The notes under the pieces: model-generated
Seen by the model: the letters and a program-made list of their open reading frames with translations, nothing else
Databases searched by the model: none
What the model was told of the DNA's origin: nothing
Translations under genes and position numbers: made by a program
Shown: in pieces, positions 1-64,000 of the stretch
Numbering within the stretch: the stretch's first letter is position 1
How the letters are laid out: every line of letters starts with the position of its first letter
NCBI GenBank assembly: GCA_964631415.1
Contig: CAZVZC010000006.1
Location: 3,001 to 67,000 of the forward strand
DNA length: 64,000 bases
Source: an uncultured archaeon
GTDB taxonomy: Archaea > Asgardarchaeota > Thorarchaeia > Thorarchaeales > Thorarchaeaceae
Direction of reading: 5' to 3'

Positions 1-129
1 TCATGAAGCAGATCATCAAGACTCTCAAGCCGTGACCTGCAGCGCGAAGACCGGCACCCAAGGCACACGTCGTCTTTCCTTTTCCATTCCCGGTGTATAC
101 CTGGACTCTGCCTGCAGTGCCTGGTCGCT

Positions 130-774
130 TCAATGTTGACCCGCCGTACCCTTGAGCTGCTTTACCAGCTTTGCTACTCTGAGGCCCACTTGAGTACTGC
201 CCTCAATCGCGAGCTGGTCCTCTTTGGAGGTCCTCCACTTCCCATCATCGCACTGCATGCTGCCTGAACCGAATGTGCCATCTCGGACAGGATTCCCAAC
301 TGCCCCGACAACAATCATTCCGTGTGCCAAGGCATATCTGTTGAGCAGGTCTACCACAGCCTCCTGTCCCCCATAGCGTAGGCCTGCGTATGTTACCGCT
401 GCAAAGACCTTGTCCTTAAGCTGGTTGTCCTGCATCTTCATCGGCCTAGACCTGTCCATCAGATCCTTCAGGATTCCGGGCACAGACGTGAAATAGGAAG
501 GGGCCGCCACTATGATAGCATCTGCCTGACGCATCCGCTCCTCAATCTCAGGCATATCGTCCTTCTCACTCTCTGGACATGGTTTCTTTCTCACGCAGGC
601 ATCACAGCCCGTACATCTGCGAATCTGATACTGACTCAGGTCGAGGAGAGCAGTGGTAGGTTCCTTGGAACCAGCAGACAGAACACTGGAGGCAGCTTCG
701 AGTGCCTTTGTGAGAAGAAAGCGAGCACTGGACTTCTCACCTCTCGGAGACCCGGATATACCCAGCACCAACAT
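130..774 (-). CDS. NADPH-dependent FMN reductase / iron-sulfur flavoprotein (Isf)-like protein, flavodoxin fold
   Basis: 214-aa ORF. N-terminal 'LVLGISGSPRG' phosphate-binding loop and 'DAIIVAAPSYF' are present. A compact Cys cluster 'CTGCDACVRKKPC' (CxxCxxCx5C) matches archaeal Isf-type flavoproteins. Confidence 0.7.
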   Translation of the reverse strand: MLVLGISGSPRGEKSSARFLLTKALEAASSVLSAGSKEPTTALLDLSQYQIRRCTGCDACVRKKPCPESEKDDMPEIEERMRQADAIIVAAPSYFTSVPGILKDLMDRSRPMKMQDNQLKDKVFAAVTYAGLRYGGQEAVVDLLNRYALAHGMIVVGAVGNPVRDGTFGSGSMQCDDGKWRTSKEDQLAIEGSTQVGLRVAKLVKQLKGTAGQH

Positions 775-866
775 GACAAATCCTCCGCATCAGACAAGTG
801 GCCCGACCATGACTGAGGAGTACTTCTGTGTTTCGCCTTGACTTGTGCTTTCGACCTGCTTTCATA

Positions 867-1727
867 TCAGACCTTGCCGGTACGTCTGCGAGTCCTGCTT
901 CTTCTTGATTCGTCGTGAAGCAACAACTCCAGTGAGTGCGCAACCTCGCCTGCTGCCTTGACAGCTTTCAGCCTGCTCTCGTCTCTGTAAGAGGCCACGG
1001 CCACAGTGAACGATTGGACTCTGAGGATGGAAACCTCGTGGCCCTCGATAGTCACCGTATTGGGCATCACATCGGCAACAGGCTTGATCACGCCACGAGA
1101 TATCTCCGACCGTATTGCAGCCCGATGACTATCTGGTATGGTGCCATGAACGACATTGCCAGCCGCATCGAACACACCTACGTAGGCGACATTGTGTGCT
1201 TCGAGATTGGCGTCCACGAGCTTCTCAATCGCGGCTGAAACCCTCTCGGACGGCAGGCCCAGATCCATTGTGACATACCTGCTGACGAGCTCCTCCAGTC
1301 CCTCGATATGCCCCATGTCGCCGGACCATGACGCCATCACCCCGCCATAGATAGTCACCAACTCCTTACCCAGTGATGCCATGCGCTTCTTCAAATGAGC
1401 GGCGTCCTCATCACCTGATGCCAGCAGCGCAATCGCAAATGACTCGAAGAACATGTAGGCCCATCGCAGGCCCTCCTGTTCCAGAGCGTACACTTGTCCG
1501 ACGGCAGTGCTTCTGCTCGAAGCAAAGAGTGTGACACACGTCCTGACTTGTGGAGGGACTGTGTCTTCCACAGAGGAGCGGCCCTTCTGATATGACCGCG
1601 CATAGAGCGGCTCTCCATCACTCTTCACAAGATAGGCTCGGAATATCATGTCGCCAGTCATCTCAGGGGAGGTCGGTCCAATCTGCGACATAAGTGTTCT
1701 CTGTGGGTGTACCGAGAAGCCGGACAC
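867..1727 (-). CDS. Longin-like domain fused to Roadblock/LC7 (MglB-like) domain protein
   Basis: 286-aa ORF. 'MIFRAYLVKSDGEPLYARSY' resembles the first beta-hairpin of longin/AP-sigma/sedlin folds. The C-terminal 'VAYVGVFDAAGNVVHGT...VTIEGHEVSILRVQSFTVAVASY' resembles Roadblock/LC7. The true start may be an internal ATG (1691, 1661 or 1649). Confidence 0.6.
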   Translation of the reverse strand: MSGFSVHPQRTLMSQIGPTSPEMTGDMIFRAYLVKSDGEPLYARSYQKGRSSVEDTVPPQVRTCVTLFASSRSTAVGQVYALEQEGLRWAYMFFESFAIALLASGDEDAAHLKKRMASLGKELVTIYGGVMASWSGDMGHIEGLEELVSRYVTMDLGLPSERVSAAIEKLVDANLEAHNVAYVGVFDAAGNVVHGTIPDSHRAAIRSEISRGVIKPVADVMPNTVTIEGHEVSILRVQSFTVAVASYRDESRLKAVKAAGEVAHSLELLLHDESRRSRTRRRTGKV

Positions 1728-1772
1728 TGCATTTTTATGACGGGGTTGGAGACAAACGTTGGGTGTGACAGT

Positions 1773-2078
1773 ATGCCTCGTGCGAAGAGTGACCTTCTGA
1801 AACGAACTCGTTATGACATCTTTGCAGAGATCATCAGAGTGGTATACATCTACGGCTATTGTCCACTCACGCGTGCTGCTAGGTCAACAAACATGCCTGT
1901 TGACAGGGCAAAGGATGCCATCGACTACTTGTGTGAGCGAGGGCTTCTCGAAACCGAGGATGATGAGGGTAAGCGTGTGTACAAGGTGACGGTGAGAGGA
2001 AACCAGTATCTCGAGCTCTACAAGAGGATGGCGGGCATGGTGGGAATCCCCATTCCTGAACCGATTATGGGCATGTAA
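1773..2078 (+). CDS. Small winged-helix DNA-binding protein
   Basis: 'RYDIFAEIIRVV...LTRAARSTNMPVDRAKDAIDYLCERGLLE...YKVTVRGNQYLELY' gives a helix-turn-helix plus beta-wing pattern. I moved the start to the first ATG (1773); the track ORF begins at 1707 and overlaps the divergent gene. Confidence 0.6.
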   Translation: MPRAKSDLLKRTRYDIFAEIIRVVYIYGYCPLTRAARSTNMPVDRAKDAIDYLCERGLLETEDDEGKRVYKVTVRGNQYLELYKRMAGMVGIPIPEPIMGM

Positions 2079-2374
2079 GAGTCGGTATCTTTCTATTCTT
2101 CTCCCGCCTTGCTATTGCAGACGAATACCGCGGCCGAGAATTGTCGGATTGGTTCATCCATCACCAGATATAGACCGTCTTCCACCATAAGATGACCTGA
2201 CAATTAGCGACATCAATTCGGTCCGTCTGATGCTTCTCATTTCGAGTATTCATGTTCTCCTACTGATGCCAACAGTGAAACGCATATTACCGCGGAGATC
2301 TCTCAACGGATGCCTCAAGTTTAGTAAACAAGGGGATAGGTCGGCACGGACTGAGATTGAGCGAAGTCTCCCAC

Positions 2375-3106
2375 ATGGACCTGGCAGAAGCCAGAAAGGT
2401 TCTGCAAGAAGCCAAAGAGAAGGATGTGATTCTCCGCTTGGTCGGAGGACTGGCAATCCAAGCACATTGCACGAAGATGGCCTTCTGCGAACGAAGCCAC
2501 GTTGACATAGACCTCGCCGGATTGTCGAAACAGTCGGCAAAGATTGCCTCCGTCATAGAGGGTTTCGGCTATGTGGAGAACACCAGCATGACAATGGCGA
2601 CGGGGGGAAAAAGGCTGGTGTTCGAAAAACCGAAGTCCAAAGATCATATAGATGTCTTTCTTGACAATCTCGACTTCGAACATAGAATCAAGCTCAAGGA
2701 CAGATTGGAGATCGAGGACTCAACGCTTTCTCTAAGCGACCTACTTCTCTCCAAGCTGTCGATCTCAAGACTCAATGAGAAAGACATCCGAGACATCATT
2801 ACCATTCTGAAGGATTTGCCCTTTGGAAATCAAGACCTGCCGGGAATCGTTAATGCTGATTACATTACCCGTCTGTGTTCTGAAGACTGGGGTCTGTATC
2901 ACGATGTGCTAGACTCGATCGCTGAATGCCTTGGCGCGCTTGGTTCCTACGAACTGAACTCAGCTGATGATGAACGCGTTCTGCAAGCTCTGAGGGCTCT
3001 GAGGACTTCTCTGGTCGGAAGTAAGAAGACAAGACGATGGAGAATGAGAGCCTTGGTCGGAGAGCGAGCGCCATGGCGAAAGACTGTCGAGGAACAGAAC
3101 GCCTAG
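2375..3106 (+). CDS. Nucleotidyltransferase-fold protein (AbiEii/DUF-type NTase-like), function unknown
   Basis: 'LRLVGGLAIQAH...SHVDIDL' fits the minimal NTase signature (GG/GS followed by DxD). Size is about 245 aa. ATG 2375 is preferred over the track TTG 2357. Confidence 0.5.
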   Translation: MDLAEARKVLQEAKEKDVILRLVGGLAIQAHCTKMAFCERSHVDIDLAGLSKQSAKIASVIEGFGYVENTSMTMATGGKRLVFEKPKSKDHIDVFLDNLDFEHRIKLKDRLEIEDSTLSLSDLLLSKLSISRLNEKDIRDIITILKDLPFGNQDLPGIVNADYITRLCSEDWGLYHDVLDSIAECLGALGSYELNSADDERVLQALRALRTSLVGSKKTRRWRMRALVGERAPWRKTVEEQNA

Positions 3107-3311
3107 ACTCCAAAGCATCGTGGACGAATGACGTGATTGACGTTCCTTGAGGGTGTAGTACCGTTCCAGAGCGGACAAACACAGAATCCCAAAGCCTATT
3201 CAATCCCCAGAAGTCGGCATTCGGGAGGTAACATCTTGTGACTCCATCTGGTGTGTCTGCTTTATATTATGATGATGGGCAGATTCGAACAAGAAGAAGA
3301 GGCCAAGAACG

Positions 3312-4550
3312 ATGACTGAAGCCCAGATTTTCAGGAACAAAGACAGAGTTGAACTTGGTACCGTCCAAGGTGACGTTGAGATTCGCGACTGCAAGTTGAT
3401 AGCCCCCCAGCAGGGTGAGCAGATTATTGTCACCGGGACAATCCGAATCCGAGGGGATACGGTCGTCGAAGGATCATTGAAAGCGTACAGCCTGCGCACC
3501 GAGCACTGTGACATTGAGATACAAGGTGACTTGTCTGTTGAAACTACTGTCACAATTGACAAGGGAAGTATCGAAGTCGGAGGCTCAGCCAGTGCCAAGC
3601 AGATTCAAGCAGACGGGACCATCGGCATTGGAGGAGACTTGGTCTGTGGTTCTGGCAAGGCAGGTGGCGCGATTCGAGTGACCAGAAACGCGAAGGCTAT
3701 GAGACTCTCGGCCGGAGGCTCAGTGGCAGTCAACGGAGACGCTGAGGTTGAGAGACTAGATGCGGGCGGGTCAGTTTCTGTCGGTGGCAGGATTGATTCC
3801 AAAGAGATGGACGCCGGAGGCAGCGGCAGGTGCAACTCTGGCAAGATTTCGCGGGTGGATATCGGCGGTTCCTTCAAGGCAGAGGGCGCTGTCGAAGTCG
3901 ATGAGATTGACGTGGGCGGCGCGGTTTCCGTGGGACCTAGGTCCAAAGTTGGCTCAGTCGATGTTGGAGGAGCTTTCAAAGCATCTGGTGACCTCACTTT
4001 CGGGAAGATAGATGTCGGCGGCGCCGTCAAGATAGAGGGCTCTGCGCAAGGATCTGTGATTGATGTGGGTGGTGCCGTGCACGTCCATGGTTCTCTCACC
4101 CTAACGGAGAAGCTGGACGTAGGAGGGACCGCCGTAGTTGACCAGGACTTGCATTGTTCGAACACTATCGATGTTGGCGGGACTCTCACTGCTGGCGGTA
4201 GAATCGACTCCATTGCAATTGACGTTGGCGGCAGAATCGACGCCAACTACATCAGGGCTGAGGAAACGTTCAGAATCGGCAAGAGGGGCGAGGTCCGGGG
4301 ATTCGTCGAGTCCAAGGACATTGTCATCAGGGAACGCGCAAGAGTCGAGTCGCTTTACGGAGACCAAATCCGTGTGGAAGAGAGAGCCAGAGTGAAGAGC
4401 ATCTACGGCCGTTCAGTCTACCTTGAACGGGAGGTTGTTGTCGAAGGAGAAGTTTTCTACACAGACAGCTTCGAGGCTGAGGAACGCGTCGTTCTCAAGA
4501 CCGAACCAAGAAAAGTGGATCAACTCCCCCCGCCCGAGAGCGTGCAATAG
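3312..4550 (+). CDS. Beta-helix repeat protein, bactofilin-like / polymer-forming cytoskeletal-like
   Basis: 412-aa ORF with no signal peptide or TM. About a dozen consecutive coils of roughly 17 residues each begin '(I/L/V)D(V/A)GG', for example 'IDVGGAVSVGPRSKVGS', 'VDVGGAFKASGDLTFGK' and 'IDVGGAVKIEGSAQGSV'. Non-repeat termini flank the coils. Confidence 0.55.
   Translation: MTEAQIFRNKDRVELGTVQGDVEIRDCKLIAPQQGEQIIVTGTIRIRGDTVVEGSLKAYSLRTEHCDIEIQGDLSVETTVTIDKGSIEVGGSASAKQIQADGTIGIGGDLVCGSGKAGGAIRVTRNAKAMRLSAGGSVAVNGDAEVERLDAGGSVSVGGRIDSKEMDAGGSGRCNSGKISRVDIGGSFKAEGAVEVDEIDVGGAVSVGPRSKVGSVDVGGAFKASGDLTFGKIDVGGAVKIEGSAQGSVIDVGGAVHVHGSLTLTEKLDVGGTAVVDQDLHCSNTIDVGGTLTAGGRIDSIAIDVGGRIDANYIRAEETFRIGKRGEVRGFVESKDIVIRERARVESLYGDQIRVEERARVKSIYGRSVYLEREVVVEGEVFYTDSFEAEERVVLKTEPRKVDQLPPPESVQ
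3570..4250 (+). repeat. In-frame tandem ~51-nt (17-codon) D(V/A)GG coil repeats inside the beta-helix gene
   Basis: Recurrent 'gat gt. gg. gg.' codon blocks are visible at regular spacing. They translate to IEVGG, LSAGG, LDAGG, MDAGG, VDIGG, then six xDVGG units (I,V,I,I,L,I) and a final IDVGG. Confidence 0.7.
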
Positions 4551-4558
4551 GACTGACT

Positions 4559-5344
4559 CTAGCAACCTCTCAGCAGCAGCACTCGACGCTCACACTCAGA
4601 AGTATAAGGCCGGCTGTCGAACCAACCGAATTCCTGTTCAACTACAAACCCAGACATTCCCACAAGCAAGTCTGCCTCTCTGTTAAAAATCACCGCCGCC
4701 CCCGAAACCACCTCTATTACTTGGTCGTAATCACTCCCTGTACGATGGGGTCTGTGTACGGAGTACTTGAGATCCACCCTCATTATCTGGTTGACAAAGT
4801 CCGTGTGAATCTGCCCTCTTCTTGTGACGACTCTGCCGTCTGGCAGAGAGGTGGGGGGCTCTTCAAACTCCAAATGATCGGGTAGCAGAGCACCGGAGCG
4901 ATGATCGAGTATGAAAAGACCCCGATCGGACAGGTGTCTTCTGATGCACGATAGGGTGGACAGCTGATCTCTGCTGGTCATTGCATGTCCAAACGAGTCA
5001 GGTATGATTATGAGCGAGTATGTTTGACCGAGTGAAAAGCTCCTCATGTCACCCTCTACCAGACTAATCCTTGCCGCAATGTCGTGCGGCTCGCTGCTGA
5101 GCCTCTTTCGTAACTCTTTGAGCATGGATGGTGAAATCTCAAGGGCAGTCACCTCAAACCCCTCTCGGGCTAGCGGAAGTGTTACTCGACCTGCCCCGGC
5201 GGCAACATCCAGAACTGGAGACCCTTGTTTGCGTGCGTAGTTGAGATAGAAAGGTATGTCGTCATTGCTGACAAAGAGGTCATAGAACTCTCCTACTCCT
5301 TCGTACCCGGGGCCGATGTCCTCGCCAGCACTCTTCTCGTTCAT
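4559..5344 (-). CDS. Class I SAM-dependent methyltransferase
   Basis: Motif I with its acidic post-I residue: 'VLDVAAGAGRVTLPLAREGFEVTALEISPSML'. 'LIIIPDSFGH' lies in the motif IV region. 261 aa. Confidence 0.8.
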   Translation of the reverse strand: MNEKSAGEDIGPGYEGVGEFYDLFVSNDDIPFYLNYARKQGSPVLDVAAGAGRVTLPLAREGFEVTALEISPSMLKELRKRLSSEPHDIAARISLVEGDMRSFSLGQTYSLIIIPDSFGHAMTSRDQLSTLSCIRRHLSDRGLFILDHRSGALLPDHLEFEEPPTSLPDGRVVTRRGQIHTDFVNQIMRVDLKYSVHRPHRTGSDYDQVIEVVSGAAVIFNREADLLVGMSGFVVEQEFGWFDSRPYTSECERRVLLLRGC

Positions 5345-5744
5345 GTGTACAGCACCCGACTAGTGATGCCTGAGCTAGGCCCAAATATCCGTCCAATCTA
5401 CTCTGGTTATTTGCGTTAACGTCAGCAGCACCTGAGCAGACTCGTCGTTCATGGTCTACATCTTCGGATAAGCGCGACACCTATCGACCTACCGCTTTGA
5501 TATGCATTGTGCAGCATCTCAAAGCGTTCCAACCTGGAGATATGACATATGTCAGCGCGTTTTCGTGAGCCGAGGCTCCTAGACCCCGCTTCGGTACCAC
5601 AGACACTCCATACTGGCTCGGCTGAAGCCACATGAACGAGGGTTACAGGTGAGCAATTGAAGACCTGCTCACTTCTTGTTCCTATCGCAACGACTAATAA
5701 TGCTAAGGACTTGGCAGCCTCATATGACGGAGGGATAAAACAGC

Positions 5745-6761
5745 GTGTTTGCGCAGTCGCTCAAAGCAGCGGGCCAGGAATCGGATTCTGTGGCAGACCT
5801 CCTTGAAGACCGCGAAATCCGTAGAACAATGGTCGCAATTGACACGTACATAAACCGATATCTCGATACTGATGTTGGGCGGCCCCAAGCACTCTATGAT
5901 GCAGCCCATCACCTCATCAGGGCAGGCGGCAAGCGGTTGCGCTCACTGATCACGGTCCTCACATGCGAATTGGCCGGAGGAAGCGCTGAGAAAGCACTGC
6001 CCGTAGCGCTGGCTGCAGAGTTGCTGCAAACAGCCAGTCTGATACACGATGATATCATCGACAATGAGAAGACCAGAAGGGGAGTTCCGACGGTACACCG
6101 GGTCTTTGGTGTCAAAATGGCCATCATTGCAGGCGACCTGTTGATATCCCAAGCAGTCCGCATCCTTGGAGAACAGGGCAACCCGGAGCTGCTAGCCATA
6201 ATGGGGGGCAGTGGTGCCCGGATGTGTGAAGGCGAAGCGGCAGACATGTCTGTGAGTCCAGACCGCCCCGAATCTTTCGAGAAGAAGTATTACCTTGAGC
6301 TTGTCGAGAAGAAGACCGTCTCATTCCTTGAAGAGTCTGCTAAGGTGGGGGCAGTCATTGGTGGCGCTAGTGAGAGTCAGAAACGCGCCATGACCGAGTA
6401 CGCCAGAGCATTGGGTTTCGCCTTCCAGCTTCGTGACGACCTCCTTGACATTGATAGTAGGACACGGACTCGAACGGGCAGAGCCAGATCAAGCCTCGAG
6501 CTAAAGCACGGCAACTACGTCCTGATTCAAGCATTGGAGATGCTGACCCGAGAAGGGAGAGCGACCTGCCTCACATCATTGGCCGAGGGGAGGACAGGAC
6601 CCGCAATGCGAGCAATGAGGGTCACAAACGCCGCAGAGCTAGTACAACAGACCGCACGGGATTACGTCGAGCAAGCCAAACGCGCTCTCTCACAGCAGCC
6701 GCGAGAATATGCGCGCCTACTCGAGAAGCTTGCAGACTTCGCCTTGGTTCGCGAACAGTAA
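5745..6761 (+). CDS. idsA: Polyprenyl (geranylgeranyl) diphosphate synthase
   Basis: First Asp-rich motif 'LIHDDIIDNEKTRRG' and second Asp-rich motif 'FQLRDDLLD' are present. 338 aa, GTG start. Confidence 0.9.
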   Translation: MFAQSLKAAGQESDSVADLLEDREIRRTMVAIDTYINRYLDTDVGRPQALYDAAHHLIRAGGKRLRSLITVLTCELAGGSAEKALPVALAAELLQTASLIHDDIIDNEKTRRGVPTVHRVFGVKMAIIAGDLLISQAVRILGEQGNPELLAIMGGSGARMCEGEAADMSVSPDRPESFEKKYYLELVEKKTVSFLEESAKVGAVIGGASESQKRAMTEYARALGFAFQLRDDLLDIDSRTRTRTGRARSSLELKHGNYVLIQALEMLTREGRATCLTSLAEGRTGPAMRAMRVTNAAELVQQTARDYVEQAKRALSQQPREYARLLEKLADFALVREQ

Positions 6762-6974
6762 GAGTGGCTCAGCCAGACTGGCAACTGCTTGTGCGTTCCC
6801 AAGTTGACCTTAAATCCTGTAGAGCGGATTGAACTTTGACACGACCTGAATCCTCGTGTCAAGCCTCAAATCCGACATCTGCTCAGCCGGTGGAAACCTC
6901 CCTCTTCCACCGGCAACCCTTCTTCTCCTACTGTCTTTCACATTGTGCAAAGTGACGATTGCATAGGGCCATTG

Positions 6975-7241
6975 CTAAAGAGAGTTGAGGAAAACAGCTG
7001 GCTCTTCCCCCTGATCGATGGCCCGGACTCTGAACTTGGTGCCTTGCTCAAGTCTAATCTCGGTGGCAGCCAGCGCTCCTGCCAACTGCTTCCTGACACC
7101 TGCCTTGCTGCCTTTCCACAGGTAAATACTCTTTGTGGGCTCGTGAACAATACAGAACACTCGGTTCGGTTGGAGGTTCTCCTTCTTCACATCTAAGGGG
7201 ACATGCGTGCCATCATCAAGCAGCTCAAGTCCAGCAACCAT
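6975..7241 (-). CDS. Single-domain gelsolin/cofilin-fold protein (minimal gelsolin)
   Basis: 88 aa. 'RVFCIVHEPTKSIYLWKGSKAGVRKQLAGALAATEIRLEQGTKFRVRAIDQGEEPAVFLNSL' follows the gelsolin-repeat pattern: (D)cFIl..., iY.WxGs.a, e+..A...A..ir, v.eG.EP..F. A GGAGG (complement of 7254-7258) sits 12 nt upstream of the ATG. Confidence 0.75.
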   Translation of the reverse strand: MVAGLELLDDGTHVPLDVKKENLQPNRVFCIVHEPTKSIYLWKGSKAGVRKQLAGALAATEIRLEQGTKFRVRAIDQGEEPAVFLNSL

Positions 7242-7293
7242 GCGATTTCAGGGCCTCCATTAGTTGTCAAGTTCATTCAGTGCCGTACACCCA

Positions 7294-7728
7294 TCAGACG
7301 CGCTCAAACTGAGCTCTGACTGTGCTACCGCAGTAATTGCACCGTGCCTCAAGAGGACCGACCCAGTCGATGTGCTCCTGAACGATAGCTGCACCACACG
7401 AAGGGCATCTCTCAGGCAACCGTACGGTCCTAATCTCAGTCCCATCAGATCTGACGCTTCCTCTGTATCTTTCGGGAATCGCAAACGCAGGGGCATCCAT
7501 CAGGACTCCTCTCACTGCCTGAGACCCCACTGCACACACTTTGACTATCACCACGATGACAATGATGAACATCAAGACCGGCACAATGATGAACATGATC
7601 CCGATGGCACCAAAGATGCTAAAGAAGAAGTCAAACGGACCAAACTGCATTCGTGACATCCTCGTGATTGTGATGGGTCTGTCAACAAATCCTCTGGCAC
7701 GCCTTATTACCTTTGTCAGACTTGGCAA
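7294..7728 (-). CDS. Membrane protein with C-terminal zinc ribbon, function unknown
   Basis: Central hydrophobic segment 'FFFSIFGAIGIMFIIVPVLMFIIVIVVIV'. C-terminal 'CPSCGAA...CNYCGST' gives two CxxC pairs. It lies 52 nt upstream of the gelsolin gene on the same strand. Confidence 0.6.
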   Translation of the reverse strand: MPSLTKVIRRARGFVDRPITITRMSRMQFGPFDFFFSIFGAIGIMFIIVPVLMFIIVIVVIVKVCAVGSQAVRGVLMDAPAFAIPERYRGSVRSDGTEIRTVRLPERCPSCGAAIVQEHIDWVGPLEARCNYCGSTVRAQFERV

Positions 7729-8019
7729 GGTCAGCGCGTGGGCTAAGGCAGACGGCCGAGAGTTTCACACCATCTGGCTCTTCACTGGCTTCCAGACTTC
7801 TTCGGTGGCACTGCTTTAGGTTCCTTGGATGACGAACTTTCGGATTCTCTGGATGGGGCGTAAGTCAGAGCAGACCGCCTCTGTTGCTGTGAGAACGGTC
7901 CGTCACTCAAAGCGCCCCACTCGACAAAGCACATTGATGTTGTTGAAGAAAAGCAGTGTGCAGGCAAGATTGGTACGTTTTCTCTGCTGCTTTTTACCAC
8001 GATGCCGGACTTCGGAACG

Positions 8020-8026
8020 TATAAAT
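8020..8026 (+). promoter_or_regulatory. TATA-box-like element upstream of 8084 gene
   Basis: 'tataaat' lies 58 nt upstream of ATG 8084. A 'ggagg' at 8068-8072 is a possible RBS. Confidence 0.3.
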
Positions 8027-8083
8027 CATGCTGTGCCGTGCACCCTCTAGTACATCAAACCTCTTTGGAGGAAAGAATGGAAT

Positions 8084-8446
8084 ATGCAGATTCCCGCATT
8101 TCTCTTGAGGAAACTCTACATTAAGGGTAGCCTCCAGAACTTACCAGATGGCTTCCAGTTCAAAATCAAGAACACGCTCTCACCTGGCACCGCGATAGGT
8201 ATGACACCACTCAAGGTCGACAAGGTGGACTGTCCACTGGATGCCACGACAATAATGGCCGAAGCCTCTAAGATCAAGGCCTCTGAGATCACCGAGAGCA
8301 AGACCTTCCCAATCAAGGTGGGCGTAGAGATTACGATTCAGGTGAAAGGGAAGCCTCTGCCCAAAGGCGAGCACACACTCGACATCGGTATAAAGACCAA
8401 AGAAGCTGGATCGCTCGCTTTTGACGTGAAGGACGCACTTGCTTGA
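8084..8446 (+). CDS. Hypothetical protein (120 aa)
   Basis: Clean ORF preceded by GGAGG and followed by a hairpin. I recognise no motif. Confidence 0.6.
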   Translation: MQIPAFLLRKLYIKGSLQNLPDGFQFKIKNTLSPGTAIGMTPLKVDKVDCPLDATTIMAEASKIKASEITESKTFPIKVGVEITIQVKGKPLPKGEHTLDIGIKTKEAGSLAFDVKDALA

Positions 8447-8459
8447 ACTGGGGCTTTGA

Positions 8460-8480
8460 GAGAAGGCCTATCGCCTTCTC
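8460..8480. terminator. Perfect 8-bp stem / 5-nt loop hairpin between convergent genes
   Basis: 'gagaaggc' (8460-8467), loop 'ctatc', 'gccttctc' (8473-8480), then a pyrimidine/T-rich tract 'cattccctgttcttc'. It sits between the stop at 8446 (+) and the stop at 8556 (-). Confidence 0.45.
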
Positions 8481-8555
8481 CATTCCCTGTTCTTCGGCGA
8501 TTTGAGCTAGTCGCCTGTTTTGAAGGCTCAGCCTAGCTGAGATCCATTCATCTCT

Positions 8556-10262
8556 TCAGCTTGTTTTATGCCGCCGCAGAACTATCACGATTAGGACGAC
8601 TGCTGCAACCCCTGCCAAACCAACAATCACCAAGACCTGAGTGCCATCAGCTAGCTGGGTAGTCGTAGTAGTAGTCGTAGTCGTCGTACTCGTTGTGGTT
8701 GAACCAGAGGTCGTGAACACGAACATAGCATGACTCCAGACCCCTTCAGAGCTGTATGCGTAGACATCCAGTCGATGCTGACCCGGTGGAGATGGCAACC
8801 CTGCAAGTGCCGTCATGTTTGCCGCCCCATCCCAAGAGTAAAGCTTCGAAACCGGGACCTCACTAAAGTAGATCTCCGGCATCGTGCCAGCGAGCTTGAC
8901 AGTGTTGTTGGCGACAGTCCTCAGGAAGATCTCAATCGGTCCTTCGTACGGTAGTTTGTAGTTATCCATGGTCACGGAGTCCAGCCCGATCGCCGTGATG
9001 TTCACGAAACTCGCACTCACTCCCACTCTCAAGTAGTGATTGAAGGCTCCACCCCAAGGAGTGCCGTACAGTGGGGCGCCGGCGCCGCCTGTAATGAGAT
9101 GCACGACTCCATTGACAGTCATGCGATTGTACAGGTGGTCATGACCTGCCACTAACAGTGTGACATTAGTAGACTCGAAGAGCTGCTGCAGACCATCACG
9201 TTCTGTTTTGTTTACATCGAGCGAACTCCCAATGTGGCTCAGCGGGTAGAGAGGTCGATGAACGAACACGAACTTCATTCGTGATCCTGAACTCATGAGG
9301 TTGCTCGTCAGCCAACTGGACTGTGACCCAGTGATTCTGCCCTGAGGACCAGAAACCTCCGAATCTAGAATGACAAAATGGACTCCGGCATAGTTGAAGG
9401 AGAAGTAAGTTGAGGGTTCTCCGAACTGCTCAAAGGCATCAAGGAAGTAGCTTATCATGGGAGAGCCAACGGCTAGCCCGGTGTCGTGGTTGCCGACAGC
9501 AGCGTAGATCGGGACGTAGTGCGCGAGGCGTTCAGTGACGTTGAGGAAAGCTGACCACCTTAATGCGTTGGCGCCAAGGTCATTGGTTACGGAGTATACA
9601 TAGTCGCCGGTCATCACCACGATGTGTGGGGCCTCAGCAATCGTCATATCGATGATTTGAGAGTACGCTGCCGGCTGTACGTAGGTGTCAGTGTCAGGCC
9701 TGTTGTCTCCAAAGACGACCATCTTGAACGGCTCACCGTCTGCTGGAGCAGTCTTGAAATTGTAGATGTCGCTCGAAACATCGCTAGAGGTGACCTTGTA
9801 GTAGTAGATCTTCCCATCCTCGAGCCCACTTAGCATGATGCGATGAGTGACATCAGGTGTGCTATTGGACACCTTCTCGGCAAGACTGACGTTTAGCCCG
9901 TATTCCACCGTTGCATTTGTCAGACAGCACGTCATCCACAGCAGCACAGCCGATTGGTTCGTCACCATGTGCACAGTTGGTCCTCGAGTAATCGACGCAA
10001 ATGATGACTCCATGTACATTTTCTGACTGGGATTCGCTTGTGCAAGTCTGTTTCCTGCTAAGACTCCGGTGGAAAGCGGGAGAACAACGAGCAAAAACAG
10101 GACTAGATGACCGATAGTTCTATGCAAACTGCTCAACCTGCTCCGTGAAGAGCGGGACCTAGTACTTAAGCACTGACCTACGACGAGCTTCAGCGCATCG
10201 GTGAACAACATGGAGGACAACCGCGTCATTCGCTCGTATAGGAAGGGCGATGAGTACGCCAT
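8556..10262 (-). CDS. Membrane-anchored metallophosphoesterase, purple-acid-phosphatase-like
   Basis: Calcineurin-like motifs 'VVFGDNRPD', 'MTGDYVY', 'AAVGNHD', 'VFVHRP' and 'AGHDH' are present. A PAP-type N-terminal FN3-like domain is suggested by 'VEYGLN...YYYKV'. There is an N-terminal signal/anchor and a C-terminal 'TTTSTTTTTTTTTT' stalk followed by a TM and 'RRHK'. The gene probably starts at ATG 10229 or 10211. Confidence 0.85.
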   Translation of the reverse strand: MAYSSPFLYERMTRLSSMLFTDALKLVVGQCLSTRSRSSRSRLSSLHRTIGHLVLFLLVVLPLSTGVLAGNRLAQANPSQKMYMESSFASITRGPTVHMVTNQSAVLLWMTCCLTNATVEYGLNVSLAEKVSNSTPDVTHRIMLSGLEDGKIYYYKVTSSDVSSDIYNFKTAPADGEPFKMVVFGDNRPDTDTYVQPAAYSQIIDMTIAEAPHIVVMTGDYVYSVTNDLGANALRWSAFLNVTERLAHYVPIYAAVGNHDTGLAVGSPMISYFLDAFEQFGEPSTYFSFNYAGVHFVILDSEVSGPQGRITGSQSSWLTSNLMSSGSRMKFVFVHRPLYPLSHIGSSLDVNKTERDGLQQLFESTNVTLLVAGHDHLYNRMTVNGVVHLITGGAGAPLYGTPWGGAFNHYLRVGVSASFVNITAIGLDSVTMDNYKLPYEGPIEIFLRTVANNTVKLAGTMPEIYFSEVPVSKLYSWDGAANMTALAGLPSPPGQHRLDVYAYSSEGVWSHAMFVFTTSGSTTTSTTTTTTTTTTQLADGTQVLVIVGLAGVAAVVLIVIVLRRHKTS

Positions 10263-11301
10263 AACGCGTCTCTACAACCTTTGCTTCAGCGAGAGCGGAG
10301 TCCTGTTTCCACGTTCTCCTGAGAGCTGGATTTGGCGCTATGTGAATCGTCCTCGATTCGATCCAGATTCAGTGTTTCTAGCTGAGGATTCTGGCAGGCT
10401 TGTTGCTTCTCTGGTCATGACATATGGCGATATGTCCGTGAACGGGGACTCAATGCCAGTCGCCATGATCGATGATGTTTCGACACACCCTGACCATAGG
10501 AAGCGGGGCTTGGCATCCATGCTCGTCCAGCGAGCCGTCGACCGTGCCAAGGATAAAGGGTGTCGACTCGTCCACCTTACGGCAGCCACCTCTGGAACTG
10601 CATTCAAAATCTATCATCGGGCCGGCTTCAGAACTGTGACGACGTGCGATGTCATGTTCTCCGTGCTTCACGGACGTGAGGGAGCTGGTATTGCGGGTCC
10701 GGCCTTGTCGCTGCCGATAATGGCAGCTCACGTGATTCTCAGCACGAGAGCGAAGAAAAGTGGGGACAGCAAAGTGAAACTCGAAAAGATAGTTGAAGAG
10801 GATGCGGGTGTCAGACTCCTCGCTACACACCAGAGGCTGTCTGGGCGAAACGGACTCTTGATTGTTGGGCAAGACTATGGAAGATGGCTCATCGGACCCA
10901 GACCCCTCGGAAACACAGTCCTGTTTGCGATGAAGCGTCTTGGTGACGAAATCGGGGCAATGACCGTTTCATCAGTTTACACTCTATTCCATGGCAGGCC
11001 TGCGAAGATCGCCAGCACAATGAGCCCTCTCATACGTGGGGAATTGAGGACCGTGGAGACAGTTGCAGCTGCGCTGAAGAGGGCAGGACAGTTCTCAGCA
11101 GTCCGTTTGGGCTGCGCAGCGGCGACCTTGTTGACAGACTCTCGGGATACCATCACCAAGAAGGCCTGCCAACGGGCTGGGTTCTTACGTGTTGGGTCCA
11201 CTGCATCAATGGTACATCCTCTTGGGCAACCAAGCAGGACAGGGGAACTCAGAAAGAGACTCTGGGCTCAGACCCTAGAAACAGCAAAGTCTGCCCCCTA
11301 A
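10201..11301 (+). CDS. GNAT family N-acetyltransferase with C-terminal extension
   Basis: 'THPDHRKRGLASMLVQRAVDRAKDKG' is the acetyl-CoA binding motif A. 366 aa. An alternative start is ATG 10210. Confidence 0.75.
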   Translation: MNNMEDNRVIRSYRKGDEYAITRLYNLCFSESGVLFPRSPESWIWRYVNRPRFDPDSVFLAEDSGRLVASLVMTYGDMSVNGDSMPVAMIDDVSTHPDHRKRGLASMLVQRAVDRAKDKGCRLVHLTAATSGTAFKIYHRAGFRTVTTCDVMFSVLHGREGAGIAGPALSLPIMAAHVILSTRAKKSGDSKVKLEKIVEEDAGVRLLATHQRLSGRNGLLIVGQDYGRWLIGPRPLGNTVLFAMKRLGDEIGAMTVSSVYTLFHGRPAKIASTMSPLIRGELRTVETVAAALKRAGQFSAVRLGCAAATLLTDSRDTITKKACQRAGFLRVGSTASMVHPLGQPSRTGELRKRLWAQTLETAKSAP

Positions 11302-11363
11302 TAAGTGTCTGCGGTGGAGCTCGCACTGCAGCAGTACGATGATATTCCCTACCCACAACAGTT

Positions 11364-12314
11364 TTGAACCATGGGTCCATCACAAAGATGGGTGTTAGTG
11401 TGTACATCAAGATACGCAAGGACGGGGCCTTGGGCTTTGGCCGCGGCACTGAAGGTGTAGCAGAAATCACGCTGGGCTATGGCGAAGCACATATGGCGGC
11501 AGCCGCCCTCGAGAAGCTCGCGCAGACCGCTCGCAGCTACAAGCAGACATATGTTAAGACGACTGGTGTAGGCGGCGGCAACAGAATAGACTTTGAGAGG
11601 GCAGATGATGGCACAATCACGATTTCGGGTGATGGTCATTCATACTTCTGCACCGAGAAAGAAGTGAGAGACCTGGCAGAACTGCTGAACCATCTGCCTC
11701 CTGTTCAAGTGTCACCGGCGTCTGACTATGTTCAGAAGATCGCACCCGAAGCGGGCATCTGTATCACCGTCAAGAATGGTGGAAAAGCGATCCAGATGAA
11801 ACTCCCTGAAGCAGCCCTAATGAAGACTGCAGTCGTCACCAGTCTTGAAAGCCGGTTCTACGAGGAACACATTGTAGTTGGCAATCGGAGGTTGAGTGTT
11901 CAGAGAAGCAGCGACTTGAAATGGGAGCTCGGTGTGAATGAAGAGAGAGTGAAGTTCACAGCTTACGAGATTGAGGCTCTGCTCGCTGGTCTCCAGAACT
12001 CCATACTCGACGTATTGATGGACCTAGTGAAGTCATTGGGGTCGGACAAGATTGCAGACATCAGGGTCAAGAGTCAGATACAGAGAGTAGAGCAGGAGTC
12101 TCTAAAGACACTTGGAGACTTCAAGAAAGCCAAGACGATCTCCAAGAACGTGACAAAGTCAGCTACGAGAATCCTAGGAACATCAGAGGACGCTGATTCA
12201 CGGACTACCGAGTTCATAGAGATGGTCAAGTATGTGTATTCAAGTGTGGAGCCACAGTTCCACGCGCCCCTGTTCGATCTCCTCGGATCCGCGTTTGTGT
12301 TCACAAGCAAGTGA
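11364..12314 (+). CDS. Hypothetical protein (316 aa)
   Basis: Long uninterrupted ORF with normal amino-acid composition. I recognise no motif. Confidence 0.6.
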   Translation: MNHGSITKMGVSVYIKIRKDGALGFGRGTEGVAEITLGYGEAHMAAAALEKLAQTARSYKQTYVKTTGVGGGNRIDFERADDGTITISGDGHSYFCTEKEVRDLAELLNHLPPVQVSPASDYVQKIAPEAGICITVKNGGKAIQMKLPEAALMKTAVVTSLESRFYEEHIVVGNRRLSVQRSSDLKWELGVNEERVKFTAYEIEALLAGLQNSILDVLMDLVKSLGSDKIADIRVKSQIQRVEQESLKTLGDFKKAKTISKNVTKSATRILGTSEDADSRTTEFIEMVKYVYSSVEPQFHAPLFDLLGSAFVFTSK

Positions 12315-12329
12315 CCGTCCTACTCCAAC

Positions 12330-13760
12330 CTAGGCAGGCGGGGGCGAGTCAAGTACTGCAATGGACCAAGGATACTTGTCCAGTACCCCTTGGAGCAGTC
12401 TACGTACCTTCCGCTCTTCGGAAGTGCCAGCATAGGCAAGTAGAAGGACGAGCCCCCCTCTCGTGCGCTTAAACTTCTGATACATCGTCTTTGTGGTGTT
12501 TATGGTGTCGCACACGACCATCACATCAGCTTGAGGGATGTCCAGGTCTCTTTCACCGACAGGCGACATCACAAGTACACTCTGTTCATCGTCTTCTTTG
12601 AACCGTTTGAGAACATCCGCCTTGTCAGTAGTCGCGCCAGTTATTGCCAGCACACTGAAACCCGATTTCCCCAGCACACTCTGAATCTGCTTCAACATCT
12701 CAATATAGGACGTCAGCACTACGGTCTTCTTGTGTTTGACTGCGATCTCAAGGACACGCAAGGCCTTGGCTGACACTGTGTGAAAACCACGACCAAGCTG
12801 GCCTAGATTGAAGTAGTGTTTGAGATAGTCACCGTGGAACATCCTGAGGAACTGCTTGGGCGGCATGGCGTAGACATATTTGCGAAGCATGAGTAGTGAC
12901 GAATACTGACCCTTGAGGTCGTCCGACACAGGAAGCCTCTCCAGAAGAAGATGGACTCTCCTCGAGTCGCCTTCTATGAGGTCGAGATTGTCTGTCTCCT
13001 CAAGATCTCTCATTATCTCTGCGCGGACGCTACGGATCAACTCGTCAAGCACTAGTGATACAGATCTGATTCTCGCATCCACGACTGGACTCATTGCCAA
13101 GAAAGTCGGTTCAAGGTATTCCTCGACATCAGTGCCATACAGCTCCTCCATTGTGATCACACGAGCACCCGTGATGTACTCTTTGAGAGTATCCAGTTCC
13201 CTCCGGATCTCAAGCTGTTCTGCGCTGAACACTGCGTGGTCATCACGTAGCGTGCCGCTCATGCCAATCAGCCACCTGTCCTTGAACACTGCAAGAATCG
13301 TGGACCATGGATAGACAAGAGTGGACGCACTGCTCGTTCTCTTCACTAGCGTGTCGACTTCGTTTATCAATAGCATTTCAACTGAGTCAAACAGACTAGG
13401 CTGAGTTGCGGCCATTGAGGCGAGGACTTGAGGAGTGGCTACTATCACACGTTTCTCAGCTAGTTGCCGTGCCCTTCGAGATGACGGCACCCTCGATGAC
13501 AGCTCGCCAAGATCCTTGTCGAGGCCGCCGTATTCCTTTCGCATGTAGTCAATGGTCTCTGCGAGAGAGGATGATGAATGGACGACAATCAGTATCTTCG
13601 AGTTCGGAAATCTCTGTGTGACCAGCTGGTGAGTGATGAACCGTTTTCCTAGGCCGCAGTCCAGCTCTAGGAGTAGATTAGTCCCTCTTAGCTGCGAGAC
13701 TCTATCCAGTATGTAGTTCTGGTAGCCTCGGGGTGTGTACTTCGGCTTCGACTCCGACAT
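12330..13760 (-). CDS. Superfamily-2 helicase-like protein (Hef/ERCC4-helicase-like core) with atypical motif II
   Basis: 'PRGYQNYILD', motif I 'DCGLGKR', motif II position 'LLINEVD', motif III 'MSGT', motif VI-like 'QKFKRTRGG'. Two RecA-like halves, 476 aa. Confidence 0.7.
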   Translation of the reverse strand: MSESKPKYTPRGYQNYILDRVSQLRGTNLLLELDCGLGKRFITHQLVTQRFPNSKILIVVHSSSSLAETIDYMRKEYGGLDKDLGELSSRVPSSRRARQLAEKRVIVATPQVLASMAATQPSLFDSVEMLLINEVDTLVKRTSSASTLVYPWSTILAVFKDRWLIGMSGTLRDDHAVFSAEQLEIRRELDTLKEYITGARVITMEELYGTDVEEYLEPTFLAMSPVVDARIRSVSLVLDELIRSVRAEIMRDLEETDNLDLIEGDSRRVHLLLERLPVSDDLKGQYSSLLMLRKYVYAMPPKQFLRMFHGDYLKHYFNLGQLGRGFHTVSAKALRVLEIAVKHKKTVVLTSYIEMLKQIQSVLGKSGFSVLAITGATTDKADVLKRFKEDDEQSVLVMSPVGERDLDIPQADVMVVCDTINTTKTMYQKFKRTRGGLVLLLAYAGTSEERKVRRLLQGVLDKYPWSIAVLDSPPPA

Positions 13761-13980
13761 GATAATGGCACGTCCGTGCGCAGTCTTATCAATCCATACT
13801 GGGAGAGACCTTGAAAACCATGGCCTGTGTCCCTATTGACGATATGTCTTCGGGCCCAGCACGCCATTGCTTTCTCTACAACTGACCGGTCAGCACTCCG
13901 AACTGCTTTACAGCCTTTTGGCTCTTGGCTTGTTCCAGCAGGATCATGACCGGAACCTGGGCAGATAGACAGACCGCGAC

Positions 13981-14862
13981 TCACTGAGAGCCAGAAGGCT
14001 TGGTGTGGGGATTATCCGCGTTGTGTGTTTCAGAGCTATTAGGCACAACGTGCGAATCGATTGCACCCTGCGACTGAAGAGCCACGATGACCTCTGGCTT
14101 CTTCGGAATTGCCTTCCCGTTCACCCAGATACTGTTCGGGGGTATTGCTCTATCCTTGGGTACGACCGTGTTTGCTCCAATGATCACATTGTCGCCGATA
14201 TCAGCACCAGCTAGGATTACCGCGTTGGCCCCGACAGTCACATTGTTGCCGATTCGTACGGTCTTCAGATACAATCTGTCGCCCTCGTAGACATGACCAC
14301 TCATTATGGCGTTGTATCCAAAGAAGCAGTTGCTCCCGATCACTGTGCGCTCAGGATTGAACAGGCGTCCGTTACCGACAATAGTGTTCTTGCCAATCTT
14401 AGCGCCAAAGAGCGTGTGTCTTGGTTTGGTGTCGAGAAAGACAGAGAAGAACGATGTGAAACGGGCAAAGAGGACGTAGTACGATTCGTAGTACTCGTAC
14501 GTCAGCCACTGTTCGGACTCAACTGTGTAGTACCCGTCATCAAAGTGAGGCAACAAGTGCCGTGATCCCTTGAACATCAAGGCGAGGAGTCCCAAGAAGA
14601 TGCCATAGCAGATGGCTATGCTGGGTACAAACAAGACAATGAACCAGAGCTTCACAGAAACAAACTCTGGCAGGAAGGAACCAAGCGTGCTCTGGAAGAA
14701 GAGCCGGAATGGTGCGAATGGCCAGCCAACCGCGTTCAGCAAAGGGTCCAAGTTGTGGAATAGGAGGAACATCAGGAGCATAGCTGGAAGAGAGGCTGCC
14801 GACATGCTGACAAGGACCGACAGTACCAAGTACACTGAGTAGGCGATGGATTTCAGCTTCAT
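13981..14862 (-). CDS. Membrane-anchored hexapeptide-repeat (LbH) acyl/acetyltransferase
   Basis: The N-terminal ~150 aa are hydrophobic (several TM segments). The C-terminus carries hexapeptide repeats 'IGNNVTVGANAVILAGADIGDNVIIGANTVV'. Confidence 0.75.
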   Translation of the reverse strand: MKLKSIAYSVYLVLSVLVSMSAASLPAMLLMFLLFHNLDPLLNAVGWPFAPFRLFFQSTLGSFLPEFVSVKLWFIVLFVPSIAICYGIFLGLLALMFKGSRHLLPHFDDGYYTVESEQWLTYEYYESYYVLFARFTSFFSVFLDTKPRHTLFGAKIGKNTIVGNGRLFNPERTVIGSNCFFGYNAIMSGHVYEGDRLYLKTVRIGNNVTVGANAVILAGADIGDNVIIGANTVVPKDRAIPPNSIWVNGKAIPKKPEVIVALQSQGAIDSHVVPNSSETHNADNPHTKPSGSQ

Positions 14863-14956
14863 TCGTGGTTCGCTCTTCTGCGCTGGTCAAGCGCTATGAC
14901 ACCAAGCGGCCTTTTAACATATACTCGTAGTCAACTCAACCAAGGCTTGTTCTAGA

Positions 14957-14966
14957 AAAGCATATA
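14957..14966 (+). promoter_or_regulatory. BRE/TATA-like element upstream of the reductase gene
   Basis: 'aaagcatata' lies about 45 nt upstream of ATG 15010. 'aggggt' at 14995-15000 is a possible RBS. Confidence 0.3.
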
Positions 14967-15009
14967 CGCGCATGTCCGGAGCCGAGCATCTCTCAGGGGT
15001 ACTGACATC

Positions 15010-16239
15010 ATGACACATGATCTCGTGATTGCCGGAGCTGGCCCTGCAGGACTGATGACAGCTCAGAGAGCGTCACAGCATGGGTTGAAGGTGCTCTTGC
15101 TGGAGAGGCATCAGACCGTGACCGACTCACTGATGGGAGAACTGGTCACGCAGAAGGCTCTGAGCTTGTTGAACGTGCCAAACACGTCAGAGTGTGTTGT
15201 GAACCGATTCACGTCGATTGTTGGCGAGAGTCTTGACACAGGTTCACACATCGCCGTCGACCGTACACTGCTGGGGAACTCCTATTTGCTCGACGAGGAC
15301 AGGTGTCAGGAGCTGATGAGAGACCGGGCAGTTTCAAATGGAGCCGAGTTCAACTACCGAGCGAAGGTCGACTCAGTAATCAAGGAAGGGGAGCAGGTTG
15401 TTGGCATCAGATACAATGGGAATCAGGAAGCTAGGGCAAGTCTGACTGTTGGAGCCGACGGGTCATTCAGCAGGGTCTCGTCGAGCGCAGGCTTCGTCCA
15501 TCCCAGGTGGCTGCTCAGTTATGGGTATCGCTTCAAATTGGAGGGCTGCAAGATAGAGGACCCCCACACTGCCTACTTCTATGTAGGGAGAAACGTTGGC
15601 CTAGGTTATCTTTGGCTATATCCCCGTAGTGAGTCGGAAACGAACCTGGGGATAGGCAGGGTGCCATCGTCAAGATTGAGCTGGGAAAAACTGCCTCCAA
15701 TGAAAGACGTTCTGATGAAGTACATGAAGGAGCACGAGGAAACCAGGAACGCTAAGATAGTCAATGTGAATGGCGGCGTTGTGCCATGTACTGGCCTTAT
15801 TCCTTCATTCACCGGTGCGGGTGTCGCGCTCTGTGGAAACGCCGCTGGTCAGGTGTCATCAATTGTGGGCGGCGGTGTCACAACCTGTCTTCACGCCGGG
15901 ACGCTACTCGCCAAACACGCGAAACGTATGGTCGAAGAGAATGACTTCTCCAGAAAGGGTACAATGCTCTATGAGAGCGAGTACAGAAAGTCAAAACTGG
16001 CAAGAAGCATCACGAACACAGGGAATGGCATGTATGCGGTTTCAAAGTATGCGATGCTGAATGATCCAGTTGCGGCAGCAGAAATAGTCCTCAGTCAGCT
16101 TGATGCCACCACTCTGAACGAGGTGATTCAGGGTCGCCTGAAGGCGGGCACAATAATGTCTCTTGTGACCGATTTTCTACCGCTCGTAGTAAAGATTGGC
16201 GCCGGGTATGTGAAGAGTGTTGCTGTCACTGGAGTCTAG
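15010..16239 (+). CDS. FAD-dependent oxidoreductase, geranylgeranyl reductase family
   Basis: 'DLVIAGAGPAGLMTAQRASQHGLKVLLLER' is a GxGxxG...E dinucleotide fold. The 409-aa size and overall layout fit archaeal geranylgeranyl reductases. Confidence 0.75.
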   Translation: MTHDLVIAGAGPAGLMTAQRASQHGLKVLLLERHQTVTDSLMGELVTQKALSLLNVPNTSECVVNRFTSIVGESLDTGSHIAVDRTLLGNSYLLDEDRCQELMRDRAVSNGAEFNYRAKVDSVIKEGEQVVGIRYNGNQEARASLTVGADGSFSRVSSSAGFVHPRWLLSYGYRFKLEGCKIEDPHTAYFYVGRNVGLGYLWLYPRSESETNLGIGRVPSSRLSWEKLPPMKDVLMKYMKEHEETRNAKIVNVNGGVVPCTGLIPSFTGAGVALCGNAAGQVSSIVGGGVTTCLHAGTLLAKHAKRMVEENDFSRKGTMLYESEYRKSKLARSITNTGNGMYAVSKYAMLNDPVAAAEIVLSQLDATTLNEVIQGRLKAGTIMSLVTDFLPLVVKIGAGYVKSVAVTGV

Positions 16240-16441
16240 AAAAGACTTCAGAAATGGAACCCCCAGGCAACGGATTTTGGTCCGCCCCCTCTTACCCGCT
16301 TCGTATATGCCCCGTCAGCCGTCTTAGTGGTCATCCAATCGAACAGACCACCATCTGTCATTAGGAGAGAAGCGATATAAAGTCGAACTTTGTAAACTAG
16401 CACCAAGCTACTGTCCACATACTGTCTTTGCTCAGACGCTG

Positions 16442-17509
16442 GTGTGCAGTGAATTGGCGGAACTCCCATCTATTTCTTCACGAGAAAGGCTCGAGAAGTC
16501 ACTAGGTATGCTGGGCTTTGCCCACGACAGACCGGCCCTCAGCGTTCTGCGGGCCATACTGAATGTACATTCCTCACTTCAGCGCCCTGTGGTTGCTCTT
16601 GAGATATATGACGGCCTTTTGCAGGCGGAACCTGGTGCACATCTCACCCGAACATGGGTGAGAAAGGTCTTGGAGGCTCTGGTCAATATGCGGATGGTAA
16701 TGGTCGAGAGTGATACAGCACACGGGAAGAAGTACAGCGCAGACGCAAACACCATTGTGACAGGACTGGAGGATCTCAAGCACCAAACTCTGACGAGGTT
16801 AGAAACACGACGCAGGTTTCTCCAAGAGGAACTGTCGATGCTGTCTTCGGTCGACTTCAGCCACACGGCAAGGAGCCTCACGCACAGAACTGGGAACACC
16901 AAGGAGCAACCTCGATCGAGGCTTCTGAAGGGACTTGAGGCATACAGAGAAATAACCAACAGTGAAATATACGGCAGGGCAGGGGCTGGAAGCATCATAA
17001 GAGTTGCCAGACTCTGGCTTAGGCCGTTCATGAGTACCGTCGTAGAAGCGTTTGACGAGTTGTCAAGCGCCGTCGAGAGAGGGGCAGAGCTCCAGTTTTG
17101 CGTGACTCCCGACATCCTCACACAGGGCGATCTTCTTGCCACCGGTTTGCCGGAAACCAAGCTGGTAGAATCTTTTGCCAGAGTAGCCAAATTGAGGAAG
17201 GAGGGGGCAAGGATTGATGTGAGGGTCTGTGGCCCCAATGCGAAAACGTACCACTTCTCCAGCTTGAATGACGAGAGTATGGTCATCTTGCTCTCTGAGG
17301 ACCCGCTGGCAGCTACTTGGGTGAGCCGTAGCTTCAACCCCGACTTCGTCAAGAGTGCCATTGCGTCATTCGACCGTACATGGATACAGTCAGTTTCTCT
17401 CTTCGACTCCCCTCAGCGCCTGATTGAGAGGTTCCCCGGGAGTGAGTCAGGGTATCTCGTTTCGACGATGATTGGGAGTCAGAAGAGAATGGAAGGCAAG
17501 AAGGTGTGA
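16442..17509 (+). CDS. TrmB-like transcriptional regulator paralog 1 (wHTH + coiled coil + TrmB-type C-terminal domain)
   Basis: wHTH 'LSVLRAILNV...LEIYDGL...RTWVRKVLEALVNMRMVMVE', then a heptad-like segment. C-terminal 'IIRVARL...RIDVRVCGPNAKTYHFSSLND...ATWVSRSFNPDFVKSAIASFDRTW'. GTG start. Confidence 0.7.
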   Translation: MCSELAELPSISSRERLEKSLGMLGFAHDRPALSVLRAILNVHSSLQRPVVALEIYDGLLQAEPGAHLTRTWVRKVLEALVNMRMVMVESDTAHGKKYSADANTIVTGLEDLKHQTLTRLETRRRFLQEELSMLSSVDFSHTARSLTHRTGNTKEQPRSRLLKGLEAYREITNSEIYGRAGAGSIIRVARLWLRPFMSTVVEAFDELSSAVERGAELQFCVTPDILTQGDLLATGLPETKLVESFARVAKLRKEGARIDVRVCGPNAKTYHFSSLNDESMVILLSEDPLAATWVSRSFNPDFVKSAIASFDRTWIQSVSLFDSPQRLIERFPGSESGYLVSTMIGSQKRMEGKKV

Positions 17510-18465
17510 TCATGGTCGATGAGTCGGTGACCCGCGCTCTGAAGGCTCTTGGATTGATTCTGAGAACAGACAAGGACTCCCGCACGTTAGGACTGGTCAG
17601 AGCCGTGCTGGGAAGACAAAAGGAGCAAGGCGGCTCACTCAGCATTGACGAAATCCATGATGAGTTGAGGAGAGAAGAACCAGGGGTGAAACTCTCTAAG
17701 ACGTTCGTGCAGAAAACACTGAGGACCGCTGTTGAAGCTGGATTTGTAAGGGCGACAGGGCATGGCCCTCAGAGAACCCGCTATTCCTCCGACGCGTCGG
17801 CTGTGGAAACGGGACTACATAGGACTGCCGAATCTGCCAAGCGAAGGATACAGCAGGAAATCCGCCTCATCGATTCGGAGTCCGATGCGGCTGCGAGCTT
17901 GGACTGCACAACTCTGGCACAGGACGTGGTGGTAGAGTTCACGGGCAGCAAGCAGAGAATAGGCTCCCGACTGGTCATTGGTGCAGAAGACATCCGGAGA
18001 GCAGTTGGATACAACATGAAGGACATGGCAGGCGAAGGGAGCATCATCCGGGTAGCTGTCATGTCGTCATCTCCATTCATCAATCAGAATGGGGAGGTGG
18101 TTCCAGAGATTGCCCACGCAGTGCTGAGAGACACGAACGTCCGATGCCTTGTATCCTCCAAGATTGTCGAGAGCCTGTTTCGGATTGATGGACGGCAGGA
18201 CAATCGCGAAGATGCATTGGATTCCCCAGAATCCCCTAGAATGGCAGTTAGGGTCTACGACGGACCCATGACGTATCATCAGGTGACACTGAACAACGAT
18301 TGCATGGCACTAATCGTGTCAGAGAAGCCACTGACGGCGGCTTGGATAACTAGACAGTTCAATCCCGACATCATCGACGCATCAGTTCTGAGCTTCGATG
18401 AATCGTGGAAAGAGGCTAGGGCATTGCACACACCCGGCATTAAGGGGGTGTCAGGTAGCTCATGA
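17506..18465 (+). CDS. TrmB-like transcriptional regulator paralog 2
   Basis: 'LGLVRAVLGRQKEQGGSLSIDEIHDEL...KTFVQKTLRTAVEAGFVRA' and the C-terminal 'AAWITRQFNPDIIDASVLSFDESW'. Its GTG overlaps the upstream TGA (GTGA). Confidence 0.7.
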   Translation: MIMVDESVTRALKALGLILRTDKDSRTLGLVRAVLGRQKEQGGSLSIDEIHDELRREEPGVKLSKTFVQKTLRTAVEAGFVRATGHGPQRTRYSSDASAVETGLHRTAESAKRRIQQEIRLIDSESDAAASLDCTTLAQDVVVEFTGSKQRIGSRLVIGAEDIRRAVGYNMKDMAGEGSIIRVAVMSSSPFINQNGEVVPEIAHAVLRDTNVRCLVSSKIVESLFRIDGRQDNREDALDSPESPRMAVRVYDGPMTYHQVTLNNDCMALIVSEKPLTAAWITRQFNPDIIDASVLSFDESWKEARALHTPGIKGVSGSS

Positions 18466-19514
18466 TAGTTCGTGATTCAGTGTCAACGCGGAAGCCACAC
18501 CCTGGGCGAAAGCCTGGCAGAGAAGGAAGTGCCGGGTCAGATCTCAAGATTGGGAAAACCCCGGAAGCACTCAGGCTCATCGGCTACGATCAGGAGATGC
18601 TCGACAGACAGTTTCAGGTCCTCAGGATCATCCTTCGGAAACAGCAAGAGCAAGGGGTTCCAGTTCCATTCAAGGACATAGAGAGTCAGATACGGGTAGA
18701 AGCCGACAACAGGAGCGTCGTTCGTCCCCAGATATATCGATGGCTAACGTCTTTGGAGAAGGATGGATATTTGAGTGTTGACAGGTTCTCTAGGCCCCAC
18801 CGCTATTCTGCCTCTGTCGAAACCTTGGCAGCCGCTCTTAGTGAAGCTAGGACGAGGGCTCTGGTTTCCTTGGAACGGGAGAGAATGAGGCTTCTCTCAG
18901 ATATCCAGAACCTATATGTCAACCGCGACCCAAGTGACAACGAGTCTGAAGCTCCAGACTTCTCGCGTCTTGCCGGTGATACAATCGAATTGATCACAGG
19001 AGTCCGCCAAAGGACCGTGGTCAGGTTCGCTGAAGGGCTGGAACAGATAAACAGACTGATTGATAGTGAGGTATACTCGACCGTCAGAAAGAGGGATGTC
19101 CTCAGACTCTCGATGGGCCAGAGGGGTATCGACTTGGTCACCGCAGAGCAGCATACGAAAGCTGTAAGCAGACTCGCCAATAAGGGGGCCATCTTCAGAG
19201 TATTACTGAGTAGTAACTTCGACACAAACGACAGGATTGGTCGCCTAGTTGTTGATACCTACAGGTCGCTGATCCAAGACAGCCTCGATGTTTCACTAAA
19301 GAGGCGTACGCGTTCGGAGGAAACATACCAGATGGTCGCAAGAAACAGCGACAGGGTGGTACTCAGGGTGTCAGATGAGCCAATCGCAGCCACCTTCATC
19401 CCGAGATTCATCAATCAGGAGCTAGTAGACGATGCCATTGCGAGCTTCGATGCGGAATTCGCCATAGCGACAGATGTCACGACCGGGACATCCGATTGGA
19501 GGACTAAAGCGTGA
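18462..19514 (+). CDS. TrmB-like transcriptional regulator paralog 3
   Basis: 'FQVLRIILRKQQEQGVPVPFKDIESQI...IYRWLTSLEKDGYLSVD' and the C-terminal 'AATFIPRFINQELVDDAIASFDAEF'. ATGA overlap with paralog 2. Confidence 0.7.
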   Translation: MIVRDSVSTRKPHPGRKPGREGSAGSDLKIGKTPEALRLIGYDQEMLDRQFQVLRIILRKQQEQGVPVPFKDIESQIRVEADNRSVVRPQIYRWLTSLEKDGYLSVDRFSRPHRYSASVETLAAALSEARTRALVSLERERMRLLSDIQNLYVNRDPSDNESEAPDFSRLAGDTIELITGVRQRTVVRFAEGLEQINRLIDSEVYSTVRKRDVLRLSMGQRGIDLVTAEQHTKAVSRLANKGAIFRVLLSSNFDTNDRIGRLVVDTYRSLIQDSLDVSLKRRTRSEETYQMVARNSDRVVLRVSDEPIAATFIPRFINQELVDDAIASFDAEFAIATDVTTGTSDWRTKA

Positions 19515-20470
19515 GCAAAGCTGCGGCAGCACTCGATTTGATTGACATTCACCTCGACTCCAGCGAGATGGAGGTTCTCCGGTACTTGTTGAAAGCCTCA
19601 CGAGGCCCGCAGAGAGTCACCTTCACTACCGTATATGACCAAGTCAAAAAGGCAAAGGTCAGACCTCCAACGAGAGCCTGGGTGTATGAGTGCCTCAGAA
19701 AGCTGGAAACAGACGGTTTCATATCTGTCGACAAGCTGCCTCGACCTTGCTCCTACATCGTGAGCAGCGAAACAATCGCGAACGGTCTGGAGCGCGCTTG
19801 GAAGAGCAGACTGGATTCGATAGAGAGTGAGATCGGACTACTGACTCGGACTAGTGCAGAGGACTTGGCCGCCTTCCTGTACAAGTCTGCAAACGGCAGC
19901 CCAATGCAGCAGAACACGAATGTTGCCAGAGGGGTCGAGAACGTCAGAAGGCTCATCAGATCCGAACTGCTGGACAGGAAACAGTGGAAGGCAGGCGACG
20001 AACTGAAGCTCATTCACAGACTGGACAACCTGATTGGCGCGAAGGGTCCCAGTGGTCCTGTGGACAAAGAGATAGTTGCTGCTGCCATGGATGGCCTCAA
20101 TGTGCGTGTAGTGTTCATATTCTCAGATATCGCACTTGATGGTTTAGGTGATGTTGCTTCATTCATGCGTGACGAGGGCAGCCAGCTTGCGAGTCTGCTC
20201 ATGAGTGGGCGTCTACAGATCAGACTGTATCCTGAAGATGTGGCAACATACAGAATCGTCGCCCTGAACAGAAGCAAATTGGTGATGTTACTGACGAATG
20301 CATTCAGGCCCGACGCGGCTGTACTACTAGACCAGGCCGAGCAACCGGTCATAGTTGAGCATGCGATGCAGAGGTTTGACACGCTTTGGAACCAGTCGAT
20401 AGACGCCAGAGAGCTTATGGCAGCCATGTTTGCAAAGTCTGGTAATCCCAATGCGGGCAGTACCGGCTAG
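19511..20470 (+). CDS. TrmB-like transcriptional regulator paralog 4
   Basis: 'MEVLRYLLKASRGPQRVTFTTVYDQV...VYECLRKLETDGFISVD' and the C-terminal 'PVIVEHAMQRFDTLW'. GTGA overlap with paralog 3. Confidence 0.7.
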   Translation: MSKAAAALDLIDIHLDSSEMEVLRYLLKASRGPQRVTFTTVYDQVKKAKVRPPTRAWVYECLRKLETDGFISVDKLPRPCSYIVSSETIANGLERAWKSRLDSIESEIGLLTRTSAEDLAAFLYKSANGSPMQQNTNVARGVENVRRLIRSELLDRKQWKAGDELKLIHRLDNLIGAKGPSGPVDKEIVAAAMDGLNVRVVFIFSDIALDGLGDVASFMRDEGSQLASLLMSGRLQIRLYPEDVATYRIVALNRSKLVMLLTNAFRPDAAVLLDQAEQPVIVEHAMQRFDTLWNQSIDARELMAAMFAKSGNPNAGSTG

Positions 20471-20490
20471 ATCCATTCTCAAGCTGATAC

Positions 20491-21561
20491 CTAGCCTGAT
20501 GCAACGACCCAGTCCTTGCTCTCTGTCAGTGTCGAGAACACGTCATCGCACACAGCCTGGAAGTCGTGATACGGCCCGTATTCACCGCCTGCCGCATACG
20601 CGTGTCCGCCGCCTTTGAAAAGCGCCGCGGCGGCATTACACAAGACGCTTTCCCGGCCACGCCGGAATCCCAGCATCCCGCCGGGACTCAAGGTTACAAA
20701 GAGGTCGGCCACGGGTAGTTGTCGGTCGGCAAGGTTGAGATTCTTCGTATCAGCGACGAATGTGCCTATGTCAGTCGTTGTCACTCCATTTGGCATCTCT
20801 ACTATCCGGACCAGACGGCCGTGTATCTCCAAGTCGCAATGGGCGGCCAAGGCTTTTCGCATCTTCTTGAGCCGCTCCTTCCGATAGTTGTCTACCCTTT
20901 GATTGAGCAAGACATCACGGAACTTCCTGCCACTCTCATCCCAGATGCCAGACAGTCCTGTTTCTGCTAGGCTCCTGAGGAGGGGCATCAGAGCCGCTGT
21001 TAGGTCATCTCCCTTGTCGAGTGCAGCGAATCTTGTCAAGGACAGTGCGTCAGTGAGTGCGCTTGCGGACTCTATCTCTCTAATGTTGAAATCAGTGTCG
21101 TGCGCAATCTTGGCCATCTCTGCACACACCTCGTCCCGCGGCAACAACACCTTGAATGCTATCTCAGCTCCGCAGTACTCGTGGTTGATCCGCAGCACAG
21201 GGCTGTTGGCAAGTGATAGTATGGATTTCACTGCCCTATCAGGCCATTCATGATGATCAAGCCATACTACCCTGCAACCCTGGGCTGTGGCCCTCCTTAG
21301 CGAACTGATAACTGTGTCAAGGGAGTTCCCATCAAGACCAAGGTCTGTGACTACAATGAGGGTGTTCTTGAAGCCGCCTACCTTTGGAAAGACAGCTTCG
21401 AATGAACCGTAATCAGTGAGTATCACGCTGTGTTTGAGGCCCTTGGACTTCGCATATCGCCACACGATAGCCGCAGAGATGAAACCGTCCGCATCCTTCT
21501 CGTGAGAAATCGAATATAGAGAGGTGATTTTGGTGCTTGGTGTCTCAGTCGGTTCGGTCAT
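20491..21561 (-). CDS. DHH/DHHA1 family phosphoesterase (NrnA/RecJ-like)
   Basis: Motifs 'HEKDADGFISAAI' (DxD), 'VVWLDHHEW' (DHH) and 'GGGHAYAAGG' (DHHA1 GGGH). 356 aa. Confidence 0.85.
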   Translation of the reverse strand: MTEPTETPSTKITSLYSISHEKDADGFISAAIVWRYAKSKGLKHSVILTDYGSFEAVFPKVGGFKNTLIVVTDLGLDGNSLDTVISSLRRATAQGCRVVWLDHHEWPDRAVKSILSLANSPVLRINHEYCGAEIAFKVLLPRDEVCAEMAKIAHDTDFNIREIESASALTDALSLTRFAALDKGDDLTAALMPLLRSLAETGLSGIWDESGRKFRDVLLNQRVDNYRKERLKKMRKALAAHCDLEIHGRLVRIVEMPNGVTTTDIGTFVADTKNLNLADRQLPVADLFVTLSPGGMLGFRRGRESVLCNAAAALFKGGGHAYAAGGEYGPYHDFQAVCDDVFSTLTESKDWVVASG

Positions 21562-21677
21562 TGCGCGTCATCTTGGGCGTGACTTCGGTCTTTTGACGCT
21601 TTTCCTAGTATCCAACACTAGTCCTTTCGAAAACGTTTTCTCTGCACTCAGGCCCCTTCACAGAAGAGCTGGACCAT

Positions 21678-23549
21678 ATGGCGAACTCTCAATACTCTCT
21701 CATGAGCGGCAATGAGGCGATGGCAAGAGGAGCGATAGAGGCTGGCGTTGGATTTTGTGCTTCTTATCCGGGAACGCCCTCCACTGAGATCACGGAGAGC
21801 CTCATGCGAAGCGCTTCTGCTAGAGGAATCTATGTTGAGTGGAGCATCAATGAGAAGGTGGCCCTTGAGGCAGCCTCTGCAGCCAGCTGGGTGGGAATCC
21901 CCGCTCTCTGCCCCGTGAAATCACTCGGTCTGAATGTCGCAGCGGATTTCCTCCTGAATCTCAACCTGTCTGGCAGCGGGACGGGTGGGTTGGTCATCGT
22001 GGTTTGCGATGACCCGGAAGGACACAGCTCAAGCAACGAACAGGACTCAAGGTTCTATGCGAAAGCGGCCATGCTACCGATGCTGGAGCCCTCCAGCGGT
22101 CAGGAGGCAAAGGAAACGATTCTCTATGCCTTCGACCTTTCTAGAAGGCACGAAGTGCCTGTGATTGTACGAAGCACAACGAGGCTGAGTCACTCTAGCA
22201 GTCTGGTGAGTGTCGGGTCGTTGCCACGAACAACGCCGGTGGCTTTGTCCTCTTTTCCCAGAGGCCTCTTCAACGTGCCGCAGCCGGCCATGAAGCACAG
22301 GGAGCTGCTAAGCAAGATGCGGCTCATAGAGGCTGAGTTCGAGCAGTCCAGCTTGAACAAGCTGAATGTAGGCCCTGACATCAAGACCCTCTTGATATCC
22401 TCCGGTATCTGCCAGAGGTACTCCGAGGAGGCACTGGCACTTGTCAACATCGAGAACACGGGAAGCCTAGGCCTTGTCACAACAAGCCCAATCCCCACTG
22501 GGTTGATTCAGAATGCCATGGCGGGGGTGGAGAAGGTGCTCTTTGTAGAGGAGACAGACCCGTTCTTGGAGGATGAGATACGCTCCCTCTCTGCGGACCT
22601 CCCAATGCCCGGTCGGCCCCGTTTCTATGGAAAGCGCACGAAAACCCTCCCTGCTTGGGGTGAGATGAGTGTGGATCGTGTTGTGGAAGCTCTGTCGGCA
22701 GTTCTTGGGGTTCCACACGAGAAGGAACTACAACCAGCTCAAGATGCCCGCGTCAGAGGGGCCAAGCTGCTCATCCCAAGGCCGCTGACATTCTGCGCAG
22801 GCTGTACTCACAGGAACGTGTACTGGGCATTGCGGCAGGAGAAGAAGAGAAGAGGCGGCCGGCTTGTCGTTGCTGGAGACATTGGCTGCTACTCGATGGG
22901 CGTCTTCTATGACGAGGCCATGAATACGATGCAGGCCATGGGCTCCGGCATCGGTACCGCATGTGGACTCGGGCAACTTGGCAGGTTCGGTTTCGAGTCT
23001 GCCGTCGTGGCTGTGGCAGGCGACTCCACATTCTTCCATGCCTGCTTGCCAGCTCTCGTGAATGCACGACACAAGAATGCGAACCTCACCTTCCTGATAC
23101 TTGACAATGAAACGACTGCAATGACCGGATTTCAGCCCCATCCCGGTTCTGCTATACAGGACAAGGGCCAACGGCGCATCAGCATTCCGGACCTGGTTCA
23201 AGCAATCGGTCCGGATTACATGACGACGAGGGACTCTGTCGAGATAGACCCGCTCGTCGAACTCATTCATACCGCTGTCGCAAAAGATGGCCTCAAGGTC
23301 CTCATCCTGAAGGGCGTGTGTCGGCTGGAGCAACAGCGGCGCGGTTTCCTCCACGATGATCTACATAGAGTGAGCGTGGATCCGGCTCTCTGTCGTGGTG
23401 AGAAGTGTGAGATATGCTTCAACCAGTTCGGCTGCACTGCTATTGGCTGGCTCCCCAAAGAGAAACGAGCCACAATCCTTGATGAAGTATGTGTGCGTTG
23501 CGGCTCATGCATCGGAGTGTGTCCCCATAAGGCCATTCATCGGGAGTGA
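21678..23549 (+). CDS. iorA: Indolepyruvate:ferredoxin oxidoreductase subunit alpha
   Basis: 'GNEAMARGAIEAGVGFCASYPGTPSTEI' at the N-terminus. TPP-binding region 'GDIGCY...GDSTFFH'. C-terminal ferredoxin-type 'CVRCGSCIGVCP'. Followed by the beta subunit with a 4-nt overlap. Confidence 0.9.
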   Translation: MANSQYSLMSGNEAMARGAIEAGVGFCASYPGTPSTEITESLMRSASARGIYVEWSINEKVALEAASAASWVGIPALCPVKSLGLNVAADFLLNLNLSGSGTGGLVIVVCDDPEGHSSSNEQDSRFYAKAAMLPMLEPSSGQEAKETILYAFDLSRRHEVPVIVRSTTRLSHSSSLVSVGSLPRTTPVALSSFPRGLFNVPQPAMKHRELLSKMRLIEAEFEQSSLNKLNVGPDIKTLLISSGICQRYSEEALALVNIENTGSLGLVTTSPIPTGLIQNAMAGVEKVLFVEETDPFLEDEIRSLSADLPMPGRPRFYGKRTKTLPAWGEMSVDRVVEALSAVLGVPHEKELQPAQDARVRGAKLLIPRPLTFCAGCTHRNVYWALRQEKKRRGGRLVVAGDIGCYSMGVFYDEAMNTMQAMGSGIGTACGLGQLGRFGFESAVVAVAGDSTFFHACLPALVNARHKNANLTFLILDNETTAMTGFQPHPGSAIQDKGQRRISIPDLVQAIGPDYMTTRDSVEIDPLVELIHTAVAKDGLKVLILKGVCRLEQQRRGFLHDDLHRVSVDPALCRGEKCEICFNQFGCTAIGWLPKEKRATILDEVCVRCGSCIGVCPHKAIHRE

Positions 23550-24175
23550 TTCATTTGGATAGACCATACAATGTGCTCATTGCAGGGGTAGGAGGACAAG
23601 GAAACCTACTATGCGGAAGGGTCCTGGCTGAGGCCGCCATCTCGGAGGGATACAGGCCCACTATTGGCGAAACCTTTGGAGCCTCGCGCAGGGGCGGAAC
23701 AGTGGTCACACACGTGCGCCTTGGAAACCGAGACCTAGGCCCCCTGATTCCTCGTGGCACAGTCGATATGTTGATTGGTCTTGAACCGATGGAATCCCTT
23801 CGTGCGGCAGTGGACTACTGTGAAGACCGCGCCGTCGCAGTTGTGAGTACTGCCGAAGTGCAAACAATGCAGTGCATAGCGGGAGCAACGAAGTACCCGT
23901 CGTTGGCAGGCATATTGGATGTCATGTCCTCAATCTGTGCAAGCGTTTCCTCTGTAGATCCTGTTGCAGTCCTCGGTGAAACCGGGTACAGACGCGTCCT
24001 GAACTCCTTCATGTTGGGAGCGGCACTCGCCTCTGGCATAGCAACTCTCACGGCAAACCGTGTTAGAGATACGCTGACCGGGCTCATGCAACCTGTGGAC
24101 CCCAATGTAGCTGCATTCGATGCAGGGCTCAAAGCCTCCGCCAAAGTGCGAGCCCGAGATCTCAGAGCACATTAG
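23546..24175 (+). CDS. iorB: Indolepyruvate:ferredoxin oxidoreductase subunit beta
   Basis: 'YNVLIAGVGGQGNLLCGRVLAEAA' is the gamma-type OFOR domain. 209 aa, translationally coupled to iorA. Confidence 0.85.
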   Translation: MIHLDRPYNVLIAGVGGQGNLLCGRVLAEAAISEGYRPTIGETFGASRRGGTVVTHVRLGNRDLGPLIPRGTVDMLIGLEPMESLRAAVDYCEDRAVAVVSTAEVQTMQCIAGATKYPSLAGILDVMSSICASVSSVDPVAVLGETGYRRVLNSFMLGAALASGIATLTANRVRDTLTGLMQPVDPNVAAFDAGLKASAKVRARDLRAH

Positions 24176-26481
24176 ACACCATGTTTCTTGGTGTCAGCGG
24201 TCTTCTTGGCCTCGTTCCACATGAGCTCGGCCAGAATCGTGAACATGTCCGCCACACCCTCGCCTGTCTTTGCACTGCTTTCCATGTAGACAAAACCCTG
24301 TGACTCGGCCCATTGCTTGGCCTCTTCACTACTGACCGCCCTGTCGGGCAAGTCTATCTTGTTGCCCACGCATACCATGGGTACGCGGCCACCTATTGAC
24401 TCATCCGACTCCTCTAGCCACTTGACTAGCTCGCTGAAGGAACGCCGGCGGGTGACATCGAACACCAGTATGACTCCTGCGGCTCCACTGTAGTACATCT
24501 TGCGTACTGCTTTGAAACGAGCTTGGCCGGCAACATCCCACGCTTGTATCTTGATGCCTGTAGCGTATTGTGACTCTGGCGGCGAGATGTGCGTGAGCTT
24601 GACTGCGAACTGTGACCCTATCGTGGTCTTGTAGTCCTTCTCGAATTGACCAGTCGTGAATCTGTTGACGAGAGCCGTCTTTCCCACTGCACCCTCGCCT
24701 ATCACCATGGTCTTGAACAGGTAGCTGTATGAGTCTGAGGGTGTACCGGGCTTAGGGGCCTTGGGTTTCCGTGCACGGATCTCGGCTACAATGGCGCTCT
24801 CGACTGACACAACCGCTCGTGCAGGGACCTCCACAGCAGGCTCCTCTTCCTCAGGGAGCTCGGCCAGTGCAGCAACGTCTATGCTAGTCACTTCGGTCGT
24901 TTCGCTGAAGAGCCTGTCGAGCAGTTTCTCTGCCTCACGCAATGACGCCGCTGTGCCTTCTGTCATCTCCGGTTCTTCATCGGGCGATGTGATTGTTTCT
25001 TCCGTTGAAACCCTGCCAAAGCCCGTGCCGACAGTTTCTCCAAAGAGTGTGCCTGTTTCCTCCTCAGGAACTTCGGCCTCTTTTTGTGGGGTAAGCACAA
25101 CAGGGGCTACGGCTGATGCTGCTGCCGTCACGGATCCCTTCTCAACCATTACCGCGGTTTCAGGAGTGGTTACCTGCCGCACCCGGCCGTCGGAATCTGT
25201 CCACATGAGCACTATCGGTCTCACGATTACCGAGCCCTCGGCCTTTGGCATTAGCTGAAGCTCAACAGTCTTAGTTTCAAAGGGTCCGAGGTCGAAGCGC
25301 ACCTGTTGCGGAGTTACATCCATGTCCGCCTTGGGAAACCAGTAGACCTTCCCACTAACACTACTGACAGGCTTGTCTGTCACGTTGGTCAGTGTGACGC
25401 GACCTGCCAACCCAGTACCAGTTTTTGCCTGAGGACTCACTTCGAACTTGGGTATGACCGTATACAATCCTTGGATGACCTTGAGTGGACCATTGGATAT
25501 ACCGACGAGAACCTCCTTCCTTCCGTCGCCTCCCGCATCTCCGGCACTGATAGTGAGTATCTTGGTCCCAATGTCTACCTTTGCTATCTGTTGCAGTTCA
25601 GCTGCCTGGATATTGTAGAAGACAACATTGGCGTCGGAGGTGGCGACTACGGCCTCATCCATATGGTCGGCATTCAGCTCCTCAATCCTCAGAGAGAGAG
25701 CTTTGACTTTGTCCAGCATCGTGAATAGCTCGAGATGGCTCTCTTCGTTGCGATATACTCGTATTGACCCGTCGTAGGTCACGACGCCCAGTTCCATCTT
25801 GCGATCTCCGAGCAGATCACCAGAGGCGACAGAAACTACAGGGCTCGGCAGGTTGAGTACCTCCATCTGCTCGATTGTATGATCCTTCACTTTGAAGACT
25901 CTGACCGTCTTGTCTCTGTTGCCCGTGACGATTTCATCTATCTCATCACCATCGACGTCGCATGTCCCTATCGTTATGGGCATGTCATCGAGCCGATAGC
26001 GCGCATACTCTGACAGGTTGTTCAAAGTATCCATCTCAAATACCCTGAGAGTTGAGTCGCTGCCACCCACCATGATCTCATTCTTGTCGTCACCAGTCAC
26101 ATCAGTGACTCTGACGGTCGTCACGAATCGGTCGACAGGATGTTCTGCCAATAGCTCGAGACTCCCGCTGGATGAGAACCTGTAGACCTGCAGGGTACCA
26201 GCAATCCCCGCTACATCCCGGGGACCTATGCTCCGGCCGACCACTATTTCGTTCTGTCCATCGTTATTGGCGTCAGCAATCTCAATAGATAGAATGCTTC
26301 CTTCGACGTCAAGTTGAGCCAGAAACTGAATCTCGCTCTTGTTAGCATCATAGACACGCAGCACTCCGTCACGCCCACCTGTACAGAGCTCGGACTTCCC
26401 CGTACCTACAACATCACCTACGGCGATTGCACTGGTGCTCTTGTCTTCCTTTATCTCGAAGAGAACTCTTGGTGAATCCAA
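24172..26481 (-). CDS. Seven-bladed FG-GAP/VCBS-type beta-propeller - beta-sandwich - acidic linker - Rab/Ras-like small GTPase fusion protein
   Basis: 769 aa with no signal peptide or TM. Seven repeats fit the form 'D..GD...E(I/L)(V)VG..D..(L/I)RV(F/Y)'. C-terminal G1 'GEGAVGKT', G3 'WDVAGQ', G4 'GNKID' and G5 'SAK' are present. Confidence 0.85.
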   Translation of the reverse strand: MDSPRVLFEIKEDKSTSAIAVGDVVGTGKSELCTGGRDGVLRVYDANKSEIQFLAQLDVEGSILSIEIADANNDGQNEIVVGRSIGPRDVAGIAGTLQVYRFSSSGSLELLAEHPVDRFVTTVRVTDVTGDDKNEIMVGGSDSTLRVFEMDTLNNLSEYARYRLDDMPITIGTCDVDGDEIDEIVTGNRDKTVRVFKVKDHTIEQMEVLNLPSPVVSVASGDLLGDRKMELGVVTYDGSIRVYRNEESHLELFTMLDKVKALSLRIEELNADHMDEAVVATSDANVVFYNIQAAELQQIAKVDIGTKILTISAGDAGGDGRKEVLVGISNGPLKVIQGLYTVIPKFEVSPQAKTGTGLAGRVTLTNVTDKPVSSVSGKVYWFPKADMDVTPQQVRFDLGPFETKTVELQLMPKAEGSVIVRPIVLMWTDSDGRVRQVTTPETAVMVEKGSVTAAASAVAPVVLTPQKEAEVPEEETGTLFGETVGTGFGRVSTEETITSPDEEPEMTEGTAASLREAEKLLDRLFSETTEVTSIDVAALAELPEEEEPAVEVPARAVVSVESAIVAEIRARKPKAPKPGTPSDSYSYLFKTMVIGEGAVGKTALVNRFTTGQFEKDYKTTIGSQFAVKLTHISPPESQYATGIKIQAWDVAGQARFKAVRKMYYSGAAGVILVFDVTRRRSFSELVKWLEESDESIGGRVPMVCVGNKIDLPDRAVSSEEAKQWAESQGFVYMESSAKTGEGVADMFTILAELMWNEAKKTADTKKHGV
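24175..24729 (-). other. Domain: Rab/Ras-like small GTPase (aa 585-769)
   Basis: 'LFKTMVIGEGAVGKTALVNRFTTGQFEKDYKTTIGSQF...IQAWDVAGQARF...VCVGNKIDL...ESSAKTGEGV'. Confidence 0.85.
25462..26481 (-). other. Domain: seven FG-GAP-like propeller blades (aa 1-340)
   Basis: Blades are centred on 'VGDVVGTGKSELCTGGRDGVLRVY', 'IADANNDGQNEIVVGRS', 'VTDVTGDDKNEIMVGGSDSTLRVF', 'TCDVDGDEIDEIVTGNRDKTVRVF', 'SGDLLGDRKMELGVVTYDGSIRVY', 'LNADHMDEAVVATSDANVVFY' and 'AGDAGGDGRKEVLVGISNGPLKVI'. Confidence 0.75.
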
Positions 26482-26655
26482 CTTGTGTTACCTTCCGTGC
26501 TCTGTCAGTTACACTCCGCAGGTCTGGACTACTTTCGATGAGCTCAGAAGCAAACTGCGTCAATTGCACCTTCGAGGTGAGGTGGCCTTTTCTACTTTGT
26601 GCGCTTTAAGTCCACTAGGGCGGAACAAGCCCAATCAGACACTATTTAACGGAAC

Positions 26656-27462
26656 ATGCTGATGCCCTGCGCGGCGACGAAGGTGCCCAAACTCTCAGTC
26701 CAGAACCTAGTCAAGTCCTACGTCAACGACAACCTTGAGGAAACTAGGGTACTAGACGGCATCTCCTTTGATGTTCAGGAGAGAGAGTTCCTCAGTATTC
26801 TTGGCCCGTCAGGTTGCGGCAAGACCACGCTATTGAAGATAATATCTGGGCTTCTTGAGGCAGACAGTGGCCAAGTGATCATTGATGGACATCCCGCAGG
26901 ACCTGGCCACCACCGCGTCGGTTTCATGTTTCAGCAGGAAAGCCTGTTCCCATGGAGAACCGTTAGGAAGAATATCGAGTTTGGTCTTGAGGTGAAGGGC
27001 GTGCCTACCGAAGAGAGGAGAAAACTCTCTGACAGGATGATTGCACTTGTTGGTATGAGGGGCCTAGAGGACAACCTGCCACATGAGATATCCGGGGGAC
27101 AGGCAAGGAAAACTGAGATGGCTCGCAGTCTTGTGACATCTCCAGACGTCCTGGTTTCGGACGAGGGCTTCTCCAATCTTGATGCGCAGACGAGGAACTA
27201 CCTTCAGGAGGAGTTCCTCAGGATATGGCAGGAAACTGGGTCCACAGTTATCTTCGTGTCGCATAACGTCGATGAAGCGGTCTTCATGTCAGACAGGATA
27301 ATCATGCTGAGCAATGCGCCTGCGCGAATAATAGCAGAGTATGTCATCGACCTTCCAAGGCCCCGAGACCGGACATCACCTGCGTGCTCCTCGTACCGAG
27401 CGAAGATACTTGAACTCCTCAAAGTGGAACAGGAGAAGGCAATGAGAATCAGGTATAGCTAG
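26656..27462 (+). CDS. ABC transporter ATP-binding protein (NitT/TauT nitrate/sulfonate/taurine family)
   Basis: Walker A 'GPSGCGKTT', signature 'ISGGQARK', Walker B region 'VLVSDEGFSNLD', H-loop 'VSHN'. Confidence 0.85.
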   Translation: MLMPCAATKVPKLSVQNLVKSYVNDNLEETRVLDGISFDVQEREFLSILGPSGCGKTTLLKIISGLLEADSGQVIIDGHPAGPGHHRVGFMFQQESLFPWRTVRKNIEFGLEVKGVPTEERRKLSDRMIALVGMRGLEDNLPHEISGGQARKTEMARSLVTSPDVLVSDEGFSNLDAQTRNYLQEEFLRIWQETGSTVIFVSHNVDEAVFMSDRIIMLSNAPARIIAEYVIDLPRPRDRTSPACSSYRAKILELLKVEQEKAMRIRYS

Positions 27463-28313
27463 ACAGCCACTTCTCTGCGCCACCTGAGCAGCTTCCTCTC
27501 GGCTCGTAGAAACACATAGCTGATCAGGAACCCAATGGCACCAATCACAAGCATCGCTGATATCGTTTCGCCTGTCCTGCCCGTCTGCTGCGTGATGGTG
27601 ACGAGGTATCCCAAGCCTATTGCACTACCAAACATCTCTGCGGCCACCAAGCACATCCAACCGATCCCGAAGCCGATTCGAAGACCTGCAAGTGTTTCAG
27701 GAGCGGCTGACGGGAGGACAATCTTCGACAGAATCTGGAGTTCAGACGTACCGAAAGTGCTTGCCACATCGAGATGGACAGTACTCGTTCTCTTCACACC
27801 GGCTGTCGTGTTGATGAGTATTGGGAAGAATGCGCCCAGCCAAATGATGAAGACCTGCGCTCCAATCATGTTTGACCGGAAAAGCAGGATTGACAAGGGA
27901 ATCCAGGCGATTGGGGGCAATGGACGGAAGGCCTCAACGACGGGCCCCATGATCATGCTCGCTAGCCGGTATCTGCCGATCGCTACGCCGAGAGGAATCG
28001 CAGTGGCCGAGGCGATTGTGAACCCGAGAGTCACACGCACCATGCTCATCGCTGTGTGCTGCCCGAGAGTGGTCCCGTCGGTATCGCCTTCGACAACGAG
28101 CTTCACAAAGGAGCGCGCAATGTCAGGTAGGCCGATTCCTTGCGCGAAGTACGCTATGAGTTGCCATATGACGAGCAGAATCGCCAAAGGGACTACTGCC
28201 TTCAGAAGTATATCGACTGGACTGGATCCTTGCCACTTGGCTTTCCTCTGACGAGCCTGAGAAACGGCTTTCATCTCCACATGTTCTTCGGTTGAGCCCG
28301 ACATCGTATTCAT
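27459..28313 (-). CDS. ABC transporter permease (NitT/TauT family)
   Basis: 284-aa polytopic hydrophobic ORF adjacent to the binding protein. Its stop codon overlaps the ATPase stop within the palindrome CTAG (27459-27462). Confidence 0.8.
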   Translation of the reverse strand: MNTMSGSTEEHVEMKAVSQARQRKAKWQGSSPVDILLKAVVPLAILLVIWQLIAYFAQGIGLPDIARSFVKLVVEGDTDGTTLGQHTAMSMVRVTLGFTIASATAIPLGVAIGRYRLASMIMGPVVEAFRPLPPIAWIPLSILLFRSNMIGAQVFIIWLGAFFPILINTTAGVKRTSTVHLDVASTFGTSELQILSKIVLPSAAPETLAGLRIGFGIGWMCLVAAEMFGSAIGLGYLVTITQQTGRTGETISAMLVIGAIGFLISYVFLRAERKLLRWRREVAV

Positions 28314-28364
28314 GCGGATGTTCTACTGACTGCCTTTTGTTTCTGCCGTTCATATGCCCTTCAA

Positions 28365-29402
28365 TCACGGTGAGTTCTCTATGAATGTGGCATTGATGAA
28401 ATCGTCCAGATACGGGTCGATTTCACTCGGATTCATCGTGACTTGTTCCTGGGCGATAAGGAACGTCAGGAACACCTCAACAGCTGTACGATTCAGGTTG
28501 TAGTCGTACACGATGCGGTTGAAGGCGTTCTCCACGGGTGTGGAATTCACTCCCAACCACTGAGTAGCAATGCTAATCGCTTCAGCCGGGTTTGCTACAA
28601 TCCACTCTTCTGCTCTCTTGTGGATGTCGACTACCTTCTGCACGACATCGGGATGCCTGCTGACGAAACTATCCGACGACGCCAGCACGCAGCAAGGATG
28701 GCCGGGCCATATGTCGTGGGATAGTGCTATGGGAACCGCAAGGTTGTCGTACTCAGCCAGTGCAGGGAACGGTTCCCACGCAATGAATGCAGGGGCTTCT
28801 GGGGTGAGCGATATTGCCATGTTCTGTGGTGCTGCCGCCACGGGCGTGATATCCGAATATGAAAGCCCAGACTGGTTGAGAGCGAGCCGAAGCAGGAAGT
28901 TCTGAACGCTCGATGGACCGGGGTGGAAGACGGTCTTGTTGACAAGGCCCGTGACGTTGACGATTCTGCCAGCGTCATATTCTCCCTTGAGCACCATTAT
29001 TGATGACCCTTCAAGATTCGCAGTTGCCAGCACACTCACGGATATGTTCTGGTTGATGCTCTTGGTGAGGGCAGGAGCTACACCCAGATAGCCCATGTCT
29101 ATCTGTCCTGCCAAGAAACCATCCATCTCGTAGGCCCCGTTCTGGTACTGCAGCAACTCAACTGTGAGACCTGCTTCCGTGAACCAGCCCTTCACATACG
29201 CAATTCTCAGAGCCAGTTGATGAAGATCTTGGGCCAAGTATCCGATTCTGACATCCGGCGGTGCAGGGGCGAACCAAACCATAACGGCTACTCCAGAGGC
29301 AACCACGATGACTACCACGGCTGCTGCAGCTATCTTCTTTCTTTCCATGTCCTTGTTCCTGCCAGATGCAATCAAGACTTCGTAGCCCGTGTTGAGTGGC
29401 AC
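28365..29402 (-). CDS. ABC transporter substrate-binding protein, NMT1/SsuA-like
   Basis: N-terminal anchor 'AAAAVVVIVVASGVAVMVWF'. 'IGYLAQDLHQLALRIAYVKGWFTEAGLTVELLQYQNGAYEMDGFLAGQIDMGYLG' is typical of NMT1/THI5-like binding proteins. The likely start is ATG 29348. Confidence 0.75.
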   Translation of the reverse strand: MPLNTGYEVLIASGRNKDMERKKIAAAAVVVIVVASGVAVMVWFAPAPPDVRIGYLAQDLHQLALRIAYVKGWFTEAGLTVELLQYQNGAYEMDGFLAGQIDMGYLGVAPALTKSINQNISVSVLATANLEGSSIMVLKGEYDAGRIVNVTGLVNKTVFHPGPSSVQNFLLRLALNQSGLSYSDITPVAAAPQNMAISLTPEAPAFIAWEPFPALAEYDNLAVPIALSHDIWPGHPCCVLASSDSFVSRHPDVVQKVVDIHKRAEEWIVANPAEAISIATQWLGVNSTPVENAFNRIVYDYNLNRTAVEVFLTFLIAQEQVTMNPSEIDPYLDDFINATFIENSP

Positions 29403-29495
29403 TGATTGTGAAATGACGAAGCCACATATTAAGAATGACTTAGAGGCGACTCGGAACAGCAGGGATATTAGACAGGCCTCATTGCCATATCAACC

Positions 29496-29867
29496 ATGTC
29501 GCTTCAGGACAGGGTGCCCAAACAGCTCAGACTTGGCGACTCAGTCATCTCTGTCACGATGGAGAATGATGTGGCGGTCTTTCCTACCAGCGAATATGTG
29601 CTTGTGGAGATCTCTTCGAAAGCAGGGAAGATAAACGTGCCCAAGATCTCCACTACCATTCGCAATCTTGTGAGAAGCGACAAACGAATCGTTGCGATTA
29701 GGGGATATGGCTTCAAGGGTATAGGGCTGGCTGTCCGTGTTGCTCATGAGCTCAAGTTGTTGGAGCAGCGGTTCAGGTACGAGATGACGTTCGACACCTT
29801 CGACGCGACGGACTCAGACAACAAGACAATCACAAGCGTTCAGATCGTCATCGTACCCCCTGCGTGA
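29496..29867 (+). CDS. Hypothetical protein, possibly Alba-fold
   Basis: 'IVAIRGYGFKGIGLAVRVAHELKLL' and the terminal 'TITSVQIVIVP' loosely resemble the Alba 'ArGraIskAVdvaE' helix and last strand. Weak. Confidence 0.4.
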   Translation: MSLQDRVPKQLRLGDSVISVTMENDVAVFPTSEYVLVEISSKAGKINVPKISTTIRNLVRSDKRIVAIRGYGFKGIGLAVRVAHELKLLEQRFRYEMTFDTFDATDSDNKTITSVQIVIVPPA

Positions 29868-29885
29868 ACGGATACGCTCATCCGG

Positions 29886-30551
29886 ATGTTGGGGCTTCAG
29901 GTAGTGCCGATAATGACACTGACACCTACAAAGAGCAAGGAGAAGACCCAGCCGCTACTAGTTAGGGCAAAGATTACAAAGGTGAAGTTCCCCGAGAAGT
30001 GCCCGGTGTGTCTCGCCGAACCTGAGGACCTCGTGTCCATCACCGTCATGGAGAGCTCGCACTTCGACCAGTCCGCTGATAGCTCCACAAGTAGTTGGAG
30101 TGACGGCAAAGACAAGGTGGAGATGGCCCTCGCTGCCGCACAGGGCGCGGCCACATTCTGGGTGCCAACCTGCAGCGTTCATGGCAGCCGAAGTCTTAGG
30201 TCAGGTCCAAAGAGGTTCATGGCTTGGGCGGCCTTCTTTGTCCTTTTCTATCCCGGTCTCTATTTCACCCTTGGAATAATGAACGCACTATACAACCCCA
30301 GACCCCTTCTTGAGCCCCTCTTGGGCTTGGTAGTGACTGCTTCCTTGTTAATCCTCCTAGCTTTCTACGGCTACTACGCCCGGGCGATAGAACGAACGCT
30401 CAAGATTGTCAGAATAGACAGGCACGAAGATGCTGTATACATGGATATCAGGAATAGGGAATATGGAAAGATGTTCATGCAGTTGAATGATGGACAAGCA
30501 GACATTGTCGACAAGACAGGCCGGCCGATACCGGCGGACAATGTGCTGTGA
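29886..30551 (+). CDS. Hypothetical membrane protein
   Basis: Two hydrophobic segments ('FMAWAAFFVLFYPGLYFTLGIM', 'LLGLVVTASLLILLAFYGYY') and a 'CPVC' near the N-terminus. The likely start is ATG 29913. Confidence 0.55.
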   Translation: MLGLQVVPIMTLTPTKSKEKTQPLLVRAKITKVKFPEKCPVCLAEPEDLVSITVMESSHFDQSADSSTSSWSDGKDKVEMALAAAQGAATFWVPTCSVHGSRSLRSGPKRFMAWAAFFVLFYPGLYFTLGIMNALYNPRPLLEPLLGLVVTASLLILLAFYGYYARAIERTLKIVRIDRHEDAVYMDIRNREYGKMFMQLNDGQADIVDKTGRPIPADNVL

Positions 30552-30676
30552 CGACTGGTCCAGACGTACTTTTTCAGATAAGCATAAACGCAGATGATGC
30601 AACACAGACTACAGCGGCGGAGGGATGAAGGATCCGTCACAAAGACGTTTTCCTGTTCTGGCTTGCAATACTGCTC

Positions 30677-31837
30677 GTGGCCCCAATCTGTCCCACCATT
30701 ATAGCTCAGAGCGAGTCACTAGAGATGAATACCCTCGAAGAACCCCAGCCGAGCATCCAGACAGACCCTCACATTAGTCATGATCCGATCTACATCTCAG
30801 GGAATGACGGTTTCTCATCATGGCCGGGCACAGGGAGCAAGCAGGATCCTTTTGTGATAGAGGGCTTGAACATCACAAGCCCAGACTACTGCATCTGGGT
30901 GTCTAACACGACGGTGTGCTTCGTGATTCGAAACTGCATACTGCGGTGCACGACTGGGGGATGGTCGTCACTCACTCTGAACCAGGTCGCGAACGGAGCA
31001 GTCGAGCTCTGCGTTTCTCTTGATGGATTTCACGGAATTGACATTCTCTCCTCGGTCAACTGCACCGTCGAGGAATGCATGCTCAGGGGAAGCACGATTG
31101 GTATCCTGATGTCAGAGGCAGACAACTGCACTCTGTCCAGAAACACGGTTTATCTGAACCAAGAAGGTATTGAACTGACGGGCACAAACGATTCCCTAGT
31201 TGTGAACAACACATGCTTTCGAAACGCGCATTCAGGAATCAGAGTGTTATTGGAGTCCCATCGGAACAGAGTCTTCCTCAACAGCCTGGGGTGGAATCCG
31301 TACGAGGGCGCACCGTGCGTGAACGCACTAGACGATGGACGACTCAACCTGTGGGACGACAATGTCAGCAATGGTAACTTCTGGAACGATTATGTAGGAA
31401 CGGGAAGCTATTCAATCAGAGGTACGGCTGTTTCTCGTGACCACTTCCCATCGGTACTCCTAGACACACTTGCCCCTGAAGTAGACCACCCTGACGATGC
31501 TAGACTGGGGCTGGGCGATACAGGAAAGTTCCTGACTTGGCAAGCTTACGACAGGTTCCCGTACAGCTATGTGCTCTTCTGGGACGGACAATGGATGGAT
31601 GGAAACCCGTGGGATGGGGACGGAATAAGAGCCGAACTCGATGACATATCTGTGGGGGTTCACAACTGCTCCCTGCTCGTGTACGACATTGGAGGAAATA
31701 CGGCCAGCGACACAGTCATGGTCGTCGTGACTTTCAATGTTCTAGGCGGCCTAGGAACGGAACTAGTAGGCATTGCATCAGCAGTCAGTGTTGTCCTCAT
31801 GGTCGCCGGCATTCTGGTTGTCAAGGCGATGCGATAG
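30677..31837 (+). CDS. Surface protein with right-handed parallel beta-helix (NosD/pectate-lyase-like) repeats and C-terminal TM anchor
   Basis: Repeats 'CIWVSNTTVCFVIRNCIL', 'GIDILSSVNCTVEECML', 'GILMSEADNCTLSRNTV', 'GIELTGTNDSLVVNNTC'. C-terminal 'LVGIASAVSVVLMVAGILVV'. The N-terminus is problematic (see findings). Confidence 0.7.
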   Translation: MAPICPTIIAQSESLEMNTLEEPQPSIQTDPHISHDPIYISGNDGFSSWPGTGSKQDPFVIEGLNITSPDYCIWVSNTTVCFVIRNCILRCTTGGWSSLTLNQVANGAVELCVSLDGFHGIDILSSVNCTVEECMLRGSTIGILMSEADNCTLSRNTVYLNQEGIELTGTNDSLVVNNTCFRNAHSGIRVLLESHRNRVFLNSLGWNPYEGAPCVNALDDGRLNLWDDNVSNGNFWNDYVGTGSYSIRGTAVSRDHFPSVLLDTLAPEVDHPDDARLGLGDTGKFLTWQAYDRFPYSYVLFWDGQWMDGNPWDGDGIRAELDDISVGVHNCSLLVYDIGGNTASDTVMVVVTFNVLGGLGTELVGIASAVSVVLMVAGILVVKAMR

Positions 31838-32029
31838 GACGACCATAGATCTCGTCTGCTATGCAACAACCAAAGCGCACTGCATTTGCCATTGAAGAGA
31901 AACACAGTACTCATTAGGAGTAGTTTCATGGAGATGCCGCCAGTCTGTGAGCGCTCAATCGCAGGTGGCAAATACGAAGATACATAAGCATCACAAAGCG
32001 AGCCGAGGCCAGATTCCTCCTAGTAGGTA

Positions 32030-32617
32030 GTGATGACTGCAATGGCCCTTGACTTTTCGAAAGGCATCATCGAAGTGACTTGGCATGGACGCGGCGGCCA
32101 AGGTGTGGTCACCAGCAATCAGATGCTGGGCAAGGCCGCTCTCTCTGAAGGCAACTACATCCAGGCCTTCCCTGAGTTTGGCCCAGAGCGAACCGGCGCG
32201 CCTGTTCGAGCCTTCCTGAGAATCAGTAAGAAACCCATTCAGCTGTACTCTCAGGTCTACCAGCCAGACATAGTGGTCTGCATTGACCCGACTCTTCTCA
32301 GTGTCGTCAATCCAAGTGAGGGACTGAAGAAAGATGGCGCACTCGTTCTGAATACCACACTGACCCCTGGGCAGATCAGGAGCAAGTATGGCCTGAAGGG
32401 CGGGAAGGTCGTGACAGTTGATGCAAGCACGATAGCAATGCAGATACTTGGACGACCTTTCTACAACATGCCCACCCTCGCAGCGGCAGTCAAGGCAACG
32501 GGTGCAGTGAAAATGGAAACCGTGATTGCAGAGGTGTTGAGCCGCTATCCAGGCAAAGTTGGAGAACTGAACAAGAAAGCAATGGAGCGAGCAGCCTCAG
32601 AGGTGAGGATTGAATGA
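32030..32617 (+). CDS. porG: 2-oxoacid (pyruvate/2-ketoisovalerate):ferredoxin oxidoreductase subunit gamma
   Basis: 'WHGRGGQGVVTSNQMLGKAALSEGNYIQAFPEFGPERTGAPVRAF'. First gene of a gamma-delta-alpha-beta operon. POR versus VOR specificity cannot be resolved by eye. Confidence 0.85.
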   Translation: MMTAMALDFSKGIIEVTWHGRGGQGVVTSNQMLGKAALSEGNYIQAFPEFGPERTGAPVRAFLRISKKPIQLYSQVYQPDIVVCIDPTLLSVVNPSEGLKKDGALVLNTTLTPGQIRSKYGLKGGKVVTVDASTIAMQILGRPFYNMPTLAAAVKATGAVKMETVIAEVLSRYPGKVGELNKKAMERAASEVRIE

Positions 32618-32910
32618 GCAAGAAATCCAGCGAGATCCCGATGGCTGGTAACATACTAGAGCCAGGCAATGCGAGAGAGTACAAGACGGGCGGGTGGCGA
32701 GCTGAGCGTCCCAAGCACAACCCGGAGGACTGCCTCTGGGTCAAGAACGGTACCTGTGGCTTGTGCTGCATCTTCTGTCCTGATAATGCAATCAAGTTGA
32801 GTGAGAAGGATGGCAAGTTTCTCTATGCTTATGATTATGACTACTGCAAGGGCTGCGGGATTTGCGCCAACGAGTGCCCAAAATCGTGTATCACTATGGA
32901 GGCTGAATGA
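32614..32910 (+). CDS. porD: 2-oxoacid:ferredoxin oxidoreductase subunit delta (2x[4Fe-4S])
   Basis: 'CGLCCIFCPDNAI' and 'CKGCGICANECPKSCI'. ATGA overlap with the gamma subunit. Confidence 0.85.
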   Translation: MSKKSSEIPMAGNILEPGNAREYKTGGWRAERPKHNPEDCLWVKNGTCGLCCIFCPDNAIKLSEKDGKFLYAYDYDYCKGCGICANECPKSCITMEAE

Positions 32911-32913
32911 GAG

Positions 32914-34119
32914 ATGGCAGCTACTGCAAAGGTGACGAAACCCAAGGGGTCAATCGAGGGGCTGACTGGCGATGCTGCCATTGCATATGCTCTCAAGCAG
33001 TGTGACATCGACGTGTTGTCGGCCTACCCGATAACTCCTCAAACGATCATCGTGGAGGACTATCAGCGTTTCTTCGCAGAAGGCCAAGTCAAGACGAAGG
33101 TCATCCCTGTGGAGTCTGAGCACAGCGCAATGTCGGCCTGTATTGGAGCCTCTGCAGCAGGGGCAAGGGTGGCCACAGCAACGGCATCAGCTGGACTGGC
33201 ACTCATGTGGGAGGTCCTGTACTGCGCGAGCGGAATGCGGCAGCCGATCGTCTTGGCTGTTGCGAACCGTGCCTTGTCAGCTCCTATCAACATCCATAAT
33301 GACTGGAGCGACTCATATGGGGCACGGGACAGCGGCTTCATTCAGATGTACTGCCAGAGCTGTCAAGAGGCATACGACACGACGATCATGTCATTCAAGA
33401 TAGCGGAGAATCACAACGTGCTCCTTCCGGCCATGGTCTGCATCGACGGCTTCATCCTGAGTCACAATGTGGAACGTGTGGAACTCCTGCCAGATGACGT
33501 TGTCCGTGACTTCGTTGGTGTGAGGGTACCAGTACAACCGCTCAACCCGGACAAACCAATCACAATGGGTCCCTTGTGCTTGACTGACTACTACTTCGAG
33601 TTCAAGGAGCAGGAGGACAAGGCGATGAGAGAGGTGTTCAAGGTCTACAAGGATGTTGAGGCTGAGTTTCAGAAGGTGACTGGCCGCTCATATGGTATGT
33701 ATGAAACCTACAAGACGAAGGACGCTGATGTCATCATTCTCACGCACAGTTCTCCAGCAGGTACAGCCAAGGCAGCCGTTGATGCTCTTCGAGAACAGGG
33801 CGAGAAGGTTGGAGTACTCAGACTGAAGCTGTTCAGACCATTTCCTGCTGCCGAGCTGGCGAAGGAACTCTCCAGCGCCAAGGCTGTGGCTGTCTTTGAG
33901 AAATGCCTGTCCTTTGGAGCACCGACCAATCCCCTCGCACTTGAGGTAAGGACGGTCCTCTACGATCTGCCCAAGAAACCCATGGTGACGGACTTCGTGG
34001 TTGGGCTTGGAGGACGTGATGTGCCGCCCACGACGATTGTCGAGGGATACAACAAGACAAAACAGTACCTAGAGAAGGGGAAGGCTCCACTCTACGAAAC
34101 TCTGGGGGTGCGAAAGTAA
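32914..34119 (+). CDS. porA: 2-oxoacid:ferredoxin oxidoreductase subunit alpha
   Basis: 'LTGDAAIAYALKQCDIDVLSAYPITPQT...ESEHSAMSACIGASAAGARV' is the N-terminal pyrimidine-binding domain. 401 aa. Confidence 0.9.
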   Translation: MAATAKVTKPKGSIEGLTGDAAIAYALKQCDIDVLSAYPITPQTIIVEDYQRFFAEGQVKTKVIPVESEHSAMSACIGASAAGARVATATASAGLALMWEVLYCASGMRQPIVLAVANRALSAPINIHNDWSDSYGARDSGFIQMYCQSCQEAYDTTIMSFKIAENHNVLLPAMVCIDGFILSHNVERVELLPDDVVRDFVGVRVPVQPLNPDKPITMGPLCLTDYYFEFKEQEDKAMREVFKVYKDVEAEFQKVTGRSYGMYETYKTKDADVIILTHSSPAGTAKAAVDALREQGEKVGVLRLKLFRPFPAAELAKELSSAKAVAVFEKCLSFGAPTNPLALEVRTVLYDLPKKPMVTDFVVGLGGRDVPPTTIVEGYNKTKQYLEKGKAPLYETLGVRK

Positions 34120-35061
34120 ATGTCGATGAAACTAAAGGATCTGCTGCAGGCTCCAGAGGTGTTGGGATCGGGCCACCGAATGTGTGCAGGTTGTGGTGCG
34201 CCTACCGTCATCAAGTTGATGGGCATGTCGCTGCGCGGCCCAACGATTGTGTGCAATGCGACAGGCTGCCTAGAGGTCGCAACTACCATCTATCCCTACA
34301 CTGCATGGAAGGTCCCGTGGATACATGTTGCATTCGAGAATGTCGCAGCTGTTGCGTCAGGCATAGTCGAAGGCATAAGCGCCATGCAGGAGAAAGGTCG
34401 GTACAAACAGGAACACGTCGATGTGATTGCACTGGGAGGAGACGGTGGTACATTCGACATAGGCTTTGGTGCTCTTAGCGGAGCGCTTGAGCGTGGACAC
34501 GACTTCGTCTATATGGTATACGACAATGGTGCTTATCAGAACACAGGGATTCAGAGGTCAGGGGCTACGCTCCCAGGCCAGGAAACAACGACCTCTTGGG
34601 CCGGCAAGGCTGAGCCAGGCAAGAGGCAGAGGAAGAAGCCAATTGCCGAGATTGTGGCCGCACACAAGATACCCTACGTAGCTACTGTCGATCCATTCCA
34701 TTATCGTGACTTCATCACGAAGTTCCGCAAAGCGCTCGAAGTGGAGGGCCCTGCATTCATCCACGCATTCGCACCTTGCCCCAGAGGCTGGCGATCCGAG
34801 TCGTCGAAGACCATCGAGTTGGCGAGACTGGCAGTCGAAACTGGCATTCACCCGCTCTATGAGATCATCAATGGCGAACAGTATGTCATGTCAGCTCCGA
34901 GCAAGAGCCTCAAGGAACTGAAGCCGGTGGACGAGTTCATGAAGTTACAGGGTCAGTTCAAGCACCTCTTCACCCCGCAGTGGGAGGACTTCAGAAAGCA
35001 GGTCCAGCAGCAAATCACTGCAGACTGGGAACTGTTGAAGAAGAAATGCGGCGTCGAGTAG
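34120..35061 (+). CDS. porB: 2-oxoacid:ferredoxin oxidoreductase subunit beta (TPP-binding)
   Basis: 'GHRMCAGCGAP' and 'ALGGDGGTFDIGFGALSGALERGHDFVYMVYDNGAYQNTG' (TPP GDG...N motif). Confidence 0.9.
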   Translation: MSMKLKDLLQAPEVLGSGHRMCAGCGAPTVIKLMGMSLRGPTIVCNATGCLEVATTIYPYTAWKVPWIHVAFENVAAVASGIVEGISAMQEKGRYKQEHVDVIALGGDGGTFDIGFGALSGALERGHDFVYMVYDNGAYQNTGIQRSGATLPGQETTTSWAGKAEPGKRQRKKPIAEIVAAHKIPYVATVDPFHYRDFITKFRKALEVEGPAFIHAFAPCPRGWRSESSKTIELARLAVETGIHPLYEIINGEQYVMSAPSKSLKELKPVDEFMKLQGQFKHLFTPQWEDFRKQVQQQITADWELLKKKCGVE

Positions 35062-35082
35062 ACTCATTCTGTGCATTGGAGG

Positions 35083-35102
35083 ACAGCTGCCCTTCGGCAG
35101 CT
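35083..35102 (+). terminator. 8-bp stem / tetraloop hairpin just after the OFOR operon
   Basis: 'cagctgcc' + 'cttc' + 'ggcagctg', 22 nt after the porB stop, followed by 'catttcat'. Confidence 0.4.
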
Positions 35103-35282
35103 GCATTTCATGCGGCGATGAGTATCTTACAGATTAGGCGCATGATTTCGCTAGGTTGTAAGTGAGCAGCAATCAACAAAATATGTTAATATGCGCCGAA
35201 AGGGAAACCTTGCTTAAGTCCGAACCATGCTAGTTCGGTTCGCAATGGGACTTGACCAACACAGAAATCGGAGAATGGATTG

Positions 35283-35414
35283 ATGACCTGTATCGAGTAT
35301 AGCGCCGGAGACGAAAAGTGCAAGGTGGACGGTTTCAAGTTCTACAAGGGTATGCAGAAGCCCTGTGAGTATGTAGGTAAGCGTGACAAGTGTCCTAGAC
35401 TTGTTATGAAGTAG
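35283..35414 (+). CDS. Candidate small Cys-containing protein (43 aa), not on ORF track
   Basis: Hand translation gives 'MTCIEYSAGDEKCKVDGFKFYKGMQKPCEYVGKRDKCPRLVMK' with four Cys. 'ggag' lies 11 nt upstream. It sits in an otherwise empty 630-nt gap. Confidence 0.25.
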   Translation: MTCIEYSAGDEKCKVDGFKFYKGMQKPCEYVGKRDKCPRLVMK

Positions 35415-35695
35415 TGACATCTGCTTCCGACAACCTGCTTACACTAGACTGGAATCCTGACTCGGAAAAGGTGTCGAAGAGCTGACTCCAGTCGATTCAA
35501 CTCCTCTCCCCAGTCGATATCATCGACATAGACACGAAGACGGCTGGGGCTCTTCGTCGACATCCACCACGAATCTCCTTTGTATGTAGTAGAAGGCCCA
35601 ACAGGCAACTGCGACCTCATGCATCGCTCAGAGATTCGGAGGAAGAGTTATTTGGCGTATGCTGGAATTAGAGGGCTGCTAGCGGTGATGCTTCG

Positions 35696-35959
35696 ATGAA
35701 AGCCTATGTCCTGATCAAGACTGCTGGAGGCAAGGAGGACGAAGTCCTGCGGAAACTCCTGAGCCTGTCCACCGTTGAAGAGGCTCACAAGGTGTTTGGG
35801 CCTTATGACATTGTGGCAGAGGTCCGCGGCAGAGATATGGAGACTATTGTCGAGATAGTCACAGGTCGGATCAGGAAGGTCGACGGGCTGCTGGACACGG
35901 AAACGCTACTTGTAGTTGACCCCGAATTGGACATGGCTTCCTCAAGCCTAGCCTCCTGA
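35696..35959 (+). CDS. Stand-alone Lrp/AsnC-type ligand-binding (RAM) domain protein
   Basis: 'MKAYVLIKTAGGKEDEVLRKLLSLSTVEEAHKVFGPYDIVAEVRGRDMETIVEIVTGRIRKVDGLLDTETLLVV' has the beta-alpha-beta-beta-alpha-beta layout of AsnC_trans_reg. 87 aa. Confidence 0.75.
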   Translation: MKAYVLIKTAGGKEDEVLRKLLSLSTVEEAHKVFGPYDIVAEVRGRDMETIVEIVTGRIRKVDGLLDTETLLVVDPELDMASSSLAS

Positions 35960-36101
35960 GCGTACTTGGCGCATTGCCTAAACTGAGTCCGTTCGAGAAT
36001 TCGTTAAAAGGGACGGGACCAGCATAAGGTTCATCGGGACCAAACTAAAGGAGGCAATCGGTATTCCCGCTAAGACCCTATCACGAAAGCCCTTCGCGCT
36101 T

Positions 36102-36908
36102 ATGATGCTTGATGAATCTGGAGAACTGAAGCCAGTCAGGCTGGATTCCAGTCTTGTGACAAGCGAAAACGCTGTCATTGTGCTTGATGAGTATCATGAC
36201 ACATGCTGGGTGTGGATTGGCAAGAACGTCAGCATGCCAACGAGGATGCACGCCCTCCGAATGGGAAAGAGCGTGCAAAAAGCGGGCCACAAAGCTGGCA
36301 CTACCACAATCGGCATGGCGTTGTCACGAATCGTCGAGATGAACGAGAGGAGTGAAACCGACCCGGAGGTTGCTTCCAACATATCCTCATTCAGAGAGGC
36401 GCTCAGGGCGAAGTGGAAGTTCGAGGACGAGATACTGGCATTTGATGAGAGCCGAGTCACAGGCGGCACACCCCTAGCGGCAAGAAGAACGGAAGCTCGT
36501 ACCCCAGAAGCCCCACCGACTCTGACCGCAACAACCGTTGCGGCATCCTCCAGACCTCCACCTCCCCCTCCAAGGCAAGTACCGCCCACACCATCCCGAG
36601 AACCAAAGGTCAGTGTCGCCCCAATGCCGCCCAAGACGAAGCCTGCGGCGCCGGAGAAAGCCGACACGACAGTCGAGCAGAAGCTGGCGTATCTGCTTCT
36701 CTCAACCATCAAGAACTCAGACCTTGTCTACACAGAGAGGTTTGAGAGAAATGGCAAGATCGGTTTCAAGATTGAAGCACCCGGGATCGTCGTTGTTGAA
36801 GCGATTCTGGATGGCAACATACTTAGGATCGAACCGCCGAGCTTTGGCGACTCTGAGGGTGCATCACGCATCAGGTCAGAGTACGAGTCTTGGATGAGCA
36901 AGACCTAG
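36102..36908 (+). CDS. Gelsolin-like domain + proline-rich linker + C-terminal domain of unknown function
   Basis: N-terminal 'ENAVIVLDEYHDTCWVWIGKNVSMPTRMHALRMGKSVQ...SRIVEMNERSETDPEV' fits the gelsolin-repeat pattern. 'SSRPPPPPPRQVPPTPSREPKVSVAPMPPKTKPAAP' forms the linker. The ~80-aa C-terminal domain is 'LAYLLLSTIKNSDLVYTERFERNGKIGFKIEAPGIVVVEAILDGNILRIEP'. Confidence 0.6.
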   Translation: MMLDESGELKPVRLDSSLVTSENAVIVLDEYHDTCWVWIGKNVSMPTRMHALRMGKSVQKAGHKAGTTTIGMALSRIVEMNERSETDPEVASNISSFREALRAKWKFEDEILAFDESRVTGGTPLAARRTEARTPEAPPTLTATTVAASSRPPPPPPRQVPPTPSREPKVSVAPMPPKTKPAAPEKADTTVEQKLAYLLLSTIKNSDLVYTERFERNGKIGFKIEAPGIVVVEAILDGNILRIEPPSFGDSEGASRIRSEYESWMSKT

Positions 36909-36988
36909 TTGCTGTAGACTGCAGACAGTAGAGGGCACGCTGCCGGCGCCATACTCGCGTCGGGAACCCTGAGATGGGTGTGTCAACT

Positions 36989-37948
36989 CTACTGTCCACG
37001 GACTCGAGACCAATACGTATAGAGAGTCCTCAAACCCATCTTCTTATAGAGGGCGAGAGCAGGTGTGTTCTTTTCCTCGACTTGGAGATACACCCTAGTC
37101 GCTCCCTTTTCCATCGCCCAACTTACCAACGACTGGCACAGAGATGTAGCAACACCACGCCGTCTGTACTGACTCAACGTTTCCACGCCAAACAGTCCAA
37201 GCCAGCCTTGTTCCACAACGCCCAAGCCCACTCCTGCGGTCTGTCCATCCACCACTGCCAAAGCAAACACGTGGTCCGGCTGAATCCGCTCAAGTATGCC
37301 CTTGCGGGCTTGGAGCACCATATCCTCATACCCGCCAGCCGCGGCATAGGCTGCCAGCCAATCCTTTGTGAGAACAGGGCTTAGATGAACCGTCCATGGC
37401 CGCTCCACAGCGACCAGCCGCCTGGCGGTGGCTACCTGCGCATGGACACGCAGTTCTACCGCGTAACCAAGGCGTGCAAGTCTGTCGTCAAGCTCCTCAG
37501 GTAGACTCGCCTCCGTGATCTGGAACTTCGCCTGAAGCCCACGACGCTCATAGAAGAACTCCGCATAGTCTATGGCATCCTCGAGCTCAATCCCGGGGTC
37601 GCCAAGTGGAAGTACGCTATTGGCCCTTCTCGTGATTCCGTCATTCGCCCTGAGCTTCCAGCCTCCCAGCTGTTCCATGTCACGGGCAGGCCATGCGTTG
37701 GAAGCGACTTCTTCTATCTCACGTATCAATTCGGGCGCTGTCAAGTTTCGGTTCTCCAGACAAAGTGGTGTGTCTGCCACCTTTATAACGTTCATTGTAA
37801 GTTGGACAAAGAAGGTCAAGTCCGAAAGGTCCAGCTCACCGGGACGACTCACTGGATAGATCACGTGGGCGCCACCAGCTGGCGTCGGCTCCTGTTTCCT
37901 CGGCAGCTTCAGCAACAAGGTTGCGGCACTCAGCCTGTCAGATGACAT
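36989..37948 (-). CDS. GNAT family N-acetyltransferase (tandem GNAT-like halves)
   Basis: C-terminal 'YRRRGVATSLCQSLVSWAMEKGATRVYLQVEEKNTPALALYKKMG' is motif A/B. 319 aa. Confidence 0.75.
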   Translation of the reverse strand: MSSDRLSAATLLLKLPRKQEPTPAGGAHVIYPVSRPGELDLSDLTFFVQLTMNVIKVADTPLCLENRNLTAPELIREIEEVASNAWPARDMEQLGGWKLRANDGITRRANSVLPLGDPGIELEDAIDYAEFFYERRGLQAKFQITEASLPEELDDRLARLGYAVELRVHAQVATARRLVAVERPWTVHLSPVLTKDWLAAYAAAGGYEDMVLQARKGILERIQPDHVFALAVVDGQTAGVGLGVVEQGWLGLFGVETLSQYRRRGVATSLCQSLVSWAMEKGATRVYLQVEEKNTPALALYKKMGLRTLYTYWSRVRGQ

Positions 37949-38501
37949 TCCGTGCTATAGGCGACTCGAATCAGCTATCATTGAACACCCAGAATACCCG
38001 AGAGTCTACGCCTTTCTTCATGGATTCGTGAGTGAGCAAGAACCCGTCGAACCCAGCGGTGGGTACAGGATTAGAGGTGCCGATATCTTTGAGGGGGCTT
38101 GGGCATAGCAGGAGCATCGGCACTGATGACGATGCTAGAAGCGTCTTGCCGAACAACGTTGGTGTGAGGTGAGCGTTGTTGAGTGGCGTTCAGGTCTCTT
38201 TGCGTATCTGTGTGCTAGGGACTTGGGCGCGCGCAATCCTCCTGTGCCAACCCGGTGTGTGGAGGCAGCGGAGTCTCTCAGGAGATTCCCATCTCCTGAT
38301 AGTCTTCGCAGAAACCCCAAGTCTTACAGCAGAATGTGACAGCGTGAACATGCAACTGTAAGGCCAAACGCAACCATGTCACTCTTCAGATGTCCAAGAT
38401 TGCCCAACTTCTGGGCAGCTGTTAGCAGCCCGCCGACATATGCGGCCCTGCGTCATCTTAATCAGCCTGCTCGCTTCATCAGCGGCCGCGAGGATTGCGC
38501 G

Positions 38502-39443
38502 ATGAGTCAACTCCGATGGAACTCTATGTTGGGCGAATGGGTGATAGTCACGCCCAGACGAGCCGGAAGACCCTTTCAGGACAAGGACCGGGAATGCCCC
38601 TTCTGCCCGGGTCGGCCGGAAACAAGGGGTCCATGGAGGGTCCTGACGCTCGACAACAAGTTCTCTGCGCTGAATCCCGACGGAGGGCCGGTGGGCCTTC
38701 AGGAGGGCGTCGTAGTAGGGGCACCAGCTTATGGCTTCTGCAAGATCATCCTTCTGTCACGTGACCACAAGCAGCAGATCGAAACGATGGATGACACGCA
38801 GTTAGCACTCGTCTTCTCAGAGTATCTTCGCGTATTTTCCGAGTTGAGCAGCCAACCTGGTATCAAGTATGTAATGGAGTTCGAGAACAGAGGCAAAGCA
38901 ATCGGAGTGAGCCTTGACCATCCTCATGCCCAGGTCTACGCACTGCCTTTCGTACCTCCCCGAATACTCAAGGAGGCAGAACAATCAAAGATGCTTTGGG
39001 ATTCCGAAGGCTCTTGCCTCATCTGCCAGACCATTGAGAAGGAGGTCAAGTCGGAAGATAGAGTCATCAAGCAGACAGAGAACTTCATTTCGCTTGTGCC
39101 CTATGCTGCCCGACTGCCGTATGAAACTCACATCTATCCGAAAACTCATGTTTCAAGTCTTGTCGAACTGAAGGTGCATCTCCTCGAACTTGGACAAGTC
39201 ATCAGGGATGTGGTCCAGAGATACGCCGCGGTCTTTGATGAAGTCGACTATGTAATGGTGTTTCACACGCGACCGGGTGTGGGCGACCATCCGTATTGGC
39301 ACTTCCATGTGGAACTCTATCCACCGTGGCGGGACAGGAGCCGACTCAAGTATCTAGCGGGCATAGAAACTGGTGCTTGGACCTATACTAATGATTCCAC
39401 ACCTGAGGAGAAGGCAAGGGAGCTCAGGAGTGCCCTCTCATGA
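38502..39443 (+). CDS. galT: Galactose-1-phosphate uridylyltransferase
   Basis: Zn site 'CPFCPG', active site 'HPHAQV' (HxHxQ), 'WHFHVE'. I placed the start at ATG 38502 ('MSQLRWNSMLGEWVIV'). The track ORF extends to 38376. Confidence 0.85.
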   Translation: MSQLRWNSMLGEWVIVTPRRAGRPFQDKDRECPFCPGRPETRGPWRVLTLDNKFSALNPDGGPVGLQEGVVVGAPAYGFCKIILLSRDHKQQIETMDDTQLALVFSEYLRVFSELSSQPGIKYVMEFENRGKAIGVSLDHPHAQVYALPFVPPRILKEAEQSKMLWDSEGSCLICQTIEKEVKSEDRVIKQTENFISLVPYAARLPYETHIYPKTHVSSLVELKVHLLELGQVIRDVVQRYAAVFDEVDYVMVFHTRPGVGDHPYWHFHVELYPPWRDRSRLKYLAGIETGAWTYTNDSTPEEKARELRSALS

Positions 39444-40603
39444 TGCATGTCCCTGAGGGTATGCTCGACCGGCTTCGAGATATGGCCGGGCGCATTGCCA
39501 CACCACCCCTGTTGTCGCGCGCACCTGGCAGGGTCGAAGTCTTGGGGAACCATACGGACTACAACGGGGGAATCGTCCTGGCCGCTACTATTGACAAGTT
39601 TGTCTGGTCACTTGGGATTCCTGCAGAGGTCCCAACTATAGCCTCGGCAGACTACAATGAGTTGGCTTCCTTCTCTACAGAGGGTCTCACCCCCACAGGG
39701 ATGCACAGGTGGTATGACTACGCAAAAGGAGTGTACTGGGCACTTCTCAGACGAAAGCATCAGCCCATGGGAATCGCCGCAGTGGTACATGGCGACGTTC
39801 CTATCGGTGCAGGGCTGAGTTCCTCTGCCGCGTTCGAAGTTTCACTCACAAATCTTGTGACGCGAATCAGTGAACTCGACCTGAAACCCAAGGACAGCGC
39901 CATGGTCGCGTTCGAAGCAGAGCGCCTATACTGTGGTGTGGCATGCGGTGTGATGGACCAGTTCACATCACAGCTAGGGAAACCAGATTCCTTACTGGCG
40001 ATATTCTGCTCAACGCTTGAAACCCGGGATATTCCTCTCAGCGGCGATGTGAGCCTTGTCATAACGGACTCCATGATTTCCAGATCTGCTGGTGATGCAC
40101 TGAACCAGCGAATGGCTGAGTGTCAGGCTGCCCTCAAGACACTCAGACAAGCAGGTTGGCAGATATCAAGCCTGAGCGACGTGACCAGTGATCGCCTAAA
40201 ATCTGCGGACAGTGTGCTTGAGGACAAGCTGGCGAAACGTGTACGTCATGTGGTCACTGAGAACGAGCGCGTCCTCCTTGGCATGAAAGCACTTCAAGAG
40301 GGAAGGGTCAGAGACTTCGGCAAGATGATGTATGAGTCTCACAATAGCTCTCGGGACCTGTATGGTGTGTCCCATCCTCGCCTAGATCTCTTGGTGGACA
40401 TTGCCAAAAGACAGAAAGGGGTCATAGGCAGCAGAATGACGGGGGCCGGACTGGGTGGCGCAGTACTTAGCTTGGTTGAGAACAAGCAGGTTTCTCAGTT
40501 CATCAAGCACATGACTGCCGAGTATGGTAAGGAAACAGGACAGATACCTAAGATAATGACATGCAAGGTGCCCGGTGGGGTAACAGTCGAGCCTGTGCCA
40601 TAG
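39440..40603 (+). CDS. galK: Galactokinase (GHMP kinase)
   Basis: 'APGRVEVLGNHTDYNGG' galactokinase signature, GHMP motif 'PIGAGLSSSAAFEV', 'MTGAGLGGAV'. ATGA overlap with galT. Confidence 0.9.
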   Translation: MMHVPEGMLDRLRDMAGRIATPPLLSRAPGRVEVLGNHTDYNGGIVLAATIDKFVWSLGIPAEVPTIASADYNELASFSTEGLTPTGMHRWYDYAKGVYWALLRRKHQPMGIAAVVHGDVPIGAGLSSSAAFEVSLTNLVTRISELDLKPKDSAMVAFEAERLYCGVACGVMDQFTSQLGKPDSLLAIFCSTLETRDIPLSGDVSLVITDSMISRSAGDALNQRMAECQAALKTLRQAGWQISSLSDVTSDRLKSADSVLEDKLAKRVRHVVTENERVLLGMKALQEGRVRDFGKMMYESHNSSRDLYGVSHPRLDLLVDIAKRQKGVIGSRMTGAGLGGAVLSLVENKQVSQFIKHMTAEYGKETGQIPKIMTCKVPGGVTVEPVP

Positions 40604-40644
40604 CTTCATGAAGGGCATGTTTCATATCGACCTTTCGAACTCGG

Positions 40645-43608
40645 ATGGGCGATAACAACATGACAGGGGCCACACCTTTGAAGCCGGATGGAACAGAAGC
40701 GATAGTGATCAGTGAAACACACTGGGATAGGGCTTGGTATCTGCCTTTCCAGCAGTTCAGGCTGAAGCTTGTGAGGCTGGTTGACAACCTGTTTCGGATA
40801 CTGGAGAAAGATCCCGAGTTCACGCACTTCACATTCGACGGGCAGACTGTGGTGTTGGAGGACTACCTTGAAGTGAAGCCGCAGGAACGTAGCAGACTAG
40901 AGAATCTCGTTCGCGATGGCAGGATTGGTGTAGGCCCGTGGTATGTCCTCCCAGATGTGTTTCTGGTTTCAGGTGAGGCACTCATCAGGAATCTCATGGT
41001 AGGTCGAGAGATAGCCCAACAGTTCGGGAGGGTGATCGATGTTGGCTACATTCCAGACCCATTCGGCCACGTAAGTCAACTTCCACAGGTACTGCTGCAA
41101 TTCGGCTATGACTCGGTCATATTCGCCCGAGGGACGGGAAATGAGATGGACGGTCTTGGCTCTGAATTCATCTGGGAGTCCAGTGACGGGAGTGAAATAC
41201 TGGCACACTGGCTACCCGAGTCGTATGGCAACATTGCCAACCTGCCCGAAGAGGTGGATGATGCCGTCACAGTTATAGAACAGGTCATGGAGAAGCTCCG
41301 GCCCTGGTCACGGATCGGCATTTGCCTGTTGATGAATGGGTCAGACCATCTCGAAGCTCAACCACACTTGCCGAGAGTGATACAGGCCTACAACAAGAAA
41401 CATGACAAGAAGATAGTTCTCAGTACGTTGCCAGCGTTCGTCGAGTGCATGCGCCAGCACAGACAGCAGCTCAAGAAGTACAGAGGAGAGTTCAGGCGCT
41501 CCAAGCATCAGAACCTCCTGTCAGGTGTCTATTCGGCCAGGGTCTATCTGAAGCAGGCGAATGATAGGACTGAGAGGCTGCTTGAGAGGTGGGTCGAGCC
41601 TTGGTGTGCTGCAGCCCAAGTCCTAGGCATGAGATACCCGCTTGATGAGATTGGACTAGCTTGGAAATACCTGCTAAGAAACCATCCGCACGATGACATC
41701 TGTGGCTGCAGCATTGACCCGGTCCATGAGGACATGATGCAGAGATTCAGATGGACAACAGAGGTGGGTGAGGCACTACTCGATAGGGCCTTTGACACCA
41801 TCACGGGTAAGTGCCAGAGTGGAACTCGAGGCCTAGTGGTTCTCAACCCACTGCCGTACATGAGATCCGGCGTGGCTGTTCTAGAAGCCGCTGTTTCGGA
41901 CATCCGCTTTTCAAAGCTGGCAAAGGTCCAGATATTCAATCCATCACTCAAGCCGAAGGATGCATTGGAGGCCGCCAAGAACGAACTTCACATATCATTC
42001 GTTAGGAGCCAAGGATACGATCCCACCCCCGATGCCACGAGAGAAGTGAAGGCCACAACCGGAACACTCACTGAGTTCGAGTTCAACTTCACGGGCATGA
42101 TGACACTGTTCCCTCAGGTCAAGGACATGCTACGACATTTGTCCACGGTCTATAGGATAAGGGTGAACTCCAGAAACGAGGTGGTTGAGGTCTGGGCTCA
42201 CAAGTTCGACGCTGAAGACACCATGGGCGGCGTCTTGTCATTCAAGGATGAGCGCGGAAAGCCAGTTCTTGTTCAGGAGATTGGGTCGGAGGTGCGCAAG
42301 GATGACAAGGCCCATCTGGTCGCAGACTACGAGGAGTTCACAAGGATCGCAATATGGGCAGAGAATGTCCAAGGGCTGGGAGCGAAGCGATATGACCTCT
42401 TACTATCAGAGAAGGAAACCAGTACGAAACCAGTTGGGGCAGTCCGTTGCAGCGAGAACATGATTGAGAACGATTTGGTGCGTGTGAGCATTCTCAAGAA
42501 TGGGACAATGACCATCATTGACAAGCGTGCTGGTGAGGAGTATAGGGGGCTCCTCGAGTTCGAGGACAGTGAAGATGTCGGGGACGAGTATGACTACTGC
42601 CCTTCGTATGTTCACAAGAGCGTCAGGTCGGGACCATCTCAGTTCGTTGTTCAACCAATTCTGAAAGGCCCACTCATGGGAAGTCTACGTGTCAAAGGTC
42701 AACTCATACTGCCTGTGTCCGCCACGTCCGACTCGACAGCACGATCCGAAGAAACTGTCGCTTGTGACTTCACAACTGAAGTCACTATACAGATCGGCAG
42801 TCCGACGGTCCGCATCGTCACAGACTTCAGGAATCTGGCGAAAGACCACAGACTCCGTGTGCTCTTCCCGAGCGGGACTGGTTCCAAGAACTGTCAGGCA
42901 GACAGCACATTCGATGTGGTCGAGAGACCAATCAGGCCGAAACCGTCAGTAGGTTGGCATCAGCCTGTCGCACCCACATACCCGTTGAGGAACTTTGTGA
43001 CTATGTCATCAGAGAAGAGAGGGCTGACAGTTACAACGACGGGGATGATGGAGTTCGAGGTTCTTGAGGAACAGGAGGGGACAATAGCCGTTACACTTCT
43101 GAGATGTGTCGGCTGGCTGTCAACAGTCGGGATGCAGACAAGACCAGAGGCTGCAGGACCTGTCTTGGAAACGCTAGGAGGACAGTGTGTGGGGGAGCAT
43201 CGATTCACCTATGCAGTCACTCCTCACAAAGGCGACTGGCTGAGCGGCGCATCACACAGCGAGTCAGAATCTTTCCTCCTCCCTATGAGCACTAGGCTCG
43301 TGCCAGCAACAGAGAACGCACACGGTGTCTACGAACAAGGCTTCGTGACTATCGAGCCGAAGACAATCAAGCTGTCAGCGTTCAAGGAATCACAAGACCG
43401 GAAGCACTTGGTGTTGCGTCTTTGGAACATCGCTGACAAGCCTGAGAAATGCCGAGTTCGTTTGGGATTTCCAGTCAAGACAGCAATCGGAACTCGTGCA
43501 GATGAGACTCCTGACAAAGCAATGACAGTGCTGACCAAGGATTCTCACACGTTGGAGTTCACTGTTCACCCAAAGAGGATAGCAACGATTCTGTTGGAGT
43601 GCGAGTGA
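40645..43608 (+). CDS. Glycoside hydrolase family 38 alpha-mannosidase
   Basis: 'SETHWDRAWYLPF', 'GPWYVLPDVF', 'GYIPDPFGH', 'NGSDH'. 987 aa and cytoplasmic (no signal peptide). Confidence 0.85.
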   Translation: MGDNNMTGATPLKPDGTEAIVISETHWDRAWYLPFQQFRLKLVRLVDNLFRILEKDPEFTHFTFDGQTVVLEDYLEVKPQERSRLENLVRDGRIGVGPWYVLPDVFLVSGEALIRNLMVGREIAQQFGRVIDVGYIPDPFGHVSQLPQVLLQFGYDSVIFARGTGNEMDGLGSEFIWESSDGSEILAHWLPESYGNIANLPEEVDDAVTVIEQVMEKLRPWSRIGICLLMNGSDHLEAQPHLPRVIQAYNKKHDKKIVLSTLPAFVECMRQHRQQLKKYRGEFRRSKHQNLLSGVYSARVYLKQANDRTERLLERWVEPWCAAAQVLGMRYPLDEIGLAWKYLLRNHPHDDICGCSIDPVHEDMMQRFRWTTEVGEALLDRAFDTITGKCQSGTRGLVVLNPLPYMRSGVAVLEAAVSDIRFSKLAKVQIFNPSLKPKDALEAAKNELHISFVRSQGYDPTPDATREVKATTGTLTEFEFNFTGMMTLFPQVKDMLRHLSTVYRIRVNSRNEVVEVWAHKFDAEDTMGGVLSFKDERGKPVLVQEIGSEVRKDDKAHLVADYEEFTRIAIWAENVQGLGAKRYDLLLSEKETSTKPVGAVRCSENMIENDLVRVSILKNGTMTIIDKRAGEEYRGLLEFEDSEDVGDEYDYCPSYVHKSVRSGPSQFVVQPILKGPLMGSLRVKGQLILPVSATSDSTARSEETVACDFTTEVTIQIGSPTVRIVTDFRNLAKDHRLRVLFPSGTGSKNCQADSTFDVVERPIRPKPSVGWHQPVAPTYPLRNFVTMSSEKRGLTVTTTGMMEFEVLEEQEGTIAVTLLRCVGWLSTVGMQTRPEAAGPVLETLGGQCVGEHRFTYAVTPHKGDWLSGASHSESESFLLPMSTRLVPATENAHGVYEQGFVTIEPKTIKLSAFKESQDRKHLVLRLWNIADKPEKCRVRLGFPVKTAIGTRADETPDKAMTVLTKDSHTLEFTVHPKRIATILLECE

Positions 43609-43648
43609 TTGGGGGCTGGCACAGCCTCCAGACAACCATCACGTATCG

Positions 43649-44335
43649 TTATGGGAGGTTCTTGAAGACCAGACAATAGCTGTGGTCATAGCCATAACCG
43701 TATGTGCCGCAGCCATTGTCCTGCCCTTCCCAACCTACCACGACCTCTCCCTCGAAGTAGAACAGTCGAGAGATCTCCCGTGCGACATCCCATGCGAAAA
43801 GCGTGACCTCACCGCGTTTCAGGTTCGAGGCCTCTATCACTACGCGCCCGTGCGGCTTGAGGACCTTCTTGACCTTTGTGTAGACTCTGCCTAGGTCCCG
43901 GAGGTAGGAGGCATAGTCCCCATCAGTCCTCGAACAAGTAAGAGGATTCATCCCATCATCCCGGTTCATGTAGGGCGGTGAACTCATGGCGAAGTCGATC
44001 CTCGGCAGTCCGTACGAGTCTAGCCTGAGGGCATCACCTTGGATCACGTTGGACTTGTGTTGCACCTGTGACCTGATGAACTCGAAACGACTCCCGTCGA
44101 GCTCGATGCCGTAAGGGACCCGTCCCATCTCTTCTGCGACCAACATAGTTGTGCCCAGTCCTGCGAACAGATCCAAGACCGTATCTCCGGGTTCTGTATA
44201 CTTGTCAAGGAAGTACTCAACGATTGCGTCAGGGTGACGATTGTCCTGCGACTGGAACTCAGGTGGGAGCAACCGCTTCTGAATTCTCTTGAGTACAATG
44301 TAGGTTCTCATAGGCTCCCGTCCGCTAGATAGCAC
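43649..44335 (-). CDS. (S)PPY-motif SAM-dependent methyltransferase, DNA N4/N6-methylase-like, no partner endonuclease
   Basis: Motif I 'VLDLFAGLGTTMLVAEEMGRVPYGIELD' precedes motif IV 'MSSPPYMN'. 'VKKVLKPHGRVVIE' is also present. Confidence 0.7.
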   Translation of the reverse strand: MLSSGREPMRTYIVLKRIQKRLLPPEFQSQDNRHPDAIVEYFLDKYTEPGDTVLDLFAGLGTTMLVAEEMGRVPYGIELDGSRFEFIRSQVQHKSNVIQGDALRLDSYGLPRIDFAMSSPPYMNRDDGMNPLTCSRTDGDYASYLRDLGRVYTKVKKVLKPHGRVVIEASNLKRGEVTLFAWDVAREISRLFYFEGEVVVGWEGQDNGCGTYGYGYDHSYCLVFKNLP

Positions 44336-44343
44336 AACAACGA

Positions 44344-45951
44344 CTACTGAATCCTCGCATAGCCCTTCTTGATGATTGTATCTACGGCCTCATTCGACTG
44401 GTTCGGATAGTCCTTGTTGAAGTGTGCCCCTCGACTCTCTCGCCGCATCCTCGCGGATCTTATTATGAGCTCGGCCACAGCCGCGATGTTACGAAGCTCA
44501 ATGAGGTCAGGAGTGATTCTGAAGTCCCAGTAGAACTGTTCAATCTCCTTTGAGATGAATTCTATCCTATTCCTAGCACGCGTGAGCCTCTTGTTGGAAC
44601 GAACAATTCCAACGTAGTTTTGCATGACACGCCTCACCTCGTCCCACATGTGCGTGATCACGACTAACTCATCAGGATCAGCGGCTTGTCCCGGATCCCA
44701 GGGCGGAATGTCTGTGTCAAGACGCTGCTTAGCTATGAACTCTGATGCCGCCACTGAGGCATTGTGGGCCAAGACTGCACCCTCGAGCAACGAGTTCGAG
44801 GCTAACCTGTTCGCGCCATGGAAGCCAGTGCCAGCAGTTTCTCCGACTGCAAAGAGGCCCTCGACATCTGAGCGACCGCTCATGTCGACACGCACTCCGC
44901 CGCATAGATAGTGTGCCGCAGGGACAACCGGTATTGGCTCCTTGGTAATGTCGATGCCTGCCTTCATGCAGGTTTCATAGATTGCAGGAAAACGGTCCTT
45001 GATGAACGCTGCATCTTTGAAGGAGATGTCAAGGAGTACATACTCGGCCCCTGTACGCTTGAGCTCATTGTCTATAGCACGTGCAACCACGTCGCGTGGC
45101 GCCAGCTCGGCATCAGGGTGATATCTTGGCATGAATCGCTTGCCATCAAGGCCCAAGAGGACTGCGCCCTCGCCCCTGAGAGCCTCAGAGATGAGGAATG
45201 ATCTAATCTTGGGATGGTAGAGAAGCGTTGGATGAAACTGGATGAATTCCATGTTCGTTATCGTGGCACCTGCCCTATACGCCATGGCCACGCCGTCCCC
45301 TGTGGCCGTGTCGGGATTGCTTGTATACAGAAACACCTTTCCTGCTCCGCCAGTCGCCAGGACTGTCGCTTTGGCTGCAAACCTCCGAATACGGCCAGAC
45401 TTGACATCCAGCACATAAGCTCCTATGGCGCGGTTATTGCTGACCACTAGGTTAACAGCCATGTGCTGCTCGAATAGAGTGACTCTGGAATCCTCGCGTA
45501 CTCTTTTGGCCAGAGTGACTTCAATGTCCTGTCCAGTGTGATCCTTCACGTGTAGAACTCTACGGTTGCTGTGACCGCCTTCCAGTGCCAACTCATATTC
45601 TGTCGTTTCTGATTCTTTGTTGAACTGCACACCCAGTTTGACAATCTCGGAGATTCTGGCAGGGGCTGCCTTGACAAAGGCTTCCACAACGTCACGATGA
45701 CAAATGCCAGCTCCAGCGCGGATCGTGTCTTCAATATGACGCTCAAAGGAGTCACCGGTTGAAACCACCGCGGCGATTCCACCCTGAGCCAGATAAGTGG
45801 CAGAGTCCGTGAGAGAACGTTTTGTCACCAAGTTCACGGTGCCCCGCTTCGAAGCCTTTAGTGAGAAAAGCAGACCTGAGATGCCGCTGCCAATCACAAG
45901 GAAGTCGGACGTTTGTAGATCATTATCCATGTGCGAACCTTCCCCAGTCAT
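44344..45951 (-). CDS. nadB: L-aspartate oxidase
   Basis: 'DFLVIGSGISGL' FAD fold, 'AQGGIAA', 'HSNRRVLH', 'RGEGA', 'SRGAHF'. 535 aa. The start may be ATG 45930. Confidence 0.9.
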   Translation of the reverse strand: MTGEGSHMDNDLQTSDFLVIGSGISGLLFSLKASKRGTVNLVTKRSLTDSATYLAQGGIAAVVSTGDSFERHIEDTIRAGAGICHRDVVEAFVKAAPARISEIVKLGVQFNKESETTEYELALEGGHSNRRVLHVKDHTGQDIEVTLAKRVREDSRVTLFEQHMAVNLVVSNNRAIGAYVLDVKSGRIRRFAAKATVLATGGAGKVFLYTSNPDTATGDGVAMAYRAGATITNMEFIQFHPTLLYHPKIRSFLISEALRGEGAVLLGLDGKRFMPRYHPDAELAPRDVVARAIDNELKRTGAEYVLLDISFKDAAFIKDRFPAIYETCMKAGIDITKEPIPVVPAAHYLCGGVRVDMSGRSDVEGLFAVGETAGTGFHGANRLASNSLLEGAVLAHNASVAASEFIAKQRLDTDIPPWDPGQAADPDELVVITHMWDEVRRVMQNYVGIVRSNKRLTRARNRIEFISKEIEQFYWDFRITPDLIELRNIAAVAELIIRSARMRRESRGAHFNKDYPNQSNEAVDTIIKKGYARIQ

Positions 45952-46035
45952 GAATCAATCCTGACATATCGCTCACTCTGACCAGAAAGACATAATCGGG
46001 GCTTCTTCTTTGACAACTGGTACTCGCCTTGAGCG

Positions 46036-46761
46036 ATGGACATGGACGGGCATGCCGTGAAGACCTGTGTCGAATGTAAGGCTTTTGGCAGAACGAACCC
46101 AGAGCAGACAGTGTATCCTTGCGGGCTCTGTGGTCAGCCAAGGTGCGAGAATCACAGCATATGGGTTGCAGCACATGAGCTGGAGCAACCCATTCAGACT
46201 GCTAGGTTGGCTCTGAGCCTTGTAACGGAGCACTCTCAGCAGGACCCATGGTACACCTTCTGCGGACGCATGTCACACATCCCAGAGGGTATCTCTATCA
46301 GACATGGGGAGGGAAGGAAGGTGGGAAGGATGGTCGAGGAGGTTCCGGAGGATGGACGCAAGCCGGGACTTGGAATGTTCAGTAGATGGCAGGTCGGTAT
46401 TGTTGAAGATGGCTACGAGAAACGTTGGGTCCCACAGCACTTCACGCCTGCCTGCGCTCTTGCACCACTCATGACACTAGTCGCCCGGCTCAGTCAGGAA
46501 GAGGGCCCGCCTCAGAAGATTCTGAGAAGATTGTATGACTCGGGCATCGGGCCGACCGCTGTCAAGAGGCCTATACTCATCAAGACTACCTTCAAGGACC
46601 TCGAAGCACGAGTCGGCAGCGCTCAGGACTCGTCAGAAATCATCAAGTACATCTGTTCGAGATGCGGTGTCGTGATTTGCCTGAACAGACATTCGCCCTT
46701 CCACGAAGAGGAGATGTTTGCCAGACTGGTGAAGAAACCCGAAACGGTTCTACGCATGTGA
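46036..46761 (+). CDS. Hypothetical zinc-finger protein
   Basis: 'CVECKAFGRTNPEQTVYPCGLCGQPRCENH' at the N-terminus and 'CSRCGVVICLNRH' near the C-terminus. 241 aa. Confidence 0.6.
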   Translation: MDMDGHAVKTCVECKAFGRTNPEQTVYPCGLCGQPRCENHSIWVAAHELEQPIQTARLALSLVTEHSQQDPWYTFCGRMSHIPEGISIRHGEGRKVGRMVEEVPEDGRKPGLGMFSRWQVGIVEDGYEKRWVPQHFTPACALAPLMTLVARLSQEEGPPQKILRRLYDSGIGPTAVKRPILIKTTFKDLEARVGSAQDSSEIIKYICSRCGVVICLNRHSPFHEEEMFARLVKKPETVLRM

Positions 46762-46848
46762 GAAGGAAATCATGAGGGCCGAAGACGTCTGGCACTGAAT
46801 CCTCTCATGATCAGGAGCTCAATCCCGAAATCAAACAGGTGAGCCGCT

Positions 46849-47517
46849 TCAGCCGATTGAGGTCCCACAATATGTGCAGGTTGCGAGCTTGCCCTTCCTG
46901 ACTAGCTCCGCTTGTGCTGGTGGTAGCTTGGCAGCGCACATTGGACACAGCCAGATTCTCATGTCCTTGCCGGGCGGGCTGGTGGAATCGCCGCCTATGT
47001 CGGCCAATGCTCTCTCAGCCCAAGAAGCGAAATTGGGCTGATCGACGGCGTGAAAATCGGATGCAGCGGCTTTCAGGAGAGTCTGAGCATCTCCGATCTG
47101 TCCCATACCCCTGTATGCAGTCGCGAGGCCAAGAGCATTCCACGCTGTGTACCACTTGCTAGCTGCCTTCTTTGCGAGGTCTAGGCCCGCCTTGAATGCA
47201 CCTACAGCCGATGGATAGTCCATCTTTCGCAGTGCCATTTGGCCAAAACCCCACTGGGCTGCAGACTGATGCAACGGACTTGCGGTTCCCACAGCGTCCC
47301 TTCTCAGCTCCTCGTAGAGCTTGCCAGCCTTGGAGAAGTCCCGGGCATTCAGGGCACAGTCAGCCATAACACGAAGAGCCTCAATCGCCCTGTCGTTCTG
47401 ACCTCTCTTCAGGAAGAGTTTCCTTGCTTCCTCTGCCTTCTTGAGCCCTTTGTCGAACTTCGAGGCACTGTGCATCTGCACTGCCTCCTGTATTAGTTGC
47501 TCTGGATCGGTTGGCAT
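46849..47517 (-). CDS. TPR-repeat protein with C-terminal zinc ribbon
   Basis: Several 34-residue A/L/Y/G-patterned helical repeats ('AIEALRVMADCALNARDFSKAGKLYEEL', 'WNALGLATAYRGMGQIGDAQTLLKAA'). C-terminal 'CPMCAAKL...CTYCGTSI'. Confidence 0.7.
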   Translation of the reverse strand: MPTDPEQLIQEAVQMHSASKFDKGLKKAEEARKLFLKRGQNDRAIEALRVMADCALNARDFSKAGKLYEELRRDAVGTASPLHQSAAQWGFGQMALRKMDYPSAVGAFKAGLDLAKKAASKWYTAWNALGLATAYRGMGQIGDAQTLLKAAASDFHAVDQPNFASWAERALADIGGDSTSPPGKDMRIWLCPMCAAKLPPAQAELVRKGKLATCTYCGTSIG

Positions 47518-47605
47518 GGGCAGTGATTTGGTCTACTCCGATATAAGCCAGTTGCCATCTCGCTTCCGGCAATGTGGGCTCTTGAAAACGACTACAATCT
47601 CGAGG

Positions 47606-50029
47606 TCATCGGTGGAACGTGAGAACCACACTCTCCCAGAGCGGCACGATTCGCAGGTGTGGCTGTTCCGCGCTGCCAAACCGGTTGACAATGCTACCAC
47701 CATACACCTTTACCATTGACAGTGCGCGAGTGGTTGGCAGGTACACCTCAAGCTCCCGGGGCAGAGCTTCGGTCCAAACCTCAATCTGATGCTGGTTGGT
47801 CGACGTGCCAAGCTCCACGCGGACTCTGCCACCCCCTACGGGCGCATTGGCTAGGGTGAGCTCGTTGCCCGAAGTGTACCAATCGTCTGGAATCGCAGGC
47901 ACAACAATGAGATCTTCGCCATCCTCAATCACAATCATGTCTCTAAGAAGGAGAAGCAAGTCTGAGGCCGCGACAACGCTGAGGCCGCTTCCACGAGTGC
48001 CCAGACCCGTCTTCAGGTCGGCCCAGTCCGGTAGTCCATGGTACTCAGAAAGTAGCTTTTGGGCCGCATGAATAGCAGTTTCAACAGCCGCGCGATTCCG
48101 ACGTGTCACCTGATAGTGTGCCACCCGGAGGGCAAGATGACTAGAAACCTCCTCAGGTCGTCCCGGAAGTCTCAGCACTCCCTTCGTGAGATACCTGCTG
48201 ACAAATGTGCTGGCCACACGGTCCAGAAAACTGGGATCAATCTCAGATGTCTGAAGAAGTGCCACTGTGCCAAGAAGAGAAACTGCATCCAGAATGACCT
48301 GTTCGCTGGGTGCTTCCTTTGCCCGGGCATCGAACTCTGCTAACTGTTCCCTAGAGCAATCCTTGATGAATGCTGCATACTTGCGAGCAGTTTCAGTCAC
48401 TGCCTGCACTCGTGAGTCTTCTCCGAGCAGGTGATATGCTGCTAGTGCAGATTGGAGGAAAGCAAGAGCCCAAGCAGCGCCTGTGAAGTCCGAAAAGGAT
48501 GCGAGCCTTGGTGGAGGAGCTTGAGGCCGAGGGACCTCCGGCACAGGGCTTTCCATCCGGGCTGCATCACTGGCAACCACATCAGTGTTTGGGAGCGGCG
48601 ACTGGGACACAGTCTGGGTCTCAATGGGCTCAGTCCGCGGCTCGGCAGTCTGGACTGCCGCGGTCATCGTAACCACAACGCTCGGCTGAAGGTATTTGTC
48701 AGCACTCTTCATAGTGTCTACGACGACTTTGTCAATCATGGGACGGGTCTGCGTCAAGAAAGCGCCATCGCGTGAGTACCGAGAAGCCTGCAACAGACTC
48801 CATGCGACAGGGACAACGTCAGACAGTTCTGCAGCACGGCCCTGAATGATCTGCTCTGCAAGGCGCAAGGACGTTTCCTTCACCAAATCGAAAGACCCAT
48901 ACCTAATAAGAGCGGACAAGACCCGAACACGCTCCGCCCATGATAGATCTGCGCAATCGTCGCCCTCAACCTGAAGAACAGCGCGAGCCTCCATCGCCAG
49001 AATTGCTTTTGACTGCGCAAGCATTGGGTCCCAGTCCCTCTCTGGGAAGCTCACGCTTAGTGTCGTTCCGGCGAACTCGAACCAAGACTCAACTGCTGCA
49101 TCACGAGCGTGAGTGCCCATGTGAAATCTCGGGCACTGGTCGGTCTTGGCAACACGACTCAATGGAGAAACAAAGAAGAAGGTATCAGTCCCCGCTGGCT
49201 TGAGGCGCACATCAAAGCGGAGCACAGATGTGGCAAGACCTCTAGATGTGGAAAACTCCTTGTCGAAGCGCTTTGAGGGTTCACTCATTGTCTTGATGAG
49301 GTTTGGATTGTCTGCAGTGGTCATGAGAATAGAGTATGGGTCGTGATCCAAGAGTACTGCAAGCAGGCCATTTGCATAGACAGCCCTACGTGGCGAATCA
49401 TACTCGATGGCCTCGATAGGCTCTACCCCTCTCACAGACATCGGTCTCAGGACACAGTAAAACGTGAACGTCACTCCGACCAGTGATAGGTTACGGATTT
49501 GGATCTCGTTGTAGACAGCCTCGCTCCTGTCTTGCTTGACATGATACACAAGCCGGGAGAACTCAACTGGTCCAAGCTGTGTCTTCCATTCGTAGATCTG
49601 ATCCTCAGTGGACAGAAGAACAAGCCGTGGACCGGTATCAGCGACCAACGCGGGGTGAACGATTCCATCAGGTCCCTGCAGCCAGAACTCGACAGACCCA
49701 CAGTCGGCATTTGCAGTGAGAAGACCACTCGAATCAGAAATCGCGCAGGCCAAGCCGCCCACGCCACCTACAATCGTCCAGTTCCTGTGATGGTTATTCG
49801 CCAAAGGCCGATCATCAGACGGACTTCCTTGGCGTGGTCCGATGGCCTGCAGTACCCAGCGTGGCAACATCCATCGTTCAGCCCGACTGTACACCCTCCC
49901 GTTCAAGCCTGACCTGAGCGTTTCAATCTCTTCGCACGGGGAAGACCCATCCGAGGAGGACGCCGGCAGTCTGTGATTTGCAGCGACTCTCCTGAAGCGT
50001 TCCAGTTTTGAGCCGTCGTTATTTGCCAA
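47606..50029 (-). CDS. Large hypothetical protein, possibly (alpha/alpha)-barrel glycosidase-like
   Basis: 807-aa ORF. The helical middle region and C-terminal 'LIVVPAIPDDW...LANAPVGGGRVRVEL' resemble the tail of GH15/GH63/debranching-type enzymes. The functional call is weak. Confidence 0.45.
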   Translation of the reverse strand: MANNDGSKLERFRRVAANHRLPASSSDGSSPCEEIETLRSGLNGRVYSRAERWMLPRWVLQAIGPRQGSPSDDRPLANNHHRNWTIVGGVGGLACAISDSSGLLTANADCGSVEFWLQGPDGIVHPALVADTGPRLVLLSTEDQIYEWKTQLGPVEFSRLVYHVKQDRSEAVYNEIQIRNLSLVGVTFTFYCVLRPMSVRGVEPIEAIEYDSPRRAVYANGLLAVLLDHDPYSILMTTADNPNLIKTMSEPSKRFDKEFSTSRGLATSVLRFDVRLKPAGTDTFFFVSPLSRVAKTDQCPRFHMGTHARDAAVESWFEFAGTTLSVSFPERDWDPMLAQSKAILAMEARAVLQVEGDDCADLSWAERVRVLSALIRYGSFDLVKETSLRLAEQIIQGRAAELSDVVPVAWSLLQASRYSRDGAFLTQTRPMIDKVVVDTMKSADKYLQPSVVVTMTAAVQTAEPRTEPIETQTVSQSPLPNTDVVASDAARMESPVPEVPRPQAPPPRLASFSDFTGAAWALAFLQSALAAYHLLGEDSRVQAVTETARKYAAFIKDCSREQLAEFDARAKEAPSEQVILDAVSLLGTVALLQTSEIDPSFLDRVASTFVSRYLTKGVLRLPGRPEEVSSHLALRVAHYQVTRRNRAAVETAIHAAQKLLSEYHGLPDWADLKTGLGTRGSGLSVVAASDLLLLLRDMIVIEDGEDLIVVPAIPDDWYTSGNELTLANAPVGGGRVRVELGTSTNQHQIEVWTEALPRELEVYLPTTRALSMVKVYGGSIVNRFGSAEQPHLRIVPLWESVVLTFHR

Positions 50030-50284
50030 GAGTGTGCGCCTCCAAGAGCGTCCTTCATTCGATGGGCCTACGATGTTATCCTCTGTCGTTGCCTATGGAT
50101 GTCTATTCTATTTATGTATTGAGCGGGGGTCACTGTAAGGAACATATTCCGGCCAGAGAACCGTTATTGAATCGACGACCCTACTAAACGCTTAATAGTT
50201 GACCAATCGGAGAGGCTGCAGCGCGCCCACCGCAGGGCTGCACATAGACGACTGCTACCCACAGTTCATGGTAAGTGAGAAAGG

Positions 50285-51460
50285 ATGGCTGAAGCTTTCA
50301 CCAGGCCTCGCCGCCGCATTGCCAACATGATTGCTAAGGAACTGCGCCTTATAGTCAAGGACAGGTTGGCCCTTTTCTTGATCTTCATGCTCCCGGCCGC
50401 ACTGATTGGTGTCTTGTATTGGGTTGTTGGCATGAGTGATCTGGGGAGCGTCCAGTTGGGTGGAGGAAACGGTCAAGGGAGCGATGAAGGGGGTGTAGAA
50501 ACCGGAAGTGACGTTGTTCTGGGGCTGATTGACCTTGACACTACGAGGACCTACAGTGGTGAGGATCTGTCGGAGAATTTCACAGCCTTTCTTACGAAAC
50601 TCGTTAAAGAACTCATAATCTACAACAACACAAGTGATGCCTTTCAGGACCTCTATGACAAGAAGATATCTGGATATGTGGTCATCCCAGACGGCTTCGA
50701 GGCAAACCTCACGATAAATGAGCCCACATACGTCGAAGTCCATATGGATGCAACTGCTCTGATTGAACAGAGCACAGTGATGGGGACGGTCCAAGGGGCC
50801 GCCATAATGTTCAGGGCCTCAAAGCTTTGGATTAGGTCTGAGGTCTTTCCCTCCATGATAATAGAGTTCGCACCAAAGGGAGGCTACATTGCCACTGCAT
50901 TCGGTGGGTTCATTGTGGTGTTTTCTAGCTACCTTGGGATAGCGATGACTGCTGCACAGTCCATAGTGGGCGATGTGCCTCTGCGCAGGATGCTTCTCAC
51001 ACCGACAAACAGGCTTGAAGTCATTATCGCCAAGGTAGCTGCGTATGTCATCATTGGCTTCTTTCAGTCCCTTCTTCTGGTTTCACTTTGGGTAGTAGTC
51101 TTCAGTCTGAATCTCAACACGAGCTTTGGAGTCCTACTGATCATTATGAGCTTGACATCTCTCACTGGGTCAACAACCGGCATTTTGATCTCCTCAGTCG
51201 CCTCGTCTAGGCTTCAAGCCAACCAGATGTTCCTGTTCGTCATGTTCGGGACAATCATCTTGGCAGGGTTCTTCGTCGATGTCGGGGTTCTGGATGAGTA
51301 CATGCCAATGAACCAAGGACTCAAGCTGTTGATTGACACCGCGTTCAAAGGGCTTTCACTGATTGATGTCCTGATTCCAATACTGAAGTTGCTTGCATTC
51401 TCCGTGGGTGCTATCCTGATTGCTACGTTCATCTTTTCAAAGAAGCCAACACTGGGGTAG
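50285..51460 (+). CDS. ABC-2 type transporter permease
   Basis: N-terminal TM, then a ~150-aa extracytoplasmic loop, then five C-terminal TM segments ('IATAFGGFIVVFSSYLGIAM', 'VAAYVIIGFFQSLLLVSLWVVVF', ...). This is the typical ABC2_membrane topology. Confidence 0.8.
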   Translation: MAEAFTRPRRRIANMIAKELRLIVKDRLALFLIFMLPAALIGVLYWVVGMSDLGSVQLGGGNGQGSDEGGVETGSDVVLGLIDLDTTRTYSGEDLSENFTAFLTKLVKELIIYNNTSDAFQDLYDKKISGYVVIPDGFEANLTINEPTYVEVHMDATALIEQSTVMGTVQGAAIMFRASKLWIRSEVFPSMIIEFAPKGGYIATAFGGFIVVFSSYLGIAMTAAQSIVGDVPLRRMLLTPTNRLEVIIAKVAAYVIIGFFQSLLLVSLWVVVFSLNLNTSFGVLLIIMSLTSLTGSTTGILISSVASSRLQANQMFLFVMFGTIILAGFFVDVGVLDEYMPMNQGLKLLIDTAFKGLSLIDVLIPILKLLAFSVGAILIATFIFSKKPTLG

Positions 51461-53152
51461 GTGAGAACGGCCTTGGTCGAGACATCTGGTTCTGAACCTG
51501 TTTTGCCCCGAGAGGTGCCTTCCTTTGTTGAGGAGGCGTACTTCTCTGGAGCTAGGATTGGTGACGCGATAGACTGGTGTATCCGGAGACAGGACCGAGA
51601 GATCCACTGCGAGGTCCAAGGAGTACTCACTTCTTCAAAGGCCGAAGTCAGATTCAAGGCACGAGTTCTGAGGTTCAAGAAAGGTGTCATAACACGTAGG
51701 ATTATAGTACTCGTCGAAGAGGACATGCGCAGAAAGAAGACAGGCGACCTCGATCCTGTTCTTACGGTTGGCAGCGAAGGTGCCGCACAAGAGGATGTTG
51801 CAGCTAGCCAGATCACTCTCCAGAACTACCTGAAGAGAAACATGTTCGATGACCTCTACTACGATGGCAGAGAACTGCAACAGGCGGCAAAGGACCTCGC
51901 CAAGATGAAGAGCAAGGAAATACTCTGCACGATTTGGGGTCATCGCGCTTCAGACAAGCTGCCAATGACCATCAAGGGTAATCTAGTGAGCTCCACAACT
52001 AGAGCAGCGCCCATACTACCTGAGGGCTTTCTTGAAGTCCGAGTGGAACCTGAGGACACGGTGGGCTCTCCAAAGATCTACTTGGTGGCCCAACCTCAGC
52101 TTCTCATTGGGCCTTTCTCGAATCCTGTTCTTACTGTCATCGCCGAGAAGGTCTACATCCGGCCGTTCGCTTGGAAGGAAGCACCGGTCTACAGGGACGT
52201 GCTTGTGGCACGGAATCTCACTGTCACTACGAAGGCCGGGAAAAAGCTGATTGAGAATGTCACTTTCGCGATTAGAGAGGGAGAGATGCTCGCTATCATC
52301 GGAGAATCTGGTGCAGGAAAGTCTACCTGTATCAAAGCTCTGATTGGAGACATACCTAGCACGGGCGTCGCGAGGATTGCTGGTATAGACTCAAGGAACG
52401 CACAGAAGGTCCGCTATTTCTTTGGTTACTGCCCACAGGACCTGAGCTACATGTACGAAACCTTCACTCCGCTCGAGAACATTGTCGCCTTTGGCAAGCA
52501 ATATGATATTCCCGAGTGGCAGCTCATAGAGGAAGGAAAGACTCTGCTCAGGGACTTCGGCATCATAGAGAAAGGTGGCAGCCCCACTGGAAAGCTCAGC
52601 GGCGGGCAGCAGCGCAGAGCATCAGTCGCCATAGCACTTGTCCATAGACCGAAAGTACTCCTGATGGATGAGCCTACAAGCGGACTGGACCCTGACAACA
52701 GGAATGAACTGTGGCACTTCTTGGACATGGTCAACAAGGAGTACGGCACATCTATTGTAGTCGTCACGCACTACCCAGCCGAGGCAGAGTTCTGCGACAA
52801 GGTCGCGGTCTTCCTCCGTGGCAAGAGCCTCGTGGCATTCGGCAGCCCTGCCAAGCTGAAGGAGTCACTGCCTTCGAGGGGCTTTGCTGTTGGGGTTGTA
52901 CTCGAGGAAGTGGATCCTCGAGCAAGAAAGATGCTAGAGGAAGTGCAGGGTGTGTCATTCGTGCTGCAGAGGGGAGAACTGCTGAAGGTCTTCACGGAAG
53001 AGCCACTCGAAACGATTGCAGAGAAGTGCATGACCGCACTCAAGGAGAAGAGCATTGGTGTGAAGATAGTGAAGACGAAGGCTCTAGCTGACATGGTCGA
53101 CTATTACATCGCCATAACAAGAAAGCTTGTCACAGGTACTATCGAGAAGTGA
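51461..53152 (+). CDS. ABC transporter ATP-binding protein with ~245-aa N-terminal domain of unknown function
   Basis: Walker A 'GESGAGKST' (aa ~281), signature 'LSGGQQRRA', Walker B 'LLMDEPTSGLD', 'VTHY'. There is no Met within ~75 aa upstream of the ABC domain start (nearest is M169 in 'LPMTIKGNL', ABC domain from aa ~247), so the extension appears fused. The GTG start directly abuts the permease stop. Confidence 0.8.
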   Translation: MRTALVETSGSEPVLPREVPSFVEEAYFSGARIGDAIDWCIRRQDREIHCEVQGVLTSSKAEVRFKARVLRFKKGVITRRIIVLVEEDMRRKKTGDLDPVLTVGSEGAAQEDVAASQITLQNYLKRNMFDDLYYDGRELQQAAKDLAKMKSKEILCTIWGHRASDKLPMTIKGNLVSSTTRAAPILPEGFLEVRVEPEDTVGSPKIYLVAQPQLLIGPFSNPVLTVIAEKVYIRPFAWKEAPVYRDVLVARNLTVTTKAGKKLIENVTFAIREGEMLAIIGESGAGKSTCIKALIGDIPSTGVARIAGIDSRNAQKVRYFFGYCPQDLSYMYETFTPLENIVAFGKQYDIPEWQLIEEGKTLLRDFGIIEKGGSPTGKLSGGQQRRASVAIALVHRPKVLLMDEPTSGLDPDNRNELWHFLDMVNKEYGTSIVVVTHYPAEAEFCDKVAVFLRGKSLVAFGSPAKLKESLPSRGFAVGVVLEEVDPRARKMLEEVQGVSFVLQRGELLKVFTEEPLETIAEKCMTALKEKSIGVKIVKTKALADMVDYYIAITRKLVTGTIEK

Positions 53153-53156
53153 TCTA

Positions 53157-56100
53157 ATGCTGGCATCTAGGCGAAACAGCAGAAGAGCCATCGCTCATCT
53201 GGTGACGCTCCTTGTGACTGTTTCGGTAGTGGTGGGCGCCCTAGTGGCCTCCATGCCCATGATTCCCCTCGATGCCATGTCAGCAGGGACTGCGGCGCAT
53301 ATCGATGAAGCCCTGTTAGAGTACACCGCGTCAGATGAGAGATTGGACTTGCTTGTTGGCTATCGCCCTGAAGCCGGTGAGATCAAGGCCCGCTATGCTA
53401 TACAGATGGCAGACAAGTCTGCCGAGATCATTGAGTCCTTCGAGGAAGTGGGCATAGTCCGAGTGAAACTGGTCGGCAAGGCCATCATGGACTTGGCAGA
53501 GAACGGCTATGTCACAGGAATATGGTCTAATCAGCTGAAGAAGCTGAGTACTCCTCTCGATCAGCATGCGTCAGATGTCCTGACAACGAACTATCAGTCG
53601 CCTATCGACACAGTTGGTGCCAGAGACCTCTGGGACAAAGGATACAATGGCACAGGGGTTGTTATTGCTGTCCTGGATACAGGTATCGACTTTCTTCACG
53701 CAGACCTGAACGACTTCGATGATGACAACACTACTAGCGACTCCAAGGTGACAGCGTATGCCTCGTTTGTTGAAGGTGACACTCTCCCCGTGGACATCAT
53801 CGGGCATGGCACGTACGCTGCTTCGATTGCGGCCGGTACAGGTAACAGGTCTGGTGGGCTCTACGCAGGTATCGCACCTGGAGCGACATTGCTCTCTGCA
53901 AAGGTGACCTTGGGAGGACTTCTCGCGGCGCCCAGCTGGATTGTCTCTGGCATCGAGTGGGCGTGCAGCAGAGGAGCAGACATCATACTCATGCCGTTCA
54001 ACACATTCGGTTCACCCGGCGATGCTGTATCTGTCGCTGTGAAGACTGCCTCTGAGAGAGGAGTCTTCGTCGTGGCCGCTGCGGGAGATGACGGACCAGA
54101 CTACCTGACAATAATGTCGCCTGGTGGAAGCGCTGCCGCCTTCGCGGTTGGAGCTTATGACATAAACAAGGGCGAAGTGGCCGCATTCTCGGGAAGGGGG
54201 CCCTCTCTTGACATGTTGGCAAAGCCAGACATTGTCGCCCCTGGCACTGGAATCATCGGAGCAAGAGCAGGAAATGCACTCTCGCTGGCTGGATTCGGGT
54301 CATTCAGCCTTGGGGACTTAGGTGGACTGTCTTCACTGCTCGGTGGCTCGTTTGGAGAGAACGTCGATGACTATTATATGAAGGCAGACTCGACCGCCGC
54401 CGCGGCCGCAGTCACGGCTGGATGCGTCGCGCTGCTCATGGAAGCCTTCGACCGCGCTACGCCCATTGTTCTAGCGAACGTTCTCAGAGACACAGCGACC
54501 CGGCTCGATGAAGGAGCAAATGACGCAGGGGCGGGCCTTCTAAACCTAGAAGCGGCTTTTCATTTCTTGGAACAGAAGCAGGATCCCATTCAACCACACA
54601 ACAGAACTACCGGCACCCCGCTGCTTGCATTGGGTCTCTTCTCTACACAAGGGAGAGATGCTTCAACCACTGTCTTGATGAGCAGTTATGGGACAGCTAT
54701 TGTTGCTCTGGATCAGCGACAGAATCAGGAAAGCAGCGTTCACCTTCTAATGGGTATGCTGGCACTCCGATGGGAAAACAGAAGCCCGACAGACTTCATG
54801 GAATTCCAAGTAAAGAGAGAACTCCATCAAGTGGCCATGAGCTCTGGGTTGAACTCCTATAACCGCTGGGTCGGGGTTCTATCATACGATTCACTATATG
54901 TCATCCTGCTGGTGGAGTCATACAACCTGACAAGCTCATCTCCTCTTCCAATCACCGCTTTCAGACTCACACCGTTCATCCTGAACCTTGGTTCAGAACC
55001 GGTTTCCAACGTGAGCTTGTTTCTCTCGTATTCACTGGACCTGTTTCTTGACGGGAGAGATGATCATGGCAAGTACTCGCTCACGAATCGACAGCTGTTT
55101 GCGTACAGCATATCTGAAGGCTACCAGTCTTTCTACGTAGGTATCAACTCAAGCCGCCCTCTGGACGCATTTGAGGTGGGAAACTCATCGCAGATTTCAG
55201 ACCACGTCTCGAACGATAATCTGACAGGTTCCACGAACTTCGACGGGACCGTAGGCCTCGCGATGAAATGGAACTTTGGAACGCTGCCCATCAACAGTCC
55301 GAAGAATGTTACAATAGCTTTGGGTTTTGGGGAGAACCGCACAATGCTTGACCAGTCAATCACAGCGATGTGGAGTCTCGGACCCTCATCCCAAGTCGCA
55401 AGCCAGAGCGACCTCATGGTTGTCGAGGCAGACATTCCGAGGACAGCAATTGCTGAACATGCATACGAGTCAAGAGCCGTCATAATGAATGTAGGAGTCA
55501 ATTCCTCTCAAGCTGTCGGTGCAATGATTATTGGACAAGCAGAACCAGGCGGAGCGATGATATTCAGTAGGTTCTATTCGTTCGATGAGGTTGCGCCCTT
55601 TCACGCCGAAATACTGACCACTGACTGGAGCCCAACAACAGACGGCATATACTCTGCAGCGTGGGTTGTCGCAGCGGGAGTTGAGTTTGCCATAGCCCTG
55701 TTTGCGAACCCGACTCAACAACTGGCGACAGCAGGCGTAGCGCTTCTTGACGACTTCCTCTTAAGGGATCTATTCGTTGTTGAGCCAATCCAGTCCACAT
55801 CGGTGTTTCCAAAATGGCTGCCATTCGCCCCATTCGACATACAATTCCCAGCAGACTTCGGACTCTATACGTTCTCTCTGCAAACGAATGTCCCTCTCGG
55901 TAACGTCACAGTGGAGAAGCATGGCGATGCCAGCGACTGGGGCAATGTGACCCTTCCTTCATGTGCTTCAGTGTTTGGATACTACAACTTCTCACTGTTC
56001 CTGCTAGCGCCACCCATTACTGTGGATGGTTATCACAGATGCGATTACCGGATCATCACTGAGTCTGGCTGGACGACCAATGTGACCCTTGAATGTGACC

Positions 56101-57503
56101 TCCGGTACCCCAGAGCCATGATGCTGCTTGACACTTCACATGGGGGAGGACTCAGTATAGGAGGTGGACTTGGCACCGGCAGCCAGACGGCAGACTCTGG
56201 TTCAGCGGGAATAACTGAAGGGCTTTCTATCAGCCTTGGGAGTCTTGACAGCCTCTCATCAATCACAGACATATTGGAGCAGTTCAGGATGACCACTTTC
56301 TCTGGTCTGTCCGAGATGAAGAAGTCGATGGCCTCCAGAGGCCTAGACCTCATTGAAACCCCAGGTATATCGTTGAGTCAGGAGATCCTGTCGCAGTTCT
56401 CAACCGTATTCATCATCGGACCGTCCAAAGAGTTCAACACAACTGAGATTGACATTCTGAGAGAGTTCACAGCAGAGGGAGGCCGACTCGTGGTACTGGG
56501 CGACTACGATGGTCGCGCCAACCTCACTGTGTTGAATGGCCTGCTTTCGCCCTATGGGTATGCAATGGCTGGCAAGCACACAGAAGACAACACGACCGAG
56601 ATAGTCCACAACTCGGCTCTTGGAGCAGGCTTGGAGTCCGTCTGGCTGGGAGGAGGCACGTTCATTGTCAACAACCAGTCACTGTCGGCAGTCATGCTGA
56701 CTGGCAGACCTGTGGTCCTTGTCGACAAGTCGCCCCCGGACCTCGTGCTCTTTGGGTCCTCACGTCTCTTCATGAACAAGAACCTGCCAAAGTGCAACAA
56801 CACTCTTCTGTTGCACAACCTCAACGAGTACCTGCTCTCTAACACGCTCACGTGCGTGACCAGCCTGGCAGAGAAGACGACGAGATACCCAGTCGGCAGG
56901 AGTGTCTACATCAACCTGAACGTGACAGACTACGCGGGGCAGCCTGCAAATGATCTGACTGTGTTCATTGCCTTCGAACTGCCAAATGGGAGCTTCGTAT
57001 ACTGGATTGCAGGCTTCGTAGAAAGGGGTCTCTACTCAACAAACTTTCCATACAGTTACTACAACTCGTCAGGCAGAGTAAACGGTGTATTCATTGTAAT
57101 GAGGACAGAAGAGTACGCAGGCACCTTTGCAGGTGTCAGCTTCGAGCTTTACCTAGAAACAACAACAACGCCCACTAGTGAAACAGAGGCTTTGCTGACA
57201 TTGCCTCAGATCGCATTGATCACTTCCGGGAGCGTGTTCGCCTTGTCAATCAGTATGCTGGCACTGAACAGATACCGACGGAGAAAGAAGATGCGCATTC
57301 CAGAGGTGGGTCCCGAGCTGGCCCGCGAGATAGACAACTCGCTCAACAACCTCCTTGCAGCGTTCATCCAGATGGGGGATCTCATCCATAGAGAAGACCT
57401 AGATCGTGTGCAGAAGATAGAGGTTCTGAGGGGTCTGATGAAGGGGCTGGAGGAGGCCAGAAAGAGGTTCGACAGGGTGAGTGAAACCATTGGAGGCACG
57501 TGA
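53157..57503 (+). CDS. Membrane-anchored subtilisin-like (S8) protease fused to large extracellular region including a GldG/DUF4350-like domain; C-terminal TM and cytoplasmic tail
   Basis: N-terminal anchor 'AHLVTLLVTVSVVVGALVA'. Asp 'VIAVLDTGID', His 'HGTYAASIAAG', Ser region 'KADSTAAAAAVTAG'. 'TVFIIGPSKEFNTTEIDILREFTAEGGRLVVLGD' is also present. TM 'IALITSGSVFALSISMLAL' is followed by 'RYRRRKK' and a ~70-aa tail. The track start is 53127; ATG 53157 is preferred. Confidence 0.8.
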   Translation: MLASRRNSRRAIAHLVTLLVTVSVVVGALVASMPMIPLDAMSAGTAAHIDEALLEYTASDERLDLLVGYRPEAGEIKARYAIQMADKSAEIIESFEEVGIVRVKLVGKAIMDLAENGYVTGIWSNQLKKLSTPLDQHASDVLTTNYQSPIDTVGARDLWDKGYNGTGVVIAVLDTGIDFLHADLNDFDDDNTTSDSKVTAYASFVEGDTLPVDIIGHGTYAASIAAGTGNRSGGLYAGIAPGATLLSAKVTLGGLLAAPSWIVSGIEWACSRGADIILMPFNTFGSPGDAVSVAVKTASERGVFVVAAAGDDGPDYLTIMSPGGSAAAFAVGAYDINKGEVAAFSGRGPSLDMLAKPDIVAPGTGIIGARAGNALSLAGFGSFSLGDLGGLSSLLGGSFGENVDDYYMKADSTAAAAAVTAGCVALLMEAFDRATPIVLANVLRDTATRLDEGANDAGAGLLNLEAAFHFLEQKQDPIQPHNRTTGTPLLALGLFSTQGRDASTTVLMSSYGTAIVALDQRQNQESSVHLLMGMLALRWENRSPTDFMEFQVKRELHQVAMSSGLNSYNRWVGVLSYDSLYVILLVESYNLTSSSPLPITAFRLTPFILNLGSEPVSNVSLFLSYSLDLFLDGRDDHGKYSLTNRQLFAYSISEGYQSFYVGINSSRPLDAFEVGNSSQISDHVSNDNLTGSTNFDGTVGLAMKWNFGTLPINSPKNVTIALGFGENRTMLDQSITAMWSLGPSSQVASQSDLMVVEADIPRTAIAEHAYESRAVIMNVGVNSSQAVGAMIIGQAEPGGAMIFSRFYSFDEVAPFHAEILTTDWSPTTDGIYSAAWVVAAGVEFAIALFANPTQQLATAGVALLDDFLLRDLFVVEPIQSTSVFPKWLPFAPFDIQFPADFGLYTFSLQTNVPLGNVTVEKHGDASDWGNVTLPSCASVFGYYNFSLFLLAPPITVDGYHRCDYRIITESGWTTNVTLECDLRYPRAMMLLDTSHGGGLSIGGGLGTGSQTADSGSAGITEGLSISLGSLDSLSSITDILEQFRMTTFSGLSEMKKSMASRGLDLIETPGISLSQEILSQFSTVFIIGPSKEFNTTEIDILREFTAEGGRLVVLGDYDGRANLTVLNGLLSPYGYAMAGKHTEDNTTEIVHNSALGAGLESVWLGGGTFIVNNQSLSAVMLTGRPVVLVDKSPPDLVLFGSSRLFMNKNLPKCNNTLLLHNLNEYLLSNTLTCVTSLAEKTTRYPVGRSVYINLNVTDYAGQPANDLTVFIAFELPNGSFVYWIAGFVERGLYSTNFPYSYYNSSGRVNGVFIVMRTEEYAGTFAGVSFELYLETTTTPTSETEALLTLPQIALITSGSVFALSISMLALNRYRRRKKMRIPEVGPELAREIDNSLNNLLAAFIQMGDLIHREDLDRVQKIEVLRGLMKGLEEARKRFDRVSETIGGT
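53604..54560 (+). other. Domain: peptidase S8 catalytic core
   Basis: Catalytic Asp codon at 53676-53678, His codon at 53805-53807, Ser codon at 54390-54392. The oxyanion-position codon at 54087-54089 encodes Asp. Confidence 0.75.
56341..56790 (+). other. Domain: GldG / DUF4350-like (ABC-2 transporter auxiliary, GATase1-like fold) - tentative
   Basis: 'STVFIIGPSKEFNTTEIDILREFTAEGGRLVVLGDYDG...LNGLLSPYG' resembles the 'dvlvi.gp...ls..e...l..fv..GG.Ll.l.d' core of ABC_transp_aux/DUF4350. Confidence 0.45.
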
Positions 57504-57504
57504 T

Positions 57505-58485
57505 ATGAGCACCACCCCTCGGCACGAAATCGAGATCGTCGACCTTAAGGTGGCGTTCAAGAAGCTCCTTGCACTCAAGGGAGTATCGTTCTACGCCGAC
57601 AAGAGAGAGTTCTTGGGTGTTGTGGGCGCGTCAGGAGCCGGCAAGACTACCGTGCTGAGAGTACTCACCGGGCAGATATCACCGACAGGGGGCAAGGCCT
57701 TCGTGGGCGGCTACGACGTCACCAAGAAGAGAAAACTCATCAGCCTCCTTGTTGGCTATGTGCCCCAGCTGGAGCACCTCAGCCTCTACTACGACTTCTC
57801 TGCAATTCAAAATGCGCAGTTCTTTGGCCGATGTTTTGGCATGAGACCAAAAGAGATTGAAGAGAGAGCAAGAAGCATACTGACAATCCTAGGCTTTGAT
57901 GAAGACCTGATGACCAAGAAGGTGGAGAAGCTCTCAGGAGGAGAGAGAAAGAGAGTATCGATATGCCTAGGGATGGTGCACAACCCTCCAGTGTTGCTTC
58001 TTGACGAACCAACGACAGGTCTGGATGCTCATTTACGGCATGAGACGCTGAACTACCTGAAGATGCTGAACTACGAACTCGGCACGACGATGGTGATAAT
58101 AAGCCACGACCTTGAAGTGGTGGACTACTGTACACGCGTCTGCCTGCTTGAGGACGGACAGGTTAGCCAGTTCGGCACGCCGGCCGATCTGATCTCGACG
58201 CTCCCAGGAAAAGGGGAGAGCATCCGTCTGGTCTTACCCAGAATGTCGTCTGCAGTCCTAGACAGGATTGTAGCACTGAAGAGCGTGAAATACTGGGCCA
58301 AGGCTGGCCGCAATGCAGTGAAGCTCTTTGTGGACGAGCCGCGCGAGCAGATGCTAGCCATCATAAAGAGCCTCAATGAAATGAAGATACCCTTCGAAGA
58401 GATTTCCCTTGTGGAGGCGGACTTCTTCGACTATTTCCAGGTCAAACCATGGAAGAAAAGGACCGAAGGTGTGACCCAATCATGA
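57505..58485 (+). CDS. ABC transporter ATP-binding protein (second ATPase of the module)
   Basis: Walker A 'GASGAGKTT', signature 'LSGGERKRV', Walker B 'LLLDEPTTGLD', 'ISHD', plus a ~100-aa C-terminal extension. ATG 57505 lies 1 nt after the protease stop (track start 57481). Confidence 0.85.
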   Translation: MSTTPRHEIEIVDLKVAFKKLLALKGVSFYADKREFLGVVGASGAGKTTVLRVLTGQISPTGGKAFVGGYDVTKKRKLISLLVGYVPQLEHLSLYYDFSAIQNAQFFGRCFGMRPKEIEERARSILTILGFDEDLMTKKVEKLSGGERKRVSICLGMVHNPPVLLLDEPTTGLDAHLRHETLNYLKMLNYELGTTMVIISHDLEVVDYCTRVCLLEDGQVSQFGTPADLISTLPGKGESIRLVLPRMSSAVLDRIVALKSVKYWAKAGRNAVKLFVDEPREQMLAIIKSLNEMKIPFEEISLVEADFFDYFQVKPWKKRTEGVTQS

Positions 58486-61400
58486 AGACCCTGTATGTAG
58501 CCCTGGTGACAATACTGGCACTCGCTTTGATAAGCATGCAGCAACCTGCTTCTGACCAGTTCGCCTTGCAGATTGATGTAAGACCGGTCCATACTCCATC
58601 GGCACCTGCGGTTCTCACGCCCTTCATGACGGCTTCGGTCTGGTCAAACACAACCGGTTCACAGGTAGTCGACCTTGTGCTGGCAGATGTAGACGGAGAT
58701 GGCCTGGATGAAGCAGCCGCTGTCACTCAAAACGGAACGCTCTTCTTGTTTGCAGAGAATGGCACGAAGCTCTGGCAAATGAACCTCGGTGCCTCACCTT
58801 ATGCTATGGAGCAGGCTGCGGCGGACGCTGACGCAAAGATGGAACTGCTGATAGGCACTGCGAAAGGTCTGCTTGTTGTGTGCGGCAACCAGAGTATCGC
58901 AACGAACGTCACACTTTCGAATGCTGTTAGAGCAGTGGCGCCTGTGGACTTGAACGGGGACTCAATAGATGAACTGTCGGCGGGTTGCGATGACTACAGG
59001 GTCTACGCTTACGCTCTGAACGCGACTCAGCTGTGGAACTACACAAGCAATGGACGTGTTCGCAGGATTCTGGCCGACGACTTCGACCTAGACGGACTAG
59101 GAGAGATCCTGTCTGCCTCTGATGGCAGGAGGGTCACATTACTGGAGAGCAATGGGACAGCAGTCTTCGAGGAGTTGAGCCCCAGCACCATTGGTGTCAT
59201 GGGCTCTGGTGACTTGACCGGCAGCTCTGACCTAGAGGCCATTGTTGGAACGGGCGCAGGAACAATCCAAGTCTACTGGCGAAACGGTACCCTCGCATTC
59301 TCGGTGGCCGTGAACAGCAGCGTATCCTCTCTGACTACAGGGCAAGTAGTTGTTGGAGGCTACGATGAATTTGCAGTCGGAACTTCGGGCAACGAGCTCA
59401 GAGTCTACAGCTCCTCCGGATCACTAATGTGGAACAGGACGTTGGGAGGGCAGGTTTCTGTGGTCAAGCTCCTAGATGTCGCGGGGCTGCCCGAAAATCA
59501 AGTTCTGGCGGGCTCTGACGGAGGAGCCCTGTTTCTCTACAATGCATCCGGATATCGGGTCAATCAGACTGTGGTCGGGGGTCTCGTCGGTGTTCTTGAT
59601 GTGGGTGACTTGGACGGAAATGGCAAGGCAGAGTATGCTGCAGGGACAAACACGGGACTCATGACAGTCTACGGACTTGATTATGACAGGGATGGTCTTG
59701 CCGATGCGAGAGAGACCCTTATCGTAGGCACTCTCTGGGACAATCCCGACACCGACGGTGACCGCCTGACCGACGGACAGGAGGTCCTCCAGTACGGAAC
59801 AAACCCGCTCAAGCCCGACTCTGATTCTGACGGGCTCTCAGACTTTGCAGAGGTCATCACGTATGGCACAGATCCCAACAGCGTTGACTCGGATGCTGAC
59901 AGGCTGACGGACTGGCAAGAGGTCTACCTGGGGACCAACCCCAACCGAGCTGACACAGATGGAGACCAGCTCACAGACTACGAGGAGAACAATGTCACGC
60001 TGACTGACCCAGAAGTTGCCGACACGAACGGTAACGGCATAAACGATGCCCAAGATGATAATGACGGAGAAGGTCTCACAAATATCCAGGAAGTCAGATT
60101 GACTTACACAGACCCGAACGATGTCGATTCTGACAATGATGGGGTTTCCGACTACTATGATGATCAGGACGCAGACAACCTCGCAAACTGGAAAGAGATC
60201 TCGGTCGGCACTGACCCACTAAACCCGGACAGTGACTCGGATGGTCTGCGGGACGGTGATGAGGTCAAATTCTGGAAGACGGACCCTCTCAGTGAGGACA
60301 CTGATTCGGACCAGCTGACTGACTACGACGAAGTGATGACGGTCCACTCCAATCCGAAGGTGGCAGACACCGATGGAGACGGGCTTGATGATTACGCCGA
60401 GTATGTCACCTATGGCACTAATTCCTCTGACCCTGACACTGACGACGATGGTCTCAACGACTATGATGAGATACGCGTATACTCGACGAATGCAACCAAT
60501 CCCGACAGCGACGCTGACGGACTGCTTGATGGCGCCGAGGTCAATACATGGAAGACAGACCCCAACAGTAACGACACTGACCTCGATGGCCTCACAGACT
60601 ATGCAGAGGTGGTGACTTGGCATACCAATGCTACGTTGACAGATACAGATGCAGACGGGCTAGATGACGGACAGGAGATTATTACCTACCACACCAATGC
60701 GACCTCTGTCGACACCGACCTTGACGGAGTATGGGACAAGGACGAGGTGGATCGCTATCCTATCTTCAATGCCACGAATGCGCACACGTTCAACAGCACT
60801 GTCAATGACTACGAATGGGACTACGATAGTGATGGACTTTCGAACGGCTTTGAGATATATATGACCCGGACCAATCCGTTGCTCGCAGACACTGACGGGG
60901 ACGGAACCCTTGATGATCTCGAGGACTCGGATCTTGATGGACTTGACAACTACGAGGAACTCGTCGCAGCAACACATCCCAGAAGACCGGACAGTGACGG
61001 GGATGGCGTGAAGGATGGTGACGAGGTCAAGGTCCTAGACACGGACCCTAATGACAAGGATACCGATGACGACTCCACAAATGACTATGACGAGGACTTC
61101 GACGGAGACCGACTATCAAACGGTGTCGAACTATACATAACGCATACGGACCCGAAGAACGCCCACACTCACGGAGCAGGACAGGCTCGTGACGACTACT
61201 ATGATAGTGACAGCGACGGGCTGTCCAATTGGTTCGAAGTGGTGATGAGCCGCACCGATCCAGTCTACAATGATACGGATGACGACGGCACTCTCGACAC
61301 ACAGGAAGACCCTGACAATGACAGACTTGACAACATTCACGAGTTTCTTGCGGGGACTGACCCCTTGGCAGCTGACACGGACAGCGATGGACTGACCGAC

Positions 61401-64000
61401 TATGAAGAGGTCCATGAAGCGTACACGAGCCCCTTGAAGAGCGACTCGGATGATGATGGAGTCCTTGACGGCAATGACGATCAGGACAATGATGGCCTGA
61501 CCAATCTGCAGGAAATCCGAACCTATGGCACCAATGCGACGAACTGGGACACTGATGGTGATATGCTGAGGGACGGGTTGGAGATCAGCCTCGGCCTGAA
61601 TGCAACTGAGGCAGATACTGACAAGGATGGTCTCTACGATGGATATGAGGACCTGAACCACAACGGCAGATGCGACATGGGTGAGTCGGGAGAAGATCCT
61701 GACGCTGACGGTGTTGTCGACGCTGGTGAAACTGACCCCGCGAACGCTGACACCGATGGAGACGGTCTGAATGATGGAGATGAGTGGACTCATGGAACCA
61801 ACCCATTGAGGGAGGACTCGGACAGCGACGGTCTCTTAGATGGGCAGGAGGTCCACAGTTTTGGCACCAGTCCTCTGAGCAATGACACGGACCTTGACAT
61901 GCTGAGCGACTACATTGAGGTCAACGTCACACTGACCGACCCCTTGAGCAACATGACGCATTCGGGAGTGCTAGACTACGACTGGGACTCAGACTCAGAC
62001 GGTCTGACAAATGGAGAAGAGGTCTATGTCTACAGGACTTCACCTGGAGACATGGACTCAGACAATGACGGTCTGTTCGATGGATTCGAGATAAATGGTT
62101 TCACCGTGTCGTTCTACAATAGTAGCGGCACATTGGAAACTATGATGGTCATTTCTGACCCTCTTCAATTGGACTCAGACGGAGACAATCTGACCGACTA
62201 CGATGAGTGGGTGTATGGAACAGACCCCAGAAGAAAAGACACGGACCGCGATGGTATCGACGATCACATAGAGATATCCTACCTGTCTACGAACGCCACC
62301 CGTTGGTCAACGTTCATGAATGGAACATCCGACTTCCATCTTGATAACGATGGCGACGGCCTTTCAAATGGCCTGGAAATATATGGATACAACTCGAATG
62401 CTACCAGTTCAGATAGTGATGTTGATGGCCTGCCGGACGGTATAGAGGTCTATATTGCAGGTTCCAGCCCAACAGACAAGGACACAGACAATGATGGGCT
62501 CTCGGACTATCTCGAGTACATGGTCTGTAAGACGAACCCACGGGAAAACGACAGCGACTTCGATGGGCTCACAGACTACTACGAGGTCTACACATCACTG
62601 ACAGACCCTAACAACTGGGATAGCGACGTCGACGGACTCTCGGATGCAGATGAGGTGAATCAATACGGGACTGACCCCAACAAGGCGGACTCTGATTCGG
62701 ACGGGATAGGCGACAAGAGGGAACTCGACCTTGGCACAGACCCGAACTCAAACGACACTGATTCTGACGGACTTAGCGATTGGCAGGAATGGAAGGTGTA
62801 TCGCACTGACCCCACTGTGGCAGACTCTGATAGTGACGGTCTGAAGGACGGGGATGAGATCAGTAATGGAACGGATCCCATGAACCCCGACACTGATTTC
62901 GACTCTCTGACAGACGGTGACGAGGTCAACAAGTATAGCACGGACCCCATGAACCCCGACACTGACTCTGACGGACTGGCAGACAACGACGAGATACTCA
63001 ACAGCCATACAGACCCAACAAACCCAGATAGCAACGGCAACGGAATCCGCGACGACCTTGATGATGAGGACGCCGACGGGCTCAACAACTTCCTTGAGAT
63101 ATACATGTACCAGACGAACTGCACACTGCTGGACACCGACGGAGATCGCCTAGCCGACGGCTACGAAGTCTTCACGAGTCACACTGATCCACGAAAGGCG
63201 GACTCTGACGAAGACGGACTCGATGACTGGGATGAGATGTTTCGATATTCCACCGACCCTAAAGCGGTTGACTCTGATGGAGATGGTTTGACCGATGGGG
63301 AGGAGGTCCTGACCTACCACACACTCCCGAACAAGAGTGACACAGACAATGACACTGTCAACGACTATGACGAGCTCAAGGTGTTCGCTACCGATCCTCT
63401 GAACCCGGACTCCGACTTCGACGGACTGACAGACGGACAAGAGCTCTACGTATACAATACCGACCCCCTGAGAGAGGATACCGACTCGGATGGGCTTCTC
63501 GACTCTCGAGAGATACTTCTACGCACTAACCCCCTGAGCAATGACACTGACAGCGACAGGCTCAGCGACTTTGAGGAGGCAAACGTCACTCTCACTGATC
63601 CACTGGTGTATAGCACCAAGGGTGACGGAACTTCTGATGCAGACTGGGACATGGACAACGACACCCTCACCAACTGGCAGGAGATTCGCCTCACAAAGAC
63701 AGACCCGCGTAATGCGGACAGCGATAGTGACACCATCTTAGATGGCGCTGACGACGAGGACAGGGACTTGCTGACCAACTATGAGGAGTGCTGGCTTACT
63801 AGGACAGACCCAAGAAACAAAGACAGCGATGGTGACGGGGTTTCGGACCTCAATGACGACGAAGACGGCGAGGGGCTAACGAACGGAGAAGAGTGCCACA
63901 CCTATTTCACGAATCCGTTGGTCGAAGATACGGACGGTGACAGACTATCAGACTACGAAGAGGCAAAGGAATACGGCACGAATCCATTGATGAAGGATTC
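58482..64000 (+). CDS. Giant secreted/surface protein (5' partial in window, >1839 codons): signal peptide + FG-GAP/VCBS propeller + long array of thrombospondin-type-3-like Ca-binding repeats
   Basis: This ORF is not on the ORF track because it has no stop before the window end. The ATG at 58482 overlaps the upstream TGA (ATGA). I translated the frame by hand from 58482 through ~60660 and at spot checks to 63840 and found no stop. N-terminus 'MKTLYVALVTILALALISMQQPASD'. Repeats include 'TDPxxxDSDSDGLxDGxE'. Confidence 0.85.
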   Translation, partial: MKTLYVALVTILALALISMQQPASDQFALQIDVRPVHTPSAPAVLTPFMTASVWSNTTGSQVVDLVLADVDGDGLDEAAAVTQNGTLFLFAENGTKLWQMNLGASPYAMEQAAADADAKMELLIGTAKGLLVVCGNQSIATNVTLSNAVRAVAPVDLNGDSIDELSAGCDDYRVYAYALNATQLWNYTSNGRVRRILADDFDLDGLGEILSASDGRRVTLLESNGTAVFEELSPSTIGVMGSGDLTGSSDLEAIVGTGAGTIQVYWRNGTLAFSVAVNSSVSSLTTGQVVVGGYDEFAVGTSGNELRVYSSSGSLMWNRTLGGQVSVVKLLDVAGLPENQVLAGSDGGALFLYNASGYRVNQTVVGGLVGVLDVGDLDGNGKAEYAAGTNTGLMTVYGLDYDRDGLADARETLIVGTLWDNPDTDGDRLTDGQEVLQYGTNPLKPDSDSDGLSDFAEVITYGTDPNSVDSDADRLTDWQEVYLGTNPNRADTDGDQLTDYEENNVTLTDPEVADTNGNGINDAQDDNDGEGLTNIQEVRLTYTDPNDVDSDNDGVSDYYDDQDADNLANWKEISVGTDPLNPDSDSDGLRDGDEVKFWKTDPLSEDTDSDQLTDYDEVMTVHSNPKVADTDGDGLDDYAEYVTYGTNSSDPDTDDDGLNDYDEIRVYSTNATNPDSDADGLLDGAEVNTWKTDPNSNDTDLDGLTDYAEVVTWHTNATLTDTDADGLDDGQEIITYHTNATSVDTDLDGVWDKDEVDRYPIFNATNAHTFNSTVNDYEWDYDSDGLSNGFEIYMTRTNPLLADTDGDGTLDDLEDSDLDGLDNYEELVAATHPRRPDSDGDGVKDGDEVKVLDTDPNDKDTDDDSTNDYDEDFDGDRLSNGVELYITHTDPKNAHTHGAGQARDDYYDSDSDGLSNWFEVVMSRTDPVYNDTDDDGTLDTQEDPDNDRLDNIHEFLAGTDPLAADTDSDGLTDYEEVHEAYTSPLKSDSDDDGVLDGNDDQDNDGLTNLQEIRTYGTNATNWDTDGDMLRDGLEISLGLNATEADTDKDGLYDGYEDLNHNGRCDMGESGEDPDADGVVDAGETDPANADTDGDGLNDGDEWTHGTNPLREDSDSDGLLDGQEVHSFGTSPLSNDTDLDMLSDYIEVNVTLTDPLSNMTHSGVLDYDWDSDSDGLTNGEEVYVYRTSPGDMDSDNDGLFDGFEINGFTVSFYNSSGTLETMMVISDPLQLDSDGDNLTDYDEWVYGTDPRRKDTDRDGIDDHIEISYLSTNATRWSTFMNGTSDFHLDNDGDGLSNGLEIYGYNSNATSSDSDVDGLPDGIEVYIAGSSPTDKDTDNDGLSDYLEYMVCKTNPRENDSDFDGLTDYYEVYTSLTDPNNWDSDVDGLSDADEVNQYGTDPNKADSDSDGIGDKRELDLGTDPNSNDTDSDGLSDWQEWKVYRTDPTVADSDSDGLKDGDEISNGTDPMNPDTDFDSLTDGDEVNKYSTDPMNPDTDSDGLADNDEILNSHTDPTNPDSNGNGIRDDLDDEDADGLNNFLEIYMYQTNCTLLDTDGDRLADGYEVFTSHTDPRKADSDEDGLDDWDEMFRYSTDPKAVDSDGDGLTDGEEVLTYHTLPNKSDTDNDTVNDYDELKVFATDPLNPDSDFDGLTDGQELYVYNTDPLREDTDSDGLLDSREILLRTNPLSNDTDSDRLSDFEEANVTLTDPLVYSTKGDGTSDADWDMDNDTLTNWQEIRLTKTDPRNADSDSDTILDGADDEDRDLLTNYEECWLTRTDPRNKDSDGDGVSDLNDDEDGEGLTNGEECHTYFTNPLVEDTDGDRLSDYEEAKEYGTNPLMKD
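58615..59673 (+). other. Domain: FG-GAP/VCBS-type propeller blades of the giant protein
   Basis: 'LADVDGDGLDEAAAVTQNGTLFLF', 'PVDLNGDSIDELSAGCDDYRVYAY', 'ADDFDLDGLGEILSASDGRRVTLL', 'SGDLTGSSDLEAIVGTGAGTIQVY', 'GGYDEFAVGTSGNELRVY', 'ENQVLAGSDGGALFLY', 'VGDLDGNGKAEYAAGTNTGLMTVY'. Confidence 0.7.
59674..64000 (+). repeat. In-frame tandem array of degenerate ~66-78-nt units encoding D-x-D-x-D-G (TSP3-like) calcium-binding repeats
   Basis: Dozens of units of the form '(Y/W)xTDPxxxD(S/T)DxDGLxDxxE'. Example of a recent local duplication: the 20-mer 'cccatgaaccccgacactga' occurs at 62877-62896 and again at 62946-62965, a 69-nt offset. Confidence 0.85.

Follow-up and report, generated by a model that had tools for sequence, protein, structure and literature searches.

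Within the window, a stretch of 64,000 nucleotides from a contig of an uncultured Asgard archaeon of the Thorarchaeota (Thorarchaeaceae), one open reading frame encodes a protein that combines a beta-propeller with a small GTPase. The frame starts with TTG (26481-26479), with a GGAAGG Shine-Dalgarno-like motif 9 nt upstream, and closes with a stop codon at 24172-24174. Public data hold an identical protein (P0001), which is annotated only as 'GTP-binding protein', and a literature search found no paper describing this architecture. The gene is monocistronic and lies between a divergent gene for an ABC-transporter ATPase and the convergent iorBA genes. Among the neighbouring genes no operon partner points to a pathway, and the synteny of the flanking genes is lost in the deepest family member. 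A first, sequence-only reading had described the product as a single polypeptide of propeller, beta-sandwich, acidic linker and Rab-like GTPase, and the open reading frame, the Pfam matches and the AlphaFold2 model agree with that description. The product is thus a cytoplasmic protein of four parts, which we refer to as the propeller, the Ig-like beta-sandwich, the acidic tether and the Rab-like G domain (Table 1).

Table 1. The gene and the parts of its product, with positions in the window.
Feature	Residues	Position	Strand	Basis
Whole gene, 769-aa multidomain Rab-like GTPase		24172..26481	(-)	ORF list; same uninterrupted frame in 67/67 related loci
Seven-bladed FG-GAP-type beta-propeller	1-340	25462..26481	(-)	Pfam FG-GAP_3, AF2 model, repeat register, invariant residues
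Ig-like beta-sandwich (CARDB / MG / TRAP-beta / ASH-MSP type)	341-450	25132..25461	(-)	AF2 model, Foldseek
Acidic, probably disordered tether	451-584	24730..25131	(-)	Lowest conservation, length, charge, composition
Linker motif 1, VGTGFG	484-489	25015..25032	(-)	Per-column conservation 0.8-0.9
Linker motif 2, SLREAEKLLDRLF	513-525	24907..24945	(-)	Conservation 0.8-0.99
Linker motif 3, EIRARKPKAPKPG, basic, Pro-rich	567-579	24745..24783	(-)	Conservation 0.5-0.9
Rab-like G domain	585-769	24175..24729	(-)	Pfam Ras, NCBIfam small_GTP, PDB match, motif conservation

The propeller belongs to the FG-GAP/VCBS class, as seen from its seven-fold repeats, its 28 strands and its nearest relatives, which are FG-GAP proteins. 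Its repeats, seven in number and recurring about every 47 residues, begin near residues 17, 65, 122, 170, 216, 263 and 309, the most canonical D-x-N-x-D-G-x-x-E loop being that of blade 2 (D70 to E78), and Pfam FG-GAP_3 matches in four stretches with 71.3 bits. In an AlphaFold2 model of residues 1-452 (pLDDT 90.7, pTM 0.86), residues 6-336 form exactly 28 strands, or seven four-stranded blades, followed by a beta-sandwich; the seven motif-bearing blades read from the letters are therefore matched by the predicted fold. According to DSSP, the model contains no helix of four or more residues. The propeller is strongly acidic, with a net charge of -25. Signal peptide, transmembrane segment and C-terminal cysteine had all been described as missing, and indeed the N-terminus is not hydrophobic, the maximum Kyte-Doolittle score over 19 residues is 1.28, and a cysteine motif for geranylgeranylation is absent from the family, with none of 115 members carrying Cys in the last 12 residues.

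The beta-rich region that had been placed at about residues 341-447 appears in the same model as an all-beta domain of some ten strands (342-447). Modelled alone, this domain reaches a pLDDT of 86.5, and Foldseek puts TRAP-beta (E=1.7e-6, TMq 0.74-0.78), complement MG and CARDB domains at the top; MSP/VAP, Caf1M, CEP192 and Hydin are also among the 50 matches listed. Pfam ASH matches it below threshold in 19 of 23 members.

Conservation is lowest in the tether (0.24-0.38 identity). Counted over residues 453-572 in 115 family members, its length is 107-135 residues (median 121), its median net charge is -20 and its composition is rich in A, E, T, V, P and S. Of the earlier description as an E/P/T/A-rich low-complexity linker, the acidity and the composition hold, but the tether is not uniformly of low complexity, having three conserved islands. 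The first is kept in typical thorarchaeal members and is missing from P0122, a deep member of 42% identity. The i/i+3/i+4 spacing of hydrophobic residues in the second suggests an amphipathic helix; the linker of P0122 has a stretch of like pattern (...AAKAFLETIDTLI...), which BLASTP did not align with this motif. The third directly precedes the G domain and is retained in P0122 as PPKPRKPGRP. Because of its conserved length and these three islands, the tether would seem to be functional and not a mere spacer.

The C-terminal part was described as a complete small GTPase, and this stands: it places itself in the Ras superfamily with the motifs G1 (GEGAVGKT, 595-602), G3 (DVAGQ, 649-653), G4 (NKID, 707-710) and G5 (SAK, 736-738), the switch I Thr (T620), and matches to Pfam Ras over residues 590-753 (E=2.7e-46, 157.5 bits, cut-off 21.6) and to NCBIfam small_GTP (89.6 bits). 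Among the 115 members GEGAVGKT, YKTTIG, WDVAGQ and SAK are mostly more than 90% conserved, while the I of GNKID is variable, with T in the consensus, which is consistent with the NKxD motif. Apart from the best match, Thorarchaeota Rab 7EZB (Thor-Rab; E=3.6e-44, 45% identity), the other 59 of 60 listed PDB matches are eukaryotic Rab-family proteins (Rab1/2/4/11/14/25/30/35/43, RABA1a, Ypt1, Sec4), with 43% identity to Rab14. Set against the canonical RabF1-F5 motifs as they are said to have been defined by Pereira-Leal and Seabra, it agrees at 16 of 27 residues (IGSQF, KIQAW, RFKAVR, YYSGA, LVFDVT). Judged by the PDB matches, the G domain is Rab-like, nearest to Rabs and not to Ras, Rho, Ran or Arf.

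Thor-Rab (7EZB, KXH73347.1), the nearest relative with a solved structure, is from the same phylum and has GTPase activity, its intrinsic hydrolysis being slow (PMC10933270). The two proteins have in common a G[DE]GAVGKT P-loop, partial RabF motifs and a C-terminus without prenylation Cys. However, Thor-Rab is a stand-alone protein of 182 residues, whereas the present G domain follows a 584-residue N-terminal extension, and of the two only the present protein has 4-6 conserved extra residues in its beta2-beta3 hairpin (ISPPESQYATG, 632-642). Switch I also differs, with DYKTTIG in place of the DYKRTIG of Thor-Rab. Since Thr thereby replaces Arg37, the putative intrinsic Arg finger of Thor-Rab, the G domain likely needs a partner or GAP.

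A Rab-type G domain at the C-terminus, after interaction domains and a flexible region, is familiar from the eukaryotic 'large Rab' proteins (Rab44, Rab45/RASEF, CRACR2A). These carry EF-hands and coiled coils, not a propeller and an Ig-like domain, and keep C-terminal prenylation; no N-terminal homology with them is implied. ROCO proteins (Roc plus COR, such as LRRK2 with its C-terminal WD40 domain) likewise hold a Ras-like G domain in a multidomain protein with a propeller or repeat domain, and Pfam Roc matches the G domain at 105.6 bits against the 157.5 bits of Ras. Their domain order is different, as here the G domain comes last. Its nearest relatives are Rabs, and membership was rejected because no COR match was found in Pfam at E<=1.

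On balance, we favour reading the protein as a self-contained unit, specific to this lineage, in which a tether links a GTPase switch to a binding platform; it would have formed by fusion of an archaeal FG-GAP propeller with a Thor Rab-like paralogue. The earlier proposal of a self-contained GTPase-plus-effector unit is plausible in this light. The G domain would serve as the nucleotide switch, and the propeller and Ig-like module as a platform for protein or ligand binding, a role that in eukaryotes would fall to a separate protein, an effector or targeting factor. As the G domain and platform are tethered, the GTP/GDP state probably governs their intramolecular docking, for which candidate contacts are the insertion in the beta2-beta3 hairpin, the basic, Pro-rich motif and the putative helix of the linker; docking would open or close the platform to partners. 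The N-terminal module may also supply the localisation that a prenyl tail would otherwise give. Asgard genomes encode many Ras-superfamily GTPases, none of which is known to carry a prenyl anchor or to have a defined effector.

The propeller could instead be a regulator of the G domain in cis and not an output platform, acting as an exchange factor, as RCC1 does on Ran and Sec12 on Sar1, or in a GAP- or GDI-like manner. Among beta-propellers there are several that serve small GTPases as GEFs or as parts of GEFs, the missing switch I Arg makes the need for a helper plausible, and both ends are strictly co-conserved along with the tether length. Even so, RCC1 and Sec12 are absent from the top 50 Foldseek matches, no catalytic motif was identified, and a tether of about 120 residues and an acidic propeller fit an effector role equally well. 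We consider such a regulator unlikely.

The ancestry of the N-terminal module raises a further alternative, as the sequence-only reading had pointed to integrin alpha and, speculatively, to BBSome or coat proteins. In Foldseek, the top eight matches to the N-terminal model are BBS2, BBS9, BBS7 and BBS1, with E-values from 1e-18 to 8e-14; ITFG2 comes next (E=4e-13, TMt 0.68), and integrin alpha (1e-10, rank 24th or below), COPI and WD40 proteins stand lower. The alignments to BBS2/7/9 span 474-521 columns and are longer than the propeller. Besides Ras and FG-GAP_3, the Pfam models BBS2_Mid and Beta-prop_BBS7 (58.8 bits each) and Itfg2 (40.9 bits) match above the cut-off of 27, the best Itfg2 stretch covering model positions 13-115 of 330, or about one third; PHTB1_N reaches 30.7 bits. 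A propeller profile run against PDB sequences found ITFG2 (1.3e-6, 31 bits) and then BBS7 (2.8e-3, 19.8 bits), with BBS2 at 15.9 bits and integrin alpha not among the matches listed. The likeness extends to organisation: BBS2/7/9/1 have a cytosolic seven-bladed FG-GAP-like propeller followed by a beta-rich region and are functionally tied to a small GTPase without a prenyl tail (ARL6), and ITFG2, a KICSTOR subunit, superposes well on the propeller (TMt 0.66-0.71, rmsd 3.9-4.8 A) and shares the repeat motif 'GD..G....E.vvG..dG.v.vy'. All of this would suit an archaeal module that is specifically akin to BBS1/2/7/9 (with ARL6) or to ITFG2 (KICSTOR, in the Rag-GTPase pathway), as a relative or a precursor, the fusion then recording an ancient coupling of GTPase and propeller.

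Controls on this ranking, made for the class at the level of sequence and not with structures, speak against such a specific tie. One secreted FG-GAP propeller encoded elsewhere in the window matches the BBS2 chain at 6e-5, the generic FG-GAP protein P0136 matches ITFG2 at 8.5e-11 and BBS2 at 5.9e-5, and generic FG-GAP proteins match the Pfam BBS and Itfg2 models at 35-85 bits (Itfg2 up to 63). Specific kinship with the BBS2/BBS7/BBS9 propellers was rejected because generic FG-GAP proteins match the same models and chains equally well or better; of the proposed BBSome or coat link, the Foldseek and Pfam matches themselves stand, while the resemblance appears to be common to the whole propeller class and to hold no evidence of specific ancestry. 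ITFG2 differs further in being a propeller alone that works in a heteromeric complex, and generic FG-GAP proteins match it better. The BBSome GTPase is separate and Arf-like, whereas here it is fused and Rab-like. Beyond the propeller the likeness to BBSome subunits ends. The Ig-like domain taken alone has no BBSome chain among the 50 Foldseek matches listed and no match to a BBS C-terminal Pfam model, which excludes a GAE (gamma-adaptin-ear-type) sandwich, and a BBS coiled-coil, platform or helical C-terminus was rejected since only the acidic tether and G domain follow. A protocoatomer (COPI/COPII/clathrin/IFT-type) is likewise rejected by the model of residues 1-452, with its lack of helices of four or more residues, and the best 25 of 29 Pfam matches include no solenoid, TPR or other helical-repeat family. 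The likeness to integrin alpha was not upheld, given its low rank in Foldseek, its absence from the listed profile matches and a protein without signal peptide or transmembrane segment. In addition, the family was found only in archaeal genomes that are labelled Thorarchaeota or carry no taxon name, and a set of 1.84 billion proteins clustered at 50% identity has just three representatives of it. A specific relative or precursor of these subunits is therefore quite improbable. We give slightly less credence still to the fuller version, in which the fold-level preference for BBS2/9/7/1 and ITFG2 is true shared ancestry, Asgard archaea already paired a cytosolic FG-GAP propeller with a small GTPase that is not prenylated, and the fusion keeps in cis the ancestral partnership from which BBSome-ARL6, KICSTOR on the Rag pathway, or both were to arise; if true, the protein would make a pre-eukaryotic GTPase-effector pair tractable to study.

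The favoured origin, in which an archaeal FG-GAP propeller without a leader (and with its Ig-like domain) would have been fused to a Thor Rab-like paralogue within this lineage, draws on the nearest sequence relatives of the propeller, which are prokaryotic FG-GAP/VCBS proteins at 83-212 bits. Because small prokaryotic FG-GAP proteins score 83-114 bits with the same profile against 31 for ITFG2 and at most 20 for BBS7 and BBS2, a prokaryotic origin of the propeller is indicated, and a specific common descent with subunits of the BBSome or KICSTOR would not be the route. The relatives share the FG-GAP_3 repeat class and often have a propeller followed by an Ig-like DUF11 or CARDB domain (for example P0136, with DUF11). 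Most of them are giant proteins, secreted or on the cell surface, in which the repeats are many, but several small ones lack an evident leader, and two are labelled Asgard (Helarchaeales, Promethearchaeota). A GTPase was found in none of the 10 FG-GAP relatives examined, and in none of the best 150 representatives outside the family does the profile match run on across the Ig-like domain, although one reaches position 369. For surveys of eukaryotic signature proteins this calls for caution: ordinary prokaryotic FG-GAP propellers yield BBS2_Mid, Beta-prop_BBS7 and Itfg2 matches, and neither these nor matches to BBSome or ITFG2 PDB chains should be taken as BBSome or KICSTOR homology.

A survey of how widely the architecture occurs recovered over 120 clusters whose N-terminal identity is 64-100%, almost all of them 765-785 residues long and with a Ras domain; species-representative genomes supplied 71 loci. 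Where a locus has a taxon name, the label is nearly always Thorarchaeota, and Thorarchaeota genomes have one copy per locus set. Enough sequence was available at 67 species-representative loci, and in every one of them the two ends share a frame that no stop interrupts, at a G-domain identity of 73-98%; even P0122 keeps all four parts. The sequence-only reading had itself allowed for an assembly or frameshift artefact joining two genes, and a pseudogene might also be considered, but the rare TTG start was the sole initial ground for caution, and such an artefact is rejected as having a negligible chance in view of the 67 independent uninterrupted loci, the fusion in two 'chromosome' records (CP070761.1 and CP070658.1, of 2.6 and 3.2 Mb), a start residue common to homologues that is ATG in many, the conservation of all domains, and five N-terminus-only loci that are cut by contig ends. 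The gene is real and under purifying selection.

In the reading that we favour, the family offers a strongly conserved case, present in every Thorarchaeota-labelled locus recovered, of a Rab-like switch covalently joined to a candidate effector or targeting platform. It would thereby provide a defined entry point to the binding partners of an archaeal Rab-like GTPase and to the way in which its bound nucleotide is sensed.

The gene encodes a protein of 769 aa that begins at a TTG start codon, with a Shine-Dalgarno-like GGAAGG 9 nt upstream; the start residue is common to homologues, and in many of them it is Met. The sequence-only reading had placed a propeller, a beta-rich domain, an acidic linker and a Rab-like GTPase in this single polypeptide, and the ORF list, Pfam, the repeat register and structure prediction all agree with that layout. 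The Pfam scan that it had proposed returned a Ras-family G domain (E=2.7e-46), which agrees with the small_GTP match in NCBIfam, FG-GAP_3 at 71 bits in four stretches of the N-terminal third, and matches to BBS2_Mid, BBS7 and Itfg2. Seven repeat units with a period of ~47 aa can be read directly in the propeller sequence. An AlphaFold2 model of residues 1-452, made from 25 family members, is confident (pLDDT 90.7, pTM 0.86) and places exactly 28 beta-strands in residues 6-336, giving the predicted seven four-stranded blades; the domain after them is again all-beta, with about ten strands. The propeller is strongly acidic, with a net charge of -25. As had been claimed, signal peptide, transmembrane segment and C-terminal Cys are all absent: the protein has no hydrophobic leader, its highest Kyte-Doolittle 19-residue score is 1.28, and 0 of 115 full-length family members carry a Cys within the last 12 residues.

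That the fusion is an assembly or frameshift artefact is ruled out, since propeller and G domain share a single frame with zero stop codons in all 67 loci with enough downstream sequence. The survey of the architecture that had been called for was supplied by a scan of species-representative genomes, with 71 loci; five loci that show the N-terminus alone are truncated by contig ends. Nearly all loci with a taxon name are labelled Thorarchaeota, the closest being isolate OWC3 (96% identity); the other labels comprise one Hermodarchaeota, several with the phylum name only and about a dozen "uncultured archaeon", and there is one weak bacterial match. The gene is found in CP070761.1 (3.2 Mb) and CP070658.1 (2.6 Mb), each titled "chromosome". 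Searching with residues 1-450 gave 165 matches, of which the best 120 clusters (64-100% identity) are nearly all 765-785 aa long with a Ras domain and, where named, almost all labelled Thorarchaeota. A profile search of all 1.84 billion representatives at 50% identity found only three of full-length type, below which scores fall steeply to giant FG-GAP proteins with many repeats, whose match is confined to the propeller. One of the three, the deepest member (P0122/P0270), is 42% identical and keeps all four parts in a different gene neighbourhood. These comparisons show a family that is old within its lineage, restricted in its distribution and subject to purifying selection.

Positions of the features discussed (residues of the 769-aa protein, or nucleotides of the window unless a record is named)
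Feature	Position	Sequence or content	Basis
Propeller-GTPase gene	24172..26481 (-)	769 aa	ORF
Propeller blades	residues 6-336	28 strands	AlphaFold2
Ig-like second domain	residues 342-447	all-beta	AlphaFold2
Tether	residues 451-584		
Tether stretch counted	residues 453-572		
Linker motif 1	residues 484-489	VGTGFG	conservation
Linker motif 2	residues 513-525	SLxxAExLLDxLF	conservation
Linker motif 3	residues 567-579	EIRxR+PKxP+PG (basic, Pro-rich)	conservation
Ras-family G domain	residues 590-753		Pfam
Interswitch insertion	residues 632-642	ISPPESxYATG	conservation
Overlap with iorB	24172-24175	stop codons	
Same overlap, CP070761.1 (L001)	10271-10274	4 nt	
Conserved gene order	19511-29402		
Ras/Arf-like GTPase, CP070761.1 (L001)	14110-14643	177 aa	
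ORF, C-terminal hydrophobic segment	30677-31837 (+)	386 aa	
Giant ORF	58482-64000 (+)	>1,800 aa	

The G domain has its best solved relative in Thor-Rab (PDB 7EZB; E=3.6e-44, 45% identity), a stand-alone Thorarchaeota Rab. Of the 60 distinct PDB sequences listed, the other 59 all come from the eukaryotic Rab family, including Rab14 (43% identity), 30, 2, 11, 25, 43, 4, 1 and 35, RABA1a, Ypt1 and Sec4. The MglA-like G domain that would have told against the sequence-only reading was not found, the closest solved proteins being 7EZB and these Rab-family members. Motifs G1-G5 are mostly more than 90% conserved across the family, 16 of 27 RabF residues match, and the G domain lacks a prenylation signal. 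It is Rab-like in the Asgard sense. Thor-Rab itself is a slow GTPase whose structure is nearest to Rab/Ras, and its switch I contains an Arg that is missing from other Thor paralogues (PMC10933270); the alignment to the PDB sequence has Thr in its place here. The beta2-beta3 (interswitch) hairpin carries at its tip a conserved, family-specific insertion of 4-6 residues. Membership of the ROCO group was ruled out, a COR domain not being detected by Pfam.

The likeness to BBS or coat proteins that had been suggested stands in rank, but not in specificity. BBS2_Mid and Beta-prop_BBS7 each score 58.8 bits against a Pfam cut-off of 27, with Itfg2 at 40.9 and PHTB1_N at 30.7, and the PDB sequences listed for the family profile are headed by ITFG2 (1.3e-6), BBS7 (2.8e-3) and BBS2, integrin not being among them. 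In the proposed fold search, Foldseek with the model of residues 1-452 gives places 1-8 to BBS2, BBS9, BBS7 and BBS1 (E 1e-18 to 8e-14), followed by ITFG2 (4e-13, TMt up to 0.71), all outranking WD40 proteins, integrin alphaX (1e-10) and beta'-COP. Three sequence-level controls nevertheless undercut a specific relationship. First, generic prokaryotic FG-GAP proteins also match these Pfam BBS/Itfg2 models, at 35-85 bits, so that the matches, PHTB1_N included, cannot be taken at face value. Second, a giant secreted protein in the window has an N-terminal propeller whose best PDB match is BBS2 (6e-5), and P0136, a generic prokaryotic FG-GAP protein, matches ITFG2 at 8.5e-11 and BBS2 at 5.9e-5, the control E-values being equal to or stronger than those of the propeller-GTPase family. 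Third, with one profile for both, single-propeller-sized prokaryotic proteins score 83-114 bits, against 31 for ITFG2 and at most 20 for BBS7 and BBS2. We conclude from these controls, made at the level of sequence, that the propeller is a member of the FG-GAP class, which also holds the BBS and ITFG2 propellers, and that the matches reflect membership of this class; specific shared ancestry with BBS/ITFG2 has a small probability. The fusion protein does not count as evidence that archaea have a BBSome or coat, and protocoatomer membership was ruled out, as no solenoid was seen in the model of residues 1-452 or among the best 25 of 29 Pfam matches.

Modelled on its own (pLDDT 86.5), the second domain has its best Foldseek match in the luminal domain of TRAP-beta (E=1.7e-6, TMq 0.74-0.78), with further matches to complement MG domains, a Pyrococcus CARDB domain, MSP/VAP domains, the Caf1M chaperone and ASH-type domains (CEP192, Hydin); the 50 fold matches listed include no BBSome chain. 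At the sequence level only sub-threshold Ig-like matches were obtained, namely ASH in 19 of 23 members, together with Transglut_C, fn3_6 and BatD. A BBS-type GAE domain was ruled out by this fold search together with Pfam and PDB profile searches. The order of propeller then Ig-like domain is not diagnostic, because generic FG-GAP proteins such as P0136 also have it, with a DUF11 domain.

Among unfused proteins, P0212, P0147, P0213, P0223, P0233 and P0268, all from outside the window, are small FG-GAP-like propellers with the repeat "GDGK.E..vG..D..lrvf" in common, and may be the propeller in its unfused form. Since no leader is evident in them, several of its nearest relatives look cytosolic. 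P0212 carries the label Helarchaeales and P0147 the label Promethearchaeota, both of them Asgard; in the latter the propeller is joined to repeated DUF5817_CT-type modules. The window holds only one other FG-GAP propeller, that of the giant secreted protein, whose ORF continues past the window end. Its hydrophobic N-terminal leader MKTLYVALVTILALALISM, the propeller, dozens of acidic thrombospondin-type-3-like Ca-binding repeats (DxDxDGLxDxxE) and many N-x-S/T sites make it probably a huge surface protein.

The linker is present as described, but it is not uniformly of low complexity. Although the least conserved part of the protein, it carries three conserved islands (see table), and the counted stretch keeps a length of 107-135 aa (median 121) and a net charge of about -20. 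The hydrophobic spacing of motif 2 suggests an amphipathic helix, and motif 3 adjoins the Rab-like "YxYLFK" with which the G domain begins. The linker of the 42%-identical member has a stretch resembling motif 2, which BLASTP left unaligned. Conservation of length, charge and islands, with the basic-Pro motif clearly kept in that deepest member, argues for a functional tether and against a passive spacer.

The gene is monocistronic. On one side it diverges from the ATPase gene of an NMT1-type ABC transporter, on the other it converges on iorB, and its stop codon overlaps that of iorB, as in CP070761.1, leaving terminators no room between the two genes. The order NMT1-type substrate-binding protein, permease, ABC ATPase, gene, iorB-iorA and DHH phosphoesterase recurs across Thorarchaeota (the window and the related loci L001 and L002) and is rearranged in the deepest member, where a DHH gene and a cluster for 2-oxoacid:ferredoxin oxidoreductase still adjoin the fusion gene and a 319-aa Arf-like protein is encoded close by. 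Because the gene is monocistronic and the synteny lineage-wide yet changed in the deepest member, the neighbours give no functional lead, and guilt by association with the transporter, iorAB or the phosphoesterase was dropped. In CP070761.1 a stand-alone Ras/Arf-like GTPase, 33% identical to the G domain, and a Cys/Met-metabolism PLP enzyme sit between iorA and the DHH gene; both are missing at the matching place in the window, where a paralogue search found no second small GTPase within the 64 kb. The ORF with a C-terminal hydrophobic segment probably encodes a surface protein of right-handed beta-helix fold; the genes at matching positions in L001 and L002 have Pfam NosD/Beta_helix matches.

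The protein most likely works as a Rab-like switch, catalytically competent by its motifs, that has no lipid anchor and is tethered to a putative binding platform of acidic propeller and Ig-like domain. In the simplest model it would be a self-contained switch: the bound nucleotide would decide whether the G domain, the linker motifs or both dock onto the platform of the same molecule, and docking would control partner access, with localisation supplied by the platform instead of a prenyl tail. Alternatively, the propeller may regulate the G domain in cis in a GEF-like manner.

Ras-superfamily GTPases with several domains are a familiar type of protein, and it is established that the superfamily is abundant in Asgard genomes. 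The propeller-Rab fusion is annotated only as "GTP-binding protein". No description of the propeller-GTPase architecture was found in the searchable literature, including work linking Asgard archaea with the BBSome, Bardet-Biedl, ITFG2 or FG-GAP, and the Thor-Rab paper does not mention the fusion (PMC10933270). The BBS and ITFG2 matches of FG-GAP propellers are a warning against over-reading, and the fusion protein offers a good experimental handle on the role of an archaeal Rab-like GTPase.

Follow-up and report, generated by a model that had tools for sequence, protein, structure and literature searches.

A conserved Thorarchaeota operon linking an ABC-2 transporter to a subtilase-fold protein without its catalytic serine and to a calcium-binding repeat protein

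We investigated whether five tightly packed genes of a Thorarchaeota genome encode a system that exports and cleaves a giant adhesin, or the parts of another kind of cell-surface machinery. The window, that is the whole stretch of DNA analysed, comprises 64,000 nucleotides of an uncultured Asgard archaeon (assembly GCA_964631415.1, contig CAZVZC010000006.1, positions 3,001 to 67,000 of the forward strand), and the genes run from 50285 to beyond its end at 64000. The original prediction described an ABC-2 permease, two ABC ATPases, a subtilase/GldG-like fusion and a giant Ca-binding repeat surface protein, and read these as a dedicated export, processing or anchoring machine for the giant protein, resembling bacterial giant-adhesin systems. 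We confirm the observation itself, as the five-gene module is real and strongly conserved. Its interpretation is only partly supported, since we do not find support for a cognate protease that matures or releases the giant protein, with the ABC transporter as its exporter.

Gene content and operon structure

Open reading frames and Pfam profile searches gave the following features:

47606-50029, - strand: divergently transcribed 807-aa protein (up807), without a Pfam family or a convincing TM segment; a possible cytoplasmic partner or regulator, whose membership of the system is uncertain.
50030-50284: 255-nt intergenic region, the only non-coding gap in the module and the presumed promoter region of the operon, with one TATA-like TTTATGT at 50111 on the + strand.
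50285-51460, + strand: ABC-2 (type V, ABCA-like) permease of 391 aa, with an N-terminal TM helix, an extracytoplasmic domain of about 150 aa (residues 49-201, nt 50429-50887) and then five or six TM helices.
51461-53152, + strand: long ATPase of 563 aa, with an N-terminal cytoplasmic domain of about 245 aa (nt 51461-52195, containing a TrmB-C-terminal-like beta-barrel at residues 43-121), a DrrA-type nucleotide-binding domain (NBD) and a C-terminal domain.
53157-57503, + strand: two-TM surface protein of 1448 aa (the S8-GIFT protein), with an N-terminal TM helix or signal anchor (residues 12-30), a propeptide-like region, a subtilase-fold domain (about 141-470, nt 53577-54566) carrying Thr413 (nt 54393-54395) at the nucleophile and Asp311 (nt 54087-54089) at the oxyanion position, beta-sandwich domains (about 492-996, nt 54630-56144), a Gly-rich linker, a GIFT (GldG/IFT52-type) domain (about 1049-1228, nt 56301-56840), a further beta-sandwich (1231-1332), a TM helix (about 1345-1378, nt 57189-57290) and a helical cytoplasmic tail of about 70-85 aa.
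57505-58485, + strand: short ATPase of 326 aa, a DrrA-type NBD plus a C-terminal domain.
58482-64000, + strand: gene 5, a giant type-I surface protein cut by the window end (1839 of about 2263 codons), with a signal peptide (residues 1-19), an FG-GAP/BBS2-like beta-propeller (about 41-420, nt 58602-59741) and an uninterrupted array of TSP3 Ca-binding repeats from nt 59742; judging from orthologues, the missing part holds more TSP3 repeats, one TM helix, a basic stop-transfer motif and a conserved cytoplasmic domain of about 120 aa.

The genes are separated by 0-4 nt or overlap. GTG 51461 follows directly after TAG 51458-51460, the next ATG lies 4 nt after TGA 53150-53152, the following ATG lies 1 nt after TGA 57501-57503, and an ATGA overlap joins the last two genes, the frame of gene 5 staying open up to base 63998. 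Strong internal promoters or terminators would have spoken against a single module; the + strand of 50285-64000 has no run of five or more T, and terminator-like sites number 9, against 10.2 ± 3.7 in shuffled sequences, with none at a gene junction. A sigma-70 promoter scan found 17 sites against 8.6 expected, but this model does not apply to an archaeon. Exact look-ups of the permease, the short ATPase and up807 found no record, and the 3' end of gene 5 was therefore taken from orthologues that are 86-88% identical, in loci L001 and L004.

The permease matched ABC2_membrane_3 (78.7 bits, cut-off 31.6) and ABC2_membrane (45 bits, cut-off 26.9), with six to seven hydrophobic segments. Both ATPases matched ABC_tran (87.5 bits for the long and 93.3 for the short) and have intact Walker A (GESGAGKS / GASGAGKT), Q loop, signature (LSGGQQRR / LSGGERKR), Walker B (LLMDEP / LLLDEP) and H loop (THY / SHD) motifs, while being 32% identical to each other. 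Their best NCBIfam subfamily is drrA at 171 and 178 bits, below the cut-off of 312, so they are not DrrA proper. A search with the N-terminal domain of the long ATPase returned only orthologue fragments, and the TrmB match (PF11495 positions about 160-232, in 10/10 orthologues) covers only the C-terminal beta-barrel of that model, which led us to reject a sugar sensor as a claim. In gene 5, TSP3_bac scored 235.9 bits, alongside BBS7, BBS2_Mid, CGLA and FG-GAP_3 propeller models.

Conservation across Asgard lineages

Next, we examined gene order in 76 Thorarchaeota loci from species-representative genomes, and found the same order and strand in all loci with enough flank (71/71, 57/57, 51/51 and 48/48 for the four neighbours of the subtilase gene), including the permease in 57/57, the short ATPase in 51/51 and the N-terminal part of gene 5 in 48/48. 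This arrangement is far beyond chance, and the orthologues are only 51-61% identical in most species. However, flanking genes (FAD-dependent oxidoreductase, TPR proteins) are also partly syntenic among Thorarchaeota, and within that group synteny alone is therefore weaker evidence than the numbers suggest. The up807 gene is divergent in 44 of 45 Thorarchaeota loci with enough flank and was found in Thorarchaeota only, being absent next to the operon in the more distant loci L084, L086 and L088. Its N-glycosylation sequons are not enriched (2 against 2.6 expected), consistent with a cytoplasmic location.

Outside the close orthologues, the same five genes plus a TPR gene occur in a more distant lineage with different flanks (locus L084), and the core of permease, long NBD, short NBD and S8-GIFT protein recurs in Ranarchaeia (L086), Hodarchaeales (L088) and a further locus (L089), with different large surface proteins. 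The long ATPase paralogue is present in these four loci and short-type orthologues in all ABC-linked Asgard loci, with the two paralogues matching reciprocally across them; both are ancient and always co-occur. The two-ATPase, one-permease layout, which the original prediction had called unusual, is thus real and conserved. In Ranarchaeia, a single 1692-aa protein comprises a signal peptide, an FG-GAP propeller, an Ig-like stalk, a TM helix and the permease, its C-terminal 390 aa being 39% identical (E 9e-80) to the window permease, so gene 5 looks like a subunit and not cargo. The propeller of this fusion is only 25% identical to that of gene 5 (E 2e-7), though, and may not be orthologous. 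In Hodarchaeales the gene-5 position is taken by a different type-I anchored protein, a 1359-aa NosD-like beta-helix. Some Asgard genomes carry the S8-GIFT protein without adjacent ABC genes (loci L085 and L087), and the 804-aa gene upstream of it in L085 showed no similarity to up807.

It could be argued that the genes are neighbours only through inherited gene order and work independently, for which the partly syntenic flanking genes speak. We consider this very unlikely, because stop and start codons overlap or abut, the core association survives where all flanking genes differ and even where gene order is rearranged (L084, L086, L088, L089), a propeller is fused to the permease in L086, and GIFT/ABC_transp_aux domains are generally partners of ABC-2 transporters by the Pfam family definition.

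The subtilase-fold protein and the giant surface protein

We then examined the 1448-aa protein. The subtilisin fold is supported by Peptidase_S8 (147.5 bits) and by Foldseek matches of the AF2 model to subtilisins (TM-score 0.86-0.91, rmsd 2.2-3.0). In alignment to subtilisin BPN', however, the position of Ser221 is Thr413, with Thr in 121/121 Thorarchaeota orthologues, and the oxyanion Asn is replaced by Asp (Asp311) in 121/121. His is missing in 7 of these orthologues and Asp in 1, and His is replaced in 13 of 21 diverse Asgard members. His or Asp is lost in several independent lineages that keep the operon, namely loci L040, L048 and L050, as well as L084 (His to Arg), L086 (Asp to Gly) and L088 (His to Arg). 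A cognate maturation protease is therefore unlikely. Nevertheless, Asp-His-Thr is retained in 110/121 Thorarchaeota orthologues, which would be unusual for a fully dead site, and a slow or unusual Thr-based activity cannot be excluded. Three distant family members keep a full Asp-His-Ser triad, so the ancestor was probably an active enzyme.

The GldG-like domain, which the original prediction had placed at 56341-56790, is real. GIFT, DUF4350 and ABC_transp_aux hits at residues 1072-1221 sit just below threshold on the whole protein, whereas IFT52_GIFT scores 30.5 bits (cut-off 27.2) when the C-terminal part is scanned alone, and ABC_transp_aux matches 14/16 family members (best E 8.9e-10). A single-sequence PDB search with the non-protease part gave nothing significant, but a family profile of the GIFT domain matched IFT52 at E 2.9e-15, with a structural TM-score of 0.61-0.67. 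The ectodomain carries 25 N-x-S/T sequons against 9.7 ± 2.7 expected, 15 of them conserved in at least 90% of 121 orthologues, and sequon enrichment is confined to the predicted ectodomains.

The ectodomain model (pLDDT 86.2, pTM 0.85) has human site-1 protease (MBTPS1 / S1P / SKI-1) as its best match in the PDB (9csd_A, E 7.6e-27; 8uw8_A, E 1.4e-25; 1152-1156 aligned columns; TM-score 0.51-0.52 normalised to S1P, 0.51 over 744 residues), and S1P also matched when the query lacked the S8 domain. The order of parts is the same as described for S1P, with a signal or anchor, pro-region, Peptidase S8, P-like beta-sandwich, GIFT domain, TM helix and cytoplasmic tail (PMC12067269). In contrast to S1P, which has S414 and N338 and acts on membrane-bound substrates with the cofactor SPRING, the protein has Thr and Asp at these positions, about 450 extra residues of beta-sandwich domains, and a gene in an ABC-transporter operon. 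We also tested whether S1P is the closest sequence relative and found that it is not. The S8 domain is closer by sequence to Tk-SP and classical subtilisins, S1P is not among the 60 best PDB sequence hits, and for family member P0134 it scores E 3e-19 on the S8 domain only and ranks below classical subtilisins. MBTPS1_4th hits 3 of 16 family members (best E 7e-9) but scores 16.7-18.1 bits against a cut-off of 27 in the window protein, and the GIFT profile against S1P gives E 0.95. The S1P link thus rests on architecture and fold only, and common descent of the fused architecture is not shown.

Complete orthologues of gene 5 in L001 and L004 are 2263 aa, and across 35 species the length is 2260.9 ± 12.6 aa, with a collinear alignment of 0-3% gaps; an apparent 784-aa version in CP070761.1 was an artefact of a masked N run. 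There are 54 DxDxDG motifs in the L001 orthologue, Asp makes up 22-25% of the ectodomain, and Tandem Repeats Finder found no DNA-level tandem repeats. With its N-terminal signal peptide, C-terminal TM anchor and cytoplasmic domain (66% identity), gene 5 looks like an ordinary Sec-inserted type-I membrane protein. Its propeller matches BBS2 (E 4.2e-5) as the only significant PDB sequence hit, and BBS7 and BBS2_Mid score above their Pfam cut-offs, while no integrin appears among the hits, for which reason a comparison with integrin alpha was dropped. IFT52 and BBS2/BBS7/BBS9 of eukaryotic cilia thus provide the closest solved sequence relatives of two domains here. As these are single-domain similarities in extracellular, glycosylated archaeal proteins, with no other IFT or BBSome parts present and a propeller that also matches generic FG-GAP models, they are a lead and not evidence of a functional relation.

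These findings bear directly on the export-and-cleavage model. In its favour, a giant acidic Ca-binding repeat protein is translationally coupled to an ABC ATPase and lies next to an S8-fold protein with a mostly conserved Asp-His-Thr arrangement. Against it, besides the missing nucleophile and oxyanion Asn, the permease is of the ABC-2 and not the ABC_membrane/C39 type, no membrane-fusion or outer-membrane partner is encoded in the locus, gene 5 has an N-terminal signal peptide and a C-terminal TM anchor plus cytoplasmic domain and not a C-terminal secretion signal, its length and repeat register are fixed, unlike variable adhesins, and a propeller is fused to the permease in L086. The analogy with type I secretion of giant RTX/Lap-type adhesins fails on every defining part, and we regard this model as unlikely.

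A second possibility is S1P-like regulated proteolysis or signalling, in which a slow or ligand-gated Thr-nucleophile protease would cleave the juxtamembrane region of gene 5, or of another membrane protein, to release or activate the conserved cytoplasmic domain, with the ABC ATPases controlling access. The S1P match, the conserved cytoplasmic domain and the Asp-His-Thr residues are in line with this. However, loss of His or Asp in many family members that keep the ABC genes shows that the conserved function does not need a triad, Thr would be a poor substitute for Ser in subtilisin-type sites, and no site-2-protease-type gene is in the cluster, making this reading improbable too.

A proposed surface complex and its relation to known systems

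We propose, with moderate confidence, that the five genes encode the subunits of one membrane complex of the Thorarchaeota cell surface, a lineage variant of a system found in several Asgard lineages. In this view, the engine would be a type-V ABC transporter, built from the permease (probably a dimer) and a heterodimer of the two ATPases, which would be catalytically competent, the long one carrying an extra cytoplasmic sensor or adaptor domain. The first outside partner would be the heavily N-glycosylated S8-GIFT protein, in the role of a GldG-type auxiliary subunit, most likely acting as a binding or scaffolding module and not as a protease. The second would be a type-I anchored stalk of 2,260 residues and fixed length, with about 70 Ca-binding TSP3 repeats topped by the beta-propeller. 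ATP binding and hydrolysis would be coupled through the permease to the extracellular partners, either by handing them an exported lipid- or glycan-type substrate or by mechanically changing their conformation, as in NosDFY-type systems, where an ABC-2 transporter works on a bound extracytoplasmic protein. Our analysis shows the operon structure and its conservation, the domain identities, predicted topology, degenerate catalytic residues and intact ATPase motifs, and the fusion of a propeller ectodomain to the permease in another lineage, whereas a shared transcript, promoter function, physical assembly and stoichiometry, the lack of proteolytic activity, the direction and nature of what is transported or transmitted, and the biological role (adhesion, envelope building or cell-cell contact) are inferred without direct evidence.

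No characterised system has this composition. The GldA/GldF/GldG transporter of Bacteroidota and the wider ABC_transp_aux (PF09822) systems share an ABC-2 permease, an ATPase and an auxiliary protein whose large extracytoplasmic part contains a GIFT domain flanked by N- and C-terminal TM helices. Here, in an archaeon, the auxiliary protein also carries a subtilase-fold domain and several beta-sandwich domains, and there are two different ATPases and an additional giant surface protein. We therefore considered an archaeal counterpart of this gliding or adhesion apparatus, in which the ABC transporter with its GIFT protein would support surface motility or adhesion and gene 5 would be the adhesin, comparable to myxobacterial CglD. 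The GldA equivalog model (TIGR03522), though, scores 132.7 and 97.9 bits against a cut-off of 402.6, and no NCBIfam GldF or GldG model is among hits at E <= 0.01 for the permease or the 1448-aa protein. Gene 5 nominally exceeds the CglD cut-off (NF033765; 411 against 400 bits), but the score sums 10 separate TSP3-repeat stretches, the best covering model positions 169-312 of 1124, so that the match is driven by TSP3 repeats and does not cover the whole model. As the function of GldAFG itself has not been established, the comparison explains little, nothing is known about motility in Thorarchaeota, and this reading is unlikely. In the NosDFY(L) copper-centre assembly system, an ABC-2-type transporter (NosF ATPase, NosY permease) works with the membrane-associated extracytoplasmic protein NosD (PMC8457098), and the Hodarchaeales version has a NosD-like protein in the gene-5 position. 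The present system differs in having no nos genes or Cu chaperone, two NBD paralogues and an S8-GIFT subunit, and its Thorarchaeota partner is a TSP3/propeller protein and not a beta-helix.

A further reading, which we consider unlikely but not excluded, is that the S8-GIFT family is the prokaryotic forerunner of eukaryotic site-1 protease. The family appears to be Asgard-restricted, being found here in Thorarchaeota, Ranarchaeia and Hodarchaeales, in one MAG labelled Helarchaeota, and in others. Its original job would have been to act as the extracytoplasmic subunit of an ATP-driven ABC-2 machine that, through a heterodimeric ATPase pair, would mechanically operate large glycosylated surface proteins, in Thorarchaeota an integrin/BBS-like propeller on a Ca2+-stiffened stalk. 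This would give inside-out control of the cell surface or of cell-cell contact.

These are, as far as is known, the first prokaryotic proteins with the complete site-1-protease layout, and a search of the papers available to us for site-1 protease together with Asgard found nothing, so that the origin of this eukaryotic regulator becomes testable by phylogeny and structure. For GIFT-domain ABC-2 systems, whose function has remained unestablished since GldAFG was described, the operon gives a new and unusually informative set of natural variants, including a gene fusion and swapped surface partners. It is also a clean natural example of a subtilase fold kept under strong selection (70% mean identity) after loss of its nucleophile. 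Overall, it would add a conserved, uncharacterised multi-subunit surface system to the biology of Asgard archaea, whose cell surfaces and contacts with partner organisms, about which almost nothing is known at the molecular level, are central to ideas about the origin of eukaryotes.

Gene content and conservation of the module

We found that the ORF list and the junction sequences confirm the coordinates of the five closely spaced genes given in the original prediction. The features of the module are as follows.

47606-50029, - strand: divergent ORF of 807 aa with no Pfam family
50030-50284: 255-nt gap separating the divergent ORF from the first gene
50285-51460, + strand: 391 aa, ABC-2 permease
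51461-53152, + strand: 563 aa, long ABC ATPase, whose GTG follows directly after the TAG of the permease gene
53157-57503, + strand: 1448 aa, protein with a Peptidase_S8 and a GIFT domain (S8-GIFT protein)
57505-58485, + strand: 326 aa, short ABC ATPase
58482 to the window end, + strand: gene 5, starting in an ATGA overlap and staying open for 1839 codons, an FG-GAP-type propeller followed by TSP3 repeats

These assignments derive from Pfam and NCBIfam models, in which both ATPases are DrrA-like and the 1448-aa protein has, in addition to Peptidase_S8, a GIFT/DUF4350/ABC_transp_aux match at residues about 1031-1221. The + strand of the module has no run of five or more T, and terminator-like hairpins are no more frequent than in shuffled sequence, with none lying at a junction. 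Sigma-70-like promoter matches across 49900-64000 are about twice as frequent as in shuffles (17 against 8.6 ± 2.7), but this is not meaningful for an archaeon and probably reflects sequence composition. From the gene calls of L001, a locus that is 88-97% identical, the upstream neighbours are a GH38 alpha-mannosidase-like protein (40645-43608), an N6/N4 DNA methyltransferase (43649-44335) and an FAD-dependent oxidoreductase of the succinate dehydrogenase/aspartate oxidase type (44344-45951).

Next, we investigated the conservation of the module. More than 120 full-length homologues of the 1448-aa protein (53-91% identity) come almost entirely from Thorarchaeota MAGs, and a scan of species-representative genomes returned 76 Thorarchaeota loci, after which identity drops to 31-35% over the S8 domain alone in Chloroflexota. 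In a tblastn census of these loci, the same order and strand are observed for the four + strand neighbours of the S8-GIFT gene wherever the contig reaches far enough. Some flanking genes are also partly syntenic within this group, and evidence from outside Thorarchaeota therefore matters more.

Table. Neighbours of the S8-GIFT gene in Thorarchaeota (loci with the gene / loci with enough flank)
Long ATPase: 71/71
Permease: 57/57
Short ATPase: 51/51
Gene-5 N-terminus: 48/48
Divergent 807-aa gene: 44/45

The 807-aa protein is found only in Thorarchaeota and is absent beside the operon in more distant Asgard lineages; it may be a cytoplasmic partner or regulator. In L078 (CP070658.1, a 2.58-Mb Thorarchaeota chromosome), the match to the S8-GIFT protein (10001-10918) stops at residue 322 and no hit to a short-ATPase orthologue, gene 5 or the 807-aa gene is found nearby, although the flanks are available, which could indicate a disrupted or rearranged copy. 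In addition, a cytoplasmic TPR protein of about 420 aa follows gene 5 in many Thorarchaeota loci (22202-23458 in L001), downstream of gene 5 and beyond the window end, and also in the distant Asgard locus L084 (16846-18129), and it may be a sixth gene of the unit.

The transporter genes and the S8-GIFT protein

Both ATPases have complete Walker A, Q-loop, signature, Walker B and H-loop motifs, and they are about 32% identical to each other. The long ATPase has an extra N-terminal domain of about 245 residues, part of which matches only the C-terminal beta-barrel portion of the TrmB effector-binding-domain model, in 10 of 10 orthologues, and we do not infer sugar binding from this. The permease has the ABCA-like layout, with one TM helix, an extracytoplasmic domain of about 150 residues and then five or six helices. 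In the 1448-aa protein, which the original prediction described as a subtilase/GldG-like fusion, hydropathy and the structural model place one TM helix at residues 12-30 and another at about 1345-1378, followed by a helical cytoplasmic tail, which is the two-TM topology of GldG-type auxiliary proteins.

Upon examining the active site by alignment with subtilisin BPN', we observed that Thr413 lies at the position of the nucleophile Ser221 and Asp311 at the position of the oxyanion Asn155. Thr and Asp at these positions are invariant in 121 of 121 orthologues, whereas the catalytic His is replaced by Ser or Pro in 7 and the catalytic Asp by Ala in 1, in genomes that keep the whole operon. In 21 diverse Asgard members, His is replaced by Arg, Ser, Ile, Thr or Asp in 13, and only three members keep Asp-His-Ser. 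The S8 domain is nevertheless the most conserved part of the protein (70% mean identity). The conserved function therefore uses the fold and not, or not necessarily, catalysis.

We also examined predicted structures. A first model of residues 457-1448 (pLDDT 74) showed beta-sandwich domains, a Gly-rich linker, an alpha/beta domain, another beta-sandwich, the TM helix and the tail. Its alpha/beta domain superposes on the IFT52 GIFT domain (TM-score 0.61-0.67, rmsd 3.0), and the model also matched the human S1P ectodomain over about 450 columns, although the query contained no S8 domain. A second model of residues 141-1340 is confident as a whole (pLDDT 86.2, pTM 0.85), and its two best matches in the PDB are the human S1P ectodomain structures (E 7.6e-27 and 1.4e-25, about 1150 aligned columns, TM-score 0.51-0.52 normalised to S1P), which rank ahead of Tk-SP, Vpr and the classical subtilisins. 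The order of the domains is the same as that described for S1P (PMC12067269). By sequence, however, the link to S1P is weak, with the S8 domain being closer to Tk-SP and subtilisins, the GIFT profile matching IFT52 at E 3e-15 but S1P only at E 0.95, and the Pfam model MBTPS1_4th being significant in only 3 of 16 family members. We therefore call the protein S1P-like in architecture and do not assign it to the S1P family.

Gene 5 and predicted N-glycosylation

Complete orthologues of gene 5 consist of a signal peptide, a propeller (about 41-420), an unbroken TSP3 array of about 1700 residues with 22-25% Asp, one TM helix and a basic motif, and a cytoplasmic domain of about 120 residues with a conserved end (...FELQPGAEGELVGMVEYD..GEHRVVNLKPVKIVA). 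Across 35 species the length is 2260.9 ± 12.6 aa, and the repeat region aligns collinearly with 0-3% gaps and 62-66% identity, higher than the propeller at 48%, while no DNA-level tandem repeat was found. This is unlike rapidly varying repeat adhesins and points to a structure whose length and register matter. In several assemblies (L003/L032, CP070761.1, about 17750-17875; gene 5 of L007 and L041), runs of N, i.e. masked or unresolved sequence, interrupt gene 5 and produce falsely short gene calls such as 784 aa, and the repeat region seems hard to assemble. In two further loci, L014 (about 21826) and L044 (about 16155), gene 5 ends just after the TM helix and the conserved cytoplasmic domain continues in another frame (in L014, the hit to this domain is at 21809-22183), probably because of a frameshift or a sequencing error.

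Two neighbouring genes contain domains whose closest solved sequence relatives are ciliary trafficking proteins. The gene-5 propeller (58602-59741) matches BBS2 (E 4.2e-5, the only significant PDB hit), with the BBS7 and BBS2_Mid Pfam models scoring above their cut-offs, and the GIFT domain (56301-56840) matches IFT52 (profile E 2.9e-15), although this may reflect only shared ancient folds.

Furthermore, N-x-S/T sequons are about 2- to 4-fold enriched in all predicted ectodomains (53247-57188, 58539-63998 and 50429-50887) compared with shuffled sequence, whereas they are not enriched in the ATPases or the 807-aa protein. Fifteen of the 25 sites in the S8-GIFT protein are conserved in at least 90% of the 121 orthologues, which supports the predicted topology and suggests conserved heavy N-glycosylation.

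Table. N-x-S/T sequons in predicted ectodomains (found; expected from shuffles)
S8-GIFT ectodomain: 25; 9.7
Gene-5 ectodomain: 41; 20.4
Gene-5 propeller: 13; 3.2
Permease ectodomain: 4; 1.0

Related Asgard loci and the inferred mechanism

A search with the non-protease part of the S8-GIFT protein against 1.84 billion representatives found only 73 proteins (E <= 1e-3), and the full-length ones that carry a name are annotated as Promethearchaeota, Ranarchaeia, Helarchaeota or Hodarchaeales. Upon examining their genomic contexts, we observed that L084, a distant lineage that is 34% identical and has different flanks, has the same five genes, with a 2196-aa TSP3/propeller protein, followed by the TPR gene. 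In the Ranarchaeia locus L086, one 1692-aa protein joins a signal peptide, an FG-GAP propeller, an Ig-like stalk, a TM helix and the orthologous permease (39% identity, E 9e-80), and it is followed by the long ATPase, the S8-GIFT protein and the short ATPase, with no separate giant gene. In the Hodarchaeales locus L088, the order is short ATPase, two permease paralogues, long ATPase, S8-GIFT protein, a small TM protein, and a 1359-aa NosD-like beta-helix protein with a signal peptide and a C-terminal TM anchor. In a further Asgard locus, L089, the permease and an S8-GIFT protein with Asp-His-Ser are flanked by the long and short ATPases on the other strand, and an OST3/OST6-like gene (oligosaccharyltransferase subunit, weak hit, 412-981) lies about 6 kb from this cluster; the GIFT domain is also present in the OST subunit Wbp1 (PMC7226087). 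In two other loci, L085 and L087, the S8-GIFT gene stands alone. The long and short ATPases form two orthologous series across all these ABC-linked loci. The conserved core is therefore permease(s), long ATPase, short ATPase and S8-GIFT protein, with a large type-I anchored surface protein being a lineage-specific addition that in one lineage is fused to the permease.

The most economical reading is one surface complex, and whereas the gene order, its conservation and the domain assignments are shown by the sequence analysis, the assembly of such a complex and the roles of its parts are inferred. In this view, an ABC-2 engine with a heterodimeric ATPase pair would work on, or hand something to, two extracytoplasmic partners held next to it by their own TM helices, in which the S8-GIFT protein would take the place of GldG and act as a scaffold or binding module, and the gene-5 protein would be a subunit and not a cargo. 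The nearest working analogy is NosDFY, where an ABC-2 transporter cooperates with a membrane-associated extracytoplasmic protein (PMC8457098). ABC-2/ABCA-type transporters usually move lipids, lipid-linked glycans or polymers, and some beta-sandwich domains resemble those of glycoside hydrolases (glucodextranase, beta-galactosidase and Man38C matches), so that a lipid or glycan substrate is plausible but unproven. The layout of two ATPases and one permease is real and old, and the Hodarchaeales version, with two permeases, suggests an originally fully heterodimeric transporter.

Overall, the observation behind the original prediction is confirmed. Its list of parts is essentially correct, but its functional reading, an exporter plus a maturation protease for a giant adhesin, is not supported. 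A search of an incomplete paper library found no paper that mentions both site-1 protease and Asgard archaea, or that describes such a subtilisin/ABC-transporter system in Thorarchaeota. By sequence criteria, the system is not a member of GldAFG, of type I secretion systems or of the S1P family. It is an uncharacterised form of an ABC-2 transporter with a GIFT auxiliary protein, so far found only in Asgard archaea, with an S1P-like pseudo-subtilase as inferred subunit and a fixed-length, predicted Ca-binding stalk.

Follow-up and report, generated by a model that had tools for sequence, protein, structure and literature searches.

The operon and its giant terminal gene

The window analyzed here is a 64-kb stretch of DNA from an uncultured archaeon of the Thorarchaeia. 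Toward its 3′ end it carries an operon with the gene order ABC-2 permease, ABC transporter ATPase, 1,458-aa membrane-anchored subtilase, second ABC transporter ATPase, and, in the last position, a giant gene that runs off the window edge. This order is invariant in every related locus long enough to show it, with the exception of one (L009). The first gene (positions 50285 to 51460, forward strand) encodes an ABC-2 family permease (Pfam ABC2_membrane_3, E = 5.9e-22) and is syntenic in all sufficiently long loci. The ATPase gene that follows (51461 to 53152, forward strand) is syntenic in all loci; its product combines an ABC_tran domain (E = 1.6e-24, aa 265 to 407) with an N-terminal extension of ∼250 aa that has a weak TrmB-like match in Pfam.

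The subtilase gene (53127 to 57503, forward strand) encodes a membrane-anchored protease of the S8 family (Pfam Peptidase_S8, E = 6.7e-43), and PDB subtilases match this protein at aa 155 to 479. Beyond the protease domain, we found a weak GIFT/DUF4350/GldG-like domain at aa ∼1082 to 1231 (weak Pfam matches to IFT52_GIFT, DUF4350, and ABC_transp_aux), a C-terminal transmembrane helix, and a cytoplasmic helical tail. The protein is rich in sequons, with 25 in all. More than 150 homologs of ∼1,450 aa were found, and the named ones are nearly all labeled Thorarchaeota. The second ATPase (57505 to 58485, forward strand; 326 aa; ABC_tran, E = 2.7e-26) lies directly upstream of the giant gene and is found there in every related locus that extends far enough in this direction. 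Its TGA overlaps the ATG of the giant gene (ATGA), and the two genes are predicted to be translationally coupled.

On the other side of the operon lies a divergent gene (47606 to 50029, reverse strand) whose 807-aa product has no Pfam or NCBIfam match. This gene is a conserved neighbor of the operon: homologs with 32 to 53% identity occupy the same position in 18 related loci, and an 807-aa gene also stands there in loci L031 to L033. No tRNAs were found in the 64-kb window. We considered a gliding transporter of the GldA/GldF/GldG type and set it aside as a low-probability lead; the GIFT and ABC_transp_aux matches of the subtilase were below threshold, the permease had no GldF match, and the ATPases of the operon matched DrrA better than GldA.

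A first-pass annotation of this DNA had described a frame that stays open from the ATG at 58482 to the window edge, at least 1,839 codons, in a region where the ORF list contains solely short antisense or off-frame ORFs (58482 to 64000). Both statements were confirmed. Translation revealed no stop in the 1,839 codons between 58482 and 63998 (forward strand), and the chance of a frame of this length, calculated from the base composition of the window, is ∼6e-36. The giant gene is missing from the list because the ORF tool leaves out frames that are cut by the end of the source, and not because of any fault in the gene. The gene is also, as annotated, very large, with its 3′ end outside the window; the product is acidic (18.7% Asp, pI 4.05), its full length would be ∼2,263 aa, and the C-terminal 424 aa described below were taken from orthologs.

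The upstream ABC ATPase gave no exact protein match with either of its two possible starts. Although no exact match to a 59-mer from the window end was found in the genome or metagenome contigs searched, an S8 protease homolog 93% identical to the window's subtilase led to a complete locus containing the giant gene. In L032, a closely related metagenome contig from an independent assembly, aa 1 to 1839 of a complete 2,263-aa ORF align with aa 1 to 1839 of the giant protein at 89.4% identity and with zero gaps, and a gapless protein match of 89% recurs in independent assemblies from three samples. Twelve complete orthologs (2,138 to 2,276 aa) are collinear with the giant protein and 55 to 61% identical to it. 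The annotation's concern that a stop or frameshift might be hidden in the frame is answered by these alignments.

The giant gene is single copy and present in 27 of the 27 related genomes found, all of them Thorarchaeota, Hermodarchaeota, or Promethearchaeota metagenome-assembled genomes. Named protein matches carry nearly all the same three labels, with one labeled Lokiarchaeota, and in our searches the family was found in Thorarchaeia only. These comparisons indicate that the gene is real and strongly conserved, that it is kept as a single copy throughout Thorarchaeia, and that the ORF covers its 5′ four-fifths.

Predicted architecture of the giant protein

Signal peptide and topology calls were made from hydropathy and the positive-inside rule. 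The N-terminal 20 residues (MKTLYVALVTILALALISMQ; 58482 to 58541, forward strand) resemble a signal peptide, as the annotation had proposed: they form the sole strongly hydrophobic stretch in 1,839 aa, AlphaFold2 models a helix at aa 2 to 19, and the hydrophobic N terminus is kept in orthologs. The protein is predicted to be exported. No cysteine follows the hydrophobic segment, and hence there is no lipobox.

The next domain is a β-propeller of the FG-GAP_3/VCBS type (aa 50 to 399; 58629 to 59678, forward strand). Pfam FG-GAP_3 (PF13517) matched aa 1 to 430 in seven stretches (E = 1.7e-13, 51.4 bits versus a cutoff of 26.9), whereas FG-GAP (PF01839) remained below threshold (E = 0.017). The annotation had counted about seven to eight blades, and the AlphaFold2 model (pLDDT 84.6) settles on eight, with 32 strands arranged as four-stranded blades of ∼44 aa each. 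Several blades contain Ca-loop-like DxDxDGxxE motifs (blade loops read DVDGDGLDE, DLNGDSIDE, DFDLDGLGE, and DLDGNGKAE), and 13 sequons fall within the domain. In Foldseek, the best match of the propeller was the designed eight-bladed Cake8 (TM score of 0.90, normalized to the target); the top structural matches were designed eight-bladed propellers, the propellers of the BBSome (BBS1/2/7/9) and ITFG2, YxaL, and BamB. Pfam also reported a weak similarity to the propeller of lambda-carrageenase.

From the propeller to the window edge, the protein consists of acidic repeats (aa 400 to 1839; 59679 to 63998, forward strand). Motif scanning revealed 65 DxDxDGxxDxxE-type motifs with a modal spacing of 23 aa; most units are 22 to 23 aa long, interspersed with 12-aa short units and a few inserts of 34 to 39 aa. 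The annotation had placed the start of the array at about 59674, in good agreement with the first motif at aa 400 (nucleotide 59679). Pfam TSP3_bac (PF18884) matched the array with E = 1.8e-71 (235.9 bits versus a cutoff of 25), and the two halves scored 122.5 and 184.8 bits, with 15 and 22 stretches above threshold. The eukaryotic TSP_3 family (PF02412), with which the annotation had expected the repeats to be counted, gave no match even at E ≤ 10 on three array segments. A PDB sequence search with the array returned nothing at E ≤ 0.01, and neither thrombospondin nor COMP was among the chains found; at E > 0.02 the search yielded only calmodulin EF-loops and a Bap fragment. The 1,839 aa contain seven cysteines without periodicity, and the repeats lack disulfide cysteines. 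No other TSP3 motifs were found elsewhere in the window in any frame.

Could the array be a product of assembly, as the annotation had cautioned? At the DNA level the repeat copies, spaced at 69 nt, are 60 to 76% identical, and Tandem Repeats Finder detected no array in the gene. The array is positionally conserved across the orthologs, with which it is collinear, and the alignment contains ∼20 indel columns. Collapse of the array during assembly is therefore unlikely, given the divergence of the DNA repeats and their positional conservation across species. The motif total is nearly constant in full-length orthologs (74 to 76), and the complete protein would carry about 76 TSP3_bac-type motifs, 65 of them within the window. 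The repeat region is 63% identical to orthologs, compared to 45% for the propeller, and the near-absence of indels in the array suggests that its length is under constraint. We give next to no credence to the idea that there is no real gene here, whether because the frame stayed open by chance in DNA rich in acidic codons, because the assembly is chimeric, or because repeats were collapsed or expanded: many contigs of metagenome-assembled genomes do break within the giant gene, and three related loci have a single stop or frameshift, but the improbability of the open frame, the gapless match in independent assemblies, the divergence of the DNA repeats, and a motif order identical in the twelve complete orthologs refute it as far as sequence comparison can show.

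In the orthologs, including one 89% identical to the giant protein, the array is followed by a single transmembrane helix, basic residues, and a β-sandwich of ∼100 aa. Each full-length ortholog has exactly two hydrophobic segments, with RR or KR after the second, and the tails beyond the helix read RRFRERY or RRYRHVH. The L032 protein terminates in VNLKPVKITA; other orthologs terminate in IVA. The conserved region after the helix spans ∼115 to 125 aa and ends in the folded β-sandwich. This C-terminal tail is ∼78% identical among orthologs, folds as a seven-strand sandwich in the predicted structure (pLDDT ∼85), and among 1.84 billion representative proteins was confined to the giant-protein family. 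We infer that the giant protein is a type I membrane protein of ∼2,263 aa, anchored by a single transmembrane helix that is joined to a conserved cytoplasmic domain. Neither an archaeosortase (PGF-CTERM) signal nor another C-terminal sorting signal was found in the orthologs, whose helix does not lie at the extreme C terminus.

A profile search with the tail led to remote DUF11/CARDB-type domains, and Foldseek returned POLDIP2/ApaG, the gamma-COP appendage, arrestin, and transglutaminase barrels (E = 8e-6 to ∼1e-3). These matches are weak and of a generic β-sandwich kind, and we rejected a specific homology to trafficking adaptors of the adaptin-ear or arrestin type.

The annotation had also remarked on the frequency of N-x-S/T sequons. 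There are 41 in the 1,839 aa, twice the expectation from shuffled sequences (20.2 ± 4.0; none of 2,000 shuffles reached 41), and 17 of them recur in 11 or all 12 of the orthologs. The conserved sequons include N84, N354, N504, N930, N1018, N1040, N1280, N1424, and N1546. Sequon density is 2.2 per 100 aa in the giant protein versus 0.2 to 0.5 in the predicted cytoplasmic proteins of the window. The giant protein is probably N-glycosylated.

Relation to integrin, thrombospondin, and prokaryotic surface proteins

On the basis of these features, is the giant protein an integrin or a thrombospondin? The annotation had read FG-GAP blades and TSP3 repeats as hallmarks of eukaryotic integrin alpha and thrombospondin. 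The architecture itself stands, an FG-GAP/VCBS propeller followed by dozens of TSP3-like units, but the eukaryotic reading of it does not: the repeats match TSP3_bac and lack cysteines, the propeller has eight blades, and the integrin thigh and calf domains and the TSP_3 family are not detected.

The giant protein shares with integrin alpha its FG-GAP-type blades with DxDxDG Ca loops and its type I plan, consisting of an N-terminal propeller head, a long ectodomain (N-glycosylated in integrin alpha, predicted to be so in the giant protein), one transmembrane helix, and a cytoplasmic tail. However, integrin alpha has seven blades of ∼60 aa and a short tail, compared to eight blades of ∼44 aa and a folded cytoplasmic domain of ∼100 aa in the giant protein. 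Pfam detected no Integrin_alpha2, thigh, or calf domain in the giant protein, the GFFKR motif is absent from the ortholog tails, no integrin beta-subunit gene lies near the giant gene, and integrin alpha is absent from the top 50 Foldseek matches of the propeller. A VWA domain, as expected of a beta subunit with its betaI MIDAS domain, is encoded neither in the operon nor in its conserved flanks, although a partner may be encoded elsewhere. With thrombospondin and COMP, the giant protein shares aspartate-rich DxDxDGxxDxxD/E Ca-binding motifs. Its array alternates long (∼23 aa) and short (∼12 aa) units in a manner reminiscent of the C-type and N-type motifs that thrombospondin reportedly has (the TSP-1 structure paper of Kvansakul and coauthors, from 2004, is said to describe them). 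Thrombospondin has 13 motifs versus ∼76 here, and its repeat disulfide cysteines, EGF domains, and lectin-like TSP_C domain have no counterpart in the giant protein; the full-length ortholog contains no TSP_C domain and ends in the transmembrane helix and β-sandwich.

These likenesses could be explained by vertical inheritance, the giant protein being a homolog of integrin alpha and/or thrombospondin of eukaryotes. It would then count as a eukaryotic signature protein of the Asgard archaea, one from which metazoan adhesion receptors descend. The host does belong to the Asgard archaea; the blades, the TSP3-like motifs, and the order of head, stalk, transmembrane helix, and tail are consistent with such descent, as is the Pfam and Foldseek similarity of the propeller to eukaryotic FG-GAP-type propellers (BBS1/2/7/9 and ITFG2). 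Integrin-repeat proteins have moreover been credited to two Asgard phyla, a report for which Liu et al. 2021 is cited (PMC9258230, PMC9197732); the word "integrin" is absent from the preprint of Liu et al. 2021. We nevertheless consider this origin very improbable. The strong match of the array is to TSP3_bac and not to TSP_3, the differences from both eukaryotic proteins listed above argue against it, the family is seen in Thorarchaeia only, and many bacteria and other archaea carry FG-GAP/VCBS and TSP3 modules (PMC6593220, bioRxiv 10.1101/2023.11.21.568195).

Closer parallels are found among prokaryotic surface proteins. Repeats of the TSP3_bac type are already on record for archaea and for giant proteins anchored in the membrane (PMC6593220, bioRxiv 10.1101/2023.11.21.568195), and the proteins that carry them include bacterial OmpA-TSP3, the thrombospondin-type-3-like repeat proteins of ammonia-oxidizing archaea, and "dockerin-type" giants of Omnitrophota. 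The giant protein shares with them the acidic Ca-binding unit of 22 to 23 aa (DxDxDGxxDxxE) and, by prediction, an extracellular or envelope location. It differs in its unusually long run of fixed number (∼76), positionally conserved across a whole archaeal class, and in the addition of an N-terminal eight-bladed propeller, a transmembrane helix, and a cytoplasmic domain peculiar to the family. Bacterial OmpA TSP3 has an intra-repeat disulfide, named in the title of its structure report (Dai et al. 2017, cited in PMC6593220 and bioRxiv 10.1101/2023.11.21.568195), whereas the repeats of the giant protein have none.

The highest-scoring named family was CglD of Myxococcus xanthus (NCBIfam NF033765; 411 bits versus a curated cutoff of 400). 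This score adds up 10 partial matches to repeats, the best of them spanning profile positions 169 to 312 of 1,124, and the match is restricted to the COMP-like Ca-binding repeat region of CglD. CglD has a betaI-like VWA/MIDAS domain, an EGF-like Cys-rich stalk, and a lipoprotein signal, all lacking in the giant protein, in which Pfam found no VWA or EGF domain. Conversely, CglD lacks the propeller, the transmembrane helix, and the cytoplasmic domain. The giant protein is probably not a CglD equivalog. CglD, considered here together with MtsC and MtsD, does provide a functional precedent as a surface protein reportedly needed for Ca2+-dependent adhesion and traction (bioRxiv 10.1101/2023.10.19.562135). 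These comparisons indicate that the giant protein is a lineage-specific combination of repeat modules already known from prokaryotes, where they are common, rather than a true integrin or thrombospondin.

A proposed role at the cell surface

How might such a protein work? We propose that the propeller and the repeats lie outside the cell and bear N-glycans, and that the acidic array, when loaded with Ca2+, would form a stalk of fixed length or a compact "wire" with the propeller displayed as its binding head. Inside the cell, the conserved C-terminal domain would contact a cytoplasmic partner. The giant protein would then be a Ca2+-loaded adhesin or envelope protein, anchored in the membrane with type I topology, that acts in Ca2+-dependent adhesion or cell-surface organization and works together with the cotranscribed membrane-anchored subtilase and ABC-2 transporter. 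We assign this reading a probability of roughly 0.6. The annotation's wording, a Ca-dependent adhesin or matrix protein, is still the best guess at function. Adhesins are often variable, and the strong conservation and fixed repeat number seen here are unusual for them; a structural role in the envelope fits at least as well.

A structural envelope protein in the stricter sense is a possibility that we hold tentatively. Here the giant protein would be the main membrane-anchored, stalk-like component of the coat, a canopy or substitute for an S-layer, with the subtilase attached to it or processing it. A single-copy gene found in all related genomes, with fixed motif number and length and a very strongly conserved stalk, is what such a coat component would lead one to expect, and a transmembrane anchor with high sequon density is also found in archaeal S-layer glycoproteins. 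The giant S8 protease in the same operon points the same way. The model is tetrabrachion of Staphylothermus marinus, a membrane-anchored stalk glycoprotein with bound subtilisin-family proteases (PMC5744192). Both systems pair a giant membrane-anchored archaeal surface glycoprotein with a very large subtilisin-family protease, STABLE in the case of tetrabrachion. STABLE, however, is bound to tetrabrachion, whereas the pairing of the S8 protein and the giant protein is known from gene neighborhood, and tetrabrachion, with its right-handed coiled-coil stalk and β-rich arms, has no sequence or domain similarity to the giant protein. A further point in favor is that cultured Asgard archaea have no ordered S-layer and are covered by "complex surface proteins," to which a part in the cell-cell contacts relevant to eukaryogenesis has been ascribed as a proposal (PMC9834061). 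The giant protein lacks coiled-coil or lattice-forming domains, and a conserved cytoplasmic domain would be atypical of S-layer proteins. A coat role overlaps with adhesion and surface organization and does not exclude it.

Another potential explanation, which we regard as unlikely, is that the giant protein captures substrate for an extracellular degradation system, its propeller binding polymers (peptides or polysaccharides), the subtilase digesting them, and the ABC system transporting either what is released or an accessory molecule. A heterotrophic life based on peptides has been inferred for Thorarchaea (PMC12993045), and one role proposed for the tetrabrachion-bound protease is to supply peptides for fermentation (PMC5744192). 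The co-encoded large surface subtilase and the weak similarity of the propeller to that of lambda-carrageenase are in keeping with this idea. However, ABC-2 systems that have cytoplasmic ATPases and no solute-binding protein are typically exporters. In addition, the searches detected neither a catalytic domain nor a carbohydrate-binding module in the giant protein, and degradation would leave the need for a Ca-binding array of ∼1,700 aa and a cytoplasmic domain unexplained.

It is equally a long shot that the giant protein is the outward-facing part of an Asgard adhesion/signaling or surface-motility apparatus. It would then be an integrin-like Ca2+-dependent receptor whose strictly conserved cytoplasmic β-sandwich relays binding or force through the membrane to partners inside the cell (candidates are the TPR protein conserved downstream, the Asgard cytoskeleton, and the ABC ATPase with its N-terminal domain), with the GldG/GIFT-domain subtilase and the ABC-2 transporter as the membrane machine. 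If this were true, the archaeal relatives of eukaryotes would possess an analog, convergent or ancestral, of focal-adhesion systems.

When FG-GAP and TSP3-like modules turn up in an Asgard genome, they have a eukaryotic look. The modules in this gene belong among the prokaryotic versions of those repeats, and such modules should not be counted as integrin or thrombospondin homologs without phylogenetic support. We found no cultured representative of Thorarchaeia in our searches. Under the preferred reading as a Ca2+-dependent adhesin or envelope protein, the giant gene offers a concrete candidate for a complex surface component in Thorarchaeia, conserved across the class: a putative Ca2+-binding, probably glycosylated protein of 2,263 aa, whose gene shares a fixed operon with those of a giant subtilase and an ABC-2 transporter.

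The extent and distribution of the giant gene

In-frame translation from the ATG at 58482 on the forward strand to the window edge (58482-64000) revealed no stop in 1839 codons. At the base composition of the window, the probability that a random frame stays open for this length is ∼6e-36. The first-pass annotation had described this open frame, together with an ORF list that held only short antisense or off-frame ORFs over the same stretch, and both descriptions are borne out. The giant gene is missing from the list because the ORF tool omits ORFs running past the sequence end. Several antisense ORFs of 84 to 220 aa lie inside the gene (60219-63778 on the reverse strand, e.g., 61131-61793), and these most likely arise because the complement of GAC/GAT-rich codons is poor in stops; they are not genes. 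The giant-gene ATG shares bases with the TGA that ends the preceding gene (ATGA), and its start position is that of the orthologues.

How far does the gene continue beyond the window? A search with the noncatalytic part of the neighboring protease recovered a 93%-identical relative on contigs from three samples, in which gene order is the same as in the window and the giant gene is complete at 2263 aa. The 1839 residues of the window protein aligned with residues 1 to 1839 of this orthologue at 89.4% identity with zero gaps, and the DNA of the two loci was 90% identical over 20.8 kb. On the basis of this gapless match, ∼424 residues lie past the window edge, where the C-terminal end had been placed.

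A scan of GTDB species representatives identified 27 loci with relatives of the giant gene (41 to 61% identity), all 27 from Thorarchaeota, Hermodarchaeota, or 'Promethearchaeota' MAGs, which places the window in an Asgard archaeon of the Thorarchaeia; a complete gene of 2138 to 2276 aa was present in 12 of these loci. The contig end falls within the gene in loci L001, L003, L007, L008, L016-L020, L026-L028, and L030. Short-read MAG contigs often stop inside the giant gene, so databases mostly hold N- or C-terminal fragments, labeled 'hypothetical protein, partial'; a search with the C-terminal domain gave such fragments alone. An index of 5.8 billion proteins contained only seven relatives of the propeller region (aa 1-430), and the close ones among them are labeled hypothetical proteins of Thorarchaeota or Hermodarchaeota. 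The orthologue on a complete Thorarchaeota chromosome (L009, CP070658.1) has one in-frame TAA (13355-13357) at codon 1119, which is Leu in two close orthologues, and is otherwise intact to its normal C terminus. Orthologues in L004 and L023 carry a one-base indel (∼12111) and a frameshift (∼13400-13480), respectively. These lesions may be sequencing errors or recent inactivation.

Domain architecture and comparison with known families

The signal-like N terminus, ∼7 to 8 FG-GAP/VCBS blades, and long acidic repeat array claimed for the product were all recovered. Across the 1839 residues, strong hydrophobicity is confined to residues 1-20, which were modeled as a helix. In the propeller that follows, the VCBS-like Pfam family FG-GAP_3 matched seven stretches (1.7e-13), with weaker Pfam matches to the BBS7, BBS2, PTHB1, ITFG2, and lambda-carrageenase propellers. 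An AlphaFold2 model based on a small alignment (pLDDT 84.6, 32 strands) resolved eight four-stranded blades of ∼44 aa each (aa 50-399), several of which carry DxDxDGxxE loops. A Foldseek search of the PDB placed a designed eight-blade propeller first (TM 0.90, normalized to the target); the propellers of BBS1/2/7/9 and ITFG2, as well as YxaL and BamB, also ranked among the best matches, and the top 50 did not include integrin alpha.

The array begins at aa 400 (nucleotide 59679; the earlier estimate was ∼59674) and contains 65 DxDxDGxxDxxE-type motifs up to the window edge, mostly spaced 22 to 23 aa apart, with 12-aa units scattered among them and a few longer inserts (34 to 39 aa). Thrombospondin type 3 repeats likewise combine long and short motif types, similar to this mix of 23-aa and 12-aa units. 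The window protein is 18.7% Asp, with a pI of 4.05 and seven cysteines. The Pfam model TSP3_bac matched at 1.8e-71, and the eukaryotic TSP_3 model gave no match to the array even at E<=10. Since both families' thresholds were passed, we assign the protein to the TSP3_bac and FG-GAP_3 repeat families.

Could the array be an artefact of assembly, as the first-pass annotation had worried? Tandem Repeats Finder did not report the array, and its DNA repeat copies are 60 to 76% identical to each other. The window array is collinear with those of twelve orthologues, with ∼20 indel columns over 1839 residues, and the motif count is 74 to 76 in all orthologues whose overall identity is as low as 55 to 70%. 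Identity of the orthologues to the window protein was 63% in the repeat region versus 45% in the propeller. On these data, the array is not an assembly artefact; it is a structure of fixed length whose repeats correspond one to one with those of the orthologues, and it is not rapidly expanding. Blocks of the forms 'NVTLTDP...' and 'D.NGNGI.D..DD.DGEGLTN.QE' recur far apart (aa 491-560, 1493-1550, and 1688-1810), suggesting ancient segmental duplications of multirepeat blocks.

In the orthologues, 'DF.P.VHW' closes the array; next come a ∼21-aa hydrophobic helix, RR/KR, and a conserved tail of ∼115 to 125 aa. No other part of the protein is as well conserved as the tail (∼78% identity among orthologues versus 55% for the propeller), which was modeled as a seven-strand beta-sandwich (pLDDT ∼85) with only weak, generic structural matches. 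When 1.84 billion representative proteins were searched exhaustively by HMM, the tail was found in this family only, with remote matches to DUF11/CARDB-type repeats outside it.

We observed 41 N-x-S/T sequons versus 20.2 ± 4.0 in composition-preserving shuffles, none of which (0 of 2000) had as many, confirming their reported high frequency. The propeller holds 13 (3.2 expected), and 17 of the 41 are kept in at least 11 of 12 orthologues. Their density is 2.2 per 100 aa, compared to 1.7 in the exported neighboring subtilase and 0.2 to 0.5 in the predicted cytoplasmic proteins of the window, making N-glycosylation a reasonable inference.

The first-pass annotation had read the propeller and repeats as hallmarks of eukaryotic integrin alpha and thrombospondin, and this part did not hold. 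Unlike integrin alpha, which is seven-bladed and carries leg domains and a GFFKR motif, the giant protein has eight blades and neither of the other features; the TSP_3 match, disulfide cysteines, and TSP_C domain of thrombospondin/COMP are likewise missing. Among named HMM families, the nearest was Myxococcus CglD, matched in its Ca-binding region (411 bits). CglD is reported to act at the cell surface, where it confers adhesion and traction that depend on Ca2+ (bioRxiv 10.1101/2023.10.19.562135). Membership in the CglD family was rejected because the VWA domain, EGF-like stalk, and lipoprotein signal of CglD are absent, and CglD thus serves as a functional precedent only. Archaeal proteins with TSP3-like repeats have been described before (PMC6593220), and giant membrane-anchored bacterial proteins also carry such repeats (bioRxiv 10.1101/2023.11.21.568195). 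Integrin-type repeats in Asgard genomes are attributed to Liu et al. 2021 by secondary citations; our literature search found no paper joining 'Asgard' with 'FG-GAP.' A distant homologue from a JGI metagenome (P0005, 494 aa, 26% identity) repeats this plan on a small scale: its FG-GAP/VCBS propeller is followed by just two TSP3-like motifs, a single transmembrane helix, and a basic tail of short length. The long array may thus have been elaborated from an older architecture of propeller, TSP3 motifs, and transmembrane helix.

The operon and its neighbors

The giant gene is the last of five same-strand genes that are tightly packed or overlapping. It is preceded by an ABC-2 permease (50285-51460), an ABC ATPase with a ∼250-aa N-terminal extension and a faint TrmB effector-domain-like match (51461-53152), a 1458-aa S8 subtilase (53127-57503), and, directly upstream, a second ABC ATPase (57505-58485), giving two ATPase genes per permease. 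The subtilase has an N-terminal membrane anchor, a C-terminal transmembrane helix with a helical cytoplasmic tail, and 25 sequons; its aa ∼1040-1231 gave weak convergent matches to IFT52_GIFT, DUF4350, ABC_transp_aux (GldG-like), and the MBTPS1 GATase-like domain. Its overall layout may recall eukaryotic site-1 protease, and its homologues of ∼1450 aa number >150, the named ones nearly all from Thorarchaeota. The five-gene order, together with a divergently transcribed gene upstream of it, is constant in every related locus long enough to reveal it; L009 is the one exception, having no permease or first ATPase where they would be expected upstream.

This divergent gene encodes an 807-aa protein (47606-50029, reverse strand) with no Pfam or NCBIfam match; its position is kept in 18 related loci (32 to 53% identity), and an 807-aa gene occupies the corresponding place in L031-L033. 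On the contig with the complete 2263-aa orthologue (L032), the giant gene is followed in the same orientation by a gene for a 418-aa all-TPR, apparently cytoplasmic protein (22202-23458, forward strand). This downstream gene is present in at least 10 loci (also L004, L005, L006, L009, L014, L015, L022-L024, and L029), sometimes separated from the giant gene by a 1- to 4-kb insertion. The remaining window genes are of ordinary metabolism, including a forward-strand sugar cluster (38376-43608) of the Leloir-pathway enzymes galactose-1-phosphate uridylyltransferase and galactokinase and a 987-aa GH38 alpha-mannosidase, which could be relevant to glycan turnover.

A putative role at the cell surface

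What was directly observed is which domains the protein contains, its two hydrophobic segments, how its parts are conserved, and the operon. We infer that the giant protein is exported and held in the membrane by its C-terminal helix in a type I orientation, with the propeller and ∼76 acidic motifs outside the cell, glycosylated and Ca2+ loaded, and the beta-sandwich tail inside. The array would be a Ca2+-stabilized stalk or compact wire, constant in size, on which the propeller is held out as a binding head. The very strong conservation of the tail would imply an intracellular partner, for which the TPR protein is a candidate.

The main alternative is a structural role in the envelope, which the fixed length, the universal presence, and the co-encoded giant subtilase fit about as well. 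Its analogue would be tetrabrachion, a stalk glycoprotein of giant size that is anchored in the archaeal membrane and bears a protease of the subtilisin family (PMC5744192). Such a role and that of a stalked binding head are compatible. Substrate capture alongside the neighboring protease is possible but less well supported. An integrin-like transmembrane adhesion and signaling apparatus is improbable, and the evidence of this analysis shows no specific evolutionary link to eukaryotic adhesion receptors.

Of the earlier interpretation, a real, large, exported-type surface protein stands, and the eukaryotic integrin/thrombospondin link does not. The giant protein is a genuine surface protein, conserved throughout the Thorarchaeial class and built from known prokaryotic modules. 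It is noteworthy for its fixed array of ∼76 motifs, its family-specific cytoplasmic domain, and the invariant operon that it shares with a giant subtilase and an ABC-2 transporter. It is a good candidate for one of the Asgard surface proteins awaiting identification.
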